IMG/VR virus record: IMGVR_UViG_3300009034_000863
Strand: one strand, 5' to 3'
Source of the DNA: an uncultured virus (IMG/VR IMGVR_UViG_3300009034_000863)
Lineage: Duplodnaviria > Heunggongvirae > Uroviricota > Caudoviricetes
DNA length: 64,000 bases
The notes below the pieces were generated by a model. The model was not told where the DNA came from, did no database searches, and was given only the letters and a program-made list of their open reading frames with translations. Below, piece after piece: positions 1-64,000 of this stretch. How positions within the stretch are numbered: position 1 is the first letter of the stretch; the number at the start of each line of letters is the position of its first letter. Position numbers and translations under genes: made by a program.

Positions 1-213
1 GACGATATCTCATATTATATCAAACATTTGTTTGGTATCTTTGATCCATTGAAGAATATGAAAGAACAGTATGGAGTGTTTGCTAAAGGCTCTAAGACAG
101 AAGCTAGAATTATAGAGAGACACAGATTCCCAGGTCTTCTGATGGACCGTATGGTAGCAGTCATTAAGAAAGACTGGGGATATGATGACGTTCCAGATTA
201 TAGGAAGGGTTAA
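1..213 (+). CDS. C-terminal part of a protein starting before the window; possibly RecA/RadA-like ATPase
   Basis: Frame is open from base 1 (DDISYYIKHLFG...). The C-terminus EARIIERHRFPGL...AVIKKDWGYDD loosely resembles RadA/RadB C-termini. Confidence 0.3.
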   Translation, partial: DDISYYIKHLFGIFDPLKNMKEQYGVFAKGSKTEARIIERHRFPGLLMDRMVAVIKKDWGYDDVPDYRKG

Positions 214-215
214 TT

Positions 216-416
216 ATGCTAAAAAGGATGAGTAAAGAAAAAGAAGAAGCTATTATGAAGTATATGACTTTGAGGATACAGGGAATAGGAGCAGAACTAA
301 CTGATAAAGATCAGAAGATACTGAATGAAATTCCAGAAGAAGAATGGAAAGCTATTAGAGGAGCTATTAAAGATCTAGGGGGGAAAGTAGAAAGTGGATC
401 AGAACGAAATATTTGA
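216..416 (+). CDS. hypothetical protein
   Basis: 66-aa ORF tightly packed in the operon. Confidence 0.6.
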   Translation: MLKRMSKEKEEAIMKYMTLRIQGIGAELTDKDQKILNEIPEEEWKAIRGAIKDLGGKVESGSERNI

Positions 417-855
417 CATTTGTTATGAACAAGCTAGGAAGTCAAACTGTAAACTTATCCAATTTGGAGTGGTCCTAGTAAAAACAGAAAGAATTCTAGG
501 AATAGGTCACAATGAATCATTGAAAGGAATATGTCTTCCTTGCTTGAAAGATGAATCTTACATTTTAGGAAGCAATCCTGGTACATGTTATGCTGTTCAT
601 GCTGAATGGATGGCACTTTTCAGAGCTATAGATCAATGTGGATTAGAAGATGTTAAAGGATGTACAATGTATATTGCAGGTTACAAGGATGGGGAAATAG
701 CAAAGTGGAAAGGCTTTGCATGTACAGTTTGTATCAGACTTCTGAAGCATGCTGGTGTCAAGAAAATCATAGAAAAGAAGGGAGAAGAAATCCTTGAAGT
801 TGATGTTGAAGAAGCTTGGAAATCAGCCTATGATCAGATAAAGGGTAAAGCATGA
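394..855 (+). CDS. dCMP/cytidine deaminase family protein
   Basis: Zn-deaminase motifs HAE (VHAEWMA) and CxxC (ACTVC); GVVLV...IGHN pattern. Confidence 0.85.
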   Translation: MDQNEIFDICYEQARKSNCKLIQFGVVLVKTERILGIGHNESLKGICLPCLKDESYILGSNPGTCYAVHAEWMALFRAIDQCGLEDVKGCTMYIAGYKDGEIAKWKGFACTVCIRLLKHAGVKKIIEKKGEEILEVDVEEAWKSAYDQIKGKA

Positions 856-1460
856 TAGCTCTTAATTTGATTATTAAGAACGATGCAATTCAATTAGAGA
901 AGTGTCTTGAATATCACAAAGATTACTTTGATGAAATTGTAATTGCAATTGATTCTGAAAATACTGATAATTCTTTAGAGATAGCTAGGAACTATGGAGC
1001 TAAAGTAATCATAGCCGACTGGGACTACTCTTTTTCTAAGATGAAGAATTTATGTATTACATATACTGACAGTGAATGGATATTTTCATTGGGAGCAGAT
1101 GAGATATCATCTAAAGATTTTCTTAATAATTTACAATTTTTAATCTTAAGTCCTGACTATGATTTTTATTCTATGAAAGTTATTCATGAGAAAGAGAAAA
1201 AAACAGAATGGCAAGTTAGATTGTTTAGAACTTCTAAAGGTAAATTCATTATGAGATTACATGAGTTTCTGGATGGTTTAATAGAAGATCAATCCAGATT
1301 GAATGTTCTTCCTGAACAATATTACTTAAGACATCTACAACTTCAACGAAGTCCTGAATATGAAAGAGAAAAATTGAAACGGTATAAAGAATTGGAAAAT
1401 ATAATAAGGAAGAAAGAAGGATTGATATTGAAAAAGAAAGGATTTAAATCTGGAGATTAA
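852..1460 (+). CDS. glycosyltransferase family 2 (GT-A)
   Basis: IIKND...LEKCL, D-x-STDNSLEIA, W..SFS...N, WIFSLGADE, RLFR, LHE. Confidence 0.85.
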   Translation: MIALNLIIKNDAIQLEKCLEYHKDYFDEIVIAIDSENTDNSLEIARNYGAKVIIADWDYSFSKMKNLCITYTDSEWIFSLGADEISSKDFLNNLQFLILSPDYDFYSMKVIHEKEKKTEWQVRLFRTSKGKFIMRLHEFLDGLIEDQSRLNVLPEQYYLRHLQLQRSPEYEREKLKRYKELENIIRKKEGLILKKKGFKSGD

Positions 1461-1462
1461 GT

Positions 1463-2122
1463 ATGACAATTTATGTTGATAGTTTTGAACCTAAGAAATT
1501 TGAGAGACAGATTAAGGGTATGAGAGTACCTACCGCTATCAAGAAGCTTCCTGCTGGAGATTATGCTTTTGGTAATATAGGGATAGAACGTAAAACTATA
1601 GACGATTTTATCAATAGTGTGTTCCAAGCTAGAATGTGGGATCAGCTATTCAAACTTAAAGAGGTGTATGAAGTCCCTATCCTTGTAATAACTGGTAAAG
1701 AACCGTTTCCAACTGGTAGAAGTATGCTTAATAAATTGAAAGGTGCATGGGGAGCTAAATGGGCTATTGCTACTAAACTTAAGATCCCTATTTTAGAGTA
1801 TAATAATGATAATCAATTCATTGTAGCACTGGTACAGGGGTATCTTAAATCTACTTCTAAGACATTATCATACAAGCCTTTGCCGCCTAAGAAACATACA
1901 ATTCCAGAGATTCAAATTGATATGTTATCTAGGATCCCAGGAATAGGTATTAAAACTGCTAAGTTACTTCTAGAAGAATACGGAAATATAGAGGCAATTG
2001 GTAATGTACCTATTAAGGAACTTAGTAAGTTCAAGACGATTTCAGAGAAAAAAGCTAAATTACTAACAATGGTGATAAAAGGTGAGACTAAGAAAAAGAA
2101 AAGATGTGTGGGAACTTTATGA
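1463..2122 (+). CDS. XPF/ERCC4 structure-specific endonuclease with C-terminal HhH
   Basis: VDSFE, GDY, IERKTIDDF..S...R...Q nuclease motifs; IPGIGIKTAKLLL HhH motif. Confidence 0.92.
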   Translation: MTIYVDSFEPKKFERQIKGMRVPTAIKKLPAGDYAFGNIGIERKTIDDFINSVFQARMWDQLFKLKEVYEVPILVITGKEPFPTGRSMLNKLKGAWGAKWAIATKLKIPILEYNNDNQFIVALVQGYLKSTSKTLSYKPLPPKKHTIPEIQIDMLSRIPGIGIKTAKLLLEEYGNIEAIGNVPIKELSKFKTISEKKAKLLTMVIKGETKKKKRCVGTL

Positions 2123-2303
2123 TATTAGGAGTACAGCATCATATTTAATAGCTCATATGAAAGAGGAAGATTTTGATAAAGTAACTAAAAATGAAGAAGG
2201 AATAGTTTTGAAGATAAAAAATGTAGAAATATATTTCCTGAATACTCCTGTAATGCCAATTATAATCTATAGGGGAGATAAAGAATTAAAAGACTGGATG
2301 TAA
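2082..2303 (+). CDS. hypothetical protein
   Basis: 73-aa ORF overlapping its neighbours. Confidence 0.55.
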   Translation: MRLRKRKDVWELYDIRSTASYLIAHMKEEDFDKVTKNEEGIVLKIKNVEIYFLNTPVMPIIIYRGDKELKDWM

Positions 2304-2479
2304 AACCAAATCAAACTTGTTATTGTTGGTTTGCTATAGGACAAACTGAATATGGAGTTCCTACTGGTAAATTCTTCTGTCATTTAACAGGGATACAATG
2401 CAAGATTTGTTCAGATAGAAAAAGGGTTAGTGAATGTACATTAGCTAAAAGGTATCAAGGAGTACCTGTTGCTCTATAA
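2294..2479 (+). CDS. small Cys-rich protein (not in ORF track; possible CTG start)
   Basis: Open frame DVKPNQTCYCWF...FFCHLTGIQCKICSD...ECTLAK fills the gap. Confidence 0.45.
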   Translation: MDVKPNQTCYCWFAIGQTEYGVPTGKFFCHLTGIQCKICSDRKRVSECTLAKRYQGVPVAL

Positions 2480-2489
2480 AAGAGTATAA

Positions 2490-2525
2490 TTTAAATAACT
2501 CCTTGGATATTAATTAAAGAGGTGT
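2490..2525 (+). promoter_or_regulatory. archaeal TATA-box promoter and SD
   Basis: TTTAAATA at 2490, AT-rich stretch about 15 nt downstream, GAGGTG before a TTG start at 2532. Confidence 0.55.
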
Positions 2526-2531
2526 ATAAAT

Positions 2532-2684
2532 TTGGTAAAAGTGTCAATAAAAGGAGACACATTAGAAATGGATGGTAAGCCTGAGGAGATTATGAAGCTC
2601 CTGAGATTATTTATGAAGGAAGGAATAGTTCCTCAGAATATCCAGCCTAAAGATAGAAAAAAGTTTAGTCAGATGGTAAGTTGA
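2532..2684 (+). CDS. small hypothetical protein (50 aa, not in ORF track)
   Basis: TTG start after GAGGTG; MVKVSIKGDTLEMDGKPEEIMKLLRLF...; stop overlaps the next start. Confidence 0.55.
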   Translation: MVKVSIKGDTLEMDGKPEEIMKLLRLFMKEGIVPQNIQPKDRKKFSQMVS

Positions 2685-3646
2685 TTAAATTGAATAAGGA
2701 GAAAGAAATTAAGAATAGAGTAGAGTCTCTAAAAGATGGATGTTGGGTATCAGCTCATCATGATGCAGATGGAATAACAAGCCTTTATTTTATAACATTA
2801 GTGTTTGAAGTATTAGGATATTATTTCCCTACTGTCTTTGGAGATCAAATGATTCCGCTTGATGGTGGAAAGAAAACAGCTGAGTCAGACATAATGGTAG
2901 ACATGGTGCCGAGATTGCCTACTTACAAAGGACTGGTATTTGATCATCACATACATAAAGATCCATATGATTATTTGTTAGTACATGGTCCGTATCCTGC
3001 TTGTATGGTGGTTTACAATTATTTCAAGGACTTGATTCCAGAGAAGGAAAGATGGAAACTAGCCATTGGTTTAGTTGGAGATGGAAGATCAGAATTAATC
3101 CCTGCTCATTTCTGGAAAGATTACCCATTCCTAGGTGAAGAGTTTGCTTCATACAGAACTTCTAGAACAGGATATCAATATTTGGCTAAAACTCCAATGT
3201 GGTTTAAACTGTCAGCTCCAATTAATTATGCTTGTAGAATTAATAAACCAAGAATAGCAATTGATGTTATTAAAGCTGCTTCTGAACCATTAGATATTCT
3301 AAGAGATCAGTCATTAGAATCAGCTAGAAATATTGTCAGTAAAGAAATAACTAGAGAATCAAGAGACATGTTACTTGTAGACATGGGTAAGGTTGTAGTA
3401 GGAATAGTTGATTCTGAATTTGTCATTGAATCAATTCTAGCTGGAAGGATATCTGGTACTGAGAAGAAACCTATTGTGATAATGAACAAGAATACTGGCA
3501 ATATGTCGATGAGAGGAGTATCAACTGATTATATAGTAGCATATCTATCTGATAGAGGATATGAAGTTGGTGGACACTCAGGGTTTGCAGGCGGACATTG
3601 TGATAAAAGCTACAAAGAGTTATTGAAGGACCTAAGGGGACTTTGA
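2681..3646 (+). CDS. DHH-family phosphoesterase (RecJ/GAN/Cdc45-like)
   Basis: HHDADG..S, VD, DHH and GGH..AGG (DHHA1) motifs. Confidence 0.88.
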   Translation: MIKLNKEKEIKNRVESLKDGCWVSAHHDADGITSLYFITLVFEVLGYYFPTVFGDQMIPLDGGKKTAESDIMVDMVPRLPTYKGLVFDHHIHKDPYDYLLVHGPYPACMVVYNYFKDLIPEKERWKLAIGLVGDGRSELIPAHFWKDYPFLGEEFASYRTSRTGYQYLAKTPMWFKLSAPINYACRINKPRIAIDVIKAASEPLDILRDQSLESARNIVSKEITRESRDMLLVDMGKVVVGIVDSEFVIESILAGRISGTEKKPIVIMNKNTGNMSMRGVSTDYIVAYLSDRGYEVGGHSGFAGGHCDKSYKELLKDLRGL

Positions 3647-3797
3647 GAGAATTTAGTGAAGAAGAAATTCAATTAGTAAAGGGTGTAGTTGACAAACTAG
3701 ACTCCTTTACTTTAAATATGTGGACCGCTATTGAGGAAGTCAAGAGAAAACTATATGAAATAGAACGTATATCAGAATTATTGGAGAGTATCTATAA

Positions 3798-4016
3798 GTG
3801 AGTCAATACAAAGAATTTATATTCTTACAAGTAGGTCCAAATTGGAGTCAATATGAAATAACTGAACTATTAGATCGCCTAAGAACTGATTTTCCAGAAT
3901 ATTTATGGATATGTCTGAAGCCAGGGATAGATGTGTCTATCCATCAGGGCATAAGAAATGAAATAGGAAGAGCAGTATCTGAATATATGAAGAATAATCC
4001 ACCTGGACCACCATAA
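3798..4016 (+). CDS. hypothetical protein
   Basis: 72-aa ORF with GGAG upstream. Confidence 0.55.
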   Translation: MSQYKEFIFLQVGPNWSQYEITELLDRLRTDFPEYLWICLKPGIDVSIHQGIRNEIGRAVSEYMKNNPPGPP

Positions 4017-4039
4017 TGGAAATTATAAAAATATAAGAG

Positions 4040-4453
4040 GTGATTTATATGTCTAAAAAAGAAGAGAAAATAATTGTTCCAGAAGAAATTAAACTTGTCA
4101 TAGATAAAGAAATAATTGAAATGGGATCCAAGGAAGTAAAAGAAGATCTTGGATTAAATGATATATTAACAGATAAAGATTATGTTAAATTCTGGAAAGA
4201 ATATGGTTGGGAAGGATTAAGGTATCCTTTTGAAGATAAACTTACTACTCCAGAAATGGTAAATTTTCTACTAGATACATATGAACCAGTTGGTCAATAC
4301 ATTGAAAAACGTTTAAAATTTGAAGATAATGGATATCAGTATATGATTTATCTTTTTGGTTCTTTAGAAGGTGGAGGATATCATCCATTACTTAATTGGA
4401 CAGGCTATAAAATAAGTTTGCAAACTGTTAAGGATACATTGAAGGACGAATAG
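4040..4453 (+). CDS. hypothetical protein
   Basis: 137-aa ORF; GAGGTG SD suggests a start at MSKK. Confidence 0.6.
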   Translation: MIYMSKKEEKIIVPEEIKLVIDKEIIEMGSKEVKEDLGLNDILTDKDYVKFWKEYGWEGLRYPFEDKLTTPEMVNFLLDTYEPVGQYIEKRLKFEDNGYQYMIYLFGSLEGGGYHPLLNWTGYKISLQTVKDTLKDE

Positions 4454-4454
4454 A

Positions 4455-5537
4455 ATGAAAAATATTTTAGTAACTGGAGCTGGAGGACCAGCTGGAGTAA
4501 ACTTCTGTAAATCACTAAAGATTTCCAGAGAAGACTTCAGAATAATTGGTACAGATGTAAATGATTATCATATGCACTTGATGGAGGCAGATGTAAAGTA
4601 TAAGACTCCCAGAGCAGATGACGATAGTTATCTGGAAGTCTTAAACAAAATAATTAAAAAAGAAGAAGTAGACTTAGTACATCCTCAGCCTGATATTGAG
4701 GTATTTTATGTTGGTAGTTACAGAGATTCTATTAATGCTAAAGTGTTCTTGCCTAAACAAGAGACTATAGCTTTATGCCAAGACAAAGAATTAACTTCAC
4801 TTATGTTGAGGATTAAAGATAAGCCTGCTCCTAAGACATTACCTTTACTTAAACATGACAAGAAAGGAGAAATAATGAATAATTTAAAGACTGAGACTAT
4901 TAATGAGTTCTTTGAACACTTAGGTTCTCCCATGTGGGTCAGAGCTACTAAAGGTGCAGGTGGTAGAGGGAGTACTATTGCTCACACTCCTGAGACAGTC
5001 CTCAACTGGTGTAATTACTGGAGAAGTCGAGATAAGAAGTGGGACTTTATAGCACAAGAATATCTCTCAGGAAGAAACATAGCTTTTCATAGTGTGTGGA
5101 AAAAGGGTGAGCTAATATCTTCTATGGCTAGAGAGAGATTGGAATATATCTATCCTTATCTTAGTCCTAGTGGTATAACTGGTACTCCAGTAGTTCAGAG
5201 AACAGTACATGACTCTAAAATCAACAATATTGGTCCCGAAGTTATTAAGACTCTTGATCCAGAATATGATGGAGTAGCATGTGTTGATTTCAAAGAGAAC
5301 AGAAGAGGAGATCCATTTGTTACTGAAATAAATCCAGGAAGATTCTTTACTACATCATTCTTCTTTACTAGAGCTGGTTTAAATCTACCTTATATTTATG
5401 TCAAGACTGCTCTTGAAGAAAGTATTAAAGGATATATTCCATTATATAATGGACTACCTAAAGACTTCTATTGGATAAGACATATAGATTGTAGAGCTAA
5501 ATTACTTAGAGATGGAACTAAAGTTGGGGAAATGTAA
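4455..5537 (+). CDS. ATP-grasp carboxylate-amine ligase (PylC/CarB-like)
   Basis: ILVTGAGGPAG N-domain; CQDK, GAGGRG, QEYLSG, VDFK, EINPGRF. Confidence 0.85.
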   Translation: MKNILVTGAGGPAGVNFCKSLKISREDFRIIGTDVNDYHMHLMEADVKYKTPRADDDSYLEVLNKIIKKEEVDLVHPQPDIEVFYVGSYRDSINAKVFLPKQETIALCQDKELTSLMLRIKDKPAPKTLPLLKHDKKGEIMNNLKTETINEFFEHLGSPMWVRATKGAGGRGSTIAHTPETVLNWCNYWRSRDKKWDFIAQEYLSGRNIAFHSVWKKGELISSMARERLEYIYPYLSPSGITGTPVVQRTVHDSKINNIGPEVIKTLDPEYDGVACVDFKENRRGDPFVTEINPGRFFTTSFFFTRAGLNLPYIYVKTALEESIKGYIPLYNGLPKDFYWIRHIDCRAKLLRDGTKVGEM

Positions 5538-6036
5538 ACTTTATATTTTTGATCTTGAGGGTACTTTAATCCATATTCCTGTAGACTGGGGTGAAGTAGA
5601 TCAGAGATTGGAAACTCTAATGGGGATTCCTCCCAAACCTTATCAGAAGAATATTTCTGTACTTCCAATAAAAGAGAAGATGAAGGCGTTCAGAATAGTT
5701 GACTACTGGGAACGTAAAGCCTTTAAGAATGCTTCAATTAATTATAGAGGCGTACAGTATCTCAAGAAAGTATCAAAAGAATGTCCTGTTGTAATAGCTA
5801 CTTTGTCTGGTAGAGCTATAACTAAACGTTCCTTGAAAAGATTGAAGATTACTAATAATGTTTCGATGGTAATTACTAGGAACGATAAATATCCTAGAAA
5901 TAAACAGTTAAAATATATCTTGAATATGTACAAGCTGTCTCCTGATGAAGTGATCTTCGTTGGAGATAGAGATATGGATTTGTTAGCAGCTAATCATGCT
6001 AAATGTAATTACAAAGATGTCAGTGAACTGGGTTGA
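5512..6036 (+). CDS. HAD-superfamily hydrolase
   Basis: IFDLEGTL motif I; FVGDRDMD motif IV. Confidence 0.85.
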   Translation: MELKLGKCKLYIFDLEGTLIHIPVDWGEVDQRLETLMGIPPKPYQKNISVLPIKEKMKAFRIVDYWERKAFKNASINYRGVQYLKKVSKECPVVIATLSGRAITKRSLKRLKITNNVSMVITRNDKYPRNKQLKYILNMYKLSPDEVIFVGDRDMDLLAANHAKCNYKDVSELG

Positions 6037-6584
6037 GAAAGAAAAAGAAGACAGATATGACTAAGTTTCCTTGTCCCAAGTGTGGTAAATATGTTAAGCC
6101 ATTCATGTTTAGAAAGGGTGATCATAAAGCTGTAATGGAATGTCCTTCTCATGGATTGTTTGAAACTGACTGGAAAGCTTCTAGAAATTTCAGATTGTTC
6201 TGTCAGAAATTAGGAAGCAAGCCTAATAGATCTCAGGGATATTATACTGCTCCAGAAGTCAGAGTTAAAAACTATCTTGATCACTTCCATTTATTAGAGG
6301 GAGTAGAATATATTCATAACTGTAGAATAAAAAATGCTGAGAGAGGAGTATATTATTGGGTAGATTATTATCTGCCATTTGAACAGTTAATTATAGAAGT
6401 CTCTCCTTCTGTATGGCATAAGATGTGGGGAAGAGAAAAATCAGACAAGAAGAAGATGGAGTATTTAACAAAGCTGGGTTTAACGGTTATTAATCTTGAT
6501 GAAAAGGATTTAAGATTGATAGATCTTAGGAAAAAGGTTAAATGTGAAAAGTTAGATAGAATATTCCTAAGTGGTAAAACTTGA
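6033..6584 (+). CDS. Zn-ribbon plus DUF559/Vsr-like endonuclease
   Basis: CPKC...CPSH; TAPE...VDYY...IIEV...WH...D..K...L...G. Confidence 0.7.
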   Translation: MRKKKKTDMTKFPCPKCGKYVKPFMFRKGDHKAVMECPSHGLFETDWKASRNFRLFCQKLGSKPNRSQGYYTAPEVRVKNYLDHFHLLEGVEYIHNCRIKNAERGVYYWVDYYLPFEQLIIEVSPSVWHKMWGREKSDKKKMEYLTKLGLTVINLDEKDLRLIDLRKKVKCEKLDRIFLSGKT

Positions 6585-7132
6585 AAGATATGATCGATTG
6601 TATAAGAGATAAAGAGCTAAGGAAAGTAACTTCTGATATTTTATATTCGTATAAGACTAAGATAGAGAAATTGCCTGGTTCTCTTTCTGGACATCATCAT
6701 ATAGGGGAAACTCATATGGAACATCTTAGAAGAACATTTTTCTTTGCTAAGGAAATTGTGAGAGAATTCAACCTTAAGCAAGATGAAAGTGATGTTTTAT
6801 TGGCTAGTGCTTTACTTCATGATATCGGACTTTATGAATTTACTACTAATAGACGGAACAAGGATGAATTTCAGAAACTATATGTCACTGGATGGAATAG
6901 AAGTCAAGAAGTGTACAAGTTTCATCCAACTCTAGGGATGTTTCTTATTGGAAGAAAGATGTTGGATATGGGTATTATTAATGGTAGTATTATTAGAACT
7001 GCTTTGACAGTTTCTACACATATGAACCATTGGTTAAGTGAATACAATTTTGTACCTCAGGATAAAATAGGAGAATATCTTGCATTAGCAGATTATCTAG
7101 CTAGTAGGAAAGGAATAAAGCTGGATGAATGA
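6581..7132 (+). CDS. HD-domain phosphohydrolase
   Basis: HH...H, LLHDIG, HP, HM, LADYLASR. Confidence 0.85.
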   Translation: MKDMIDCIRDKELRKVTSDILYSYKTKIEKLPGSLSGHHHIGETHMEHLRRTFFFAKEIVREFNLKQDESDVLLASALLHDIGLYEFTTNRRNKDEFQKLYVTGWNRSQEVYKFHPTLGMFLIGRKMLDMGIINGSIIRTALTVSTHMNHWLSEYNFVPQDKIGEYLALADYLASRKGIKLDE

Positions 7133-8348
7133 TTTCAAGATATTAATGGATATTCTAGAATTAATGTATGGTAGTAATCCTAGAGTAGAGATTGGAGAAC
7201 CAGACATTAAGGTTCAAGGATATCTTGGTGAATATCTTGTATCTTTAGCTACTGGAAAAGTGATGTATAAGGGTCATAATATATGTATTGAAAAGATTAA
7301 GTTAAGAAGAGATGGTAGTGTAGGAATAAATGGTGGCTACATCATTTTATCTGAGCCATATGCTTCCTTAATAAAAGAGAATAAAATAGAAATAGATAAT
7401 TCCTCTTCTGTTTTGATTTCAACAATTGATTATTTGTTAAATGATAAAGAAAGTAGTGGAACATACAATCTTAAATTTCAGATAGAGAAAATTAATAATC
7501 CTACTCAGGGAGCATTGATTCTAAATCCAAACGATTTAATTCCTACTTATTCAGGGACCACAGTTGTTACTTTCAACCGTTTTCTAGGTGTTAATCAGAT
7601 AATAGAAAGTGAAATATCTAGAGCAGTAGATATGTCTAATTATTTTACTGAACTAGTCGCTCCTAGAGATGGACCAAGAGTTGGAAGGATAGTGTTTCAT
7701 TTACAAAACTCAGAGGAAGAAACTGGTCAGAGCATTATAGATTTAGAACCTATAAGGACTGGATTCAGAGTAACTAGAGAGTTCATAGAAAGTGTGGATG
7801 CTCTTGCACCATTCTTTACATCATATATATCAGACATTTCAGATTGGGTACTAAATACTTTTATAAATAGTAGAAAACAGAGGGGAAGAATTGGAGAATG
7901 TACTCCTTACAATAAAAGATTTGATGGTTTAATTGCTACTGCTGAAAGTAGAAGATGGAAAAGTTATAATGGAGCAAAAAGTAAGCCTCCAGTAATTATT
8001 GAAAACTTGGATGAATTAAGAAATGGTATTATAAATGGAATTACTAATATTGAAACTAGCGGATTTGATCCTAATGTAATATTAGTTCATCCTTCCAAAT
8101 CAAGTCTTTTATTTAATATTCAAATAGAAACTCGTAGTGAGGTTAGTATATTAAGTTCTGGTGAAATGGATGAAAATAAGATGTTACTATATGATAAAAG
8201 ATATTGTATAATCGGAAGGACTGAACCGACAGTTACTCATTATGAGAATTTGGCATATGATGCCACTGATTATTTAATTAGAATGAATATAGGATATGCC
8301 ATTGCAGATCCTAGAGCATTACAGTTATTAATAATAAAGGAGGAATGA
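7125..8348 (+). CDS. fusion protein: N-terminal domain resembling the C-terminal domain of DUF4132 proteins plus an HK97-fold capsid-like domain
   Basis: GFRVTREFIESV..ISDISDWVL and PNVILVHP...MLLYD...DYLIRMNIGYAIADPRAL align by eye with the MCP at 53676. Confidence 0.65.
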   Translation: MNDFKILMDILELMYGSNPRVEIGEPDIKVQGYLGEYLVSLATGKVMYKGHNICIEKIKLRRDGSVGINGGYIILSEPYASLIKENKIEIDNSSSVLISTIDYLLNDKESSGTYNLKFQIEKINNPTQGALILNPNDLIPTYSGTTVVTFNRFLGVNQIIESEISRAVDMSNYFTELVAPRDGPRVGRIVFHLQNSEEETGQSIIDLEPIRTGFRVTREFIESVDALAPFFTSYISDISDWVLNTFINSRKQRGRIGECTPYNKRFDGLIATAESRRWKSYNGAKSKPPVIIENLDELRNGIINGITNIETSGFDPNVILVHPSKSSLLFNIQIETRSEVSILSSGEMDENKMLLYDKRYCIIGRTEPTVTHYENLAYDATDYLIRMNIGYAIADPRALQLLIIKEE

Positions 8349-8620
8349 ATATGGAAATAATATCTAGTAGGCACTTTATAAAAAGAGCCTTGAAAGAAGA
8401 CACATTTCAAAATGCTTTTCCAGAAACAGTGGAATGTAAGAAATGTGGAAAGAATATGAAACCAGTCTTTGTCTATTGTGATGATGAGGGAATACTTGTT
8501 AAACATAGACCCGAACTAGCAGATGGAGAGTTCTGGTTTCATGATGCAGTTGCTATTGCAGTATATCTATGTGTAAGTGTAGACTGTGCTGAAATGACAG
8601 CATTGTGGAATCAGGCATAG
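8345..8620 (+). CDS. Zn-finger protein
   Basis: CKKC ... CVSVDC. Confidence 0.6.
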   Translation: MNMEIISSRHFIKRALKEDTFQNAFPETVECKKCGKNMKPVFVYCDDEGILVKHRPELADGEFWFHDAVAIAVYLCVSVDCAEMTALWNQA

Positions 8621-8806
8621 GAGGTGTAATAGTGAAAATAGAAATAAATATCTCAACAGGGAATCCAGAGACAGATGCAAAGATAAAGGAGAGACTAGAG
8701 TCTGCAATTTATAATTGGTTACAAGATTATCTAGGAGTCAAGGTGAATGTCAGAGACTAGAATTATATATTTTCCTAGAACAACTGGGGAGACAATCTCC
8801 GTAACC

Positions 8807-8845
8807 TTTATAAAACAAGAAGTAGTTAATAATTAGAAGGTGTAA
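8807..8845 (+). promoter_or_regulatory. archaeal promoter for the replication operon
   Basis: TTTATAAA, downstream AT-rich element, AAGGTG SD. Confidence 0.55.
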
Positions 8846-8847
8846 GA

Positions 8848-9234
8848 ATGAGTATAGAGTTAGTATATTTTAATCCTCTTGTAACTAAGGACTCAAAGAG
8901 AAATGTTTGGGTTGTAGATCAGAAGAAAAAGGTTGCTTACTTTGTATCTGACAATGTTGCTATGGAATTAATGGATATAGGAGTAGTTCATAAAAGTTCT
9001 ACACAGCCTAGGAAGAAATGGGCTGAAGATAACAAAATAACACTTAAATGGAAAGAACCTAGCAACAAAGAATTGGTTAAGATCAGGAAAGCAATCAAGG
9101 GAGAACCAGAAGTTAAAGAAGAGAAACCTCCAAAAGAGGAAATAAGTACAGAGGATATAGAATACCATATTCATCGTAAGGACAAGGATTTTGTTCCTAT
9201 AGATGAAGAAAAAGAGAATGAAAATTCTGAATAA
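8848..9234 (+). CDS. hypothetical protein with acidic tail
   Basis: 128-aa ORF with SD. Confidence 0.65.
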   Translation: MSIELVYFNPLVTKDSKRNVWVVDQKKKVAYFVSDNVAMELMDIGVVHKSSTQPRKKWAEDNKITLKWKEPSNKELVKIRKAIKGEPEVKEEKPPKEEISTEDIEYHIHRKDKDFVPIDEEKENENSE

Positions 9235-9252
9235 AAATAAAATAAAGGAGGA

Positions 9253-10341
9253 ATGTTAATGGTTAATCTAACTAGTAAAGAGACTAAAATAATTGACAAG
9301 TATTCTAAGAAATTGAGTATTCCAAAGACAGAATTGACAAATGAATTTGTTTCATTGCTTGTGGAAGAACAGAAGCTATCACCTAATGTTGATTTGGACA
9401 CACTTAGAAAGACAGCATTGATTATCTTCAGAGAGAAACATGCTGCAAGAGGAAGAAGTACAGCTACAGATCAGGAAGGATTCTTTATCGGTGACACAGG
9501 ACCATACGATATCAATCGAGGACTTAGGAGTAAGGCTAAAGCACTAATTGATGAGAACTTCAATGATGCGGTTCTTGAAGGATTAGTGGACAGAAAGACT
9601 GGAGAAATATTGGATAATAGAGCTGAACTTTGGGGAAGGACAAACCCAGGCTTCAAGGAACCTTTGAAAACAGTCTGGAGACGAAGAGTGTATGGATGCT
9701 TCTTGTCCAGTACAGATTATGAATTTGGAATCTTAAATCTGAATGGTGCAAGGGCTAGAAACACTATGCTAGAGTATTTTACTCCATGTAATTTTCCAGC
9801 TATTGACAAGGGAATGGACGCAGGTTACTTGACATTGAACCAGTCTAAATACACAGAATTCACTGAGTCAGATAAGAAAATAAATGTCTATGAAACTATA
9901 AAGAATGCTCTAAAGGATTACAAGGCAGAATGGAATGAACTTGACAAAGCATATGAATCTACTAAAGAAGCATGGGACGGAGTTACTCTTTTAGAAGGAT
10001 ATGTTAAGCAGGGAATAAATATCACAGATAGATCAACGATTCTGACTATAGCAGATCCTAAGAACGAAGAGTCTCTAGAATTTGAGAGTGTAACTTGTTT
10101 TATCCCTAGAATGTGGGAGATAAACTTTGGTGAATTCTCTACTATTCTGGCTCTTGGAAAACTTAGGAAGAGAAAGACCAGAAGTTATGGTCAAAGCCTA
10201 CTTGGATCAGACAATGAAGATCTAGGATACACCATGAGTGTCTATGGAATATATCCAGTAAGAGTAAGAACGCCTTCAGAAGTACAGGCAGTTAAATCAG
10301 AAGACCTCAAATGTACTTGGCACAAGAAGGGTAAGAAATGA
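9253..10341 (+). CDS. ssDNA-binding protein (RPA/OB-fold, archaeal virus type)
   Basis: Helical N-terminus followed by beta-rich OB-like segments (TILTIAD..VTCFIP..ILALG); located upstream of PolB. Confidence 0.6.
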   Translation: MLMVNLTSKETKIIDKYSKKLSIPKTELTNEFVSLLVEEQKLSPNVDLDTLRKTALIIFREKHAARGRSTATDQEGFFIGDTGPYDINRGLRSKAKALIDENFNDAVLEGLVDRKTGEILDNRAELWGRTNPGFKEPLKTVWRRRVYGCFLSSTDYEFGILNLNGARARNTMLEYFTPCNFPAIDKGMDAGYLTLNQSKYTEFTESDKKINVYETIKNALKDYKAEWNELDKAYESTKEAWDGVTLLEGYVKQGINITDRSTILTIADPKNEESLEFESVTCFIPRMWEINFGEFSTILALGKLRKRKTRSYGQSLLGSDNEDLGYTMSVYGIYPVRVRTPSEVQAVKSEDLKCTWHKKGKK

Positions 10342-11228
10342 CACCCTTCAAATTTGTCGATATAGAAAATACAACAGTGGTAGAGATAGGAAATATAGGA
10401 CCATACAAAATAGTCCTATATCCTGTCGATGTAGCAAAGGTATCTGAGACTAATATTAGAATTGTAGATAGGGACAAAGGACTAGAATATCTAGCAAAGA
10501 ACATTAATGAAGTGGGTCTATTTCACTTCATATGGATGACTAGTAAAGGCAATATCTATGCAGGTGGAAGAAGATGGCTTGCTTTTCTGAGAGGAGAAAG
10601 AGAAGGCTTAGACAAAAAGTTCAAGTTGTATAAAGTGAATGATAAATTACATATTCCAGCGATAATGTACGACTGTTCAGAAGAGATGCAGACTATAATT
10701 TCAATGGCAGAAGGAATGCATAAGGAAACACTTGGGAAAGACGATTACAGATATGCAGGAAAGTTCCTTATGGAAAAGAAAGGAATGAGTAAGCAAGAAG
10801 TAGCTGATTTCCTAGGTATAACCAAAGCAATGCTAGACTTATACTTCATATCTGAAGAATTACCAGACGAAGTTAAGAAATTGATACCAAAGAACACTAG
10901 TATCAGAAGGGACAGAACAATTAGACAGGTGACAAATGTACGAGGAGTAAAAGGAGACCCTGAACTCTTGAAGAAAGCAGTTATGATGGCTTCAAATCTT
11001 CCTATAGACATTGCTGATGCTTACAAGAAACAGATGGAACTAAGACTTGACATTTGGGACGAAGTTGATGAAGTAAAGAACAATCCTAGAAAGTTTGAAA
11101 CACTACAGATCAAGATGCCTAGAGATTTCCTAGGGAAATTCTATGGATACTTAGCAGAGAAGAGGAACTTTACTTTCACTAAGATTATTATGAAGGCTCT
11201 AGAAGAATATATGGAAGCTAATCCTTGA
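10338..11228 (+). CDS. ParB/Srx-like protein with HTH
   Basis: NIR...LAKNINEVGL...IYAGGRRWLA; MSKQEVADFLGIT HTH. Confidence 0.8.
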   Translation: MTPFKFVDIENTTVVEIGNIGPYKIVLYPVDVAKVSETNIRIVDRDKGLEYLAKNINEVGLFHFIWMTSKGNIYAGGRRWLAFLRGEREGLDKKFKLYKVNDKLHIPAIMYDCSEEMQTIISMAEGMHKETLGKDDYRYAGKFLMEKKGMSKQEVADFLGITKAMLDLYFISEELPDEVKKLIPKNTSIRRDRTIRQVTNVRGVKGDPELLKKAVMMASNLPIDIADAYKKQMELRLDIWDEVDEVKNNPRKFETLQIKMPRDFLGKFYGYLAEKRNFTFTKIIMKALEEYMEANP

Positions 11229-13774
11229 AGTTCTCTCTAATAACTGCCGAGTCAATAACTGAACAGGGAGAACCAATTGTTTATCTAGTCGGAAGAGATG
11301 AGAATAAAGAGAAAATCATAGTGAGGGTAACAGGATTCCCCCCCTATTTTTATGTTGGGAAAGATGATATAGAAAATAAAAAGTTGCCTAAACATTGTAG
11401 ATTAGAAACAATAGATCTTATTTCTTTATATGGTCATAGAAGCCTTCAGAAGCTAGTCTTTAGGAACTGTCGAGATGCTGAGATCGGACACAGATTTATT
11501 AAAATACAGCATGGAACTACCTATGAAGGTGATATGGCAAAGTCAACAAGACATGCTCAGAGATATTTAATTGATAAAGGAATTAAAAGTGGTTTCACTC
11601 AAGGAGAAGATAATGAACCAGTACCAGTTGATGTAGATAAAACTCCTTACAGAATCTATTTTATAGATTTAGAATCATTATCTTTAAAGACTGGCTGGGT
11701 CAGTCCAATGACACCTGATCCATTGATGATTATAGGAGTATATGACAATTATTCGGATGAATATAGAATTTATTATGTTAAGACTCCTATTCCAATAACA
11801 GTTAAATTACCCAAGTTGAAATTGATAGAGTGTGAAGATGAAAAAGATCTTCTTGAAAAATTCATTAAAGACTTCCAGAGAGATGATCCAGATATTATTA
11901 CAGCTCACAACTTAGATAGATATGACTATCCTAAGTTGAGAGAAAGGATGAAACATTATAAGATAAAAAGGGGAGTGTTATCTCCATTCAATATGGCTTA
12001 CAAGGCTGGAAAGCGTTATAGGATAAAAGGTAGAATATTATTTGATTTAATGAGGGGATATATGGAATTAACAGGTAGAGAACTACCTTCCTATTCATTA
12101 GAATATATTTGTAACAATAAGGAGTATGGTGAAGGATTGAACATTCCATTTGTAAGAATCAACAAGTCTTACAAGGAAGACTGGGAAAGTGATCCTTCCA
12201 GAGTGATAGAACTGAATTACTGGCATGTTTATGGAATCAGGGCATATGATGAATCTGCTGAAGTTGTGAACTTCTTTGACGAGGTCAGAAGGGAAGCAGG
12301 GTGTCTTCTTAACGACTCCCTCTCTAGAAAGCAGATTCTTGACACTGCTCTCTTACGATTATCACATAAAAGATTTGCATTACCTACAGAAAAGAGGTTT
12401 CCTAAAGCTAAGTTCCCAGGAGCAATTGTTCTCTCGCCAGTACCAGGACTTCATAAGAATGTAATATCAGTGGACTTGTCAAGAGCATACCCAAATATTA
12501 TTATTGCTTTTAACATTTCAGGGGATACTGTTACCACAGGGAGTACAGATGTAAATATAGATGGAATATACAAGTTTGTTTCTTCTCATAAGGGAATAAT
12601 TCCAGAACTGTTAGAAGAGTGGATATGGAAGAGAGAGGCTAAGAAGAAGTTAAGATTACAAGCTGAGAAAGATGGTAATAAAGAACTTGAGAAGAAATAT
12701 AAAAGGCAAGAGAACTGTGTGAAATATACTTGTAATGCAGCTTATGGTGTTATGGGACACAAGAGTTTCAGAGGGTTCAATCTAGCTGCTGCATCGGCTG
12801 TAACTTATCTATGTAGGAAAGGGATGGAATTTGCTGTTATTCAACTTAGAAAGTTAGGTTATCAAGTTATTTATGGAGATACTGATTCATTATTCTTTGT
12901 AGCAAAGAGTAAGAAACCAGTTGATGAGGCAAAGGAAGTCTTAGACATTTTGAATGAGAAATTTAAGATATTTGCAGGGAAATACAAGATTACTCAACAA
13001 CCATTTGAACTCGATCTCCAGAAGGTATATTCAGAGTATTGGCTTGTAGAAGTAAAGAAAAAATATATAGGTAGAATAATATTTGAGAATGGAATATTCA
13101 GGACTAGAATTGAAATTAAAGGATGGGACACAGTTCGATCTGATGCATCAAGACTTGAGAGAAGAGTAATTGAGGACTATTTAATAATGCAATTAGATGA
13201 GATACCTAGAGAAGAGAAATGGGAGTACTGGCTAGACCTAAAAGAGAGATTAGATAATAGAGAATTTCCTCTTACAGAATTAGGGTATGCAGGTAGAATT
13301 ACTAAGAAAATAGATGAATATGGAAAGTTCCCTAAGAATGAATTTGACTTAAGAATAGTTGGATTACCTGCTCATGTCAAAGCTGTAATCTATAGCAATA
13401 AAGTTCTGGGTACATCTTTCAGAGTTGGAGCCAAGCCTTTGAGAATACCTATTGATTTCAAGAGATTTGAAGGGCAAGAGACATACCCATTAAAATTTGA
13501 GAAAGTAGTAACGACTCTTGAAAAAGTAAAGGGTAAAAGGGGATTACAGAAAGTCGAGAGAACAATAGAATTTAAAGTAACTGACATAGCTATCGACAAT
13601 GATACCAGAATTCCTAAAGAGTTCCTTGATTGTATAGACTGGAAGAGAATTAATAAAAGATTAAATAAGAAGATAAATAGAGTATTCAAGGAAAAGGTTA
13701 AGATTGAGGATGAAATAAAAGAAAAGATTAGATTGAGAAATAGTTTGAATGGATATATGGAGGCTAAGAAATGA
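11225..13774 (+). CDS. polB: family B DNA polymerase
   Basis: FPPYFY N-domain; ExoI DLE; ExoII HNLDRYD; motif A DLSRAYP; motif B KYTCNAAYG; motif C YGDTDS; KKYIG; KGWDTVRSD. Confidence 0.96.
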   Translation: MKFSLITAESITEQGEPIVYLVGRDENKEKIIVRVTGFPPYFYVGKDDIENKKLPKHCRLETIDLISLYGHRSLQKLVFRNCRDAEIGHRFIKIQHGTTYEGDMAKSTRHAQRYLIDKGIKSGFTQGEDNEPVPVDVDKTPYRIYFIDLESLSLKTGWVSPMTPDPLMIIGVYDNYSDEYRIYYVKTPIPITVKLPKLKLIECEDEKDLLEKFIKDFQRDDPDIITAHNLDRYDYPKLRERMKHYKIKRGVLSPFNMAYKAGKRYRIKGRILFDLMRGYMELTGRELPSYSLEYICNNKEYGEGLNIPFVRINKSYKEDWESDPSRVIELNYWHVYGIRAYDESAEVVNFFDEVRREAGCLLNDSLSRKQILDTALLRLSHKRFALPTEKRFPKAKFPGAIVLSPVPGLHKNVISVDLSRAYPNIIIAFNISGDTVTTGSTDVNIDGIYKFVSSHKGIIPELLEEWIWKREAKKKLRLQAEKDGNKELEKKYKRQENCVKYTCNAAYGVMGHKSFRGFNLAAASAVTYLCRKGMEFAVIQLRKLGYQVIYGDTDSLFFVAKSKKPVDEAKEVLDILNEKFKIFAGKYKITQQPFELDLQKVYSEYWLVEVKKKYIGRIIFENGIFRTRIEIKGWDTVRSDASRLERRVIEDYLIMQLDEIPREEKWEYWLDLKERLDNREFPLTELGYAGRITKKIDEYGKFPKNEFDLRIVGLPAHVKAVIYSNKVLGTSFRVGAKPLRIPIDFKRFEGQETYPLKFEKVVTTLEKVKGKRGLQKVERTIEFKVTDIAIDNDTRIPKEFLDCIDWKRINKRLNKKINRVFKEKVKIEDEIKEKIRLRNSLNGYMEAKK

Positions 13775-14277
13775 AATTAACATTTCCTTTAATGTTTAAT
13801 AAAAGACCAATGTACACAGCAGAGGAATTAACTAGACAGATCAACATATCTAATGGAAGTATTCAATGTAAGATATCTTTCTATGGATATGAAGATTTCT
13901 TGAATGGTAAACCAGTATATGAGACTACAATTATAGATAAATTGCTTATAGACTGTAGCATGGAAGAGTGTAAGACATTATCTGAAAACTTCAAGAAATA
14001 TTCTATGTTCTATATTGGTGCCGAGGAATTCTACTTTGTGATACCTGTTGACAACATATTAAAAGGTGCTCTTAAAGATATAGCATTTAATATGAAAGAT
14101 AAAATTAAGAAAGAGACTGGACTTGATGTAAAGATAAATTATGCTTTGAATAGAATGATAGTTATGCCTAACACTTTCAATGTTAAGACCAAGAAGTTTG
14201 TGATACCAGTCTATAAGGAAGACTTAGAGGATATAGGAAAGATTAATGAGTTGGCTTTGAGTCAGAGATTAGAATAG
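13771..14277 (+). CDS. degenerate archaeo-eukaryotic primase (PriS-like), probably inactive
   Basis: SFY...IDKLLIDC and RMIVMPNTFNVKTKKFVIPV resemble viral AEP motifs, but DxD and SGxxGxH are missing. Confidence 0.55.
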   Translation: MKLTFPLMFNKRPMYTAEELTRQINISNGSIQCKISFYGYEDFLNGKPVYETTIIDKLLIDCSMEECKTLSENFKKYSMFYIGAEEFYFVIPVDNILKGALKDIAFNMKDKIKKETGLDVKINYALNRMIVMPNTFNVKTKKFVIPVYKEDLEDIGKINELALSQRLE

Positions 14278-14488
14278 GGGTTGGGGGGCGTATGAAATAT
14301 AAAAAAGGTTGTCCTTGTAATCATTGTTGGAATGATGAGAATGAATGGACCACTTGTTTAAGATTTCATTGTAAATCATATCAAGAATGGATAAGGAGTA
14401 GATCTGATGAAATGTAAAAATTGTGGTAAAGATATTGGAGATATTGAATATAAACATTGTAGTAGATGTGCTGGAATATTGTTAGGAG

Positions 14489-14677
14489 TTGAGGATTATG
14501 AAATGTGAGAAATGCACAATTAAAATAAAACCTGCAAAATGGTGTCACTGTAATTTTCATGATATTGATTATCCTTATAGAGAATCTTGTCCAGAATGCA
14601 ATCCATCTGGGTTCTGTGCAGAATGTTGTGGAGAAGGATATATAAGTTCTAAATGTAAGATATGTGGCGGTCCTTAG
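14489..14677 (+). CDS. Cys-rich Zn-finger protein
   Basis: Multiple CxxC motifs. Confidence 0.55.
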   Translation: MRIMKCEKCTIKIKPAKWCHCNFHDIDYPYRESCPECNPSGFCAECCGEGYISSKCKICGGP

Positions 14678-14953
14678 TTGTCAGTACAATGGATATTTGA
14701 TTACTCAAATGTGGTGTGTGCAATAGGAACGTTATTACAGATACTTGCAGTGATTAAAAATCGGACAGTCCTAAATGGCTATTCTTTATGGGGATCAATA
14801 ATTACTTTTAAAGCTATATTAGGATTTGATATCGGGTTCTTTTTGACAGGTTATTATTTTAGTGGAGCAGTAGGACTGTTAACTGTTACTTACTGGCTAG
14901 CAGTTATTATTTATAAATTGAAATATAGGGATAAGAATGTACAAAAACGATGA
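14678..14953 (+). CDS. 3-TM membrane protein, PQ-loop/SemiSWEET-like
   Basis: Three hydrophobic helices; LQILAVIKNR...GYSL pattern. Confidence 0.5.
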   Translation: MSVQWIFDYSNVVCAIGTLLQILAVIKNRTVLNGYSLWGSIITFKAILGFDIGFFLTGYYFSGAVGLLTVTYWLAVIIYKLKYRDKNVQKR

Positions 14954-15212
14954 ATATTTAAACCAAATAGTTATTGAGAAACTTGTAAAAGATCCATCTT
15001 TTCTTTTATGGCTTAAAAATCATTATCATATGTCTTTGAAGATAACTCCTATTAAAGTGATGAGTGTTGATGAAGATCGATCATTAGATCAAATAGTTTG
15101 GAAATTTGAACGGGAATATTATCCAGTAATAAAAAAGAAAAAACTAAATATAGCAGAAAAGATATCTTACTATGTTAAGGACATGAAGTTATGCAGAAAA
15201 GAAAACAAATAA
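14937..15212 (+). CDS. hypothetical protein
   Basis: ORF in a packed operon. Confidence 0.55.
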   Translation: MYKNDEYLNQIVIEKLVKDPSFLLWLKNHYHMSLKITPIKVMSVDEDRSLDQIVWKFEREYYPVIKKKKLNIAEKISYYVKDMKLCRKENK

Positions 15213-15472
15213 TTCTTGACCTGATAAATGGGATGGAAGTTCCAAGAGGAGTTAAATCTCATCTCAAGAAACTTTTAGGACATGCTAATACCCCTAGAGA
15301 ATTTGATGACTATGTCTATAACTTTACTAAAAAAATAGATGTATTTAAATCAATAAGAGATGATTATAACAACAATTGGCATTTCTCTTATTGTTCATGT
15401 GATGAATGTGAAGAATTAAGGAAAAAACAGTGGGAAATGAGTTATTTATATGTAGGAGGAAGAAATAGATGA
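15191..15472 (+). CDS. hypothetical protein with HxxxCxCxxC
   Basis: HFSYCSCDEC. Confidence 0.55.
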   Translation: MQKRKQIILDLINGMEVPRGVKSHLKKLLGHANTPREFDDYVYNFTKKIDVFKSIRDDYNNNWHFSYCSCDECEELRKKQWEMSYLYVGGRNR

Positions 15473-15921
15473 ATATAGCATTTGATATAGATGGAGTAGT
15501 CTTAGATATTGATCTGGGACTAATAAGAAGTATAGACCATGAACATAGACCAGAAATAAAGGATGAACTGTGGCATTTCTATTATGCTAAAAGAGATCTT
15601 CAATTAAATCCTAATGATTTCATGCATGATGGAGATAAACTATTCTTGATAACTGGTAGAAACATTGAATTTACTAAAGAGACTGTGGGATGGAAAGAAA
15701 GATATTTTCCAACTGCTACTTTAGTGATGTTAGATCAGAATATTCCTGAGGCAGAAGAAGGGGTAGAAGAGTGGTTTATAAATCAAGCAAGAATGAAAGC
15801 TAAGGCATTAAAGAAATATGATATTGATATATACTTTGAAGACACACCAGCTGTAGTAAAAGAACTGAGGAAACTAGTTGACATTCCAATTATTCAATAT
15901 GGTGGAAGGTTTGACTACTAA
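15469..15921 (+). CDS. HAD-family (5'-nucleotidase-like) phosphatase
   Basis: IAFDIDGV, LITGR, K, YFEDTP. Confidence 0.85.
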   Translation: MNIAFDIDGVVLDIDLGLIRSIDHEHRPEIKDELWHFYYAKRDLQLNPNDFMHDGDKLFLITGRNIEFTKETVGWKERYFPTATLVMLDQNIPEAEEGVEEWFINQARMKAKALKKYDIDIYFEDTPAVVKELRKLVDIPIIQYGGRFDY

Positions 15922-16106
15922 TGGTAAGAAAAGAACCAGGACATGCTTGTAAGAAGCATTGGTGGTCAAGAGAAAGAAACTTGACTGAAGAAGAAGTAGA
16001 AGAGAATAATTGTAAAGAATGTGAGAACCATAGAAGGTTTAATTGGATACTTCCAACTAAGAAATCTAAATGTAAAGACTTTGATCTTGATCCATGAGGT
16101 GATTAT

Positions 16107-16397
16107 ATGAACCAATTAGAAAATGAATTAAGAAAGTTAATAAAAAAGAGAAGTAAAGACGGGTACTGGATGATTACTTCTTCTCTCTCTACTGATCCTA
16201 GAGACTCTTTTATCAATGATATTATGGGAGTAATTGAAGATATGAAAAAGTCATTCCCTAACTTTGATAATATAATAAAGAAATTTGAGAAGAACAATTG
16301 GCTTCCTAACGAGTTTGAAAGTGTAGCTTTGCCATTTTCTAGAGATGCAATATTTTGGTACACAAGGTGGTTGAAAGATTGGAGTACAAAGAAATAA
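16107..16397 (+). CDS. hypothetical protein
   Basis: GAGGTG SD; 96 aa. Confidence 0.55.
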   Translation: MNQLENELRKLIKKRSKDGYWMITSSLSTDPRDSFINDIMGVIEDMKKSFPNFDNIIKKFEKNNWLPNEFESVALPFSRDAIFWYTRWLKDWSTKK

Positions 16398-16606
16398 TAG
16401 AATATCATCTGAAGAAAGCAGAAGAGAAGTTTAATTCTGCTAAAACTGAATTTGAAAGAATGTATTGGAAAAAGATAGGGAACATGCTTCTATCGGACTT
16501 TAGGAATTACCAGACTATAAATAAGTGGAAAGAGACAGGAATGATAGATTTAGAAAAGATATTTGAACAGTTTTTCAGGGGGGGAAGTATGTTTGGTAAA
16601 GGATGA
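16355..16606 (+). CDS. hypothetical protein
   Basis: ORF in a packed operon. Confidence 0.5.
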   Translation: MVHKVVERLEYKEIIEYHLKKAEEKFNSAKTEFERMYWKKIGNMLLSDFRNYQTINKWKETGMIDLEKIFEQFFRGGSMFGKG

Positions 16607-16973
16607 AACTAAACAAGATATAAATGAATTGTGGCTAGCACAATTCAAGAAAGGTCATCCAATGGTATATAAAACAATGCTTGAACATGCACATTTACAT
16701 GAAGCTAAGAATGCTGATTATGCAAGTCCTGAACAACCATTGGCTAACTTTGAGAGAGTTGGTAAATGGATAGTAGAATATGAACTTTGGAGATTAGCAG
16801 AGACAAACCCAGCATTATTTACTGCTATAGTGTATATGCTGAAACAGTTAGATGCGGCATTTAAACTTTTAGGAAGAAATGAAAAGGGTGGAGTAGAAGG
16901 AGTACCCCAACGGTTTGACGATGTAAGTGTTTACAGTGTAATCAGTAAAGTATTATATATAGAGGGAAAATAG
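16563..16973 (+). CDS. nucleotide modification-associated domain 1 (Nmad1/DUF1599-like)
   Basis: LHEAKNADYA...PLANFE...KQLDA...EGV..RFDDVSVY pattern. Confidence 0.75.
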   Translation: MNSFSGGEVCLVKDETKQDINELWLAQFKKGHPMVYKTMLEHAHLHEAKNADYASPEQPLANFERVGKWIVEYELWRLAETNPALFTAIVYMLKQLDAAFKLLGRNEKGGVEGVPQRFDDVSVYSVISKVLYIEGK

Positions 16974-16974
16974 A

Positions 16975-17235
16975 ATGACAATTGAAGGAGAATCTTTTTC
17001 TGAATTAAGAGATTCTTTTAATAGAGTTTCACAGTTAAAACCTATGAAACGAATATTTGTAGAAATAGAGGATTCTGAAATGGATGAAATAATAAAATTA
17101 AATGCTTTTATTCCTCCTTATCAATTACCAGAAGTTATGATATATGGAACTCCAAGAATAATTGGAGCTATCAATATAGTAAGTGGTCTTGGATGGGAAG
17201 CAATGTTATTCTTTGTAAAGAAGGAGGTTCAATAA
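16975..17235 (+). CDS. hypothetical protein
   Basis: 86-aa ORF. Confidence 0.55.
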   Translation: MTIEGESFSELRDSFNRVSQLKPMKRIFVEIEDSEMDEIIKLNAFIPPYQLPEVMIYGTPRIIGAINIVSGLGWEAMLFFVKKEVQ

Positions 17236-17433
17236 ATGAGTGGTGCTAGTGGTCCATGGATAATTCCAGCAACATTTATAGTATTGTTATTGGCTTTAAT
17301 AGGACTAGGGAAACTAATTGGTAGACTTAGAAAAAGAAACTAAACATTGTCCTACATGTCATAAGAATGTTGTTCCCATAATACATATCTGTGGATGTTT
17401 GTACTGTTCTAACTGTAATAATCTTATCCGAGG

Positions 17434-17937
17434 ATGTGGGATTCTCTATTATATAGAAAGGGAAGAACTTTGAGTACTGTAGCATTAGTTCCATTAGACT
17501 ATGTAGTTATAGATATGAGAGCTAGGACATGGTGTAAATTGCCATATCCAGATCACCCTAAAGGATGTCCTAACTATAATAAGAAAGAAGGATGTCCTCC
17601 CACATCTGAATTATTTACTGACTTAGTTGATCCTCCATATCTTTTAGTTGGAGTAAAGTTTGATTTAGAGGGATGGGCTAACAAGATGAAAGAGAAGCAT
17701 CCTAACTGGTCAGACAGACAGGCTCGATGTTGCTTATATTGGCAAGGAAAGGTCAGAAAAGAACTTAGAGAAATATGTGAGAAAATGTGTCAGAGAGACC
17801 AAGTAATATTATATGCTCCAGAATCGAATGGAGTACATGTATTTAAAACATGTAAACAGATAGGAATGGAAATAGAAAGAAATCCTCAAGTATTTGTGTG
17901 GAAGATAGCTATTATAGGAAAGAGAAAGAATGGGTGA
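17434..17937 (+). CDS. DUF2284-like metal-binding protein
   Basis: C...CPNY...CPP...RCC...PESNGVHVFKT. Confidence 0.7.
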   Translation: MWDSLLYRKGRTLSTVALVPLDYVVIDMRARTWCKLPYPDHPKGCPNYNKKEGCPPTSELFTDLVDPPYLLVGVKFDLEGWANKMKEKHPNWSDRQARCCLYWQGKVRKELREICEKMCQRDQVILYAPESNGVHVFKTCKQIGMEIERNPQVFVWKIAIIGKRKNG

Positions 17938-18018
17938 TATAAAATTGATAAAGAAAACTCTTGATACTAGAGTGGACGACTTAAGTATAAAAGTGATATT
18001 TCTTGAACATAGAATGAA

Positions 18019-18231
18019 ATGGTTAGAGGAAGAAATAGAGAAGTTAAAGAAGAAATAAAAATGGTAATGACAAAGGACCGTCTTAAAGAAATATTTCCTG
18101 AACATGCAGAAGAAATAGATAAAATAGAAAGAAGTACTGCTTGTGGATGTAGTGGGTGTATATGGATGATCCTTAAAGGAAAATATCCAGATTTAACTAT
18201 TCCAGAAGATTATTATGGAATATGGGTTTAA
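18019..18231 (+). CDS. small Cys-containing hypothetical protein
   Basis: CGCSGC motif. Confidence 0.5.
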   Translation: MVRGRNREVKEEIKMVMTKDRLKEIFPEHAEEIDKIERSTACGCSGCIWMILKGKYPDLTIPEDYYGIWV

Positions 18232-19076
18232 AAATGAGATATGAAATAATTAATGGGGATACTTCTAAAGTTATAAGTACTTTTAGTTCAAATACTATAG
18301 ATTTGATATTAACATCTCCTCCGTATAATGTAGGAAAGGGATATGAAGATAAGTTAGACTTTAACAGTTATTTAGACTTCTTGAAGAAATCATTTAAAGA
18401 ATATCCTAGAATTCTATCAAATAAAGGATCTTTTATTCTTGTAATAGATGACTATGTTTTAAAAGATCATGCTCGATCTTTAACTATTCCTGAGGTATGG
18501 TTATACTGCACCAAAGAGTTAGGTCTAAACTTTATTGAAATGTATATCTGGAACAAACAACACTTACTTCCTATCAAGTCTAAATATAGAGCTAGCAATA
18601 TCTTTGAATATTGTTTCCATTTCTCTAAGACATTAAACTTTACTTTCAATATTGATGAGATTAGGAGACCATATAAAGAAAGTACTATTAAAAGATATGA
18701 GAATAAGATGATGAAGAGATGGACAAGAGAGAAGACCCCTATAACTGATCAATATAAGATGGTAAAGGCTGATCCAAGAGGGGCGTTACCTAAGAATATA
18801 TTGGATATCCCTGCTGTAGTTAAGTTTATAGCAGATCATCCAGCAATATTCTCTGAGAAGTTAGCTGCATTTTTTATAAAAGGATTTAGTAATAAAGGAG
18901 ATAATGTATTGGATCCATTTTTAGGTTCTGGAACAACTATGAAAGTAGCTATGGATTTGTCTAGGAATTGTACAGGGATAGAGTTAAATAAGAAATACTG
19001 TCAGATATCTATAGATAGATGCTTTAAACAATCCAAGTTGACTGATATGGAATGTATATATGAGGAAATTAAATGA
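18222..19076 (+). CDS. beta-class amino-DNA methyltransferase (probably N4-cytosine)
   Basis: TSPPY (motif IV) precedes HPAIF and VLDPFLGSGTT (motif I). Confidence 0.92.
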   Translation: MGLKMRYEIINGDTSKVISTFSSNTIDLILTSPPYNVGKGYEDKLDFNSYLDFLKKSFKEYPRILSNKGSFILVIDDYVLKDHARSLTIPEVWLYCTKELGLNFIEMYIWNKQHLLPIKSKYRASNIFEYCFHFSKTLNFTFNIDEIRRPYKESTIKRYENKMMKRWTREKTPITDQYKMVKADPRGALPKNILDIPAVVKFIADHPAIFSEKLAAFFIKGFSNKGDNVLDPFLGSGTTMKVAMDLSRNCTGIELNKKYCQISIDRCFKQSKLTDMECIYEEIK

Positions 19077-19699
19077 AAGGAAGGACTTGTGGAACCTGTA
19101 GATATTATAAAGAATATGATCAATGGTACGATATGGAATCTCCCCCATATTGTGTAATGCTTGATGAAGAGGTTGATATATTAGGAATATGCGGAGAATA
19201 TGATGAGGGAGAGTTTAAATGAGTGAAATAAATACTGAAGCCTTTATATTTGCTTGGGGTATTATGTTTGTGGTATTTATAATCTATATGCTTTGGATGT
19301 TTGTTTGTCATCCAACAGTTAGAGAATTGGACTTAGTTCCTTAAGGTGAATGAATGAAAGAACTTTATTATCGAGAATTGAAGGGTAAAGACAAGAAAAT
19401 AATTGATAAAGGATGTACTGCTTGTATTGATTTACTCTATAATAAAATGAAACTAAAGAAATGGCAGTGTTATCTAGTGGTGAAAACTCTTTATGATTCA
19501 TTTCCTAGAGAGTATTTGAGGACTGAATAATGGATATGGGATATTGTAAAGAAGCTGGATATTGGACACATAATATGGAATACTGTTTAGAGTGTAATGG
19601 AGACAGCAATTGGTGTATAAGAGTCAATTATCAATTTCCTACAAAAGTTATAAATAAGAAATATTGTCGTCACTGGACAAGGAATAGGAGAGCAAGTAA

Positions 19700-19891
19700 A
19701 TGAAAATAATAAGAAAAGTGAGTCAAGAAGAAATGGAAGAAAAGTTTCCTGATTTAATGGAAGCATTAAATTCTTCAGATGTAATGTATTGTAATAATTG
19801 TGATGGATTAAGAATTTTCAAAAACAATAAATGTAAAGCATGTGGAAAAGAGGGAGGAGATCCTCCGTTTCTAGGGGAAGTAGAAAAATGA
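19700..19891 (+). CDS. small Zn-ribbon protein
   Basis: CNNC...CKAC. Confidence 0.55.
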   Translation: MKIIRKVSQEEMEEKFPDLMEALNSSDVMYCNNCDGLRIFKNNKCKACGKEGGDPPFLGEVEK

Positions 19892-20982
19892 AAAAGATAT
19901 TAGTTTTAGGACATCATATAAATGAAGTATCTGGACTAGGGAAGGTAGTTAAGAATCTATGGACAAGAATCAAAGGGTATGAGATACATTTAGTTGTACC
20001 GACTGGAAGAGGATTAGCACCTAAACTTCCAGAACGTATTGGAAATATGACAATATATTATGCTTCTGATCCTGCTACATTAGAATTTTATTATGATAAT
20101 ATTGGACCTGACTTAGTATTTATTGAAGGAGCGTATCCACATATGAAATTCTGGGATCAGGCTATGAATAGAGTAAGGATTGAAGTTCCTATTATTATCT
20201 ATACAGTTACTGATCATCCTCCGATCCCTGAAGGTCTAAAATTTATTTATAGAGATGCCGACTTAGTGATTACTCCTTCTAAATTTTCTAAAAAAGTACT
20301 GAAAGAAGCTGGAGTTAAAAAGGTCATAGTATTGTATCATGGAGTAGATTCTACAGTATATAAACCGATTCCTGTTCCTCAGAGGGAAGATTTCATATGG
20401 GGTTGTGTAGCTCAGAACAATATTCGGAAACAGTTAGATAGACTTCTGAGAGCTAGAAAATTATTCCCTCATGGTAAACTCAAGTTTACTTGTAAGCCAA
20501 CAGCTAGTAGAGATATGTGGTCTATGAATCTGATAGCAATCTCTAGAGAATTAGGATTAGAAGATGCAGTTGAATGGAACAAGTTTTCTAGTAAAGATGT
20601 TCCTATGGAAGAAAAGATAATGCCTTTGATCTATAATGAGTTTGATGTGCATGTACTTCCTACAGGTGGAGAATCAGGGGGATTGACATATCTTGAAGCT
20701 ATGGCTTGTGGAATAATAAATATTACAACTGACTGTGGAGTGGCAAGGGAACTAATTGGTGACGCTGGTTTATACATTAAGGTAGCTGAAGAGTTTTGGA
20801 CTAAATGGGGAATATTATATCTAGCTAGTGTGGAAGACTTAGCAGAAAAGATGAAATTAATATATGAAAACGATGATATGTTGATTAAACTGGCAAAGAA
20901 GGGGTTGAAGAGGGCTTGGAAGTTCAACTGGAACGTTCCTGCCATTAAATTACAAAAGATACTTGATACATTTCTATCATAA
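19888..20982 (+). CDS. glycosyltransferase family 4 (GT-B)
   Basis: SGLG, TPSKF, HGVD, NNIRK, PTGGESGGLTYLEAMACG. Start moved to the in-frame ATG at 19888. Confidence 0.9.
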   Translation: MKKILVLGHHINEVSGLGKVVKNLWTRIKGYEIHLVVPTGRGLAPKLPERIGNMTIYYASDPATLEFYYDNIGPDLVFIEGAYPHMKFWDQAMNRVRIEVPIIIYTVTDHPPIPEGLKFIYRDADLVITPSKFSKKVLKEAGVKKVIVLYHGVDSTVYKPIPVPQREDFIWGCVAQNNIRKQLDRLLRARKLFPHGKLKFTCKPTASRDMWSMNLIAISRELGLEDAVEWNKFSSKDVPMEEKIMPLIYNEFDVHVLPTGGESGGLTYLEAMACGIINITTDCGVARELIGDAGLYIKVAEEFWTKWGILYLASVEDLAEKMKLIYENDDMLIKLAKKGLKRAWKFNWNVPAIKLQKILDTFLS

Positions 20983-20991
20983 GGAAATATC

Positions 20992-21042
20992 TTTATATAT
21001 TGTTAAGAGACTAATAGCTAGGGAACAATTGTCTGAGGGGTA
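20992..21042 (+). promoter_or_regulatory. archaeal promoter upstream of the holin-like/protease pair
   Basis: TTTATATA box in the intergenic gap; GAGGGG SD before ATG 21046. Confidence 0.5.
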
Positions 21043-21045
21043 AGC

Positions 21046-21369
21046 ATGGTAGAGAATCAGAATCGAGAATGGAAGTTTAAGATGACTGAATGGCGAGGTT
21101 ATGTGGTCAGAGCATTAGAGGACTTAACGATTACAATGAAAGATATCAAGAAAAGTGTTAAAGACCTTGATGCTCATGTGAACGATGAAGTCTCTAAGAT
21201 GCATGATAGAATGGATAAAATGGAAAAGAATTTTAATAATATGAAAAGAAGGGATGCAGTAGAAAGTAAAGAATGGAATATATACAAGAAGATTCTTTGT
21301 TTTATTGGTGGAGGAGTATGTCTAGCTGTTATAAACCTTTTATTTAACTATATAGCTAGTTTATTGTGA
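21046..21369 (+). CDS. coiled-coil protein with C-terminal TM helix (XhlA/holin-like)
   Basis: Heptad-rich N-terminal part and a single hydrophobic C-terminal helix (ILCFIGGGVCLAVINLLF). Confidence 0.55.
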   Translation: MVENQNREWKFKMTEWRGYVVRALEDLTITMKDIKKSVKDLDAHVNDEVSKMHDRMDKMEKNFNNMKRRDAVESKEWNIYKKILCFIGGGVCLAVINLLFNYIASLL

Positions 21370-21378
21370 GGAATTTAA

Positions 21379-22440
21379 ATGAATAAAACAGATGAAGTTA
21401 TAGAACAATTATGGAAAGATATCAAGAAGAAAAGAAATGTCATAGGTTATTCTGGTACATTGAAGCCTAAAGAAACAGATGGAAAAGTTGATAAGAAAAA
21501 GAAAAGTATTAGAGTATATGTAGAAAAGAAAGTTGACCTAGAAGAGTTTTATAATAAAAAGAATAATAGTTGGACCAATAAACTTAAAAGAATATTTGAA
21601 GGAGTCTTAAAGTTTATACATATTACTCCTGACATTAAGGTTATCAAGAAAGATTTGATACCAGACAGTATTGAAGATTATGATATTGACATAGTTGTAA
21701 GTGAAGAGATTAATGCTCTAGCATTGGACCCCAAGAAAAAATATAGACCAATGGTAGCAGGAATCTCTAGCATTCATTATCAAGGTACAGCATGTACAAT
21801 TAATGGGTTCTACAAAGATCCAAAGACAGGAGAAGTTTATGTAGCGTCCAATAATCACTGTTATGACTTGACTAATAAAGCTCAAGTTGGAGATGCTTCT
21901 TTACAACCTTCACCTAGAGATGGAGGAAAATATCCATCAGATATTAATGGAGAAAACTGTATGGGAGTACCAATAAACTTTAATGGATTTACTTGTCCAT
22001 ATAGAAATCTTGTATTGAAAATTGGTAAAGTTCTCTATCCTTACCAAGCTGAAAACTTAGTGGATATATGGATGAACAAATGTAAATGTGAATGGAAGAA
22101 TGAAGTGTTAAATCTAGGGAAAGCAACAGGTAAGAGACTTCCTAATATGGGAGAGAAACTTCAGAAGATGGGTAGAACAACTGGACACACAGATCATGGC
22201 GAGACTGGTGACTTGGACTGGAATGGATATGTTGGATATGGTAGGGGACGAGCATTCTTCAAGGATTGTATATTGATTAACGGTTACAAGTTTTCTGCTG
22301 GAGGAGACAGTGGAAGTCCAGTATTCACTATGGACATGAAATATATTGGTGCATTGTTTGCTGGTTCAGAGAACTCGACTATAGTATGTAAGTACACTAA
22401 TATAGAAGCATTAACTGGTTTGGAATATCTGTTAGACTAA
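21379..22440 (+). CDS. trypsin-like serine protease (Nal1-like)
   Basis: CT, SNNHC (His), LVD (Asp), KMGRTTG, GDSGSP (Ser), GALFAGS; N-terminal pro-domain IRVYVEKK. Confidence 0.88.
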   Translation: MNKTDEVIEQLWKDIKKKRNVIGYSGTLKPKETDGKVDKKKKSIRVYVEKKVDLEEFYNKKNNSWTNKLKRIFEGVLKFIHITPDIKVIKKDLIPDSIEDYDIDIVVSEEINALALDPKKKYRPMVAGISSIHYQGTACTINGFYKDPKTGEVYVASNNHCYDLTNKAQVGDASLQPSPRDGGKYPSDINGENCMGVPINFNGFTCPYRNLVLKIGKVLYPYQAENLVDIWMNKCKCEWKNEVLNLGKATGKRLPNMGEKLQKMGRTTGHTDHGETGDLDWNGYVGYGRGRAFFKDCILINGYKFSAGGDSGSPVFTMDMKYIGALFAGSENSTIVCKYTNIEALTGLEYLLD

Positions 22441-22482
22441 GTTTAAATACCAGATAGACTAGAGTTAAGTCGAGGAATCAAT

Positions 22483-22710
22483 ATGATATGTGATTGTCTT
22501 GATGAAAATTGTAGTTGCAAGAATTTCACTTCAGACGATTACACTTCTCCAAATACCCAACCATTTTTTACTATAAATATTGATTATTCCTATTCTTCAC
22601 AGTGTCCTAGTTGTGGGTGTTTGTTTTATCAATGGGGATACAATTATTGTCCTTATTGTGGATGTCCTTTAGAAAAGAGATGCCCTCATTGTGGAAAAAT
22701 GTATGAGTAG
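22483..22710 (+). CDS. double Zn-ribbon protein
   Basis: CPSC, CPYC, CPHC. Confidence 0.65.
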   Translation: MICDCLDENCSCKNFTSDDYTSPNTQPFFTINIDYSYSSQCPSCGCLFYQWGYNYCPYCGCPLEKRCPHCGKMYE

Positions 22711-23203
22711 TTTACGCAATAAATTATGGCTTATAATACTATTTCAGTTAATCTTTCTTGACTTGTGGACTTATGCATTTATGGATGTAATTGTACATCA
22801 TGTGTTATATGATTGGGGATTAGAATTCTCTTATGCATGGGCTGATCCATATTGGATTGGTATGGGTGCATGTAGAATTAGTATTGCTTTAATGGCTGGA
22901 GCATGTTACTACTTTTTTAGAAGTGGAGAAGAACATCATAAGGTAGTCCCTATTGGGATTATTTCTACTATTTTAGGGTTGTTTTTTGGTGGATTAGAGG
23001 ACACTATGTACTTCTTAATCATAGGAGGATTCCCTCCAATGGATAGTGTTTGGTGGTGGAGTCCTTTCAACAGATTTCTTGGAATAAGGTGGACCACCAA
23101 AGAACATTTAATATACAATGCTATATGGATAATAGGGTTGATTGTTATGTGGTTAATTATTAAATTTAGATATAATATCCTAAGGAGAATTAAGAATGAG
23201 TGA
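22691..23203 (+). CDS. multi-pass membrane protein
   Basis: Four hydrophobic segments; GLED..YF...W pattern. Confidence 0.65.
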   Translation: MEKCMSSLRNKLWLIILFQLIFLDLWTYAFMDVIVHHVLYDWGLEFSYAWADPYWIGMGACRISIALMAGACYYFFRSGEEHHKVVPIGIISTILGLFFGGLEDTMYFLIIGGFPPMDSVWWWSPFNRFLGIRWTTKEHLIYNAIWIIGLIVMWLIIKFRYNILRRIKNE

Positions 23204-23429
23204 AATATTATATGCAAGAGTCTGGATATGCAAGGTATGTGGAATATACTTTGAAGGTCCAGATGCAGAAGTAGCTGCAAAAAATTGTTCTATGTCTCAT
23301 GAGGAGTTAATATTTACTCCTTTTCTGACAATAGGAACAAAAATGCCTCTACAAGTAAAAGTAGATTTAGTTAGAGGGAAAGAGATTATAAAGAGTATGA
23401 TATATATTCAAGAGAGGAAAGAAAAATGA
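23196..23429 (+). CDS. small Zn-finger protein
   Basis: CKVC...C...H. Confidence 0.55.
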   Translation: MSEILYARVWICKVCGIYFEGPDAEVAAKNCSMSHEELIFTPFLTIGTKMPLQVKVDLVRGKEIIKSMIYIQERKEK

Positions 23430-24661
23430 TAACAGTATCTGTGTTTATGTCTGATCTACATTTATTCAGCGAGACACATGATCATGACGCATTCAATGAA
23501 TTTCTGGACAATGTATATTCAGTGGTATATTCTTACAAACAAGATAATGATAAGGTAACAGTTAAAATTTATTGTGTGGGAGACGTTCTATCTGGAGCTG
23601 AAGTATATGGTAAGTGGATGGGACAGCAAGCGTATGATGAAGTACTACAGGCTGTTTCTGCACAAACATTGGGTACAGCACACATTTTCAAGAAAATATC
23701 TAAGACTATTAATGAGATGACAGGTTTAGAACCTACATTTTATATTCTGAGAGGAACACATGAGAAAGTAAGAGGAGAAAACTTTGCATGGCAGTTGGTT
23801 ACTGAACTTCAAGCTTGTGGTCTTAAAGCTACTTATATGGGTACATGGAATACTGTAAAGATATGTGATAAACACTTTGTATTTGCTTGGCATTCTAGAG
23901 GAGGAGGAGTGTATGGGTATTCTGCTGGAGCCATTAGAGATTCTATGATGGCTTTACTTGAGAGACGAGACAATCCATATATTAAAGATGTTATTGTAGC
24001 ACATAGGCATGCTGCAGGTTTTATTGGAATGACCCAAGGATTTAGATTAATACAGCTTGGAGGATTCCAACAGTTTAATGGAGCACCAGCTCAGAGACAG
24101 ATGGGAGGATATCTTTATGTTTCTACTGAAGATGAACTGTTAGAAGACATGTTTGTTCTGGTGAATGCTACTGATGATCCAATGTTAGACATACATAATA
24201 AAGTAAGATTTGCAGAAATATTTAGAGATGCATGTGAGGAAGCAGTTAAGGAAGGTAGAATTACTATTAAAGATGAAGCTATAGAGACTCCAATTGTCCC
24301 TGAAATAATGAACAAAAGTAAGGTCTTTGGTTTCTATAATAAAGCTATAAAATATTATTATGACAATGTTCCTAACTACATAAATATACTTCTTAAATTG
24401 ACTAGGAAACATTACAATGAGAACGGGGAATCACTAATATCTCTGAAGATGTTGGAGGATGTATGGGATCCTGATCTCTCAGAAACATATAGTAGCTTCA
24501 AGAGATGGAAGTCATCGTCTTTTCATCTGTATAAAGGTACACCCAAACATGATCTCTCTAAAGCTAATGTGTGGCTTAGTCCCTTTGGAGTCAAATTAGT
24601 CTGGAGTAAAGTATTGAATGATATAGTGATCGTCTTGGATGAAGATAAATGGAAGAAGTAA
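23426..24661 (+). CDS. calcineurin-like metallophosphoesterase with C-terminal extension
   Basis: SDLH, VGD, GTHE, WH and AHRH motifs. Confidence 0.8.
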   Translation: MITVSVFMSDLHLFSETHDHDAFNEFLDNVYSVVYSYKQDNDKVTVKIYCVGDVLSGAEVYGKWMGQQAYDEVLQAVSAQTLGTAHIFKKISKTINEMTGLEPTFYILRGTHEKVRGENFAWQLVTELQACGLKATYMGTWNTVKICDKHFVFAWHSRGGGVYGYSAGAIRDSMMALLERRDNPYIKDVIVAHRHAAGFIGMTQGFRLIQLGGFQQFNGAPAQRQMGGYLYVSTEDELLEDMFVLVNATDDPMLDIHNKVRFAEIFRDACEEAVKEGRITIKDEAIETPIVPEIMNKSKVFGFYNKAIKYYYDNVPNYINILLKLTRKHYNENGESLISLKMLEDVWDPDLSETYSSFKRWKSSSFHLYKGTPKHDLSKANVWLSPFGVKLVWSKVLNDIVIVLDEDKWKK

Positions 24662-24803
24662 TAAAGATCAAGTGTCAAAAATGTGGTGCGTATATCAAGG
24701 AGAGTACTAGGGAAATCCTTGTAATAGATGGTGCAGTGTTACCAGTTTGTAAAAAATGTAAGAGACGATATATTAGAAACAGCAAGGGAGGTATAGTGGA
24801 ATA

Positions 24804-25079
24804 GTGAAATCTGCTATTGGATATCTTATGAGTGACAAATGTCCACATGAAGTATGGAAACTAACTAAGAAATTAATCAAAGAATACTCTAATCTTATCA
24901 TATTGTCTAGGCAGTTAAGCATTGACCCATTCTGGTCAGAAGACGGATACAAGGGAAACCTATGGGAAGCAGGATTGATAAAGAGATGTGACATATTGTT
25001 CTTAGACATTGGAGAAGAAGTAATAGTAATAGATTTATATGATAAAGTCTACAGTAAGATATCCTTGGAAGACATATAA
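24804..25079 (+). CDS. hypothetical protein
   Basis: ORF with GGAGG SD, directly upstream of the portal. Confidence 0.5.
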   Translation: MKSAIGYLMSDKCPHEVWKLTKKLIKEYSNLIILSRQLSIDPFWSEDGYKGNLWEAGLIKRCDILFLDIGEEVIVIDLYDKVYSKISLEDI

Positions 25080-25113
25080 GGGAGTTAAAGAATAAATAGT
25101 TAGAGGGAGAAAG

Positions 25114-26487
25114 ATGTCTAGTAAATACAGTCCTTTCCTTCAAGATATTCGGAATCTGACTAAGAGGGATAAGCCTAGTAAAAAGACTATTAAACAATTA
25201 ATTAGGTCCTCTGGGGAGAGAGAAAGGCTACAGAAAGTAAAGAATCTAATTGATACTGCTACTGAAAGGATTGAAAGTAAGATCAAACCTAAAGTGTTTA
25301 GATTATTGTATCAGTCAGAAGAAACAGTCTTTGGATTGGTTAATAGGATAGATTTAGACGTTGTAGGTTCTGGTTTTATAATAATTCCTGATCCTGACAT
25401 TCCATCTGAGGATGAGAACTGGAAGAATATTGCTACTCAAGAGGCTGAGCTAGCTACTCAATGGTCTAATTCTAAATATATTAAACTTAAGTCTAAGGTT
25501 TCAATAGCCTTCACAGATTCACTGGTGTATGGAAGAGGGTTCTTAGAAATATGTTATAATGCCTTTAAGAATGATATTGTGTTAATTCATTCCGTTGATC
25601 CTGAAGACATGACATATTTAATGGATCCGACCAAAAGGGAAGTAAAACTCGATAAATATGGAATGCCAGTTGGTTATGTCTACAAAGAATATCAGGGTAA
25701 TAAACAGTTAAAGTTAATGAAGGATGAAGTAGCACACTTTAAGTTTTGGGGTCTAGGTGAACCGTCTATAGGTCTGAGTCCACTAGAACCATTATATAAT
25801 GTGTTAAAAGCCAAGATGAATATTGAAGAAGCATTAGCTGAAGCAATTTATAGAAGAGCATTTCCTTGGATTGTAGCATACGTTGGAGACAGAGATCATG
25901 AACCTTCTATTGAAGAAATAGATGAATTGCATGAAGCTATATCCGAGATAGAACAGAAGACAGAATTTACTCTGCCTTATTATTTCAAGTTGGACAAGAT
26001 AGAAGCAGGTGGACTACAGGAACTAGTTGGACATCATGAGATGTACACTAATTTAATATTTCATTCATATGGAATGCCTAAAGGTATAATGAAAGGTGGA
26101 AGGAAGACAGAAGTAGACAAGGGAAGTTTGGAGTGGGAAAGAACTGTTCTGAACTTTCAAGAGAAACTGGGTGAAATAATTCAGGAACAAATCCTTGACA
26201 GATTATATGAAGTCAGAGGATACAAGACAAGACCAAGAATCAAATGGAACATAGTTACTCCTGCTCATCAGATTACTTATGATAGGTCAATAGCTACATT
26301 ATACAGGCATGGAGCAATAAATCCAGATTTGGAATCAGAGAATTATCTGAGGAAGATGCATGGTTTACCTTTAAGATCAAGTGAGGTACCTCCAGAGAAA
26401 GAGGGTTTAAATGTCTTAGCAAAGAAGATCGCAGAATATATGACTCTGATGACTAAGTCAGAGACTGAAGGACCAGAAGAAGAATAG
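25114..26487 (+). CDS. portal protein
   Basis: DSLVYGRGFLEI, VDPEDM, DEVAHFK, GLSPLEP, YGMP and helical C-terminus; 457 aa. Confidence 0.88.
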   Translation: MSSKYSPFLQDIRNLTKRDKPSKKTIKQLIRSSGERERLQKVKNLIDTATERIESKIKPKVFRLLYQSEETVFGLVNRIDLDVVGSGFIIIPDPDIPSEDENWKNIATQEAELATQWSNSKYIKLKSKVSIAFTDSLVYGRGFLEICYNAFKNDIVLIHSVDPEDMTYLMDPTKREVKLDKYGMPVGYVYKEYQGNKQLKLMKDEVAHFKFWGLGEPSIGLSPLEPLYNVLKAKMNIEEALAEAIYRRAFPWIVAYVGDRDHEPSIEEIDELHEAISEIEQKTEFTLPYYFKLDKIEAGGLQELVGHHEMYTNLIFHSYGMPKGIMKGGRKTEVDKGSLEWERTVLNFQEKLGEIIQEQILDRLYEVRGYKTRPRIKWNIVTPAHQITYDRSIATLYRHGAINPDLESENYLRKMHGLPLRSSEVPPEKEGLNVLAKKIAEYMTLMTKSETEGPEEE

Positions 26488-26539
26488 CTTAAATTCTAGG
26501 AAGGAGATATATACTATATTGTTCTAAGGAGGACATGAC

Positions 26540-28270
26540 TTGAAACAATTATCACTTAATGCTATCAATATCTTAAGGGAAAGATATTTAATAAAAGATG
26601 AGAATGGTGATGTAAAGGAAGATCCCATTTCTCTTTTTAAGAGAGTCTCTAAACAGATTGCTGAAGTAGAAAAGAAATATAATAAAAATGGGGAGTATAT
26701 TAAAGATTTAGAACAGAAATTTCTGAGTATGATGTCTAATCTAGAGTTCCTACCGAATTCGCCAACTCTAATGAATGCTGGTACATCTTTAAATCAATTA
26801 TCTGCTTGTTTTGTAATACCTATTTATGATAGTATGGAAAGTATATTTCAAGCAGTTAAAGATGCTTCTATAATTCATAAATCAGGTGGAGGTACAGGTT
26901 ATTCCTTTTCAAGGCTTAGACCTAAAGACGACTTAGTGAAAAGTACAGGTGGAATAGCTTCTGGACCAATATCATTCATGAGTGTATTTGATGCCGCTAC
27001 TAATGTGATCAAGCAAGGTGGTAGAAGAAGAGGAGCTAATATGGCTATATTGAGAGTTGATCATCCAGACATACTTGACTTTATAGTAGCTAAAGAGAAA
27101 GAAGGTATATTGTCTAATTTTAATCTATCAGTAGCAATTACAGATAAATTTATGAAAGCAGTAATCAATGATAAAGAATATGAGTTAATTAATCCAAGAA
27201 ATAATAAAGTTGTCAAGAAGATTAAAGCTAGAGCAGTATGGAATTTATTAATTACTATGGCTTGGAAGAATGGAGAACCAGGTGTAGTATTCATCGACAG
27301 AATAAACAAATATAATCCTACTCCTAGTCTAGGAGAAATAGAATCTACTAATCCTTGTGCTGAACAGCCATTGTTACCATATGAATCTTGCAATCTTGGT
27401 TCTATCAATCTAAGTAAAATGGTAGATGGAAACAGAGTAAGCTGGGTAAAATTGGAAGATACTATTTGTCTTGCTGTTAGGTTTCTAGATAATGTAATAG
27501 ATGCTAATTCTTATCCATTAACTCAGATAGCTAAAATGACTAGAGGTAATAGAAAGATTGGTCTAGGAGTAATGGGATTTGCTGATATGTTAATCAAACT
27601 AGGAATCCCATATAATTCTGAAAAAGCTATATTGTTAGCTAAGAAACTTATGAAATTTATTACTGATAAGGCTAAGTCGGCTTCTGAAGAGTTGGGTAAA
27701 GAAAAGGGATCATTCCCTAATTTCGATAATAGTACTTTTAATGGTAAACATAAAAATATGAGGAATGCTACAGTAACGACTATAGCTCCTACAGGAAGTA
27801 TCTCTATAATAGCTAACTGTTCTAGTGGTATTGAACCATTATTTGCTCTAGTTTATGTACGGAAACTAGCTGAAAGTATTGGTAGGGACTTGATTGAAAT
27901 TAATGAGATCTTTAAGGAATATTTAGTTGAAAGAGAATTATATTCTGAAGAGTTAATGAACAAGATATCTGCTTCTACTTCTATTCAGAACAGTGAATTG
28001 CCTAAAGATATTAAAGAATTGTTTATAGTAGCTCATGATATTACTCCAGAAGAACATATTAAAATTCAAGCTGCATTTCAACAGTACACAGACAATGCTG
28101 TAAGCAAAACAGTTAATTTCCCTAGTTCATCTACACTTGATGACATAGAGAATACATTCCTACTAGCTTATAATTCAGGATGTAAGGGAATAACTGTATA
28201 TAGAGACAAGTCTAGAAAGGTACAGGTATTAGATAGAATTGAAAGTGCATGTCCAATATGTGTGATATAA
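26540..28270 (+). CDS. nrdJ: class II (AdoCbl-dependent) ribonucleotide reductase
   Basis: PNSPTLMNAG, LSACFV, GGGTG, RRGANM, TNPCAEQ, CNLGS, IAPTGSIS, KGITVYRD, C-terminal CPIC. Confidence 0.96.
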   Translation: MKQLSLNAINILRERYLIKDENGDVKEDPISLFKRVSKQIAEVEKKYNKNGEYIKDLEQKFLSMMSNLEFLPNSPTLMNAGTSLNQLSACFVIPIYDSMESIFQAVKDASIIHKSGGGTGYSFSRLRPKDDLVKSTGGIASGPISFMSVFDAATNVIKQGGRRRGANMAILRVDHPDILDFIVAKEKEGILSNFNLSVAITDKFMKAVINDKEYELINPRNNKVVKKIKARAVWNLLITMAWKNGEPGVVFIDRINKYNPTPSLGEIESTNPCAEQPLLPYESCNLGSINLSKMVDGNRVSWVKLEDTICLAVRFLDNVIDANSYPLTQIAKMTRGNRKIGLGVMGFADMLIKLGIPYNSEKAILLAKKLMKFITDKAKSASEELGKEKGSFPNFDNSTFNGKHKNMRNATVTTIAPTGSISIIANCSSGIEPLFALVYVRKLAESIGRDLIEINEIFKEYLVERELYSEELMNKISASTSIQNSELPKDIKELFIVAHDITPEEHIKIQAAFQQYTDNAVSKTVNFPSSSTLDDIENTFLLAYNSGCKGITVYRDKSRKVQVLDRIESACPICVI

Positions 28271-28271
28271 A

Positions 28272-28469
28272 ATGCCAAGTCATGGGTCTTTAACTAAAGC
28301 AGGAAGAAACAAAAAACGTAGAGAGTTTAGAATGGTACAAGGAGAACATGGACATATGAAGCCTATGATGCATAAAAGAAAACATGATCATCCAGCATTA
28401 AGAAATAAGAAGAGATACTTTAAACATCTTAAGAACCAAGAGTTTAAATATAAAGAACCTAGGATCTAG
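28272..28469 (+). CDS. rps30e: ribosomal protein eS30 (S30e) homologue
   Basis: N-terminus MPSHGSLTKAG matches the archaeal eS30 signature; P-x-LRN-KKRY-K matches the C-terminal helix; small and basic. Confidence 0.85.
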   Translation: MPSHGSLTKAGRNKKRREFRMVQGEHGHMKPMMHKRKHDHPALRNKKRYFKHLKNQEFKYKEPRI

Positions 28470-28476
28470 ACATGTT

Positions 28477-28512
28477 TTTATAAGTCAGATCCTTTATATA
28501 TTCAGAGGTGGG
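28477..28512 (+). promoter_or_regulatory. archaeal promoter and SD
   Basis: TTTATAAG, then TTTATATA, then GAGGTG. Confidence 0.5.
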
Positions 28513-28518
28513 ATATTA

Positions 28519-28611
28519 TTGGTTTACTCTGTTACTGTGGTCAAGAAGAAGAACTATGTCGTAACAGTCACTAAGAAGAAGGATTATGTGGGAAGTGTAG
28601 AACTAAAATGA
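28519..28611 (+). CDS. 30-aa micro-protein with 10-aa repeats (not in ORF track)
   Basis: GAGGTG SD, TTG start, MVYSVTVVKKKNYVVTVTKKKDYVGSVELK; TGA overlaps the next ATG (ATGA). Confidence 0.6.
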   Translation: MVYSVTVVKKKNYVVTVTKKKDYVGSVELK

Positions 28612-28964
28612 CAGATGAAACTATTTCGATATATAAAGGTGATAATGCTACCTTAGTGGTAACTGTTACAGAATCTAACACTTGGGTTAATATTACTGGT
28701 TTCACATTTAAGTTCACAGTTAAGTATGATCCAACTGAACCAGATGCAAATGCAGAATTCACTAAGTCTACCGATCTTGCTTCTGAAATATCTTTAACAA
28801 CTCCTGCTCAAGGAGAACTGGAGATATATATTGACCCAGCGAATACTATTTCTATGATGGCTGATAGATATTGTTATGATGTAGAAATGACTACTGATGG
28901 TGGAGATGTTTATACCATAGTTAGGGATTTCCTAGTTGTGGAAGAGGATGTGAGTAAAGGATGA
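28608..28964 (+). CDS. beta-sandwich virion/adaptor protein (BppU N-terminal-like)
   Basis: IYKGD...VNITG..FKFTVK...G.LEIYI.P..T...YCYDVEM...VYTI pattern. Confidence 0.65.
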   Translation: MTDETISIYKGDNATLVVTVTESNTWVNITGFTFKFTVKYDPTEPDANAEFTKSTDLASEISLTTPAQGELEIYIDPANTISMMADRYCYDVEMTTDGGDVYTIVRDFLVVEEDVSKG

Positions 28965-29080
28965 CAGATTTAACTATTCATTGTGGTCATAAAGAATTAG
29001 AGATTACTCAAATTAAAATAACTGTCTACTGTAAGGAATGTGGACAGAGGTATAATATAATAACATTTAGGAAGGGATAA
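28961..29080 (+). CDS. 39-aa Zn-ribbon micro-protein (not in ORF track)
   Basis: MTDLTIHCGH...YCKECGQRY; ATGA overlap with the upstream gene. Confidence 0.5.
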   Translation: MTDLTIHCGHKELEITQIKITVYCKECGQRYNIITFRKG

Positions 29081-29081
29081 T

Positions 29082-31850
29082 ATGCCTATATCTAAGAAAT
29101 ATTTGAAAACTTTACGAGGAATGTGTGAACAGTATTGCAACATTTCTAAATATGGTAATGATGGTAGGAGAGATAAATGGGTTCAAGGGGTACATACATG
29201 TCCTAAAGCAAGACAAGTATTTTATGCTACTATGAGGAAGAAGGGTATTGATTATAGACTACATAGTGAATTAATGGAATTACTTCACAGTAGATCAAAG
29301 TGTTTTGAATGTGATGAACCTCCAACAGTGGATATTTTATGGGCTAATGGTAAAGGTAGATGTTGGTTCTGTAGTAAACACTTTGAAGAATGGAAGAAGA
29401 AAAAGAATGATATGTCAGATACTGGTACTAACGAAGGAGATATAAATAAAGTCTATAAAGTTAAGGATGGTGAAGTACCTGAGAGATGGAGAGACTGGAA
29501 CTCCAAAATAGAATCTGACGATGTGGATCCTTTAAAACCACAGATATTTCCTGAGGCAGTAGAAACTTATATCAAAGATATTAAAGCGTTATCTAATTCT
29601 GAACTGGAATATTACCATGCTCTTTCTCATTCTAACAAACCTGAATTGTTCAGTGACTGGTGTAAAATACATTGGAAAGTATCTACAGAAATGTTAAGAA
29701 GAGACTATCCATACATGTTCAGGGAGAACTCTCACTGTGATAGAATAGTAGAGTGGACCATTAAGGACTGGAAAACTTATAGACCTAAGAACGTAAATGA
29801 TTCAGTCTTAAGAGATGACTGGAGAATAGTCAATGCTTGGTGGAAGAATATTCTGGCTAAGGGACAGAAAATGAAAAGTAAACAGTTTGAAAATTTCAAT
29901 TTAGAAAGACAGAAGGAAATAGTCAAGTCTTTAATGACATCTATTAGAAAAGAGATGGTACATAGAGGATGGGAGCCTCAGAAATTAATTGAACTTCCAC
30001 AAGAAAAGAGTGATCCTCATACTGAGAAGACAGAACCAGAGGTAACTGAATATCCCAGTCCTAAAGGATTTCCTGCTAAGAAACAATCTCTCAGTTGGGA
30101 AGAAATATCAGAAAAGGGATATATAACTATTGGAGATGTCCTTGGTTCTTTACCTGATCAGATGATAGTTAGAGACACAAGGGAAAAGCCAATGAGTATT
30201 TATCTAGTTGGTGAAATAGTCAATCACAAGAGGATACCCATTAATAATAATGTTGATATTCTATTCAAAGCAGACAATATAGATCCAAAATTAATGAGTA
30301 ATTTTCAGTCAAGTCTTCCAGACTGGTTGTCAGAAAGAATTAATCCAGTAATTAACAAAGACGGACCACAAACAGAGCATTCATTACTGATATATGAACC
30401 AGGGAACATATTCCTGCATCCTCCAAGAATATCTGATTCTATAACATTGGGTAAAGCATTCGTAGGTCTTAAAGCTAAGTCTGGATTTCATAAGTATGAA
30501 TTCTGGGACATTAATGAAGCGTATAATAAAGCAGTGTCTCAGTACATGAATAAAGGGTTAATTGTTGATAAGAAATATGATGGTAGAAGATTCCATATAC
30601 ACTATGACAAATTAAAGAATATTTTCAAGATAATTACAGAAGATAGACAGAGAGATAGATCAGAAGCATTGCCTTTCCTCTCTAAAGAGATTAAAAGTTT
30701 TCTAGAGAATAAGGAAATAAGAAATGTAATATTGGATTCTGAGGCAGTAGCATATAACTGTAGAGGTAAATCTGTAAAAGACAAAGAGGAACTATGTGAT
30801 TTCATAGATAGAGAGAATACTGTTTGGTTAAATGATGGACCCGTTTCTCAAGAACAGGAAGAATCAGTAGTATTTCACATCCATGACATTTTATATTTGA
30901 ATGATAAAGCTACTAACGAATTAGGATACTCTGACAGACAGAAATTATTTAACACTTTAATAGGTGAGGGAACTACTCATCTTAAAAGTGTAGAAAGCAC
31001 CAAAGTCTGCAACATAAAAGAATTTGTTTCAGCTGTTGAGAGAATGAGGTCTTCACATGGTTCTGAGGGAGTGATAGTAAAGTTAAGTGATAGTAAGTAT
31101 AGAATAAAATATTCTGGAGAGAATAGAACTGGAGAATGGATTAAGATAAAGAACCTTAAAGAACTAGATGTAATGGTATGGGATAGAGTACCTGTGAAGA
31201 AAAAGGGTACTGGAGAACTAACTGGAGCTTTCAGATATCTTTCCTTATTTGAGATTCCTGAGCAAGAGAAAAACAAGTTTAGACCTAATGATGTCATCGA
31301 ATACCAAGGTAAAACTTATGTGAAGATAGGTCTAACTTATGCTACCAACGAAAGGAATCAAAGAGGAGACATTATTAATGTCAGACAAGTGAGAGTTAGA
31401 AAGAACTTGGATAAAGATGGTAAAGTCTTCTACACTTGGATGTTCCCATATTACGCTGGTAAAAGAACAGATAAGAAAGAACCAGACACTTTGACTATAG
31501 TAGATAGGTTAGAAAGAATAGGTACTAAACCACTTGAAAGAAAGTCTCTAGAGATATGGTATAATAATTTATTTCAAGAACAGTTAACTTGCCACGGGAT
31601 CTTAAGTACTATAACAGATGAGAAACTTGAAGATTATTTGGATAATGATAATGTAACTATAGCTTTAAAGAAATGTCCTTTCTTTGAGAAAGAGAAGTTA
31701 TGTCCATTTAAGTCCAAGTTTGAAGGAGTGTATTTAACTAGAGTTTTAGAAGAAGATTTAGAACTCTCTGTAGACTGTCGCTTTACTGATATGTTCTTGT
31801 GTGGATACCTTAAAAAGTATTATTATCCACATAATGTTATAGAAGTGTAA
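29082..31850 (+). CDS. multidomain ATP-dependent DNA ligase
   Basis: KKYDGRR (motif I), ILDSE, IHDIL, EGVIVK, WIKIK and an OB domain; about 450-aa N-terminal extension. Confidence 0.88.
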   Translation: MPISKKYLKTLRGMCEQYCNISKYGNDGRRDKWVQGVHTCPKARQVFYATMRKKGIDYRLHSELMELLHSRSKCFECDEPPTVDILWANGKGRCWFCSKHFEEWKKKKNDMSDTGTNEGDINKVYKVKDGEVPERWRDWNSKIESDDVDPLKPQIFPEAVETYIKDIKALSNSELEYYHALSHSNKPELFSDWCKIHWKVSTEMLRRDYPYMFRENSHCDRIVEWTIKDWKTYRPKNVNDSVLRDDWRIVNAWWKNILAKGQKMKSKQFENFNLERQKEIVKSLMTSIRKEMVHRGWEPQKLIELPQEKSDPHTEKTEPEVTEYPSPKGFPAKKQSLSWEEISEKGYITIGDVLGSLPDQMIVRDTREKPMSIYLVGEIVNHKRIPINNNVDILFKADNIDPKLMSNFQSSLPDWLSERINPVINKDGPQTEHSLLIYEPGNIFLHPPRISDSITLGKAFVGLKAKSGFHKYEFWDINEAYNKAVSQYMNKGLIVDKKYDGRRFHIHYDKLKNIFKIITEDRQRDRSEALPFLSKEIKSFLENKEIRNVILDSEAVAYNCRGKSVKDKEELCDFIDRENTVWLNDGPVSQEQEESVVFHIHDILYLNDKATNELGYSDRQKLFNTLIGEGTTHLKSVESTKVCNIKEFVSAVERMRSSHGSEGVIVKLSDSKYRIKYSGENRTGEWIKIKNLKELDVMVWDRVPVKKKGTGELTGAFRYLSLFEIPEQEKNKFRPNDVIEYQGKTYVKIGLTYATNERNQRGDIINVRQVRVRKNLDKDGKVFYTWMFPYYAGKRTDKKEPDTLTIVDRLERIGTKPLERKSLEIWYNNLFQEQLTCHGILSTITDEKLEDYLDNDNVTIALKKCPFFEKEKLCPFKSKFEGVYLTRVLEEDLELSVDCRFTDMFLCGYLKKYYYPHNVIEV

Positions 31851-31862
31851 GGTCGTAGAATA

Positions 31863-32555
31863 ATGATATTGAAGCAACATTATGATAAGTCAATTTATTT
31901 AATAAGAGAGGCAAGAGCAAAATACAAGAATCTAGGACTTTTCTGGGCTGGAGGCAAAGACAGTACTTTAATGTTGTATTTAACTAAAGAAGCATTGTAT
32001 GGTAAATTGCCTAAAGTGTTCTTTCTAAATACGACATACGCTTTTAGTGAAACTAAAGAGTTTTTAAGATTAGTTCAAGGCATTTGGAACTTTAAAGTTA
32101 TTCATTTGATGAATAGAGAAGCACTTTCTAAAGGAATGGATCCTTGGAATAATGATACTTTTGAATGTTGTGCTAAACTGAAAACTTTTATGATTATTGA
32201 TTGTGTTGAAAAATATAATATGGATGCTTTAATGTTTGGAATTAGATGGGATGAACACCCAATAAGAGGAAAAGAAACTTATTACAGTTTTAGAGATACT
32301 CCTGAACATATGAGAATTCATCCTATATTGCATTGGTCAGAAGAAAATGTTTGGAGATTTACTAAACATTATAATATTCCATACAATTCTTTATATGATA
32401 GAATAGTAGATGGTAAAAGATATACTTCACTTGGATGTTATCCATGTACTGTACCAATATCTAAGGAAGAACATCTAGAACTAGGAGAAAGAGGAGGACG
32501 TACAATAGATAAGAAAAAAAGAATGGAGAGAGCAAGAGCATTGGGGTATTGTTAA
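31863..32555 (+). CDS. PAPS/APS reductase - sulfate adenylyltransferase subunit 2 (CysH/CysD) family
   Basis: PP-loop AGGKDS, ECC..K, GIRWDE..R, RIHPILHW, YTSLGCYPCT, ERGGR..DK..MER..ALGY. Confidence 0.88.
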   Translation: MILKQHYDKSIYLIREARAKYKNLGLFWAGGKDSTLMLYLTKEALYGKLPKVFFLNTTYAFSETKEFLRLVQGIWNFKVIHLMNREALSKGMDPWNNDTFECCAKLKTFMIIDCVEKYNMDALMFGIRWDEHPIRGKETYYSFRDTPEHMRIHPILHWSEENVWRFTKHYNIPYNSLYDRIVDGKRYTSLGCYPCTVPISKEEHLELGERGGRTIDKKKRMERARALGYC

Positions 32556-33211
32556 TGGACAATATCATTATAGAAAAATGTAAGAATTCCTTTGAGGTGT
32601 ATCGTAATTATTATAAATATTTGTCTTTTAAAGAGAAGCAAGAAATAATTCAGCATTATCATGTATTATACCCTTATCAACAACATCATCATACTGGATA
32701 TTTTAGATTGTCTTTCTTAATTATTAAACATGAATTTCAGAGTATTCTTAAAGTAATAGAATTTGGTGCATTCGATGGAAAGTTAGCTTGGAAAATATTA
32801 AAAGATAATCCTGAGATAGAATGGAATGGCTATGACATTTCTCATGTTGTAATCAATAAGATGGAACATGGTTTAAAAAAATTGAAATATACTCCACATT
32901 ATCTAAATAAAGAATTGTGGGAATTAAATATAGATCCTTCTGCATTTAATGTTTTTGTCTCATCTCATTCTTTAGAACATATTTCTAACAAAGAACTTTT
33001 AGAATTGATGAAATGGATAAATGGAGTTAAATATATGATAATCCAAGTTCCTTTAAGCAAGGACTGGAAGAATTATCCAGGATGTCATCACATGACTTTT
33101 GAAAGGAATGATTTAGAAAAGATATTGTATGATTACAAAATTATATTAGAGACTGGAAATCTGTTTTGGTTATTAAAATATGATAAAGGTGAAGATATTG
33201 AGTTTTCATAA
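32549..33211 (+). CDS. class I SAM-dependent methyltransferase
   Basis: VIEFGAFDG, GYDIS, SHSLEHI. Confidence 0.75.
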   Translation: MLMDNIIIEKCKNSFEVYRNYYKYLSFKEKQEIIQHYHVLYPYQQHHHTGYFRLSFLIIKHEFQSILKVIEFGAFDGKLAWKILKDNPEIEWNGYDISHVVINKMEHGLKKLKYTPHYLNKELWELNIDPSAFNVFVSSHSLEHISNKELLELMKWINGVKYMIIQVPLSKDWKNYPGCHHMTFERNDLEKILYDYKIILETGNLFWLLKYDKGEDIEFS

Positions 33212-33707
33212 ATATAATCCTAGAACATCTTATACTGAAGAATATTTCAAGAGAGCTACTAGGACTACTGGAGGATGGGATGATTATTTGAAACAATATC
33301 CTGAACCAATGCTTGAACTAGGATGTTCTGATGGAGAATGGGTAGAGAAATTAAAAGGTAAAAAGAAAGAAGTGTATGGATTAGAATTATCTGATTATTG
33401 CTTTACTATTCGTAAAACAAAATTGATGATCAAAGCTGATGCTCATATTTTACCTTTCAAAGATGAATCTTTTGGTTCTATCTATTCTTTTCAATTGTTA
33501 GAACATTTAAGTGCTCCAGATAAATGTCTAAGAGAATGTAAAAGAGTATTGGTACTTAACGGTTATTTTCTAGCTAAGTGGGGATATGGTGCTGGAGATG
33601 ATACTCATGTCTCTGATTTTGGAAATCAATGGATAGGTATTATTGGGAAATATTTTAAACATATCAAAGCTGATTGGGGATGTTTTGTGTATATGAAGGT
33701 GAAATAA
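33180..33707 (+). CDS. SAM-dependent methyltransferase (type 11)
   Basis: LELGCSDG, ADAHILPFKDESF, LEHL, LRECKRVL. Confidence 0.85.
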   Translation: MIKVKILSFHKYNPRTSYTEEYFKRATRTTGGWDDYLKQYPEPMLELGCSDGEWVEKLKGKKKEVYGLELSDYCFTIRKTKLMIKADAHILPFKDESFGSIYSFQLLEHLSAPDKCLRECKRVLVLNGYFLAKWGYGAGDDTHVSDFGNQWIGIIGKYFKHIKADWGCFVYMKVK

Positions 33708-34573
33708 TGAGAGATTTAATGATTCTGTGTATTGATGGTATGGATGCTATTCTAGCTAGTAAATGCAAGCTAGAATTTCTAAGAAGTATAGGAGAAATCC
33801 AGAAAGTAAGGACTTTAGGAGATACTCCTGAAACTGTGTCGCTAGTATGTTCCCATAAAGCAATAGAGATGCCTGTCTTAAAGAATTTTGATATAGATAA
33901 TAAATTTCTTTTATGGAACAGGATATTCTGCAAATGGGGAATAGGTAATATCCCAACTGTTCCTGCATTGAAGATATTTGGGTGGTCAATAGCAGGATAT
34001 TTTAGACCTGAAGGAGAACTTGCATATCCTCCTTATGTAAATGGTTATTTAGATTCAATTAATTATGAAGTTGATATTCCAGTTATGATGGGAGAATATG
34101 TTAATTCTCATATTCATTATGATAGGATAGTTCCTAAGAGAACTAAGGCATTTAATTTTTTACTAAGGGAATATCCAGTTGATATTGCTTTCTTATGGTA
34201 TAGATGTCTAGATGGTATAAATCATGAATATTGTATAGGAAAAAGGGATATCAATAGTATTTATGACTGGTATGAAAGGTTAGACCAAGAAATCAGTAAA
34301 TTAGATTTAGATTTTAAAGAAATATTAATTTTTTCTGATCATGGTGTACCTTCATACAGTGGAATCTTTAAAGAAATAGAAGATCAACCTCATAGAAAAG
34401 ACGGAATATTTCTTAATAATAAAGATTACAAAATTGAACATTTGAAAGAGGTTTATCCCCTTGTCCTTAAGATAGCAGAAAAGTATAATTTATATTCTTC
34501 TAATGACATAAAAGATATAGAAGAAAAAGAGAGGATAACAAATAAGTTAAGAAAATTGGGAATATTGGAATGA
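33674..34573 (+). CDS. alkaline phosphatase superfamily (phosphodiesterase/sulfatase-like)
   Basis: ILCIDGMD, LDGINH, FSDHG, H..DGIF, C-terminal I..KLRKLG. Confidence 0.8.
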   Translation: MGMFCVYEGEIMRDLMILCIDGMDAILASKCKLEFLRSIGEIQKVRTLGDTPETVSLVCSHKAIEMPVLKNFDIDNKFLLWNRIFCKWGIGNIPTVPALKIFGWSIAGYFRPEGELAYPPYVNGYLDSINYEVDIPVMMGEYVNSHIHYDRIVPKRTKAFNFLLREYPVDIAFLWYRCLDGINHEYCIGKRDINSIYDWYERLDQEISKLDLDFKEILIFSDHGVPSYSGIFKEIEDQPHRKDGIFLNNKDYKIEHLKEVYPLVLKIAEKYNLYSSNDIKDIEEKERITNKLRKLGILE

Positions 34574-34576
34574 TTT

Positions 34577-35533
34577 ATGAATATTGTAATATTAGCTAAT
34601 TTCAATTCTGGAGGAATCTTTGGTACTTTAGCTAAGGCTATTAATGAATACACTGAACATCATGCTGATTATTTACTTAAGAAAAGGCATAAGTACAAAT
34701 TTGATTATGACATATGTGAAACTATGGGATGGAAGAGAGAAGATGGTAGGACCTTTGATCAACAAGAAATACATAAGATATTAAATAATGCTGATGTGAT
34801 ACATAGAAACATTTGTGCTGGTACCTTCTCTCATATATTTGGAGTACCAGTAGAACCTTACATAAAGAAAGTTAAGAAAAGGGCATATCACTTCTCAGGT
34901 TATGAACTTCGAGGGAAGCCAGGAAGATGGGACCATTTAGATGGTATTAAGATAGTTGACAATCTTGACCTTCTACAATATGTCAATAAAGGTCACTGGC
35001 TTCCTAATCCTACTCCTACTAATAATCCGAAGTTTATGCCTGATCCTTTTAGGTCGATTTATACACTAAGATTCTGTACTGACATTTCAGTACCTTCACA
35101 GTGGGGAGGACATAAAGGACTTAGTTTGTTCAGTGAAATAGTAAAATCTAAGATTAGAAAATATAGGAACAATGTCAGTTTAGATGTCATTCAGGAAGTA
35201 ACTAGAGATGAATGTCTAGCGAGAAAAAGGATATGTCATGTGTATGCTGGAGAATTGTTCTTACCTAACTATGAGAACTCTGTTCTTGAATGTGCAAGTC
35301 AGGGATTAGTAATTATTAATAAACCAATTTTAAATCCTGAAATCTATAATGATCCCCCATTTGTGTTCATAGAGAAAAAGAAGTTGGATTCTACTATAGA
35401 AAAATTGATTAATACTCCTATGAAAGAAATATTCAAGTTGGGTAAGGAAACTAGGAAATGGTGTGAATCATTCCATAGTGATAAAGTGGTAGTAAAGAAA
35501 CTAATAAAATTATATGAGGAATATGATAAATGA
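34577..35533 (+). CDS. glycosyltransferase (GT-B like)
   Basis: HFSG..LR, WLPNP, HKG, YENSVLECASQG, R.W...FH. Confidence 0.7.
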   Translation: MNIVILANFNSGGIFGTLAKAINEYTEHHADYLLKKRHKYKFDYDICETMGWKREDGRTFDQQEIHKILNNADVIHRNICAGTFSHIFGVPVEPYIKKVKKRAYHFSGYELRGKPGRWDHLDGIKIVDNLDLLQYVNKGHWLPNPTPTNNPKFMPDPFRSIYTLRFCTDISVPSQWGGHKGLSLFSEIVKSKIRKYRNNVSLDVIQEVTRDECLARKRICHVYAGELFLPNYENSVLECASQGLVIINKPILNPEIYNDPPFVFIEKKKLDSTIEKLINTPMKEIFKLGKETRKWCESFHSDKVVVKKLIKLYEEYDK

Positions 35534-35721
35534 GAAAAGAAGGATGTACTAAATGTTGTTGGTGTGGATTTGATTATGGCACTACTGAATTTGATATAGA
35601 TATATGTCTTATTCATGCTTGTACAGGAGAAGAACAGGGAGCTGTACAATGTCCTGAACAAGAAAAATGTTGGGGAGAAGAACTTAGATTATGGTTAAAA
35701 AGAATGGAAAAAGAAAGTTAA
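35530..35721 (+). CDS. small Cys-rich protein
   Basis: CTKCCWC and further Cys residues. Confidence 0.5.
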   Translation: MRKEGCTKCCWCGFDYGTTEFDIDICLIHACTGEEQGAVQCPEQEKCWGEELRLWLKRMEKES

Positions 35722-36149
35722 ATCTAGGATCTGGTAAAGACTATAGACATGGCTATGTAAACATAGAGAAGAACGAAAAACTCAAAGCAGATATTCACTT
35801 GGATTTAGAATCAGATAGATTACCGTTTAAGGATAATTCTGTCGATTATATTTTAATGAATCATACCTTAGAACATGTTACAAATATTGTTCATGTTTTA
35901 AACGAATGTCATAGAGTCTTGAAGAAAGATGCTCATTTAGAAGTTCAGGTACCTAATGTAGCTCATCCACAAGGTATAGTAGCTGCTTTTGGAGATATAT
36001 TTCATGTACGGTTCTTTAGTCCTTTTACATTTACAATGCTGGCTGGAAGTTCAGATGATTATAGATTTAACAATCTTAAACCTTGGAATCTTTTAAGACT
36101 AAAATCTACTCAGAATATTATAGCTATTCTGTCTCCTAGAAAAGAGTAG
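35691..36149 (+). CDS. SAM-dependent methyltransferase (type 11)
   Basis: KLNLGSG, LPFKDNSVD, HTLEH, NECHRVLK. Confidence 0.88.
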   Translation: MVKKNGKRKLNLGSGKDYRHGYVNIEKNEKLKADIHLDLESDRLPFKDNSVDYILMNHTLEHVTNIVHVLNECHRVLKKDAHLEVQVPNVAHPQGIVAAFGDIFHVRFFSPFTFTMLAGSSDDYRFNNLKPWNLLRLKSTQNIIAILSPRKE

Positions 36150-36190
36150 GATATATAAACAAGAAAAGAGATAAAATAAGAGGAAGTATT

Positions 36191-37294
36191 ATGAGAATTG
36201 GAATGTGTCTTGGTGTAAGACCAGACTGGATAGATAATTCATTGCTTATAAAAGAACTTGATAAATGGTTAGGAAAAGACTTTACTCTTATTCATTCAGG
36301 TCAACATTATTCATACAATATGAATAAGATATTCTTTGATGAACTAAGAATTAGAAAACCAGATTATTTCTTAGACATTGGAAGTGGTACTCAAGGATAT
36401 CAGGCTGGAGAGACAATTAGAAAATCTGAAGCAATATTCTTGAAGAAAAAGGTAGACCTAGTAATAGCGTTTTCAGATGCTAATCCAGCTTTAAGTTGTA
36501 TTGGAGCAGCCAAAAATAATATCAAAGTAGCACATCTAGAAGCAGGGATGAGAGCATGGGATTGGAGAATGCCTGAAGAAAAGAATAAGAGAATGATAGA
36601 TTCTATCTCTGATTATTTCTTTACACCAACAAATCTGTCTTGTCAGAACCTTTTGAATGAAGGTGTGTACAAACCTAAAATATTTATTGTGGGTAAACAA
36701 GTCATAGATGTTCTGGAATATTATTCAAAGGATATAGAAAGGTCTCAGATTATGGATAAACTTAACTTAGATATAGAAGAATATTTTCTGGTCACAGCTC
36801 ATAGACCAGAGAATGTTGAAAACAGAAATAGTCTAGAGAATATCATTAAAGCCTTAAATAAAATCTCTGAATATCATGATCTGCCAGTGATATTTCCTGC
36901 TCATCCTAGAACTCAAGCTGCTCTAAAAAGATGGGGTATTAAATTAGAAAAGGGAATAAGATTAATGGACTATCTAGGATTTCTAGACTTTTCTAAACTA
37001 GAAATGAATGCATTATGTTTACTAACAGATTCTGGGACAGTTGAAGAAGATGGATGTTGGTTTAGAGTACCTTGTGTCACTTTTAGAATCAGTACTGAGA
37101 GACCTGAGACAGTACATTGTGGATCAAACATAGTAGTTGGTACTGATTATAGGAATATCATTAAAGGTGTCAAAGAAATGATAAGAAGACCTTCTAACTG
37201 GAACTGTCCTTACTATTTGGGAGCTACTGATAACATTTTATATGTCTTGAGAAGTGAAGAAGAAAATATATTAAAGGAAAAGGTATGGTGGTAA
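36191..37294 (+). CDS. wecB: UDP-N-acetylglucosamine 2-epimerase (non-hydrolysing)
   Basis: GVRPD, HSGQHY, HLEAGMR, PEE.N, HRPEN, HPRT, TDSGT.EE, TERPET. Confidence 0.93.
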   Translation: MRIGMCLGVRPDWIDNSLLIKELDKWLGKDFTLIHSGQHYSYNMNKIFFDELRIRKPDYFLDIGSGTQGYQAGETIRKSEAIFLKKKVDLVIAFSDANPALSCIGAAKNNIKVAHLEAGMRAWDWRMPEEKNKRMIDSISDYFFTPTNLSCQNLLNEGVYKPKIFIVGKQVIDVLEYYSKDIERSQIMDKLNLDIEEYFLVTAHRPENVENRNSLENIIKALNKISEYHDLPVIFPAHPRTQAALKRWGIKLEKGIRLMDYLGFLDFSKLEMNALCLLTDSGTVEEDGCWFRVPCVTFRISTERPETVHCGSNIVVGTDYRNIIKGVKEMIRRPSNWNCPYYLGATDNILYVLRSEEENILKEKVWW

Positions 37295-38277
37295 TGAAAT
37301 CTTTAAAGGTTTTAGTAACTGGTGGAGCAGGATATCTTGGGTCAGTTCTGACAAGACAATTATTGAAAGAGAACTATGAAGTATGTGTAATGGATAATTT
37401 TATGTATGGATTCAATGCTATATCAGGTCTTAAAGCTAACTTTAAAATAATGGATGTGAGGAACACAGATAAAGACGATATTGAAAACTTTAATACTATT
37501 GTTCATCTTGCTTCCATAGTCGGAGATAATGCTTGTGATTTAGATCCTAAAGAGACAGTTAAAATCAATTATGAGTCCACAAGGAACTTAGCAGAATTAT
37601 GCAATGATTTAGATAAGCATTTGATATTTACTTCAACATGTTCAGTATATGGAAGGAATCCTGATAAAATCTCAAAAGAAGATGATCAGATAGTTAATCC
37701 ATTAAGTCTTTATGGTGAAACTAAACTAAAATCTGAAAGAGGAATTGAGAAATCAGGATGTAAAAGTACTATCCTTAGACTTGGTACTTTATTTGGTCTA
37801 AGTTATAGAATGAGATTTGATCTAGCTATTAACTTATTTATTGCACAAGCGTATCTAGGAGAAACTCTTAATATATTTGGAGGACAACAGATTAGACCAT
37901 TTTGCCATGTAAAAGATACTGTTTTATTTATTATGAAAGTAATCAAGGAACAGTTAGAAGGTAAATACAATGTTGCTTGGAAAAATATTAAGATCAAAGA
38001 CGCTGCTTACAATATAGCTGAACTGTTAGATGGAAAGTGTAAAATTAATAAAGATATCACAGATGAAAGGAACTATAAGATTGATATTAACAAGATGATT
38101 GATACTGGCTTTAAACCCAAGAGAACTATTGACTATGCTTGTGGTGAAATATCGTCTGCTTATAATCTAGGAAAATTACAGTACTATAAAAATAGGATGT
38201 ACAGTAATTACAAGTCTCTATTTGAGAATGAGAATTTAATGAAGATGGTATATACTCAAGGACCAATTTGGAAGTAA
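37285..38277 (+). CDS. NAD-dependent sugar epimerase/dehydratase
   Basis: TGGAGYLG, STCSVYG, YGETK, RFDL..N. Confidence 0.92.
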   Translation: MVVMKSLKVLVTGGAGYLGSVLTRQLLKENYEVCVMDNFMYGFNAISGLKANFKIMDVRNTDKDDIENFNTIVHLASIVGDNACDLDPKETVKINYESTRNLAELCNDLDKHLIFTSTCSVYGRNPDKISKEDDQIVNPLSLYGETKLKSERGIEKSGCKSTILRLGTLFGLSYRMRFDLAINLFIAQAYLGETLNIFGGQQIRPFCHVKDTVLFIMKVIKEQLEGKYNVAWKNIKIKDAAYNIAELLDGKCKINKDITDERNYKIDINKMIDTGFKPKRTIDYACGEISSAYNLGKLQYYKNRMYSNYKSLFENENLMKMVYTQGPIWK

Positions 38278-38281
38278 TATT

Positions 38282-39025
38282 ATGAAAATGTTAATTACTG
38301 GAGCAAGTGGGAAGTTAGGAACAGAATTAGCCAAACTATTTCCTGGTGCCATAACACCATCTCATAAAGAAATGGATATAACAGATCCAAACCAAGTCAA
38401 TTATTACTTAAAAAACAAGATTGAAGTTGTTGTTCATTTAGCAGCTTTAACGTCTCCTCCTATTTGTGAAAGAAACAAGGAATTAGCTTGGAAGACTAAT
38501 GTGGTAGGTACTACAATATTAATTCAATTATGTCAATTATTTAATGTTAATAAATTTATACTTATGTCTACTCCATGTGTTTTTAATGGTGATGATGAAA
38601 CTCATAAGAAAGAATGGCATCGTTTAGATCCTGATAATTATTATGGGTTTACCAAAGCTATTCAAGAAACTTTAGTTATAGGATCAAACTTGGAATATCT
38701 TATTATAAGAGGGAACTTCATATCATACAAGAAATATCCATATCCTAGGGCATTTACAGATAGATATTCCAATTATCTATTTGCTCATCAACTGGCAAAA
38801 GGAATTAAAGATGCAATAGAATTTGAAGATTATGGAATAATTCATATATTAGGAGACAAAATAATTTCTATGTATGAATTAGCTAAGAGATGTCCTGACA
38901 GTGAAGATGTTAAGCCTTATACTTTAAAGGAGTATTATATGGAACATTCCGATTCTCCTAAACTAACTAAAAATATGGTATTAGAATCTACTAGATGGAG
39001 AAAATATGATATAGGTGAAATATGA
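38282..39025 (+). CDS. dTDP-4-dehydrorhamnose reductase (RmlD)-like SDR
   Basis: TGASGKLG, DIT, HLAA.T, NV.GT, ST..VF.G, YGFTK. Confidence 0.85.
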   Translation: MKMLITGASGKLGTELAKLFPGAITPSHKEMDITDPNQVNYYLKNKIEVVVHLAALTSPPICERNKELAWKTNVVGTTILIQLCQLFNVNKFILMSTPCVFNGDDETHKKEWHRLDPDNYYGFTKAIQETLVIGSNLEYLIIRGNFISYKKYPYPRAFTDRYSNYLFAHQLAKGIKDAIEFEDYGIIHILGDKIISMYELAKRCPDSEDVKPYTLKEYYMEHSDSPKLTKNMVLESTRWRKYDIGEI

Positions 39026-39945
39026 TGAAAATATTAATAACTGGAGTAGGAGGATTCGCTGGTCTTAATTTTCTAAATTACTTTTCTATAGATCATGATG
39101 TAATAGGAACATATGATCCAATGAACAGTAAATGGCTTAAAATTCTGAAGAAAGCATTTAAAGGTATTAAAATACATGAATTAAACATTAGATTTCCAAA
39201 TGCTATTGGTCATATATTGAAAAGAGATGTGGATGTAATTATTCATGAAGAAGCATTGATTCATGCACCACAATCTGTTGAGAAACCTAGATTGTACCAT
39301 GATTTTAATGTTAATGGATTCTTTAATATTCTTGAATGTGCTAGAGAATACAATACTAAAGTGGTGTGTGTTGGAAGTAATATTTCATATGGAGAACCAG
39401 TTTATAGACCAATAGATGAGAACCATCCTCAAAACCCTAACAGTCCTTATGGAGCTTCTAGAGTGTGTCAAGAAAAATATGCTTTGTCTTATTATCACAC
39501 CTTTGATTTACCAGTTATAGTTCTCAGGTATTCTAATTTGTATGGTCCTTATGGAGAGGGAGTGATCAATTCATTTGTTAAGAATGCACTTAAATTGAAT
39601 CACATATTTATTACTGGAGGAAAACAGACCAGAACATACACTCATATAGAAGACGCAGCCAAAGCAACAGAATTAGCAATTAAATCTAAGAAGGCGATAG
39701 GAGAAATTTATAATGTATCAGGAGATGAAACAGTAGATCTGATATTTCTTTCAGATATAATTAAAGGAAACTTTCCTGATATTGAAATAAAATATTATGA
39801 TAACTGGAAGGGAGATATATTGTCGGATCAATATGAGATAAGTAATAAGAAAATTAAAACTGATCTAGGTTTTAAACCAGAATACAATTTAGATATAGGA
39901 ATAAAAGAGGTGATAGAATGCACAAAATTTCAGTTTTCAATATAG
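39022..39945 (+). CDS. NAD-dependent sugar epimerase/dehydratase
   Basis: TGVGGFAG, PNSPYGASR (YxxxK changed to YxxxR), RYSNLYGP, QTRTY. Confidence 0.9.
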   Translation: MMKILITGVGGFAGLNFLNYFSIDHDVIGTYDPMNSKWLKILKKAFKGIKIHELNIRFPNAIGHILKRDVDVIIHEEALIHAPQSVEKPRLYHDFNVNGFFNILECAREYNTKVVCVGSNISYGEPVYRPIDENHPQNPNSPYGASRVCQEKYALSYYHTFDLPVIVLRYSNLYGPYGEGVINSFVKNALKLNHIFITGGKQTRTYTHIEDAAKATELAIKSKKAIGEIYNVSGDETVDLIFLSDIIKGNFPDIEIKYYDNWKGDILSDQYEISNKKIKTDLGFKPEYNLDIGIKEVIECTKFQFSI

Positions 39946-40640
39946 TTAGTCAAGCAGTAGACTTACTAGATTTTTCTACTAAGTATGCAATGTTAAATGC
40001 TGGAATGCCTTTCAATTATGTCCTCATACTATGGAATCCTAGTAAGGAAGTATTAGACTGGATAGAAAATAAGAATTATGAGAAATATTCAAATATAAAT
40101 ATTGATTTCTATCACTTTTTCTATTATACTAATGAAGGATTAAACTTCATACAAAATTTAAGAAATTGTTTTAATAAAGGATTTGAGGAATGTTTTAAAT
40201 TGACAGAGTATGCATGTGGAATAAACACTGACATGATGTTTTACTCTAACTGGTTGATCAATCTCTATAAGTACAGAGACAAGAACTCAATCATTAATTG
40301 TAGACAGATAGAACCTAAACCTACAGAACATCATGAAGTCATGGACTTTGGTATGGCAGGAGAAGACTTCCCAGTAGAAGAATACTTAGAATTTTGTTCA
40401 CAGATATATGAGGATAAAGTCATTACAGAAGAGGAATGGCAGGGACCTTGGGCTGATGCTACTCCACACCTTATGCATAAGTCTGTGTGGGAAAAGTACG
40501 GTCCTTGGAGAGTTAAAATAGTAGCAGATATAGATTTTTTCAGAAGAGCTACTGGAGATGGAATAAAGAATATGAAAAGTCTAGGAAGTATTGTGTACCA
40601 TGCAGGAGCACAAGAAACAAAAAGAAGGAGGATGAGGTAA
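39918..40640 (+). CDS. glycosyltransferase (GT-A like)
   Basis: NKGF, INTDMMF..NWL.NL, DIDFF, SIVYH; paralogous to 40867. Confidence 0.75.
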   Translation: MHKISVFNIVSQAVDLLDFSTKYAMLNAGMPFNYVLILWNPSKEVLDWIENKNYEKYSNINIDFYHFFYYTNEGLNFIQNLRNCFNKGFEECFKLTEYACGINTDMMFYSNWLINLYKYRDKNSIINCRQIEPKPTEHHEVMDFGMAGEDFPVEEYLEFCSQIYEDKVITEEEWQGPWADATPHLMHKSVWEKYGPWRVKIVADIDFFRRATGDGIKNMKSLGSIVYHAGAQETKRRRMR

Positions 40641-40910
40641 TTGGTAGAAGTATTAAAATTAGGGGACCTAATAGATAGGCTCATTATAACAAACATAAAG
40701 ATACACTATTATAATCATCAGAAACTAGATGAGAGAAAGAAAGAGAACCCAGACTATGAACTGTTAAATGAGATACAGACTAAAGTAGACACCATAAATG
40801 AAATGAGAGTATCTTTAAGGAATGAAATAGATAAATTATTTAAACGAGTAATAACTACAGGTATCTATGATGTTAGAGAGGAAAAGAGAACCTATGATAA
40901 GCATATCTAG
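40641..40910 (+). CDS. DUF4254-like helical protein
   Basis: LGDLIDRL.I.NIKI...N..R..L..EID. Confidence 0.6.
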   Translation: MVEVLKLGDLIDRLIITNIKIHYYNHQKLDERKKENPDYELLNEIQTKVDTINEMRVSLRNEIDKLFKRVITTGIYDVREEKRTYDKHI

Positions 40911-41592
40911 TTTGATATATAAATCAATTGAATATCTTGAATTCCTTATAGATAGTCTAAATGAGTACACACCTAAATTGCACACAGGGGAAGCAGAACT
41001 CTATTTTGTAAGTTACAATGCTACTCCTGAAATTCTAGATTATATGAAGAGACACAAGATTCCAAATTATATCGTAAAAGGAAAATATGTTGGCTATCCT
41101 CAGTCAACATATGGTTTTTACAAAGCATTTAATTATTGTGTTGAAAAAGCTAAAGGAGACATAGTTGTTCTATTAAACAGTGATATGGCGTTCTCTCCTG
41201 ATTGGCTAGAAAACTTACTTAAATATTTAAACAAAGACAGATTAATAACTAGTAGACTTGTGGAATCTGGAAATTTAAGATCAACCTTTCCTCATACTCT
41301 AGTAAAAGACTTTGGAAGATCTCCGAGTACCTTTAAAGAAAAAGAGTTCTTGGAATATGCTGAAAAGGTAAAGCAAGAAGGTATTTCTCAAGGAGGAACA
41401 TTCATGCCTGTTGCAATCTATAAAGACGTTTTTGTTAAGACAGGTGGATATCCTCTAGGAAATGTTGGTAACATGGGTGGAGACTATTATTATTTTGAAT
41501 ATATTCTGAAACCATCTGGAGTGATTCATTATACCTCTTTTGATTCTATAGTATATCATATTCAGATGGGAGAAGTACATGCCAGAGTTTAG
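40867..41592 (+). CDS. glycosyltransferase family 2
   Basis: AFN..V..AKGDIVVLLNSDM..SPDWLENL, GD..F, SIVYH. Confidence 0.85.
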   Translation: MMLERKREPMISISSLIYKSIEYLEFLIDSLNEYTPKLHTGEAELYFVSYNATPEILDYMKRHKIPNYIVKGKYVGYPQSTYGFYKAFNYCVEKAKGDIVVLLNSDMAFSPDWLENLLKYLNKDRLITSRLVESGNLRSTFPHTLVKDFGRSPSTFKEKEFLEYAEKVKQEGISQGGTFMPVAIYKDVFVKTGGYPLGNVGNMGGDYYYFEYILKPSGVIHYTSFDSIVYHIQMGEVHARV

Positions 41593-42115
41593 AGGATATG
41601 AAAATGACCCAACAACTGTTCTTACAGATGAAGAAGCTGAATTCTTAAGATTTGCAGCCAGAGATGGACCAGGAAAAGGAAGTATATTAGAGATAGGTAC
41701 TTATAAAGGTAAATCAACTGTTAATCTAGCTTTAGGTTCTAAAGAAGTAGGAAGAGAAAAGGTATTTTCAATTGATTCAGAGACATTTATAGAAACTGAA
41801 CTTAATTTTAAGGCTTTTAATGTCCTAGACTGGATAATACCGATTAAGGGATTGTCATGGGAAGTAGCTAATGATTGGGATATGCCTATAAGACTTTTAT
41901 ATATAGATGGAGATCATAGAAAAAGTAGAGTAGACTATAATAACTTTTCTAAATTTCTAGTGGAAGATGCTATAGTAATATTTCATGATATTACAGATGC
42001 AAGAGTTAGAAAAACAATATCAACGCTTATTAATGATGAATCTTTAAGAAAAGTAGGATCTAAAGACTGGTGGAACATGGGATGGTTCTTTAAGGGAAGT
42101 GAAATAAGTGAATAA
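41579..42115 (+). CDS. SAM-dependent methyltransferase (type 24)
   Basis: LEIGTYKGKST, IDGDH, IFHD. Confidence 0.88.
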   Translation: MPEFRGYENDPTTVLTDEEAEFLRFAARDGPGKGSILEIGTYKGKSTVNLALGSKEVGREKVFSIDSETFIETELNFKAFNVLDWIIPIKGLSWEVANDWDMPIRLLYIDGDHRKSRVDYNNFSKFLVEDAIVIFHDITDARVRKTISTLINDESLRKVGSKDWWNMGWFFKGSEISE

Positions 42116-42515
42116 ACCAACTAAAGTCTTCATATTTGATATAGGAGGAGTCTTAGACATAGGTGGAGAGAGACCTAGTGATTCTAAGATATTAAAGGGT
42201 GGAGTATTGCCTACTAGACACATTTTCTCTGAGTTGAGGAAGAGAGGGTACTGGGTTGGTTTAGCTAGTGGTATTCATCACTGGAGATCATTGTATCTTG
42301 CTAATAGACATAATATTCAAATCGACATTGTTTTGGATAAAGGAGAAATATTGAATATTAGAAATAGTATTGATGCTTACTATGGAAAAGGGGCAGAGTT
42401 CTATTATATTGGACATGACGAGACTGATCCCATGTATGCTAAATGTGGAAGAATGAACTATTTACACAAGGATGATTTCTGGTATAAATTTAGAACAGGG
42501 ATATTATTTGAATGA
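42108..42515 (+). CDS. HAD-like protein
   Basis: FDIGGVLD; YIGH..TD...A. Confidence 0.6.
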   Translation: MNKPTKVFIFDIGGVLDIGGERPSDSKILKGGVLPTRHIFSELRKRGYWVGLASGIHHWRSLYLANRHNIQIDIVLDKGEILNIRNSIDAYYGKGAEFYYIGHDETDPMYAKCGRMNYLHKDDFWYKFRTGILFE

Positions 42516-43170
42516 TATTAGATATACTCCAGATGGACAGGACAGAAAAGAGAAGAGTAGGTATAGAAGATCAGTAGATATTACTTCAATTGAACAGTTA
42601 AAAGAGTTGTGGAATAATGATAAGATAAACACTTATCAAGATATTCCTTTACCAGATGGTACTATATTAAAAGGTTGGAGACATACTTCTATAACTTGGG
42701 ATCTAATAAGTCATATAGACTGGAAAGATAAAGTGGTTCTAGAAGTTGGACCATTTCATGGATATTTTTTAATTAAGATATCTCAGGCAGGAGCTAAAGA
42801 GTGTTATGGGGTAGACTTAGACATAGGAAGCATAGAACCATGTTATCGAACATTGATTGTTGCTAAAGAAATAATTAAGTTATGGAAAATTAAGAACATT
42901 CATTTCATTAAAGCTGATTGGTTATTTTCTCCTATTAGAAGCAAAGTAGATATTACTTTATGTTTTAATACAGCATGGTATTTTCCAGATATAGAAAAAG
43001 GACTTAGAAATATTTTTAGTCTAAATCCTTCAGTTATGATATTTGAAACTAGGCAACATGTTGGTGCAATTGTGGACAGATTATGTGAAGAGTATAAATA
43101 TCAGATATACCATAAGATAAGAGGACCATGGAATAGGAGACCTATTAGATTCTGTAAGAAGGTTGAATGA
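42472..43170 (+). CDS. SAM-dependent methyltransferase (CmoB-like)
   Basis: KVVLEVGPFHGYF...GA..CYGVD. Confidence 0.8.
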   Translation: MISGINLEQGYYLNDIRYTPDGQDRKEKSRYRRSVDITSIEQLKELWNNDKINTYQDIPLPDGTILKGWRHTSITWDLISHIDWKDKVVLEVGPFHGYFLIKISQAGAKECYGVDLDIGSIEPCYRTLIVAKEIIKLWKIKNIHFIKADWLFSPIRSKVDITLCFNTAWYFPDIEKGLRNIFSLNPSVMIFETRQHVGAIVDRLCEEYKYQIYHKIRGPWNRRPIRFCKKVE

Positions 43171-43910
43171 TGATAGTAACTGGATTAGTTAAATTCTATA
43201 ATGAGGGAACAAATGGTAATCTAGAAAGATGTCTTAAGCAAATGTCTACTTATTGTAATCATATAATATGTTGTAATGATTCAAGTACTGATAATAGCTT
43301 AGAGATAGCTAATAAATACACTCAAGATATTATTACTAAACCTAATGACTTTAAAGCTGAATTACAACATAAGCAATCTCTTCTAGATTATTTATATAAA
43401 AATTATCCTAAGACGGATATTATAGTACATTTAGATCCTGATGAATGTTTTAACAACCCCAAGTTAGTTGAAGAATATAGTCATGGTATATTATACTATA
43501 ATTTTGGAGGAACAAGAGTCCATTTACTTAATTTATGGTTAAGTGAACGGCATTATCGAATAGATAATCAATTCAATGGATTATGGAAGACCTGTATATG
43601 GAGAAACACTGGAGATTTAAAATATCCAGAAAAGAAATTGTTGCATCAGCCTATGCATCCTCCCAATATAAAACATGTGTTGGAAATAACTACTTTACAA
43701 CTTCAAATATTACATTATGGATTTTCTACCAAAGAATTGATAGCTAGAAAATATAAGACCTATCAATCTGTGGGACAGTCTGGATGGAATCTAGAAAGAT
43801 TATCTCCTGTTCATGAAGCAAAAGTAGTAGATTTATATTCTGGTATCAAGTCTAGCAAGAAAATATCTAAGAAAGAATGGAAAAGATTGTTGAAGAAGGT
43901 TAAGATATGA
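43167..43910 (+). CDS. glycosyltransferase family 2
   Basis: YNE..LERCL, DSSTDNS, LDPDE, ILHYG. Confidence 0.88.
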   Translation: MMIVTGLVKFYNEGTNGNLERCLKQMSTYCNHIICCNDSSTDNSLEIANKYTQDIITKPNDFKAELQHKQSLLDYLYKNYPKTDIIVHLDPDECFNNPKLVEEYSHGILYYNFGGTRVHLLNLWLSERHYRIDNQFNGLWKTCIWRNTGDLKYPEKKLLHQPMHPPNIKHVLEITTLQLQILHYGFSTKELIARKYKTYQSVGQSGWNLERLSPVHEAKVVDLYSGIKSSKKISKKEWKRLLKKVKI

Positions 43911-44671
43911 CTATTACAATTGTAGTACCAACTTATAATTCTGTAGAGTTCTTGGGAACATCACTTAAGTCTATTTTTAAACAGACTCTTAAACCTGATG
44001 AGATCCTAGTAATAAATGATGCTTCTCAGGACAATACTATTAATTTAGTTGAAAGTTTACAGAAAGATCATCCAGAAATAAGATTACATAATAATAAACA
44101 GAACATGGGGATAGGTTATTCTAGAGGGAAAGGAGTAGAACTTGCTAGTTCAGATCATATTGGATTCATATCAGCAGATGATGCTCTAGAAAGAAAGTTC
44201 TGTGAAATAATGTCCAAATATCAACTTAGATCTCCAAATTCAATATTATATTCTGATTATTTCAGATGTAACCAAGATTTAATTCCTGTTGGAATATATC
44301 GATCCATGTCCTTTAGGAGCCAAGAAGAACTTGAAAAGCGTTGTGTCCTAGAAGCTAGAAGACATAATATGTTCATATGTTACAATTTATTTGGACCAAC
44401 TAAATTGTGGAGACAGTGTAATTTTGATCCTAATAAGAGAGTTGTAGAAGATTTAGAACATCTCTTAAGAGCATTACTTATTCATCATATTAATTTCTCT
44501 CATGTACCATTTCCACTGTTCAAATATAGGGTTCATGGTAAATCAGTTACTGGGTCTAAATATTGGCATTGTGTAAATGAGAATAGGAAAACTTTTAATA
44601 AAATTAATTCTCTAGTAGGTAAACGAGTGGTATGGGATCAATTATTCAAGGGGAAGAAACTTGGACCCTAA
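43907..44671 (+). CDS. glycosyltransferase family 2
   Basis: VVPTYN, INDASQD, ISADD, ED, YRVH. Confidence 0.92.
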   Translation: MTITIVVPTYNSVEFLGTSLKSIFKQTLKPDEILVINDASQDNTINLVESLQKDHPEIRLHNNKQNMGIGYSRGKGVELASSDHIGFISADDALERKFCEIMSKYQLRSPNSILYSDYFRCNQDLIPVGIYRSMSFRSQEELEKRCVLEARRHNMFICYNLFGPTKLWRQCNFDPNKRVVEDLEHLLRALLIHHINFSHVPFPLFKYRVHGKSVTGSKYWHCVNENRKTFNKINSLVGKRVVWDQLFKGKKLGP

Positions 44672-45545
44672 ACAAAGATCTACAATGAAGAGATTAATTA
44701 AAGACTTAAAGTATAAAGATAGGCTTACCATTGGAGCACCATTCTATAACTCTTCCTGGTGTTGGGACATTTTTAGCAAAAGTATTTTAGATCAGGATTA
44801 TCCTAAATATTTAATAGATTTGGTATGGGTAGACAATGGTTCAGAAGATAACATGAAGGAATTACTATTAGAATTTAAAAGAAAGTATGAAGGATTATAT
44901 AATTCAATTCAAGTTTTGGACTGTCCGAGAGTACCAGAACGTAAAATAGGTGTTAGGAAATGGATCACTAATATAGTTAATGGTACAAACATGATAGCTG
45001 ACAATAGAGGAAAAGGTACAGATTTAATACTAATGGGAAGTGACTGTATTCCTCCTCCAGAGGGACTAAAGAAACTTCTAGATATGAAATATCTTGGGGC
45101 AGATATTGCTGGTGGAATAACAGTTATTTTTGCTGGAGGTAGACTAGACAAGTATGGAAGACCAACTACTATCCCTGTTTTTACTATGTTTAGTAAGTTA
45201 AGTAAAGGAGCAGCTTTCAGTGGAGTATTGGTACATAAAACAGAAAAGAACTTAGTGACTTTACCAGTATGGTTGAAAGATAAAATTATAACTGTTATGG
45301 CTCTAGGTACAGGTTTCTGTCTGATAAGAGATAGAGTTATGAAAGCACAGAGATGGAAAGTAAATTATAGATTTGGAGAGGACCTTTACTTCTGTTGGAC
45401 AGCTCATTTAAATGGATTTAAAATATATGCTGACACTTCTTTATGGTATGATCATTTGCATTATGATTATCAGATTAAGAAAAAGAAATTGGGATTCCAG
45501 ATAATATATAAAGGAGAAACGGAGAAGAGAGAAAGATGGAAATAA
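44661..45545 (+). CDS. glycosyltransferase GT-A (paralogue of 45536)
   Basis: QDYPK..I.L..VDNGSED, GSD, GTGFCLI, GEDLYFC, H. Confidence 0.85.
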   Translation: MDPKQRSTMKRLIKDLKYKDRLTIGAPFYNSSWCWDIFSKSILDQDYPKYLIDLVWVDNGSEDNMKELLLEFKRKYEGLYNSIQVLDCPRVPERKIGVRKWITNIVNGTNMIADNRGKGTDLILMGSDCIPPPEGLKKLLDMKYLGADIAGGITVIFAGGRLDKYGRPTTIPVFTMFSKLSKGAAFSGVLVHKTEKNLVTLPVWLKDKIITVMALGTGFCLIRDRVMKAQRWKVNYRFGEDLYFCWTAHLNGFKIYADTSLWYDHLHYDYQIKKKKLGFQIIYKGETEKRERWK

Positions 45546-46423
45546 CCTTTCCGATTGAGATAACTATAGGAACACCATTCTGGAATTCGTCTTATTATCT
45601 TCCTTTATATTTTAAACATGTATTAGACCTAATTTACCCTAAGAAACTAATAAATTTAATATTTGTTAATAATGGAAGTACAGATGATACACAAAAGAAA
45701 CTAGAAGACTTTAGCAGAAAATATAAAAGTTATTACAAGAGTATTAAAATTCTTTATACTGAACATCTAGAAGAACGAGGTAAGTTTAAAGGACATTCTA
45801 ACATCATTGAGTCTGTTAATGCTTTTATAAAAGAGAATAAGACTGACCTTTTGTTTATTGGTTCAGACTGTTTCCCTCCTGATGATTCGATAATTAAGTT
45901 ACTTAATTTATTTAAAGTGGGAGCAGACATAGCTGGAGGAATTACTTTAGTTGGAGGAGCCCAGACTACTATAAAAGGAAAAATGATTAAGGGGATTCCA
46001 GTTCTTTGTGCTTATTCATTCGATAATAGAACAGGCAAGTTTCATTCTATAAGTAGAATAAAAACTAATAAACCGTATGTGTCTGTACTCGGTGCAGGAT
46101 ATGTTAATAGGATAATGGAAATAGATGGTGTGGGAACAGGACTAGCTTTAATAAAGAAAGAAGTCTTAGACAAAGTTACATTTACAGTCAGTAAAAGATA
46201 TGGAGAAGACTTGTATTTCTGCATGAAAGCTAGGATGTTAGGATACAAGGTCTTTGTAGATACATCTCTACTTTATAATCACTGGCATTATATTTACAAG
46301 ACCAATAAAGGTCCTGACGGATTAATATTTATTGTTCAAGGAATCAGAGATAAAATAACAGGTAAAGTAAATCCTGTCATGGACAAGAATCCTTATAAAG
46401 CCAAAAGGTCCTCCCTGTATTGA
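45536..46423 (+). CDS. glycosyltransferase GT-A (paralogue of 44661)
   Basis: YPK..I.L.FVNNGSTD, GSD, GTGLALI, GEDLYFC, H. Confidence 0.85.
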   Translation: MEITFPIEITIGTPFWNSSYYLPLYFKHVLDLIYPKKLINLIFVNNGSTDDTQKKLEDFSRKYKSYYKSIKILYTEHLEERGKFKGHSNIIESVNAFIKENKTDLLFIGSDCFPPDDSIIKLLNLFKVGADIAGGITLVGGAQTTIKGKMIKGIPVLCAYSFDNRTGKFHSISRIKTNKPYVSVLGAGYVNRIMEIDGVGTGLALIKKEVLDKVTFTVSKRYGEDLYFCMKARMLGYKVFVDTSLLYNHWHYIYKTNKGPDGLIFIVQGIRDKITGKVNPVMDKNPYKAKRSSLY

Positions 46424-46435
46424 GGAGGGTTATAA

Positions 46436-47107
46436 TTGGTTGTAGAGATGGTCTTGGAAGCCAATGTAGGGACCGAAGCGGTGCCATCATGGACAACTAT
46501 TACTGCTTCAGAGAAACTTGTGTTTACTACTTCAGACATGACTGATACGACTACAGACGCAAATATTCCATTTATTACTAAACCTGCTTCTGGAACAACC
46601 ACAGCAGAAAGACTTTATTTTGGTACTTCAGCAGAATTTACCTGTATAGTTCCTTATCATGGAACAGCTGATAGACCTAATGGTAATCTTAATGTACTTC
46701 GATGGTCATGGAATGGAGCTTTGAATAGTGCTCCCGAATGGACAGCTTCTTTGGATACGCCAACTCATTCTGCTGCTACAGTTGGAAATGAAACCTTATT
46801 GGGTGGATCAACAAATGAGACAGAAGATAGGTCACATCTTAAAGGTGTAATGAGTGATACTGGACTGGCAGCTTCATGGTGTACAGCAGGTATAGGATCA
46901 ATTGGAGAAGTTACAGATACAAACACTGGACAATCATTAAACGGGTTCTATTCTGAGGATGCGTCAAATGGACAGACGTTAAAGAAAGATGGTATTCCTG
47001 GGGCTTCAGGAAGCACTACTATGGCAGTATGTATGTACATATCAGCATCATTAACAGAGACTGGCACAGTAGACTTCTACATGTCAAGTAAGTTTACATA
47101 TACATAG
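46436..47107 (+). CDS. Thr/Ser/Gly-rich putative virion structural protein
   Basis: Composition differs from the enzymes (T/S/G/A-rich); GGAGGG SD; ends in FTYT. Confidence 0.55.
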   Translation: MVVEMVLEANVGTEAVPSWTTITASEKLVFTTSDMTDTTTDANIPFITKPASGTTTAERLYFGTSAEFTCIVPYHGTADRPNGNLNVLRWSWNGALNSAPEWTASLDTPTHSAATVGNETLLGGSTNETEDRSHLKGVMSDTGLAASWCTAGIGSIGEVTDTNTGQSLNGFYSEDASNGQTLKKDGIPGASGSTTMAVCMYISASLTETGTVDFYMSSKFTYT

Positions 47108-47171
47108 GAGAGATAGTCAGGACCAACTGACACCTATCTCTTCAACTGGTCCAGGAGGATACAGAGTTGAG
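47108..47171 (+). other. intergenic double hairpin with complementary loops
   Basis: GAGAGATAG/CTATCTCTT plus TCAG/CTGA stem; TCAACT/AGTTGA stem; GGACCA is complementary to TGGTCC. Confidence 0.5.
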
Positions 47172-47201
47172 ATCAAAATTATTTATTAAAGGAGGTTTAC
47201 A

Positions 47202-47624
47202 ATGTCTTATTTTATAGCTCATCTAGACACTGGAGAGTCTATTTCAGAACAAAAGATGATCAATAATATTGATCGAAAGTACAATCGTTCTGTGTGGGAA
47301 TGGATGAGGCAAACTGGTAAGCTAGAGAAGATCAAGTCTCTAGAACTTAAGTTGCCATATGGAGACTTAATTAATATTCCTAAGAAAGATCCTCATTGGC
47401 AATTCTTCCAGTTCAAATATGCTGAGTCTGCTCCACAGAAAGGATATACTCATAGAAGACTTGCTCAGATAATTGGTGCCGTCTTTAACAAAAAAGGAGA
47501 CTGTGTAATAACTTGTTATTTATCTGACAGTCCAGATGTTATAATAACTGTGGACAATGTTTTACATCTTAGACTTTTCAGGATAGGAGCTATTAATCTG
47601 TCATTACATAATATTAAATTGTAG
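47202..47624 (+). CDS. hypothetical protein
   Basis: GGAGG SD; 140 aa. Confidence 0.65.
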   Translation: MSYFIAHLDTGESISEQKMINNIDRKYNRSVWEWMRQTGKLEKIKSLELKLPYGDLINIPKKDPHWQFFQFKYAESAPQKGYTHRRLAQIIGAVFNKKGDCVITCYLSDSPDVIITVDNVLHLRLFRIGAINLSLHNIKL

Positions 47625-47641
47625 TAAGGGGAGAGAGGGAG

Positions 47642-48016
47642 GTGAAAGTACAATTTAAATGCAGAAGATGTGGATGGTGCTGTAAGAATAAAGTAATCAA
47701 TATTCTGTATAGTGACATCATTAGATGGAGAAATGAAGATAGAAAAGATATTTTAAAAGAAGTCAGTTTCATAAGAACCACATCTGGATTAGCTTCTGGA
47801 TTCTATTTCAGAAAAACAACAATGCCAAGTCACAAGAAATGTCCGTTTCTAGATTTTGAAAATGATTTAGCAAAGTGTTTAATCCAAGACACTAAACCTA
47901 GATGTTGTAAAAATAATCCAGAAATAATACCTAGAAAAGATTTTCTTAAATGGATAGGATGTCCTGCATTTAAAGAAGTACATAAAAAATGGATAATGAA
48001 ACGATCAGAAAATTAA
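47642..48016 (+). CDS. YkgJ-family CxxCxxCC (Fe-S/Zn cluster) protein
   Basis: CRRCGWCC, CPFL...C.I..TKPRCC..P, CP. Confidence 0.88.
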   Translation: MKVQFKCRRCGWCCKNKVINILYSDIIRWRNEDRKDILKEVSFIRTTSGLASGFYFRKTTMPSHKKCPFLDFENDLAKCLIQDTKPRCCKNNPEIIPRKDFLKWIGCPAFKEVHKKWIMKRSEN

Positions 48017-51000
48017 GAAAAGAAGAACTTCATGACATAAGAAAAACTATTGAAAATATTCCAGAACTTCTTAATATTCTGATTGAGGCTAGAGGTGGAG
48101 ATCCTGAAACTACACTTTATTCAGATAGTGAGACTTTAGGCGATTATACTGGTTCAGGTGATTCACCATACGTACAAAGTGATGACGCAAACTATATCTT
48201 TGCAGCGTCCAAGAAAGCTACTTCTGGAGATATAACTTTTGATAATTTGCCTGGAAATGCTGAGTCAATCAACACAGTAGTAATAAAAATAGAAACATAC
48301 CTAGTAGGAGCAAGTAAATCTGGTTTATTATGGGTATGGGATAATTCGGCTTCAATATACCAAGATTATCCATTAAGTTTTCCACAAGATACTTGGCAGG
48401 AACAGGAAATAGATGTTTCAGATAATATTACTGATGTTACTGAAGTAAATGCATTAAAATGTTATGTTGAAGGTCCTAATATAGCAAATCAGGTAAGAGT
48501 AGACTATGTCTGGGTAGATGTTAATTATAATGAAACAGCAGCAGTCTCCACTGCTTATGAAGATGTTCCTACTAGAATAAATATACAAATAGAAGATATA
48601 AAGGATATAGCAGTTAGAATTAGAACTGAAACTGAAGAATTTAAAGATACAGCAGTTAGAATTAGAACAGAAATAAAAGATTACAAAGACATCCTTACGA
48701 GGATGAGAATAGATACTGGTGCATTCAAAGATTTACTTACTAGAGTAAGAATAGAGGCAGAAGAATATTCTGATATTTTAACTAGAGTAAGGGTAGAATA
48801 TGAAGAATTTCAGGACATATTAACTAGAATTAGATTAAGAACTCAAGAATATAAAGACATTCAAACTCGAATAAGAGTTCAATTAGAATCCTACAAAGAT
48901 GTTTTAACTCGTATTAAATTAGAAGACATAGGATATAAGGATATTCTGACTAGAATTAGAGTGGCTAGTACTGTTTACAAGAATATTTTAGTACAGTTAA
49001 AAATCGGAACGACAGAGTACAAAGATATTTTAACTAGGATAAGAACACAAGTTGGACCTCTTTATACTGATGTCTTAGGTAGAACTAGGATTAGATTAGC
49101 TTGGGGAAAAACAGATAAAGGTATCAATTGGTGGAAAGATCCTAATGTTATAGCTATATGCAGATATCTATCCACTGAAGATGGAATAGCAGATGGTATA
49201 TCAGTTTACCTTAATAGAGATGGAACAGGAGATATACACTTCAAGTGTGCTTTATATTCTGATGATCGAGTATTATTAGGAGTAACTTCAGAGAGAACAC
49301 TTGTTAGACCATTTGACGGATGGTTTGATTTCCCTTTTGAAGAGCAGCCAATCATAGTAGATAATACTTACTATCGTCTTGCTAGCTGGTCAGACGGAGG
49401 GAGGTTGATCTATTATAATGAAGTTCCAACTGTTGTCTATGAAGAAGACGTTGAAGTGTATAATTCTTTTCCTAATCCTTACACTGCTGATTCTACAGAA
49501 ACTCATGAGATTTCAATGTATCTTTATTACACTAGAGGAACAGCATTTGATATTCCTGCAAGGATAAGAATTCAAACAGAACAGTTTACTGATATTTTAT
49601 CGAGAATTAGAATATCATATACTGAATACAAAGATGTCCTTTCAAGGATTAGATTAGCAGCTACAACATTTCAGGATTATTCGACAAGGGTAAGGATTCA
49701 GTCAGCAGCAGATTATAAGGATATATTAGCTAGGGTTAAAATTAGAGTTTCAGAATATAAGGATATCCTTACAAGAATTAGAACACAAATAGAAATTTAC
49801 TTGGATAGATTGGTACAATTAAGGTTAGAAAGTATTGGATTAAAAGATGTTCTTACTAGAATTAGAATAGGAACACAACTTTTCAAAGATATTCTTTCTA
49901 TAGTAAGAATACGATACCTTTCCTATTCAGATATTATGTCTAGGATAAGAATAGAAGTTCGGGAATATCAAGATTATCTTGCTAGATTGAAAATTGAAGA
50001 GATAGGATATAAAGATATTCTTACAAGAATAAAAACTCAGACAGAGATATACCAAGATGTATTGACAAGAGTGCGAACTCAATATACTCTTTACAAAGAT
50101 ATTCCAATAAGAATTAGGACCATACCATTACGTTATTCAGATATTTATGCAATTATCAAATTTACTCCTATGTATTACTCAGACATCTTAGGTAGAATTA
50201 AGATTCTAGCAGAGGAATATAAGGATTTAACCGTTAGAATTAGAACTCAATTTTTAGAAAACTCAGATTATTTAGTTAGAGTACGGTCTGAAGCAGAAGA
50301 ATATAAGGATATAAGTTCTAGGATTAGAACTCAAGTAGAGGAATACTTGGATAAATTAACTAGAATTAGAATACAAACAACTAAGTATGCAGATATATTA
50401 TCTTCTATTAGAATTCATATGGAAGAATATATTGATATTCTTTCTAGAATAAGAATAGCACCACTTGAATTCAGAGATATAATGGTTAGAATTAGGACAA
50501 GAGAAGGAGCGTTCTATTCAAATGTACTTGTAAGGATAATATTAGAAACTACTAGATATATTAACATTTTATCTCGAATGAGAATAATGGCTAGAGAATA
50601 TAAAACTGTTTGGTCATATTTTATCAGTCCTGTAATGATAGAAGACTTTGAAGATCCACCTCATATACTTGGTCCTCCAGCAGAAACTAAATGGGACAAT
50701 GTCAGTGGAGTAGAAGTAACTACCAGTGAAAGACATCATGGTGAAAGGTCTGGATATTTTGAACCATACTGGTATATGAGAAAAAAGGTTTATGAGAACA
50801 ACTATGTTCATTCAAGATATTACATAAAAGTTCCTAAATTGCCTAAAGTCGCTGATCCATCTCCAGAAGAATATATTATATTTCAATGGGTTTACGACTG
50901 GAATATTAGAAATTTGGGTTACTGGTTATTATGGAGAGAAGATAATGGTGACCTTAAGTTTTCTCTTCAACAAAGCATTGAACCAGACATTGATTATTCA

Positions 51001-51447
51001 GCTCCTATATCATGGAACACTAATGTGTGGCATCTTATTGAAATTGGATATCGTATAGATGAGAATGGATGGGTTAAAATGTGGTATGATGGAGAACTAA
51101 TGATAGAAAGAAGTTTGGATTGTGGTAATGTTAATCCTCCAATTATGCATGTGTTTGGAGTAATAGGTAAAAATATGGATGATCCTGTTACAATGTATAA
51201 AGACTGTCTTTGGATTGTACCTACTAGAATTTTTCCTGAACCATACATGGATTATTTGACTAGAATACGCATTGCCGAGATAGTGTGGTATTATAAAAAT
51301 GTCCCTTCAATGATTAAACTTCGAGAACCGTTCCCACTGAAAACATCACTAGAAATTATGAGAAGACACATCAAACTAGAGGCTCTAACAAGAGGAATAG
51401 CTTTGGTTAGAAAACAGTGGTCTCTAGGACTGGACCCAACTTCTTAA
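47989..51447 (+). CDS. large repeat-containing fibre/adhesin-like virion protein
   Basis: About 40 copies of a 14-aa unit (xYKDILTRIRIxxx) with three beta-rich domains; the last (WHLIEI...VKMWYDG) looks ConA/LamG-like. Confidence 0.75.
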   Translation: MDNETIRKLRKEELHDIRKTIENIPELLNILIEARGGDPETTLYSDSETLGDYTGSGDSPYVQSDDANYIFAASKKATSGDITFDNLPGNAESINTVVIKIETYLVGASKSGLLWVWDNSASIYQDYPLSFPQDTWQEQEIDVSDNITDVTEVNALKCYVEGPNIANQVRVDYVWVDVNYNETAAVSTAYEDVPTRINIQIEDIKDIAVRIRTETEEFKDTAVRIRTEIKDYKDILTRMRIDTGAFKDLLTRVRIEAEEYSDILTRVRVEYEEFQDILTRIRLRTQEYKDIQTRIRVQLESYKDVLTRIKLEDIGYKDILTRIRVASTVYKNILVQLKIGTTEYKDILTRIRTQVGPLYTDVLGRTRIRLAWGKTDKGINWWKDPNVIAICRYLSTEDGIADGISVYLNRDGTGDIHFKCALYSDDRVLLGVTSERTLVRPFDGWFDFPFEEQPIIVDNTYYRLASWSDGGRLIYYNEVPTVVYEEDVEVYNSFPNPYTADSTETHEISMYLYYTRGTAFDIPARIRIQTEQFTDILSRIRISYTEYKDVLSRIRLAATTFQDYSTRVRIQSAADYKDILARVKIRVSEYKDILTRIRTQIEIYLDRLVQLRLESIGLKDVLTRIRIGTQLFKDILSIVRIRYLSYSDIMSRIRIEVREYQDYLARLKIEEIGYKDILTRIKTQTEIYQDVLTRVRTQYTLYKDIPIRIRTIPLRYSDIYAIIKFTPMYYSDILGRIKILAEEYKDLTVRIRTQFLENSDYLVRVRSEAEEYKDISSRIRTQVEEYLDKLTRIRIQTTKYADILSSIRIHMEEYIDILSRIRIAPLEFRDIMVRIRTREGAFYSNVLVRIILETTRYINILSRMRIMAREYKTVWSYFISPVMIEDFEDPPHILGPPAETKWDNVSGVEVTTSERHHGERSGYFEPYWYMRKKVYENNYVHSRYYIKVPKLPKVADPSPEEYIIFQWVYDWNIRNLGYWLLWREDNGDLKFSLQQSIEPDIDYSAPISWNTNVWHLIEIGYRIDENGWVKMWYDGELMIERSLDCGNVNPPIMHVFGVIGKNMDDPVTMYKDCLWIVPTRIFPEPYMDYLTRIRIAEIVWYYKNVPSMIKLREPFPLKTSLEIMRRHIKLEALTRGIALVRKQWSLGLDPTS
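48553..50610 (+). repeat. degenerate 42-nt / 14-aa tandem repeats in two blocks
   Basis: About 13 units (about 48553-49100) and about 25 units (about 49540-50610), consensus Y-K-D-I-L-T-R-I-R-I. Confidence 0.9.
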
Positions 51448-51499
51448 AAAGAAATATATATTAATATCTGAGAACACTTATAAATAGGAGGAACTCATC

Positions 51500-51796
51500 A
51501 TGGGGCTTGCTATATTTGAATTAGGTTCAGAAGTAAGGTTTAGAGCTACCGTTACAGATTATGATGCTAAAACATTATTCAATCCAGATTCTCAGACAGT
51601 GACGTTAATATCTGGTTCTTCTACAGTTACTAGTGGTACTCCAACATCTGAGAGTACAGGTATATTTTATTTCTCTTATCAATCAAGTAATACAGATCCT
51701 GAAGGTTATTGGTATGTAGAATGGAGTATTACTAAGTCAGCTATAACTACGATAGCGAGAAAGAAATTCTTGGTGCAGAATTCTGGGGCGGAATAG
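51500..51796 (+). CDS. Ig-like/beta-sandwich virion adaptor protein
   Basis: G..VRF.A...D....NPD..VT...STGIFY...GYWYVEW pattern; follows the fibre gene. Confidence 0.6.
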   Translation: MGLAIFELGSEVRFRATVTDYDAKTLFNPDSQTVTLISGSSTVTSGTPTSESTGIFYFSYQSSNTDPEGYWYVEWSITKSAITTIARKKFLVQNSGAE

Positions 51797-51882
51797 TAAT
51801 TGAAGAAAAACGTAGAGGATATAAAAGAGGAGCAATATATATTAAGGAATGACTCCAGAACTATGCAAGAGGGAGAATGTAG

Positions 51883-53331
51883 TTGTCAGGGACTGAATAT
51901 AGTAAAGAAGATTTAGTAAAAGATAATTCAGGGGTAGTAAAGGAGCTTCTTGTAGAATTAGAAAAGACAAAAGGAAATCTTAAAGATTATAAAGATCATT
52001 CTAGACATATTACATGTCTAAGTTCTTGGATAGTTACGACTTCTGGTAAACCAGTTAAAATAACAGGTATAGCATTAGCAGAAGGAAACTGGAAGGGGGT
52101 TCTATATCCATTAGAAGAAATACAGAAGGCAGCAGATCAACTTGTAGGAACACCATTGAAAGTCGAACATGGTCAGACAAGTCAATATGCAGGAAGAGAG
52201 GTAGGCAAAGTAACTGCTGCTAAGTTTGATGACATGGTTAAAGCACTATTATTTGAGGCTGAGGTCACAGATCAAGAAGCTATTAGAGATGTATTAAAGA
52301 GACGATTCAAAGCTGTATCAATGGCAACTTCTATGGAATATATTCCAGCTAGCGGTCAGGTAGCAGGTAAAGACTTTGAATTCCTAGAGATATCTCTGGT
52401 AGAGAACCCAGCTTGTGATTCCTGCTACATTCTTCATTTTGAACAATCCTTAAGTATGATGAAGGATAATAATAAAAATATAAAGGAGGATGAGGTGATA
52501 GAAATGGCTAAAGATAGGTTTTACTTAGCTTCAGAGGAAATAACTATAGACATGCCTGCTGATCTTACCATTCCAGTAGAAACATTGAATAAGTTTGGTG
52601 AAGCAATTGGTTTTCAATTCCTTAAGTCCGAAAGTGCTACTGACAAAGAAGGAAATGCAGTGATGAGATATACTTATCAGTACAAGAAATATCCTCAGAC
52701 GGATATTCCAGTGACTAAAGAATCTCTTAGTAAGGAAGAGATTTCTGGCTTGATGGATGAGAAACTAGAGGACTTCAAGAAAGAGCTTGAAGGAATGATT
52801 ACTGCTGCTGTTAAGCCTAAAGAAGAGAAATCAGAGACAGAAGACTTGGACAAACATGTTGAGGCTTACAAAAAGCATATGGAAGAAGGTATAGCTAGTG
52901 GAAAATCAATAAAAGAATGTGATGAACTATGGAAGGCAAAAGAAGAGAAGTCAGAAGAGGAAACTGAGAAGAAAGAGGAAGATACTAAAGATACAGAAGA
53001 AAAGACAGAAGACAAGACTGAGGACAAGGAAAAGGACACAGAGAAGAAGACAGAGGACAAGACTGAAGACAAGACAGAAAAGAAATCAGATGAAGACAAA
53101 GATGAGAAGAAAGACACTGAAGAGAAAACAGATGACAAATCAGGAGAGGAAGATGGAAAACCCCAAAAGGACAAGGAAGAGAAATCAGACGAAGATAAGT
53201 CTGATGAAAACAAAGAGAAACCAGATGCAGAGAAGACTCATGAAGAGAAATTAAGTGAGTTAGGTCCAGCTGAAGCTGCAGTAGGTATAATCCAATACAT
53301 GCAAAGAATGAGAGGAAGAAAGAATGAGTAA
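51883..53331 (+). CDS. prohead protease fused to acidic scaffold
   Basis: ITGIA, Y..EEI..A, LKVEH, VG.V, AVSM, EISLVENPAC (HK97/herpes-type protease); K/E/D-rich C-terminal half. Confidence 0.85.
   Translation: MSGTEYSKEDLVKDNSGVVKELLVELEKTKGNLKDYKDHSRHITCLSSWIVTTSGKPVKITGIALAEGNWKGVLYPLEEIQKAADQLVGTPLKVEHGQTSQYAGREVGKVTAAKFDDMVKALLFEAEVTDQEAIRDVLKRRFKAVSMATSMEYIPASGQVAGKDFEFLEISLVENPACDSCYILHFEQSLSMMKDNNKNIKEDEVIEMAKDRFYLASEEITIDMPADLTIPVETLNKFGEAIGFQFLKSESATDKEGNAVMRYTYQYKKYPQTDIPVTKESLSKEEISGLMDEKLEDFKKELEGMITAAVKPKEEKSETEDLDKHVEAYKKHMEEGIASGKSIKECDELWKAKEEKSEEETEKKEEDTKDTEEKTEDKTEDKEKDTEKKTEDKTEDKTEKKSDEDKDEKKDTEEKTDDKSGEEDGKPQKDKEEKSDEDKSDENKEKPDAEKTHEEKLSELGPAEAAVGIIQYMQRMRGRKNE
52940..53245 (+). 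repeat. low-complexity KTEDK/EEKSD repeats in the scaffold
   Basis: Purine-rich repeats encoding KTEDKTEDKEKDTEKKTEDKTEDK. Confidence 0.8.
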
Positions 53332-53575
53332 ACGAGGAACTGAGCTTCTTAAGGCTGAGAAAAAGATCCATGAACTAAGCAGAAAAGTAGAGACATTAAA
53401 CAAACAGATCAAGAAGAAAGACATAGAGATACAAAAACTTAGTAAAATAATTCAAGAGACACCAATAATGTACACCAAAAGGATCATAAAGCCTGAGATG
53501 GAAACTAGTGATGGCAAGGACGTAGATAGCAAAGCAGAAGACGCAGCAAAAGCTGTAATCGGAATCGGTAAATAA
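53324..53575 (+). CDS. small coiled-coil protein (scaffold-like)
   Basis: Heptad pattern; lies between protease/scaffold and MCP. Confidence 0.6.
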   Translation: MSKRGTELLKAEKKIHELSRKVETLNKQIKKKDIEIQKLSKIIQETPIMYTKRIIKPEMETSDGKDVDSKAEDAAKAVIGIGK

Positions 53576-53579
53576 TAAA

Positions 53580-53597
53580 TACCCCTTTTCTTTTTTA
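53580..53597 (+). terminator. pyrimidine/T-rich archaeal terminator
   Basis: CCCCTTTTCTTTTTT immediately after the stop codon. Confidence 0.55.
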
Positions 53598-53607
53598 ACG
53601 TAAACTC

Positions 53608-53668
53608 TTTATATATACAATATATTTAAATACAGACATCCTTATAAATAAGGATGGAGGGAGGTGGA
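53608..53668 (+). promoter_or_regulatory. MCP promoter and strong SD
   Basis: TTTATATA and TTTAAATA boxes; GGAGGGAGGTG SD. Confidence 0.6.
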
Positions 53669-53675
53669 ATAAATA

Positions 53676-54746
53676 ATGAGAGCTGTTGAGGTACTGGCTG
53701 CTATAACCTCTGGAGATATTACTGGGCTGTACCCTAAGATAATGACAGCTGTGGAAGCAGCTGCTAGGGAAGCTCGTTTTGGAAGACAATTGGTAAAAGA
53801 GAACAGAGACCTTAAAGGTACTAAGGGACGAACCCTAACTGTTCCATACCGATCCCGTATTGCTTATTCTGGTTCAACTGCTGTAGGATATGTTGCTGAA
53901 GGTGCAACTCCAACGACTGTACAGGCAACATACACAATTGTAGAGGCAACTGTGACAAAGATTGGTGCTAACTTCCAGATAACTCAGGAAGCAATAGATT
54001 CTGTTGCTGTTGACATTATAAAGGACCAAATAATGGAAGTTGGTGAAGCACTTGCTGACTTTGAGGATTGGATGATTATGGATGAATTGTACGGCATGAC
54101 TGAATATACATCAATTATATCTGGTGATTTGACAATGACTTTGACAGGACCTTTGCTGGAATTACTTGAATACAGAGAGACTGATGCTGCAGGAACCGAC
54201 AAGTCTGGTGAAATAACTTCTAAGGATGCTTATAGTGCTGCGAGTCCAACTGAATGTACGATCATTGTGTCAGCTACATATACTAACGTCTTTTTCAAGT
54301 GGAAGGCTTCTGGACGAACCAATTGGTTTGAAGGAGTAGGAACTACAACTGAAGCAGATTATATAGACCTTGTCAAGGGAAGAACTGAAATGAAGAAACT
54401 ACATTATAAACCTAATGTAGCAATCCTAGGACCCGATCATGAAGCAAAGTTGCTGGAAGATTCTAGATTCATTGACACTAGCCAATATGGTGATAGGGCA
54501 CCTATCTTGAAAGGTGAGATAGGAAAAGCTGCAGGACTTAAACTATTGACTTGTATCCATTCGTATCCACATTGCGTAATGTTCTTGGACACTAGTAGAG
54601 CTGGATGGTTGCTTTTGAAGAGAGATCTAGACATGAAACTTAAAGAATTACCTGAAGTAGACTCATACGCATATTACTTCTATATGGAACTATTGCCAAA
54701 GGTTATACATGAAGACGCTATAGTTTGCGTTGCAGTGGACGAGTAA
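53676..54746 (+). CDS. major capsid protein (HK97 fold)
   Basis: G.TLTVP, VAEG..P, KIG..FQITQEAI, PNVAILGP, GEIG...GL; follows the protease/scaffold gene. Confidence 0.92.
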   Translation: MRAVEVLAAITSGDITGLYPKIMTAVEAAAREARFGRQLVKENRDLKGTKGRTLTVPYRSRIAYSGSTAVGYVAEGATPTTVQATYTIVEATVTKIGANFQITQEAIDSVAVDIIKDQIMEVGEALADFEDWMIMDELYGMTEYTSIISGDLTMTLTGPLLELLEYRETDAAGTDKSGEITSKDAYSAASPTECTIIVSATYTNVFFKWKASGRTNWFEGVGTTTEADYIDLVKGRTEMKKLHYKPNVAILGPDHEAKLLEDSRFIDTSQYGDRAPILKGEIGKAAGLKLLTCIHSYPHCVMFLDTSRAGWLLLKRDLDMKLKELPEVDSYAYYFYMELLPKVIHEDAIVCVAVDE

Positions 54747-54769
54747 AAGCCATAATTATTTATTCTAAC

Positions 54770-54815
54770 GACATATTCCTCTTTGTAGGAGTATGTCAAT
54801 AAACTTTATTTTTAT
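54770..54815 (+). terminator. hairpin plus T-tract after MCP
   Basis: 11-bp stem GACATATTCCT/AGGAGTATGTC (one G-U pair), loop CTTTGT, followed by TTTATTTTT. Confidence 0.6.
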
Positions 54816-54865
54816 AATCTTCTTTATAAGATAGTGTATATTATATTAAACAGGGAGGACCAAGA

Positions 54866-55621
54866 ATGGTATATAATGAACCAGATGATGTTCGTAGGAT
54901 AGGAAACTTAACTCCTAAACAGGCACCTAACGATCTACTGCAAGAATTCATAAATAAAGCAGATAGATCTCTTATTAACGGAATAACTGTTCAGGTAAGA
55001 AATGAAGAAATGGTAGATGATATCAATCGTAATTATAAACAGGTTATAGACGGTGACAATAAAGTATATTATACTCAACATTTTCCATTAGCTGATACTA
55101 ATGCTACTTACACTGAAATAAATAGCATTACGAAATGGGTATGGACAGACGATATTACAGTATATACATGGGGTACAAAGTTTGATGAGAGTACAAGGTC
55201 AGAAGTAACGGTTATTGATATTAATGATAAGACTGGAAGAATAGAGTTAGAGACAGCTCCTTCTGCAGCAAGTGTTGCTTGGGTTACTTGTGAATATTCT
55301 TATTATTACAATGAAATGGATTGGGATTTAATACAGGAAGTAGCAGCTTTAGGGGCATTACTAAGATGGGCTAGGAGAATATATTTCTGGCAACCTGATA
55401 GTGCAAGGATTGGACCATTAGATATCAAGTTTATCCCTAGAGGAAGTAAACTTGGAACTATTGAAGGAGGATTACCAACTACAAGAATTTATAGAGCATA
55501 TGTTAGAGGTCTTAATTTACTTAAGAAGAAACCATTTGCTAAGACTAAGGCTAGAGATATTAAAAGAATACGACAGATAGAAGAGAAAGACGATTTCATC
55601 TATACTGATATTCCACAGTAG
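54866..55621 (+). CDS. head-tail adaptor protein (with inserted domain)
   Basis: Y..PDDVR...I..AD..IN N-terminus; position after MCP. Confidence 0.7.
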   Translation: MVYNEPDDVRRIGNLTPKQAPNDLLQEFINKADRSLINGITVQVRNEEMVDDINRNYKQVIDGDNKVYYTQHFPLADTNATYTEINSITKWVWTDDITVYTWGTKFDESTRSEVTVIDINDKTGRIELETAPSAASVAWVTCEYSYYYNEMDWDLIQEVAALGALLRWARRIYFWQPDSARIGPLDIKFIPRGSKLGTIEGGLPTTRIYRAYVRGLNLLKKKPFAKTKARDIKRIRQIEEKDDFIYTDIPQ

Positions 55622-55630
55622 GGATAGGAG

Positions 55631-55990
55631 ATGTTTGTCCTAGAAACTATGTTAGATAGGGATTACACCCTGAAGAAAATAACTGAAAGAGTAGTGGATG
55701 ATATTTATGGTACTACTGAAGTTTCAGAAACAGAATATGAAATAAAAGGCATGATTATTCCTTTGACAACTGAAGATTTAAGATATGAACTCGGAGGTAA
55801 ATATGAAGCAGGAGATGCCAGAGGATATTTTCTTCAAGAATATATTATAGGAACAGAGATTATAACAGTTAAAAACAATGATATTTTAGTTGATGGAGAA
55901 AAGAATTATAGAGTAGATATCTATAATGATTATAAATGGAAGAACATTGAAGTCAGAGAAGTATATATGAGGAGAATAAAAGATGCCTAA
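55631..55990 (+). CDS. head closure (stopper) protein
   Basis: DIYG...EIKG.I.P...G...GD...ND.L..YRV; synteny. Confidence 0.7.
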   Translation: MFVLETMLDRDYTLKKITERVVDDIYGTTEVSETEYEIKGMIIPLTTEDLRYELGGKYEAGDARGYFLQEYIIGTEIITVKNNDILVDGEKNYRVDIYNDYKWKNIEVREVYMRRIKDA

Positions 55991-56522
55991 ACAATCTAAA
56001 TCTAATCTTAAGAAATTTATTAAGGGTTTCAAGAGAATAATAAGGGAAGAAATGTACTGGGCATCTAGAAGAGTACCCAAGGCTATAGCTGAAGCATGTC
56101 CTGCTCCAGGCATGAAGAATTCTTTTGATGGTAAATATAGTAGAACCAGAGAAGGAGCAGGATTTGAAGTAACAACCAATTTCCAACCAGTCATTGCTGT
56201 GTTTGCTATGGAGTTTGGTAGAAGAGGATTACCAATGAGAGGAAAGGCAGCATTTCCAGCTGGAGGATATCCATTAAAGGTAAAGACTGCTATCAAAACT
56301 AGAAGACGAGGGTATGGAGAGAAAGAAACAGTTAGAGGAGAGAAGATGTACGGAAGAGAGAAGGAAAAGTTTGAGGAAGAAGGAATAGTTATAAGACCTG
56401 GTCCCATTGCTCCACAGAGAGCTACATTCTTTATTAGTAGAACATGGGGACAGGAACTAAGAAATATTAAGAGTAGAATAGGAACAAGATTAGAGGGACT
56501 AGCAAGGAGAACTGCATTATGA
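55983..56522 (+). CDS. neck / tail-completion protein (HK97 gp10-like)
   Basis: Basic protein with G.MKNS, EFG and F...W pattern; synteny. Confidence 0.6.
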   Translation: MPKQSKSNLKKFIKGFKRIIREEMYWASRRVPKAIAEACPAPGMKNSFDGKYSRTREGAGFEVTTNFQPVIAVFAMEFGRRGLPMRGKAAFPAGGYPLKVKTAIKTRRRGYGEKETVRGEKMYGREKEKFEEEGIVIRPGPIAPQRATFFISRTWGQELRNIKSRIGTRLEGLARRTAL

Positions 56523-56983
56523 GTTTCACATTTGAAGGTCTTACAAGAAATATTATTACTTTCTTAAGAGACATATTAGACGATCCTATTTCTAGAGGTA
56601 CTGAATGGATATATCCAGATTATCCTAGAGTAGATGCTACTTTGCCTAGAATATCTATTATTCAGAGTGCTACTCCTTGGATAAGAGAATATATTAGTAA
56701 CCAACAGAGTATATGGGATGTAGGATATACTCTAGACATATGGGTAGATTCTAAAAAGAAAGTAAGTATAGGAAATGAAGTTTATTCAGGTAGCAAACTT
56801 AGAGAATATTTGACTGATTTAGTTGTAGCAGCTTTCTTGGATAACAAATTAACACTAGAATCAGATTATGGAATCATGGACGTAATATTAGGATCTATAT
56901 TTACTCATCCATATAATCAAGAGTTAGATGAATATAGAAAGACTATACCTCTAACCTTTGTTGTAGTCAGAACTACTGGATAA
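56519..56983 (+). CDS. tail terminator protein
   Basis: IYPDYP....PRISI...DIW; lies just before the tail tube. Confidence 0.7.
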   Translation: MSFTFEGLTRNIITFLRDILDDPISRGTEWIYPDYPRVDATLPRISIIQSATPWIREYISNQQSIWDVGYTLDIWVDSKKKVSIGNEVYSGSKLREYLTDLVVAAFLDNKLTLESDYGIMDVILGSIFTHPYNQELDEYRKTIPLTFVVVRTTG

Positions 56984-57064
56984 TATATATAAACAGGGAA
57001 CATTAATATCATTACTGAGATCGAGAGGATCTCATATAAACCAAGTAAGGGAGGTAAAAATTTA

Positions 57065-57487
57065 ATGAGTCCTACAGTTATTAAAGGCTGGAAAGCTGAA
57101 ATCTGGTCTAGCACTACTGCTGGAGGTCAAACTATGTACCAGGTAGGATATGCTGAATCAGCTACTATGGATATAGATTCTGCTGTTGACGAATTTCTGG
57201 CTGTTGGTTCTTTCCAACCAGTAGCTATTGCAGAAGGTCCAAGAATTCTTTCAGGAACACTTTCAGAGGCTTGGGTAGATAATACTCATATTGCATTCTT
57301 GTATGGTGATCCTACTACTAACGAACAAACTAGATGGCAAATATATCTGTACAATCCAACAAATAATCTATATGTCTGGGCATATGACTGCTTGATAGAG
57401 TCTCTTAGTGTAGACATTCCTGCTGATGGCTTCTTGACACAAGATGTAGATTTCAGAGCAACGTATTGGAACTATGGATCCTTCTAG
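57065..57487 (+). CDS. tail tube (major tail) protein
   Basis: VG..ES.T......E...VGS..P..I..G...SGTL...C.I.S.S.D......DVDFRA. Confidence 0.8.
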   Translation: MSPTVIKGWKAEIWSSTTAGGQTMYQVGYAESATMDIDSAVDEFLAVGSFQPVAIAEGPRILSGTLSEAWVDNTHIAFLYGDPTTNEQTRWQIYLYNPTNNLYVWAYDCLIESLSVDIPADGFLTQDVDFRATYWNYGSF

Positions 57488-57972
57488 AACTAAAAGGGGT
57501 ATCACTCTTGTCTTCAGGTATATACTCAAAAACAGAGAAAGCTATAATGGGATGGACGTTAGCTACCAGAGGGTATATATCGCTTAACTGGAAATACAAG
57601 AAGACAGGAGACAACAATCTCTCTTTCTTTTTATGTCCTGTTGTTGGAATTATAAACACTGATTTTCATTTTCTAGAGAAATGGTTAGAAATTGTTAAAG
57701 TTGGCAGAATAAGACCTAGAGGACTTCCAAGAAGAGGAAAACAAGAATATATCTGGCATATTAATAAACAGAATGTTGTATATGATATTCTGACCAATGC
57801 ACTCCCTTACATACATGTTCAGGAGAAAAAAAGACTAGCAGAATTAGTCTTGGAATTCTGTGATTCTAGAAAATTGGGAGGACTCAAGAAAAAGCCTTAC
57901 TCCCAAAGGGAGAAGGAAATAGCAGATGAGATTTCTGCAATAAATAAAAATAGGAGAGGAGGAAGGAATTGA
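57466..57972 (+). CDS. free-standing LAGLIDADG homing endonuclease-like protein, catalytic motif degenerate
   Basis: MGWTLATRG in place of LAGLIDADG; I.NTD, Y.W.I, LPY...KKR.AELVLEFC.SR, YS.RE.EI. Confidence 0.75.
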   Translation: MELWILLELKGVSLLSSGIYSKTEKAIMGWTLATRGYISLNWKYKKTGDNNLSFFLCPVVGIINTDFHFLEKWLEIVKVGRIRPRGLPRRGKQEYIWHINKQNVVYDILTNALPYIHVQEKKRLAELVLEFCDSRKLGGLKKKPYSQREKEIADEISAINKNRRGGRN

Positions 57973-58322
57973 GTAAAGAAACGAGAAAAGTCGCTGAAAT
58001 AGGGGACTTAGTGGATACAGAAGCAGAGAAATGGGTACATATAGATCTAATAGACAAAGAAGTACGTATCAAGAAGATATTACTTGGTTCAATGGGGAAG
58101 ATTTCTCAGCAAGCAGGTGAGGACCCATTTGAGAATCTAATATTAATGCTTCTTCAAGGTCTAATAGAACCCAAGCTTACGAGAGAACAGATTGAGAACA
58201 TGGAACCTTTGAAAGCCAATGAGATTGGAATGGCTATAGCAGACTTCAGTGGAATGACTAAGGAAGCAGCTAAAGGTGTAAGAAATTTATCAGAAGCGAC
58301 TACGGTTTCTCCATCTGGTTAA
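57969..58322 (+). CDS. tail assembly chaperone (gpG-like)
   Basis: EV.IKK, GLIEPKLT.EQI, I.DFSG; lies before the tape measure gene. Confidence 0.8.
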   Translation: MSKETRKVAEIGDLVDTEAEKWVHIDLIDKEVRIKKILLGSMGKISQQAGEDPFENLILMLLQGLIEPKLTREQIENMEPLKANEIGMAIADFSGMTKEAAKGVRNLSEATTVSPSG

Positions 58323-58471
58323 TAATGCATGAGTTTAACATAGCTGATCCAAAGGTGATAGCAAGCTGGACTCCAGAGTTTCTGTACTTTCTGTCAGAAG
58401 GGCTGGAGAGATATAACAAGGAAATATCAAGGGCAAGGAAAAAGGCATCGAGAAGAGCTAGGAGGAGATAA
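58283..58471 (+). CDS. -1 frameshift extension of the tail chaperone (gpGT-like)
   Basis: Slippery A-AAT-TTA at 58283-58289; the -1 frame is open (IRSDYGFSIWLIMHEF...SWTPEF...RRARRR) to TAA 58469-58471. Confidence 0.8.
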   Translation, partial: KFIRSDYGFSIWLIMHEFNIADPKVIASWTPEFLYFLSEGLERYNKEISRARKKASRRARRR

Positions 58472-58516
58472 CCTAAATATCCCCTATTTTTATATTAATG
58501 TAGGGAGGAATTAAAA

Positions 58517-61500
58517 ATGGGAGCAGCAGAACCAGGAAGACCTGTATCGAATATACTTATAAAGTGTTTTATTGAGTGTAGAGAAACGACCAGAAGACTA
58601 AAGACTCTACAGAAAGAACAGAAGAAAACTATGGCAGCAGGGAAGCAATTAGCAGATGGACAGAAACAAATACAGAATGCATGTTCAAAAACAGGTAACA
58701 CATTGAGGGAAGTTACAGAAGGTCTTACTGAACTGAAAGATGCTTATCAATTCACTCCCAAGATAGATGTTGGAGCTACTATTTCTAAACTAGAACAGTT
58801 AATGAAGAAAGAAATAGAGCTAGAGAAACAATTTGGTAAACTTCAAGACTCCATGATGAAGAAGATGAAGATAGGAGATGTAGAGGGAGTCAAGAAGTTA
58901 AGATCAGATATTACAGTTTTAATGGGTAATATGAGGGAACTTCGAGAAACAAGAAAGGGAATGATAGAAGACCTCAGAAGGGAAGTACCAGGAATTAAAG
59001 TTCCTTTATATGTAGAATCTAAACAAGCATTTCAGAGTATTGGAGAATTAAATAGGCAAAGAGATGAGATAAAGAAACGACAAGAAGGTGTAATGAAAAG
59101 TTGGATTAAAGCATCTAAAGAAGGATCTACAGAGTTAGCAGAAGGATATAGGAAACAATTTGAGACTATGAATACTGAATTAGGAGGTCTTCAGACTACT
59201 ATGGAAAGTCTTGTTGGACCAAGGATTTCAGTAGACTATATGATGACACCTCCACCACAAGAAGTAGGAAGATATATGCTTCAAGAAATCAACAGCATTC
59301 AAGAAAGGATCAAGGGAATAATAAGTGAAGAATTGCCTCCCCAAACTGTAAAGATATATCCTGAAGTCTTTGAGAAATTAACACCAGAAAAAATAGTAGA
59401 GGGAATACCGATAGTAAAGGTGAAACAGGATGTAATTCAAGAAGTCACTAGGGTATTAAAAGAGCAACTTAAGATTCCAGAACCAGCCGTCCAAGAAATA
59501 ATTAGGAAAGTAGTAGAAGAACCAGAAGAGTTGCCAAGAGCAAGAGCTATGGTAGTAGAAATTAATAAGAGACTACTTATGAAAAATCTTAAGCCTTTAA
59601 CTGAAATGCAATCGACAGAACTAGAATTTGCAATGATGCCTACTGGAATGACAGAATTAGAAAACAGTATAAGAATACTTAAAGATGCTAGACAGTCACA
59701 CATAGATAATATTTCTGCTATGGTTACTGGTGGAAAAGCAGCAACAGAAGCAGGAAAAGGAAGAATAGAGTGGGAACAACGAGTCGCTGATGAATATACT
59801 AAAGTATTAGGTTTACTAGCTAGATTTCCTAAGATAGATATTGCAAAGAATATCAAAGCACAGGCTAGAAGTCTACTAGAAGTCTTAGAACAAGTTAAAG
59901 CGTCTATTCATGCATTACCTTCTACTCCAGAAGTTATGAAAGAGGGTACAAAAGATTTATTTATTAAATGTAAAGTGTTGTGTGAAGAAGCTACACAAAA
60001 GGTGCGAGAACTAACTACTCCAAAAGAAACACAGATAACATATCAAGCTAAGGTTCCTGTTGTCAGAGTAGAACCTTTAAAAGTATTAGTTGAATATGTA
60101 ACTGAAAAGTTTCCTGAAATAAAAATACCAGAATTAGTACAGAAAATAATTAGGGAGTACGAAGGAGATCTACCTCCAGAGACTTTGAAAGCAACTGTTG
60201 ATTATGTTTTAGGAAAGATACCTGAACTTCCAGAGGCTTTTCAGACTATAATATTTAGAAGAAAAGAATTGAAAGAACCACAGTTGAAAGAACTTACACA
60301 ATTTATTAATTTAGTTCATAAGGAAATGCCAAAGGTAAAGCCAGAAGACTATATAGCAGAAGGATTGGTAGAAGCTCCCAAAGTAGAGAAACCAGAGATA
60401 CCTGCTGCTGAAGTACCTATTACATGTAAATTAATCTGTATGAAGACTACTACTAAAAACCTAGGTAAAATTACTAAGCCAAAAGAAGTACCAATAGATC
60501 TTCCTCATGCAGGGGTTAAAAGAAGTGCTGGTCGAATAAATCAAAGCATTGGAAATATAGGGGCAGGGATGACTGGTCTTACAAGATCAATTGGCAGTTC
60601 ATTTGAAATGATGAGTGACAGAGCTGAAAGATTCAGAGCTACTCAGTTGAGATGGATCGGTCGAGACTTGATGAGAATAGGATTCATGATTACAATATAT
60701 GGTAGAATGTTCTCTGAGACTTTCCAGAAGGCTGCTAAAGCATCTGTGGATTTGGAAGGAGCATTGATGGATGTGGGAGATGTATTAGAAGACATAGCAG
60801 ATGTTATAGGAACTACTATTGCACCAATCATAGAGAGTCTAAGAGGACCATTAGAAATGGTACAGGATTTCTTAGAAACTCATGAAGCAATAGCAACAGT
60901 AGTGGGAATAGTCATATTACTTGGAACCGTCTTTGTAACTTTAGCTTCACAATTGTTCTCTATTATTGGAACTTTAACTGTTCTGAGATTTGGATTGCTA
61001 CAGATATCTGGTTCAGCATTAGGGGCAAAGACAGAAGTTAAAGGCTTAGGTGATATGTTTAAACTTTTGTTTGAAGTATTGTTGGGGGCTGCTAAAGTTC
61101 AACAAACAATAGTACAACAGTTAGGTCTTACACAGCAAGAAACTAAAGCATTTTCATCAGGAATAGATGATTCAATTGTAAAAATGGAAGCGTTTTTAGG
61201 GAGTGAACAGGCTTTAAACCAAGCAGGATATAAACTTACAGATGTTTTAAAACAACAAGAGGATGCTTTCAAAGAAATAGGAAAAACAAGTGCTGAAGCA
61301 GGTGAAAAAATAACTTCAGAATATTCTACTTTACATCCAGTTATGAGCAAACTTACAGAATCTTTTGAACAAACTTTTAAAGTATGGCAAGAAGGAAAAG
61401 ATGCAGCAGCAGCATTATTGAAAAATTCTGAAGAGTTAAGAAAGAAACAAGATGCATTAAAAGAAGCTACCAAGAGAAAAGATAGAGAAGGCTTAAAAGC

Positions 61501-64000
61501 AGAGATTGAACATTTACAGGGTCAAGTTGGACTTGGGGTAGCTTATAACCAATTACAGTCAGAAATTGTAAGGACCACTAAAGCAGGAAGAGATTATCAA
61601 AATAAAGCATTGAAAGGAATCAAGGCATCATCTGAAAAAGTTATTAAATCGACAGAGAAACATAAGGGTACTCTTTCTGGATTGGCTAGACAAATTAGAA
61701 TAAATGCTCAAGGAATAGTAGAAGCAGTAAAAGCATATAGGGAAGAACATAATTTGATTGGTAGAACTGAAAAGGCATTTCAAGCAGCAAAAGGAGCAGG
61801 TAAGAAGTTTGTAGGTCTTTTGAAATTAATTGGTAGAGGTGCACTCGGAGTATTTGGAAGTTTTGTATTGATGAAAACAATACAGCCAATCTTTGAAGGA
61901 TTAGAGGGTCCATTAGATGTTATAGCAGATGTAATTGGAGATGTGGTAGATGTAGTTCAACCATTTCTAGATGCATTTGCAGACTTTATTGAGTTCTTAG
62001 GAGAATTAGGACCAGTTGGTAAGGCAGCTCAAATAGCTATAGCAGCCTTACTTATTGGTCTAATGTTGTTCCCTAGACAGATGATAGAAGCAGTAGCTGG
62101 ATTAATTAAATTTATATTCCATATTGGAAGGGCAGGTACAGATTCTCTTACTATGGCTGAACAAGTCAAACAGAGTTTTACTAAAGTCGGACAGGCAGCA
62201 CATGGAAGTATTACTCCACTGGAACTATTCAGGTGGGAACTTCAGATGATACATGATCAGGGATTAAAGACTGCTCAGTCACTTCAGTTAGTAACGAGTC
62301 AAATGCAAAGAGCTATTACTACAGGAGGACATGCACAAGGTCTATTGAAACCAACTGAAGAATTAGGACAGATGTTTACAGGTACTGCACAAGCTGAAAT
62401 GGGTCTTGAAGGTGTTACCTTTGCTATGGAGAATGCTATAACTGTAGGAGATCAACTTGGAACTGTATTCGGAGATATGACAGAGAATATTCCAGTACAA
62501 CAGTTAAGTCAGGGTGCTTATGGATTTACATATATGACTCAGAAGGTAGAAGATGCCTCAGTTACTTTCGACAATGTAAGTAAAAATATGGCTTCAACTG
62601 TTCAAGTAACTTCTCAGATGGGAAAAGAATTTACTGGAACAGGTAAAGAAATATCTTCTTCACAGAAAGGACTGAAGGGTGCAGTTAAAGGATTGAAGGG
62701 ATTAGCAGCTGGAGCATTTAAGGGGTTTGCATATCTTACTTTGTTTGGTATAGCTCTAGAAGCATTGCAACCTGTGTTAGAACCTTTAGCTGAAGCTATG
62801 AGAATGATGTTTGAACCTTTAGAACCAATATTTGAGTTGATAGGAGACTGGGTAGAAGAGAATCCAGAATTAGTTCAAGGACTATTCCTTATGGTAGCAG
62901 GTCTATGGGCTGCTAATAAAATAATGGGTCCCTTTGGAGGAGTACTTGGAGTAATTGGTAAAGGATTAGGAGGATTAGGAACAGGAGCCGATACAGCGTC
63001 AGGCGGACTTAGTTCTTTTACTAAAGAAAGTGCTGCAAATCTTTTAGCAATAGCAGCTATAGTGGCAGCATTATCTTTACTAGTTAATTCATTTGCTAAT
63101 ATTGTTAAAGTCTTCAAAGAAAGTGAAATATCTATTGATCAATTTGTAGAAGTTTTAGCTGCTGTTTCAGTTGCAGCTGGAGGATTAGTTGCTGTTATAG
63201 GATTGATAGGTAAAGCATTTGGAGGTTCATTAGATACCGCTTTAGTCTTGGCTGGAATATCAGCAGTAGTCGCTGCTTTATCTCTAATGATTAATGCATT
63301 CTCAAGTTTTGTTAAGTCTGCTGGAGAATCAGGACAAGAAATAGGAGATATAATCAATTTAATACTTGCATTGTCAGTAGCTATGGCTATTCTTGTCGGT
63401 GTAATTGAATTAATGGCTGGAATAATGGGTAAGCTAGGTGGAACATGGAAGACTGCTTTGGGAGTAGGAGCAATAGCTGTAGTAGTAGGATCTTTATCTC
63501 TACTAGTAAACTCGTTTGGAGACTTCCTTAGAGCAGTTGGTGAATCTGGAATGGCAGCTCAAGACATTATCAATGTAATCAATGCAATGGCTGTAGCCAT
63601 GGGAGCATTAGTAACTGTTATTGGAATAATAGCAGTAATAATGGGTGCAACTGGTCCAATCGGATTAATAGCTGTAGGAGCTATAGCTGCTTTTGCAGCT
63701 CTAATAGCATCACTAGCTTTCTTAGTCACTGCTCTTGCTGAATTCATAAAGGGAATAGTTGAGATGGGTAAACACTGGAAGAAAGTTAAGAAGATGATAT
63801 TAGAAATAGGTCCGACTTTGATAAAAGGAATAGAAAATACTGTAGATGAAATATTGAGAGTAATAGAAACTAAAGTACCTGAATGGGTAAGGAAGTTTGC
63901 AGAAGGACTAAGGAAGATAGCAGATGCAATAACTTCAAATGCTCCTAGCATTATAGATTCTTTCTCTAGAATATTTAGTTCACTTGCGGACATAGTGATA
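58517..64000 (+). CDS. tape measure protein (3' end beyond the window, at least 1828 aa)
   Basis: GGGAGG SD and ATG at 58517. The frame is open wherever I translated it, including the window end, and the ORF track lists no terminated plus-strand ORF here. Helical, Ala/Gly-rich hydrophobic repeats; follows the tail chaperone. Confidence 0.9.
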   Translation, partial: MGAAEPGRPVSNILIKCFIECRETTRRLKTLQKEQKKTMAAGKQLADGQKQIQNACSKTGNTLREVTEGLTELKDAYQFTPKIDVGATISKLEQLMKKEIELEKQFGKLQDSMMKKMKIGDVEGVKKLRSDITVLMGNMRELRETRKGMIEDLRREVPGIKVPLYVESKQAFQSIGELNRQRDEIKKRQEGVMKSWIKASKEGSTELAEGYRKQFETMNTELGGLQTTMESLVGPRISVDYMMTPPPQEVGRYMLQEINSIQERIKGIISEELPPQTVKIYPEVFEKLTPEKIVEGIPIVKVKQDVIQEVTRVLKEQLKIPEPAVQEIIRKVVEEPEELPRARAMVVEINKRLLMKNLKPLTEMQSTELEFAMMPTGMTELENSIRILKDARQSHIDNISAMVTGGKAATEAGKGRIEWEQRVADEYTKVLGLLARFPKIDIAKNIKAQARSLLEVLEQVKASIHALPSTPEVMKEGTKDLFIKCKVLCEEATQKVRELTTPKETQITYQAKVPVVRVEPLKVLVEYVTEKFPEIKIPELVQKIIREYEGDLPPETLKATVDYVLGKIPELPEAFQTIIFRRKELKEPQLKELTQFINLVHKEMPKVKPEDYIAEGLVEAPKVEKPEIPAAEVPITCKLICMKTTTKNLGKITKPKEVPIDLPHAGVKRSAGRINQSIGNIGAGMTGLTRSIGSSFEMMSDRAERFRATQLRWIGRDLMRIGFMITIYGRMFSETFQKAAKASVDLEGALMDVGDVLEDIADVIGTTIAPIIESLRGPLEMVQDFLETHEAIATVVGIVILLGTVFVTLASQLFSIIGTLTVLRFGLLQISGSALGAKTEVKGLGDMFKLLFEVLLGAAKVQQTIVQQLGLTQQETKAFSSGIDDSIVKMEAFLGSEQALNQAGYKLTDVLKQQEDAFKEIGKTSAEAGEKITSEYSTLHPVMSKLTESFEQTFKVWQEGKDAAAALLKNSEELRKKQDALKEATKRKDREGLKAEIEHLQGQVGLGVAYNQLQSEIVRTTKAGRDYQNKALKGIKASSEKVIKSTEKHKGTLSGLARQIRINAQGIVEAVKAYREEHNLIGRTEKAFQAAKGAGKKFVGLLKLIGRGALGVFGSFVLMKTIQPIFEGLEGPLDVIADVIGDVVDVVQPFLDAFADFIEFLGELGPVGKAAQIAIAALLIGLMLFPRQMIEAVAGLIKFIFHIGRAGTDSLTMAEQVKQSFTKVGQAAHGSITPLELFRWELQMIHDQGLKTAQSLQLVTSQMQRAITTGGHAQGLLKPTEELGQMFTGTAQAEMGLEGVTFAMENAITVGDQLGTVFGDMTENIPVQQLSQGAYGFTYMTQKVEDASVTFDNVSKNMASTVQVTSQMGKEFTGTGKEISSSQKGLKGAVKGLKGLAAGAFKGFAYLTLFGIALEALQPVLEPLAEAMRMMFEPLEPIFELIGDWVEENPELVQGLFLMVAGLWAANKIMGPFGGVLGVIGKGLGGLGTGADTASGGLSSFTKESAANLLAIAAIVAALSLLVNSFANIVKVFKESEISIDQFVEVLAAVSVAAGGLVAVIGLIGKAFGGSLDTALVLAGISAVVAALSLMINAFSSFVKSAGESGQEIGDIINLILALSVAMAILVGVIELMAGIMGKLGGTWKTALGVGAIAVVVGSLSLLVNSFGDFLRAVGESGMAAQDIINVINAMAVAMGALVTVIGIIAVIMGATGPIGLIAVGAIAAFAALIASLAFLVTALAEFIKGIVEMGKHWKKVKKMILEIGPTLIKGIENTVDEILRVIETKVPEWVRKFAEGLRKIADAITSNAPSIIDSFSRIFSSLADIVI

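Follow-up and report, generated by a model that had tools for sequence, protein, structure and literature searches.

The 64,000-nucleotide stretch of viral DNA analysed here, referred to as the window, contains a short gene whose product begins in the manner of the archaeal ribosomal protein eS30. This locus raises the question of whether a virus encodes a true homologue of this ribosomal protein and, if so, whether the protein acts on the host ribosome or serves another role. The open reading frame at 28272..28469 of the plus strand specifies, as stated in the first-pass annotation, a basic protein of 65 amino acids that starts with M-P-S-H-G-S-L-T-K-A-G, and the sequence H-P-A-L-R-N-K-K-R-Y-F-K-H-L is found near its C-terminal end. 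With an isoelectric point of 11.1 the protein is strongly basic, and its 65 residues comprise 20 lysines and arginines, 7 histidines and 5 methionines. A longer version of the reading frame is ruled out by an in-frame TGA codon (28263-28265) ahead of the ATG start codon at position 28272. The features of the gene and of its immediate surroundings are compiled in Table 1.

Table 1. Positions of the eS30-like gene, its parts and adjacent features in the window
Feature	Position	Strand	Remarks
Portal protein gene	25114..26487	+	phrog_9232, 4.5e-14; marks the element as a tailed virus; relatives in other viruses with a long eS30
Class II-type ribonucleotide reductase (RNR) gene	26540..28270	+	Pfam Ribonuc_red_lgC, 1.6e-140
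eS30-like gene ('long eS30')	28272..28469	+	65 aa; stop codon TAG at 28467-28469
N-terminal tail M-P-S-H-G-S-L-T-K-A-G, codons 1-11	28272..28304	+	identical to residues 1-11 of 9fhl_e; keeps Pro2 and His4
Remodelled middle, codons 12-40	28305..28391	+	K-V-R-x-Q-T-P lost, 11 extra residues, modelled beta-hairpin; F19 R20 and H38
Pro41 and C-terminal helix (P-A-L-R-N-K-K-R-Y...), codons 41-65	28392..28466	+	aligns with the cellular P-R-x-R-N-R-x-x-Y helix; modelled helix 41-61
Hairpin spanning the eS30-like stop codon	28461..28493	+	about -15 kcal/mol, z -2.45
TTTATATATT followed by GAGGTG	28493..28510	+	both also present 3' of the gene in L001

The eS30-like gene is located directly downstream of the RNR gene, whose TAA stop codon (28268-28270) is separated from the ATG by a single base, in agreement with the distance of 1 nt noted initially. 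Because of this spacing, both genes probably belong to one transcription unit, and their translation may be coupled. The hairpin at the end of the eS30-like gene possibly marks the end of this unit, and the two motifs downstream of it resemble an archaeal TATA box (TTTATATATT) and a Shine-Dalgarno-like site (GAGGTG) that might serve the next transcription unit. The description of the gene as lying among the late genes was only partly confirmed: a portal gene is indeed present upstream, but the RNR, a phrog_1084 protein and a DNA ligase make the region a mixed block.

All open reading frames of at least 150 amino acids are oriented on the plus strand over the entire 64 kb, and the GC content ranges from 30 to 38% in 2-kb segments. 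Besides the portal, the window codes for a major capsid protein of the HK97 type, for proteins that resemble a tail tube and, with more than 1,800 amino acids, a tape measure, and for a protease. Further genes specify a family B DNA polymerase, a DNA methylase, the ligase, which is ATP-dependent, and an extended series of sugar-modifying enzymes. No cellular housekeeping genes were seen in the window as neighbours of the eS30-like gene. A tblastn search of 50,697 GenBank phage records with the eS30-like reading frame and the capsid protein gave no match.

Scans of IMG/VR, which carried out the survey for viral eS30 genes proposed in the first-pass annotation, yielded five viral contigs with eS30-like genes (L001 to L005). 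The independent 55.7-kb contig L001 contains the same gene order as the window, namely portal, RNR, eS30-like, phrog_1084 and ligase, with protein identities between the two of 67% for the portal, 84% for RNR, 42% for the eS30-like protein, 52% for the phrog_1084 protein and 55% for the ligase. Relatives of the portal protein were detected in three of the four IMG/VR records that carry an eS30-like gene, with identities of 31% in the L002 record and 34% in the L005 record, and none was found in the L003 record. The L005 record represents a complete virus genome of 120.7 kb with terminal repeats, and L003 carries a TFIIB homologue that marks it as an archaeal virus. A search for uL16 in four IMG/VR records found none. 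These data support the view that the window is part of the genome of a tailed archaeal virus and that the eS30-like gene is truly virus-borne, as had been claimed from the sequence of the window. The conserved gene order in L001, the uniform base composition and the common orientation of the large genes likewise speak against a contig that is chimeric with host DNA.

The assignment of the reading frame to eS30 cannot be read directly from standard family searches. A Pfam scan of the protein matched no family at E <= 1, so that the suggested check against the Ribosomal_S30 model turned out negative, and no family was matched in a search of PHROGs. The NCBIfam model NF006817 (30S ribosomal protein S30e) aligned residues 1-56 of the protein with profile positions 1-45 of 52 at an E-value of 2.8e-6, with a score of 27.1 bits that is below the curated cut-off of 75. 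A single-sequence search of the PDB returned three matches at E <= 10. The best of these was the archaeal S30E chain 9fhl_e (E 0.0092; residues 1-51 against chain positions 1-40), and the others were an unrelated phosphoprotein (E 0.18) and the archaeal S30E chain 9e71_Ba (E 0.26). All of the first 11 residues of the viral protein are identical to those of 9fhl_e, which is the eS30 chain of Saccharolobus solfataricus.

To compare the protein with its cellular counterparts, a reference set of 26 eS30 genes from named Thermoproteota-type genomes was used (11 from Bathyarchaeia or Bathyarchaeota, 2 from Nitrososphaerota or Nitrososphaerales and 13 of the Thermoprotei type). When residues 12-65 alone were scored against the profile of these 26 copies, they reached 15.2 bits, a value that was attained by none of 2000 shuffled sequences, the best of which scored 11.0. 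In this alignment, the segment H-K-R-K-H-D-H-P-A-L-R-N-K-K-R-Y-F-K-H-L falls on the P-R-x-R-N-R-x-x-Y helix region, and P41, R44, N45 and Y49 match the profile. Since the residues beyond the tail outscore 2000 shuffled sequences on their own, the likeness to eS30 exceeds chance and extends past the first 11 amino acids. The same test gave a weaker result for the L001 protein than for that of the window (11.0 bits, with 2 of 2000 shuffles scoring higher), and it was not significant for the relative P0002 (4.3 bits).

Profile-based comparisons gave the same picture. An hhalign comparison of an alignment of 10 viral relatives with that of the 26 cellular proteins resulted in a probability of 99.3% and an E-value of 2.3e-20, which is dominated by the N-terminus. 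All 59 matches obtained at E <= 1 when the profile of the viral relatives was searched against all PDB sequences are eS30 or FUBI-eS30 chains according to the names given by the depositors. The best of them is again the archaeal chain 9fhl_e (E 1.2e-11), in which positions 1-61 of the profile are aligned with chain positions 1-47 with one gap of 14 residues. A feature search of the ESM Atlas yielded 30 matches, 29 of which are PF04758 clusters; the second match is a cluster of 71-aa proteins with 82 members that is labelled as 87% viruses. The structure matches of the ESM Atlas were set aside, as all of them had TM values of about 0.5 or less and the Atlas model has a pLDDT of 0.33. Taken together, the NF006817 match, the test with residues 12-65, the hhalign result and the PDB profile search make it well supported at the level of sequence that the reading frame encodes a true, divergent homologue of archaeal eS30, as initially proposed, although it scores below the curated family thresholds.

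The comparison with the cellular proteins also revealed where the viral homologue has diverged. Sixteen positions are invariant in all 26 cellular copies (P2, H4, G5, S6, L7, K9, A10, G11, K12, V13, R14, Q16, T17, P18, R33 and N34), and the window protein retains ten of them, comprising the eight tail residues as well as the arginine and the asparagine of the helix; the nearly invariant proline preceding the helix is also kept. Of the residues K12, V13, R14, Q16, T17 and P18, which make up the invariant part of the central K-V-R-x-Q-T-P motif, none is preserved, positions 12-18 of the window protein reading R-N-K-K-R-R-E. Moreover, G11 and the conserved proline are 29 residues apart in the viral protein and 18 residues apart in each of the 26 cellular copies, which amounts to 11 extra residues. 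The insertion is present in none of the 26 named cellular eS30 proteins, all of which are derived from Thermoproteota-type genomes. The earlier claim that the conserved KVRxQTPK segment is replaced by a longer stretch therefore holds.

Accordingly, the viral protein shares with cellular archaeal eS30 (NF006817, PF04758; for example 9fhl_e, PMC11698992) the tail of residues 1-11, the proline, the R-N-x-x-x-Y pattern of the helix, the small size and the very basic character, whereas it differs by the absence of the central motif, the 11 additional residues, the sub-threshold score, the location in a viral genome and a much faster evolution. If the K-V-R-x-Q-T-P motif is needed for the binding of rRNA, the viral protein may not bind in the way that eS30 does.

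An AlphaFold2 model of the viral protein, computed with the alignment of 31 long forms described below, has a mean pLDDT of 75.8 and contains a helix at residues 4-10, two strands at 20-23 and 29-32 and a second helix at 41-61. A control model of a cellular eS30, based on the 26-sequence alignment, reached a pLDDT of 76.2 and lacked strands; it consisted of a helix at 9-16 and one at 30-47, the latter corresponding to the C-terminal helix of the viral model. The inserted segment is thus modelled as a beta-hairpin for which the cellular control has no counterpart. A Foldseek search of the PDB with the viral AlphaFold model gave no match at E <= 0.001, a result that was given no weight because it is expected for an extended protein of 65 amino acids.

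Close relatives of the window protein are few. Word-indexed and exhaustive protein searches identified P0001 with 98% identity, P0002 with 57% and P0003 to P0005 with 41-46%. A profile search of 5.8 billion proteins revealed a larger group of sequences, as the 33 best clusters (E 1e-21 to 4e-8; 56-79 aa) outranked the first canonical 53-aa S30e (E 7e-8); sequences were retrieved for 23 of these 33 clusters and for six lower-ranked entries. In an alignment of 31 such long forms, P2, H4, G5, L7, K9, G11 and P41 are invariant, H38 is nearly so, and an aromatic-arginine pair is located at the positions of F19 and R20 of the window protein; otherwise, the long forms share 25-57% identity. The window protein displays the traits of this group, which we refer to as long eS30, namely the insertion between tail and helix, the aromatic-arginine pair F19 R20 and the H-x-x-P motif formed by H38 and P41. 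The remodelled middle is, as judged from these alignments, a hallmark of the wider long-eS30 family and not peculiar to the window virus, and the same insertion characterizes the proteins from the IMG/VR survey.

The window protein has in common with other members of the family the site of the insertion, the aromatic-arginine pair, the K/x-H-x-x-P motif, the invariant tail and the viral context. Most members keep G-K-V-R and some also Q-x-P-K, whereas the small clade formed by the window protein, P0001, P0002, L001 and P0005 has neither. This clade also lacks the G-Q-N/R-W tail of some long forms, which is similar to that of Bathyarchaeia- and Nitrososphaerota-type eS30.

A pattern search of metagenomes retrieved 64 loci, of which 53 encode eS30 with canonical spacing that was captured through an H-x-x-P in the tail of the protein, ten encode long forms and one contains an odd, fusion-like reading frame (L093). 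Five of the ten long forms are the same sequences as those of the IMG/VR loci, with no nucleotide differences in the four pairs that were checked. The long forms L058 and L077 adjoin genes for a head maturation protease (L058) and a eukaryote-type topoisomerase IB. Unlike the long forms, the canonical-spacing copy L095 is surrounded by cellular genes, and among the contexts examined the long-eS30 family was found only in virus-like ones.

Phylogenetic analysis, as advised in the first-pass annotation, gave a poorly resolved tree. In this tree of 68 sequences, calculated from 54 alignment columns that include part of the insert, 36 of the 65 inner branches remained open, but a well-supported Thermoprotei clade (SH-aLRT 96) that contains none of the long forms was recovered. 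A single origin of the long forms would be compatible with this poorly resolved topology.

Evolutionary rates were estimated as Nei-Gojobori dN/dS values between the window and L001. RNR gave 0.10, the portal 0.17, the ligase 0.18 and the phrog_1084 gene 0.35, and the highest value of the five, 0.63, was obtained for the eS30-like gene; within the latter, codons 1-12 yielded 0.09 and codons 13-65 yielded 0.84, and all these figures are rough because dS ranges from 0.8 to 1.4, near saturation, and the eS30-like gene has only 65 codons. The clear contrast between the two parts suggests that the tail is strongly constrained, while the rest of the protein would keep a scaffold of conserved positions and otherwise change freely. 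The nearly neutral value for codons 13-65 speaks against a ribosomal core that is closely fitted to its site, and the constraint on the body of the protein is much lower than one would anticipate from a cellular ribosomal protein. Fast evolution of this body could result from a relaxation of constraint or from rapid adaptation.

The known distribution and position of eS30 provide the background for a possible function. eS30 is restricted to the TACK and Asgard archaea within the archaeal domain and is one of three proteins of the small subunit that are common only to these archaea and eukaryotes (PMC11698992). It is located at the mRNA entry channel, where it contacts h16, and its Pro2 touches h44 beside the A site; in eukaryotes, the conserved histidine of the tail stabilizes codon-anticodon pairing, and residues 2-8 of eS30 contact eIF1A (PMC11698992). 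The description of eS30 in the first-pass annotation, as a protein limited to some archaea and placed at the mRNA entry channel and decoding centre, agrees with this account. A working viral eS30 would imply that the host belongs to the TACK or Asgard archaea. Cellular RNRs share 62-67% identity with the viral enzyme, and the relatives with an organism name, seven among the 120 matches listed, comprise four from Aenigmarchaeota and three from Bathyarchaeota or Bathyarchaeia. The Aenigmarchaeota are not among the lineages that are stated to have eS30 in the available text of PMC11698992. No tRNA genes were detected in the 64-kb window.

Considering these data, the explanation that we favour, and to which we give an even chance of being correct as a whole, is that the gene encodes a virus-borne, strongly diverged long-eS30 homologue that acts at the eS30 site of the host 30S subunit. 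According to this proposal, the protein would be made during infection together with RNR from the portal-RNR-eS30 unit, would bind at the mRNA entry channel and the shoulder of the 30S subunit of a TACK or Asgard archaeon, and would either replace the host eS30 in newly formed subunits or exchange into existing ones. The invariant viral tail would then be positioned at h44 and the A site in the manner of cellular eS30, and the virus-specific hairpin would alter the surface in the vicinity of h16 and of the mRNA entry on the shoulder side. Such an altered surface could favour viral messages at initiation or mRNA loading, or could adjust the ribosomes to the conditions of infection. Retention of the tail and of the helix following the proline, the two segments by which eS30 is positioned, at 25-57% identity is hard to explain if the protein no longer meets the ribosome. 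From this pattern we infer that the viral protein is incorporated into ribosomes, and it may retune the ribosomes of the host in decoding, frameshifting or mRNA selection as put forward in the first-pass annotation, a plausible idea that is tempered by the low constraint on most of the protein.

A more far-reaching version of this proposal is tentative and, in our judgement, rather doubtful: a lineage of large archaeal tailed viruses might have long kept and reshaped eS30, so that the hairpin at the entry channel and h16 would give rise to 'viral' ribosomes that favour viral mRNAs or resist a host shut-off. If true, it would be the first example of a eukaryote-type ribosomal protein site in archaea being re-engineered by a virus, and the rapid change of the hairpin region would stem from adaptation to particular hosts or from an arms race.

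Among the alternative explanations, the one that survives best assumes that only the ancestry of the protein is ribosomal and that it has been exapted as a basic nucleic-acid binder, which condenses or escorts viral DNA or RNA or is packaged with the genome. The isoelectric point of 11.1 with 20 lysines and arginines in 65 residues, the position of the gene in a unit beginning with the portal gene, the loss of the central rRNA-type motif and the nearly neutral evolution of residues 13-65, as expected if only charge matters, are all in line with this assumption. A generic polycation would not require the exact eS30 tail, yet P2, H4, G5, L7, K9 and G11 are invariant in all 31 long forms, codons 1-12 show a dN/dS of 0.09 and the C-terminal helix keeps the eS30 pattern, and we consider a role in nucleic-acid binding alone to be unlikely.

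The retained tail and altered body are also the expected appearance of a competitive binder, and the protein could be an inhibitor or decoy that occupies the eS30 site, or a factor reading the tail such as aIF1A, and thereby shuts down or stalls host translation. In eukaryotes it is eIF1A that contacts residues 2-8 of eS30 (PMC11698992), and ribosomes containing a viral bS21 were about 5% active in vitro (PMC6375957). A virus with a contig of about 136 kb nevertheless needs the host ribosomes for its own large proteome, and no toxin-like or regulated context was seen around the gene; we regard an inhibitory function as quite unlikely.

The highest dN/dS of the five genes (0.63), the loss of the central motif and the sub-threshold family scores would also be expected of a decaying or nearly neutral passenger that was captured from a host long ago. 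This is improbable: the reading frame is intact and exactly 65 aa long in the window, L001 and P0002 despite identities of 42-57%, the 31 aligned sequences agree in the tail and in the family-specific aromatic residue 19, H38 and P41, and the gene is still present in viruses with portals of no more than 31-34% identity. Finally, genes for ribosomal proteins are a classic sign of cellular contamination, but an assembly error that joined host DNA to a viral contig, or the misidentification of a cellular contig as viral, is very unlikely and close to negligible here, given the uniform GC content and single coding strand over 64 kb, the position 1 nt behind the stop codon of a viral RNR gene, the same gene order in the independent contig L001, the absence of the insertion from all 26 named cellular eS30 proteins and the lack of cellular housekeeping neighbours.

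The ribosomal proteins known to be encoded by viruses come mainly from phages and belong to the bacterial type. If the favoured reading of a protein acting at the eS30 site is correct, the viral long eS30 would make it possible to test how a virus controls an archaeal ribosome of eukaryote-like character. Moreover, the series of viral proteins in which tail and anchor helix are kept and the middle is turned into a predicted hairpin provides natural probes for the function of the middle part of eS30. The full-text literature that was searched gave no account of an archaeal virus with eS30, although papers beyond it, or supplements, may still contain one. In the available text of PMC6375957, eS30 is mentioned solely in connection with a murine retrovirus in which fau is present in antisense, and the other proteins described are bacterial-type ones in phages. 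One of these, the phage-encoded bS21, enters the ribosomes of E. coli (Mizuno et al. 2019, PMC6375957). The viral eS30 resembles phage bS21, bL12 and others (PMC6375957) in that the gene for a small, peripheral ribosomal protein is fixed in a tailed-virus genome and in the idea that it replaces the host copy; it differs from them in being of the archaeal and eukaryotic type, in belonging to an archaeal virus, in its family-wide structural insertion and in its distance from the host form. A paper on viruses of Bathyarchaeia (PMC10541130) states that L21e had been the sole known example of a ribosomal protein in archaeal viruses until its own bL19, and the term 'S30' does not occur in the available text of this paper. 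The eS30-like gene is similar to those of L21e and bL19 (PMC10541130) as a single ribosomal protein gene in an archaeal tailed virus, but it encodes a different protein that belongs to a different subunit site.

The L065 element, a candidate virus, carries two ribosomal protein genes, since a long eS30 gene (encoding P0030) and an ORF with a match to uL16 are located on the same contig, separated by a distance of about 1.3 kb. The surrounding ORFs are mostly unknown and lie on one strand, and the neighbourhood additionally contains ParB-like, metallophosphatase and Anp1 genes.

Coordinates and properties of features in the window and at other loci with eS30-like ORFs
Feature	Location	Strand	Remarks
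51-aa zinc-ribbon ORF	window 24649-24801		between 411-aa ORF and portal gene
Ribonucleotide reductase (RNR)	window 26540-28270		576 aa
Hairpin across eS30 stop codon, followed by TTTATATATT and GAGGTG	window 28461-28510		-14.9 kcal/mol, z -2.45
DNA ligase protein	window 29082-31850		922 aa
Glycan-synthesis module, about 14 kb	window 32549-46423		methyltransferases, glycosyltransferases, UDP-GlcNAc 2-epimerase, several NAD-dependent sugar epimerases/dehydratases
Long-eS30 neighbourhood, 70-aa subgroup	L058:2007-3629 and L077:16-993
Long eS30 P0030, 68 aa	about L065:8001-8207	-	67.5-kb metagenome contig, GC 0.35
uL16-like ORF	L065:9476-10021	-	NCBIfam NF003239: 118.6 bits vs cut-off 91
DNA methylase gene with intein-like segment	L003:8186-10000		136-kb archaeal virus
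ORF with eS30 N-terminal half	L093:79-216	-

The viral RNR of the window lacks the ATP-cone domain PF03477, which is present in almost all of its nearest relatives (about 700 aa) and is likewise absent from two close viral relatives sharing 84% and 78% identity with the window protein. The ATP-dependent DNA ligase domain is confined to residues 480-690 of the ligase protein, whose Cys-rich N-terminal half (about 470 aa) gave no family match; this half is conserved in L001, a viral contig with the same gene order around eS30, at a whole-protein identity of 55%. L001 also retains TTTATATATT and GAGGTG after the eS30 stop codon, whereas the hairpin of the window is not obviously kept. With an E-value of 2.4e-5, the zinc-ribbon ORF weakly matched the N-terminal part of aMBF1, an archaeal multiprotein bridging factor, and fell well short of the threshold. 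The glycan-synthesis module is unusually large for a virus, and a similar gene set was found in the viral contig L002.

The 70-aa long-eS30 subgroup, represented by the loci L058 and L077, adjoins a eukaryote-type DNA topoisomerase IB gene (Topoisom_I, 1e-53). A head maturation protease of the ClpP type (phrog_94) is also encoded beside this subgroup, as is a nucleoside 2-deoxyribosyltransferase. At locus L093, the ORF consists of a canonical eS30 N-terminal half followed by unrelated sequence and may represent an assembly chimera or a fusion. The segment that splits the methylase gene of the viral contig L003 showed LAGLIDADG and Hint matches, and this locus also encodes a homologue of TFIIB, while the insertion in its eS30 is only short.
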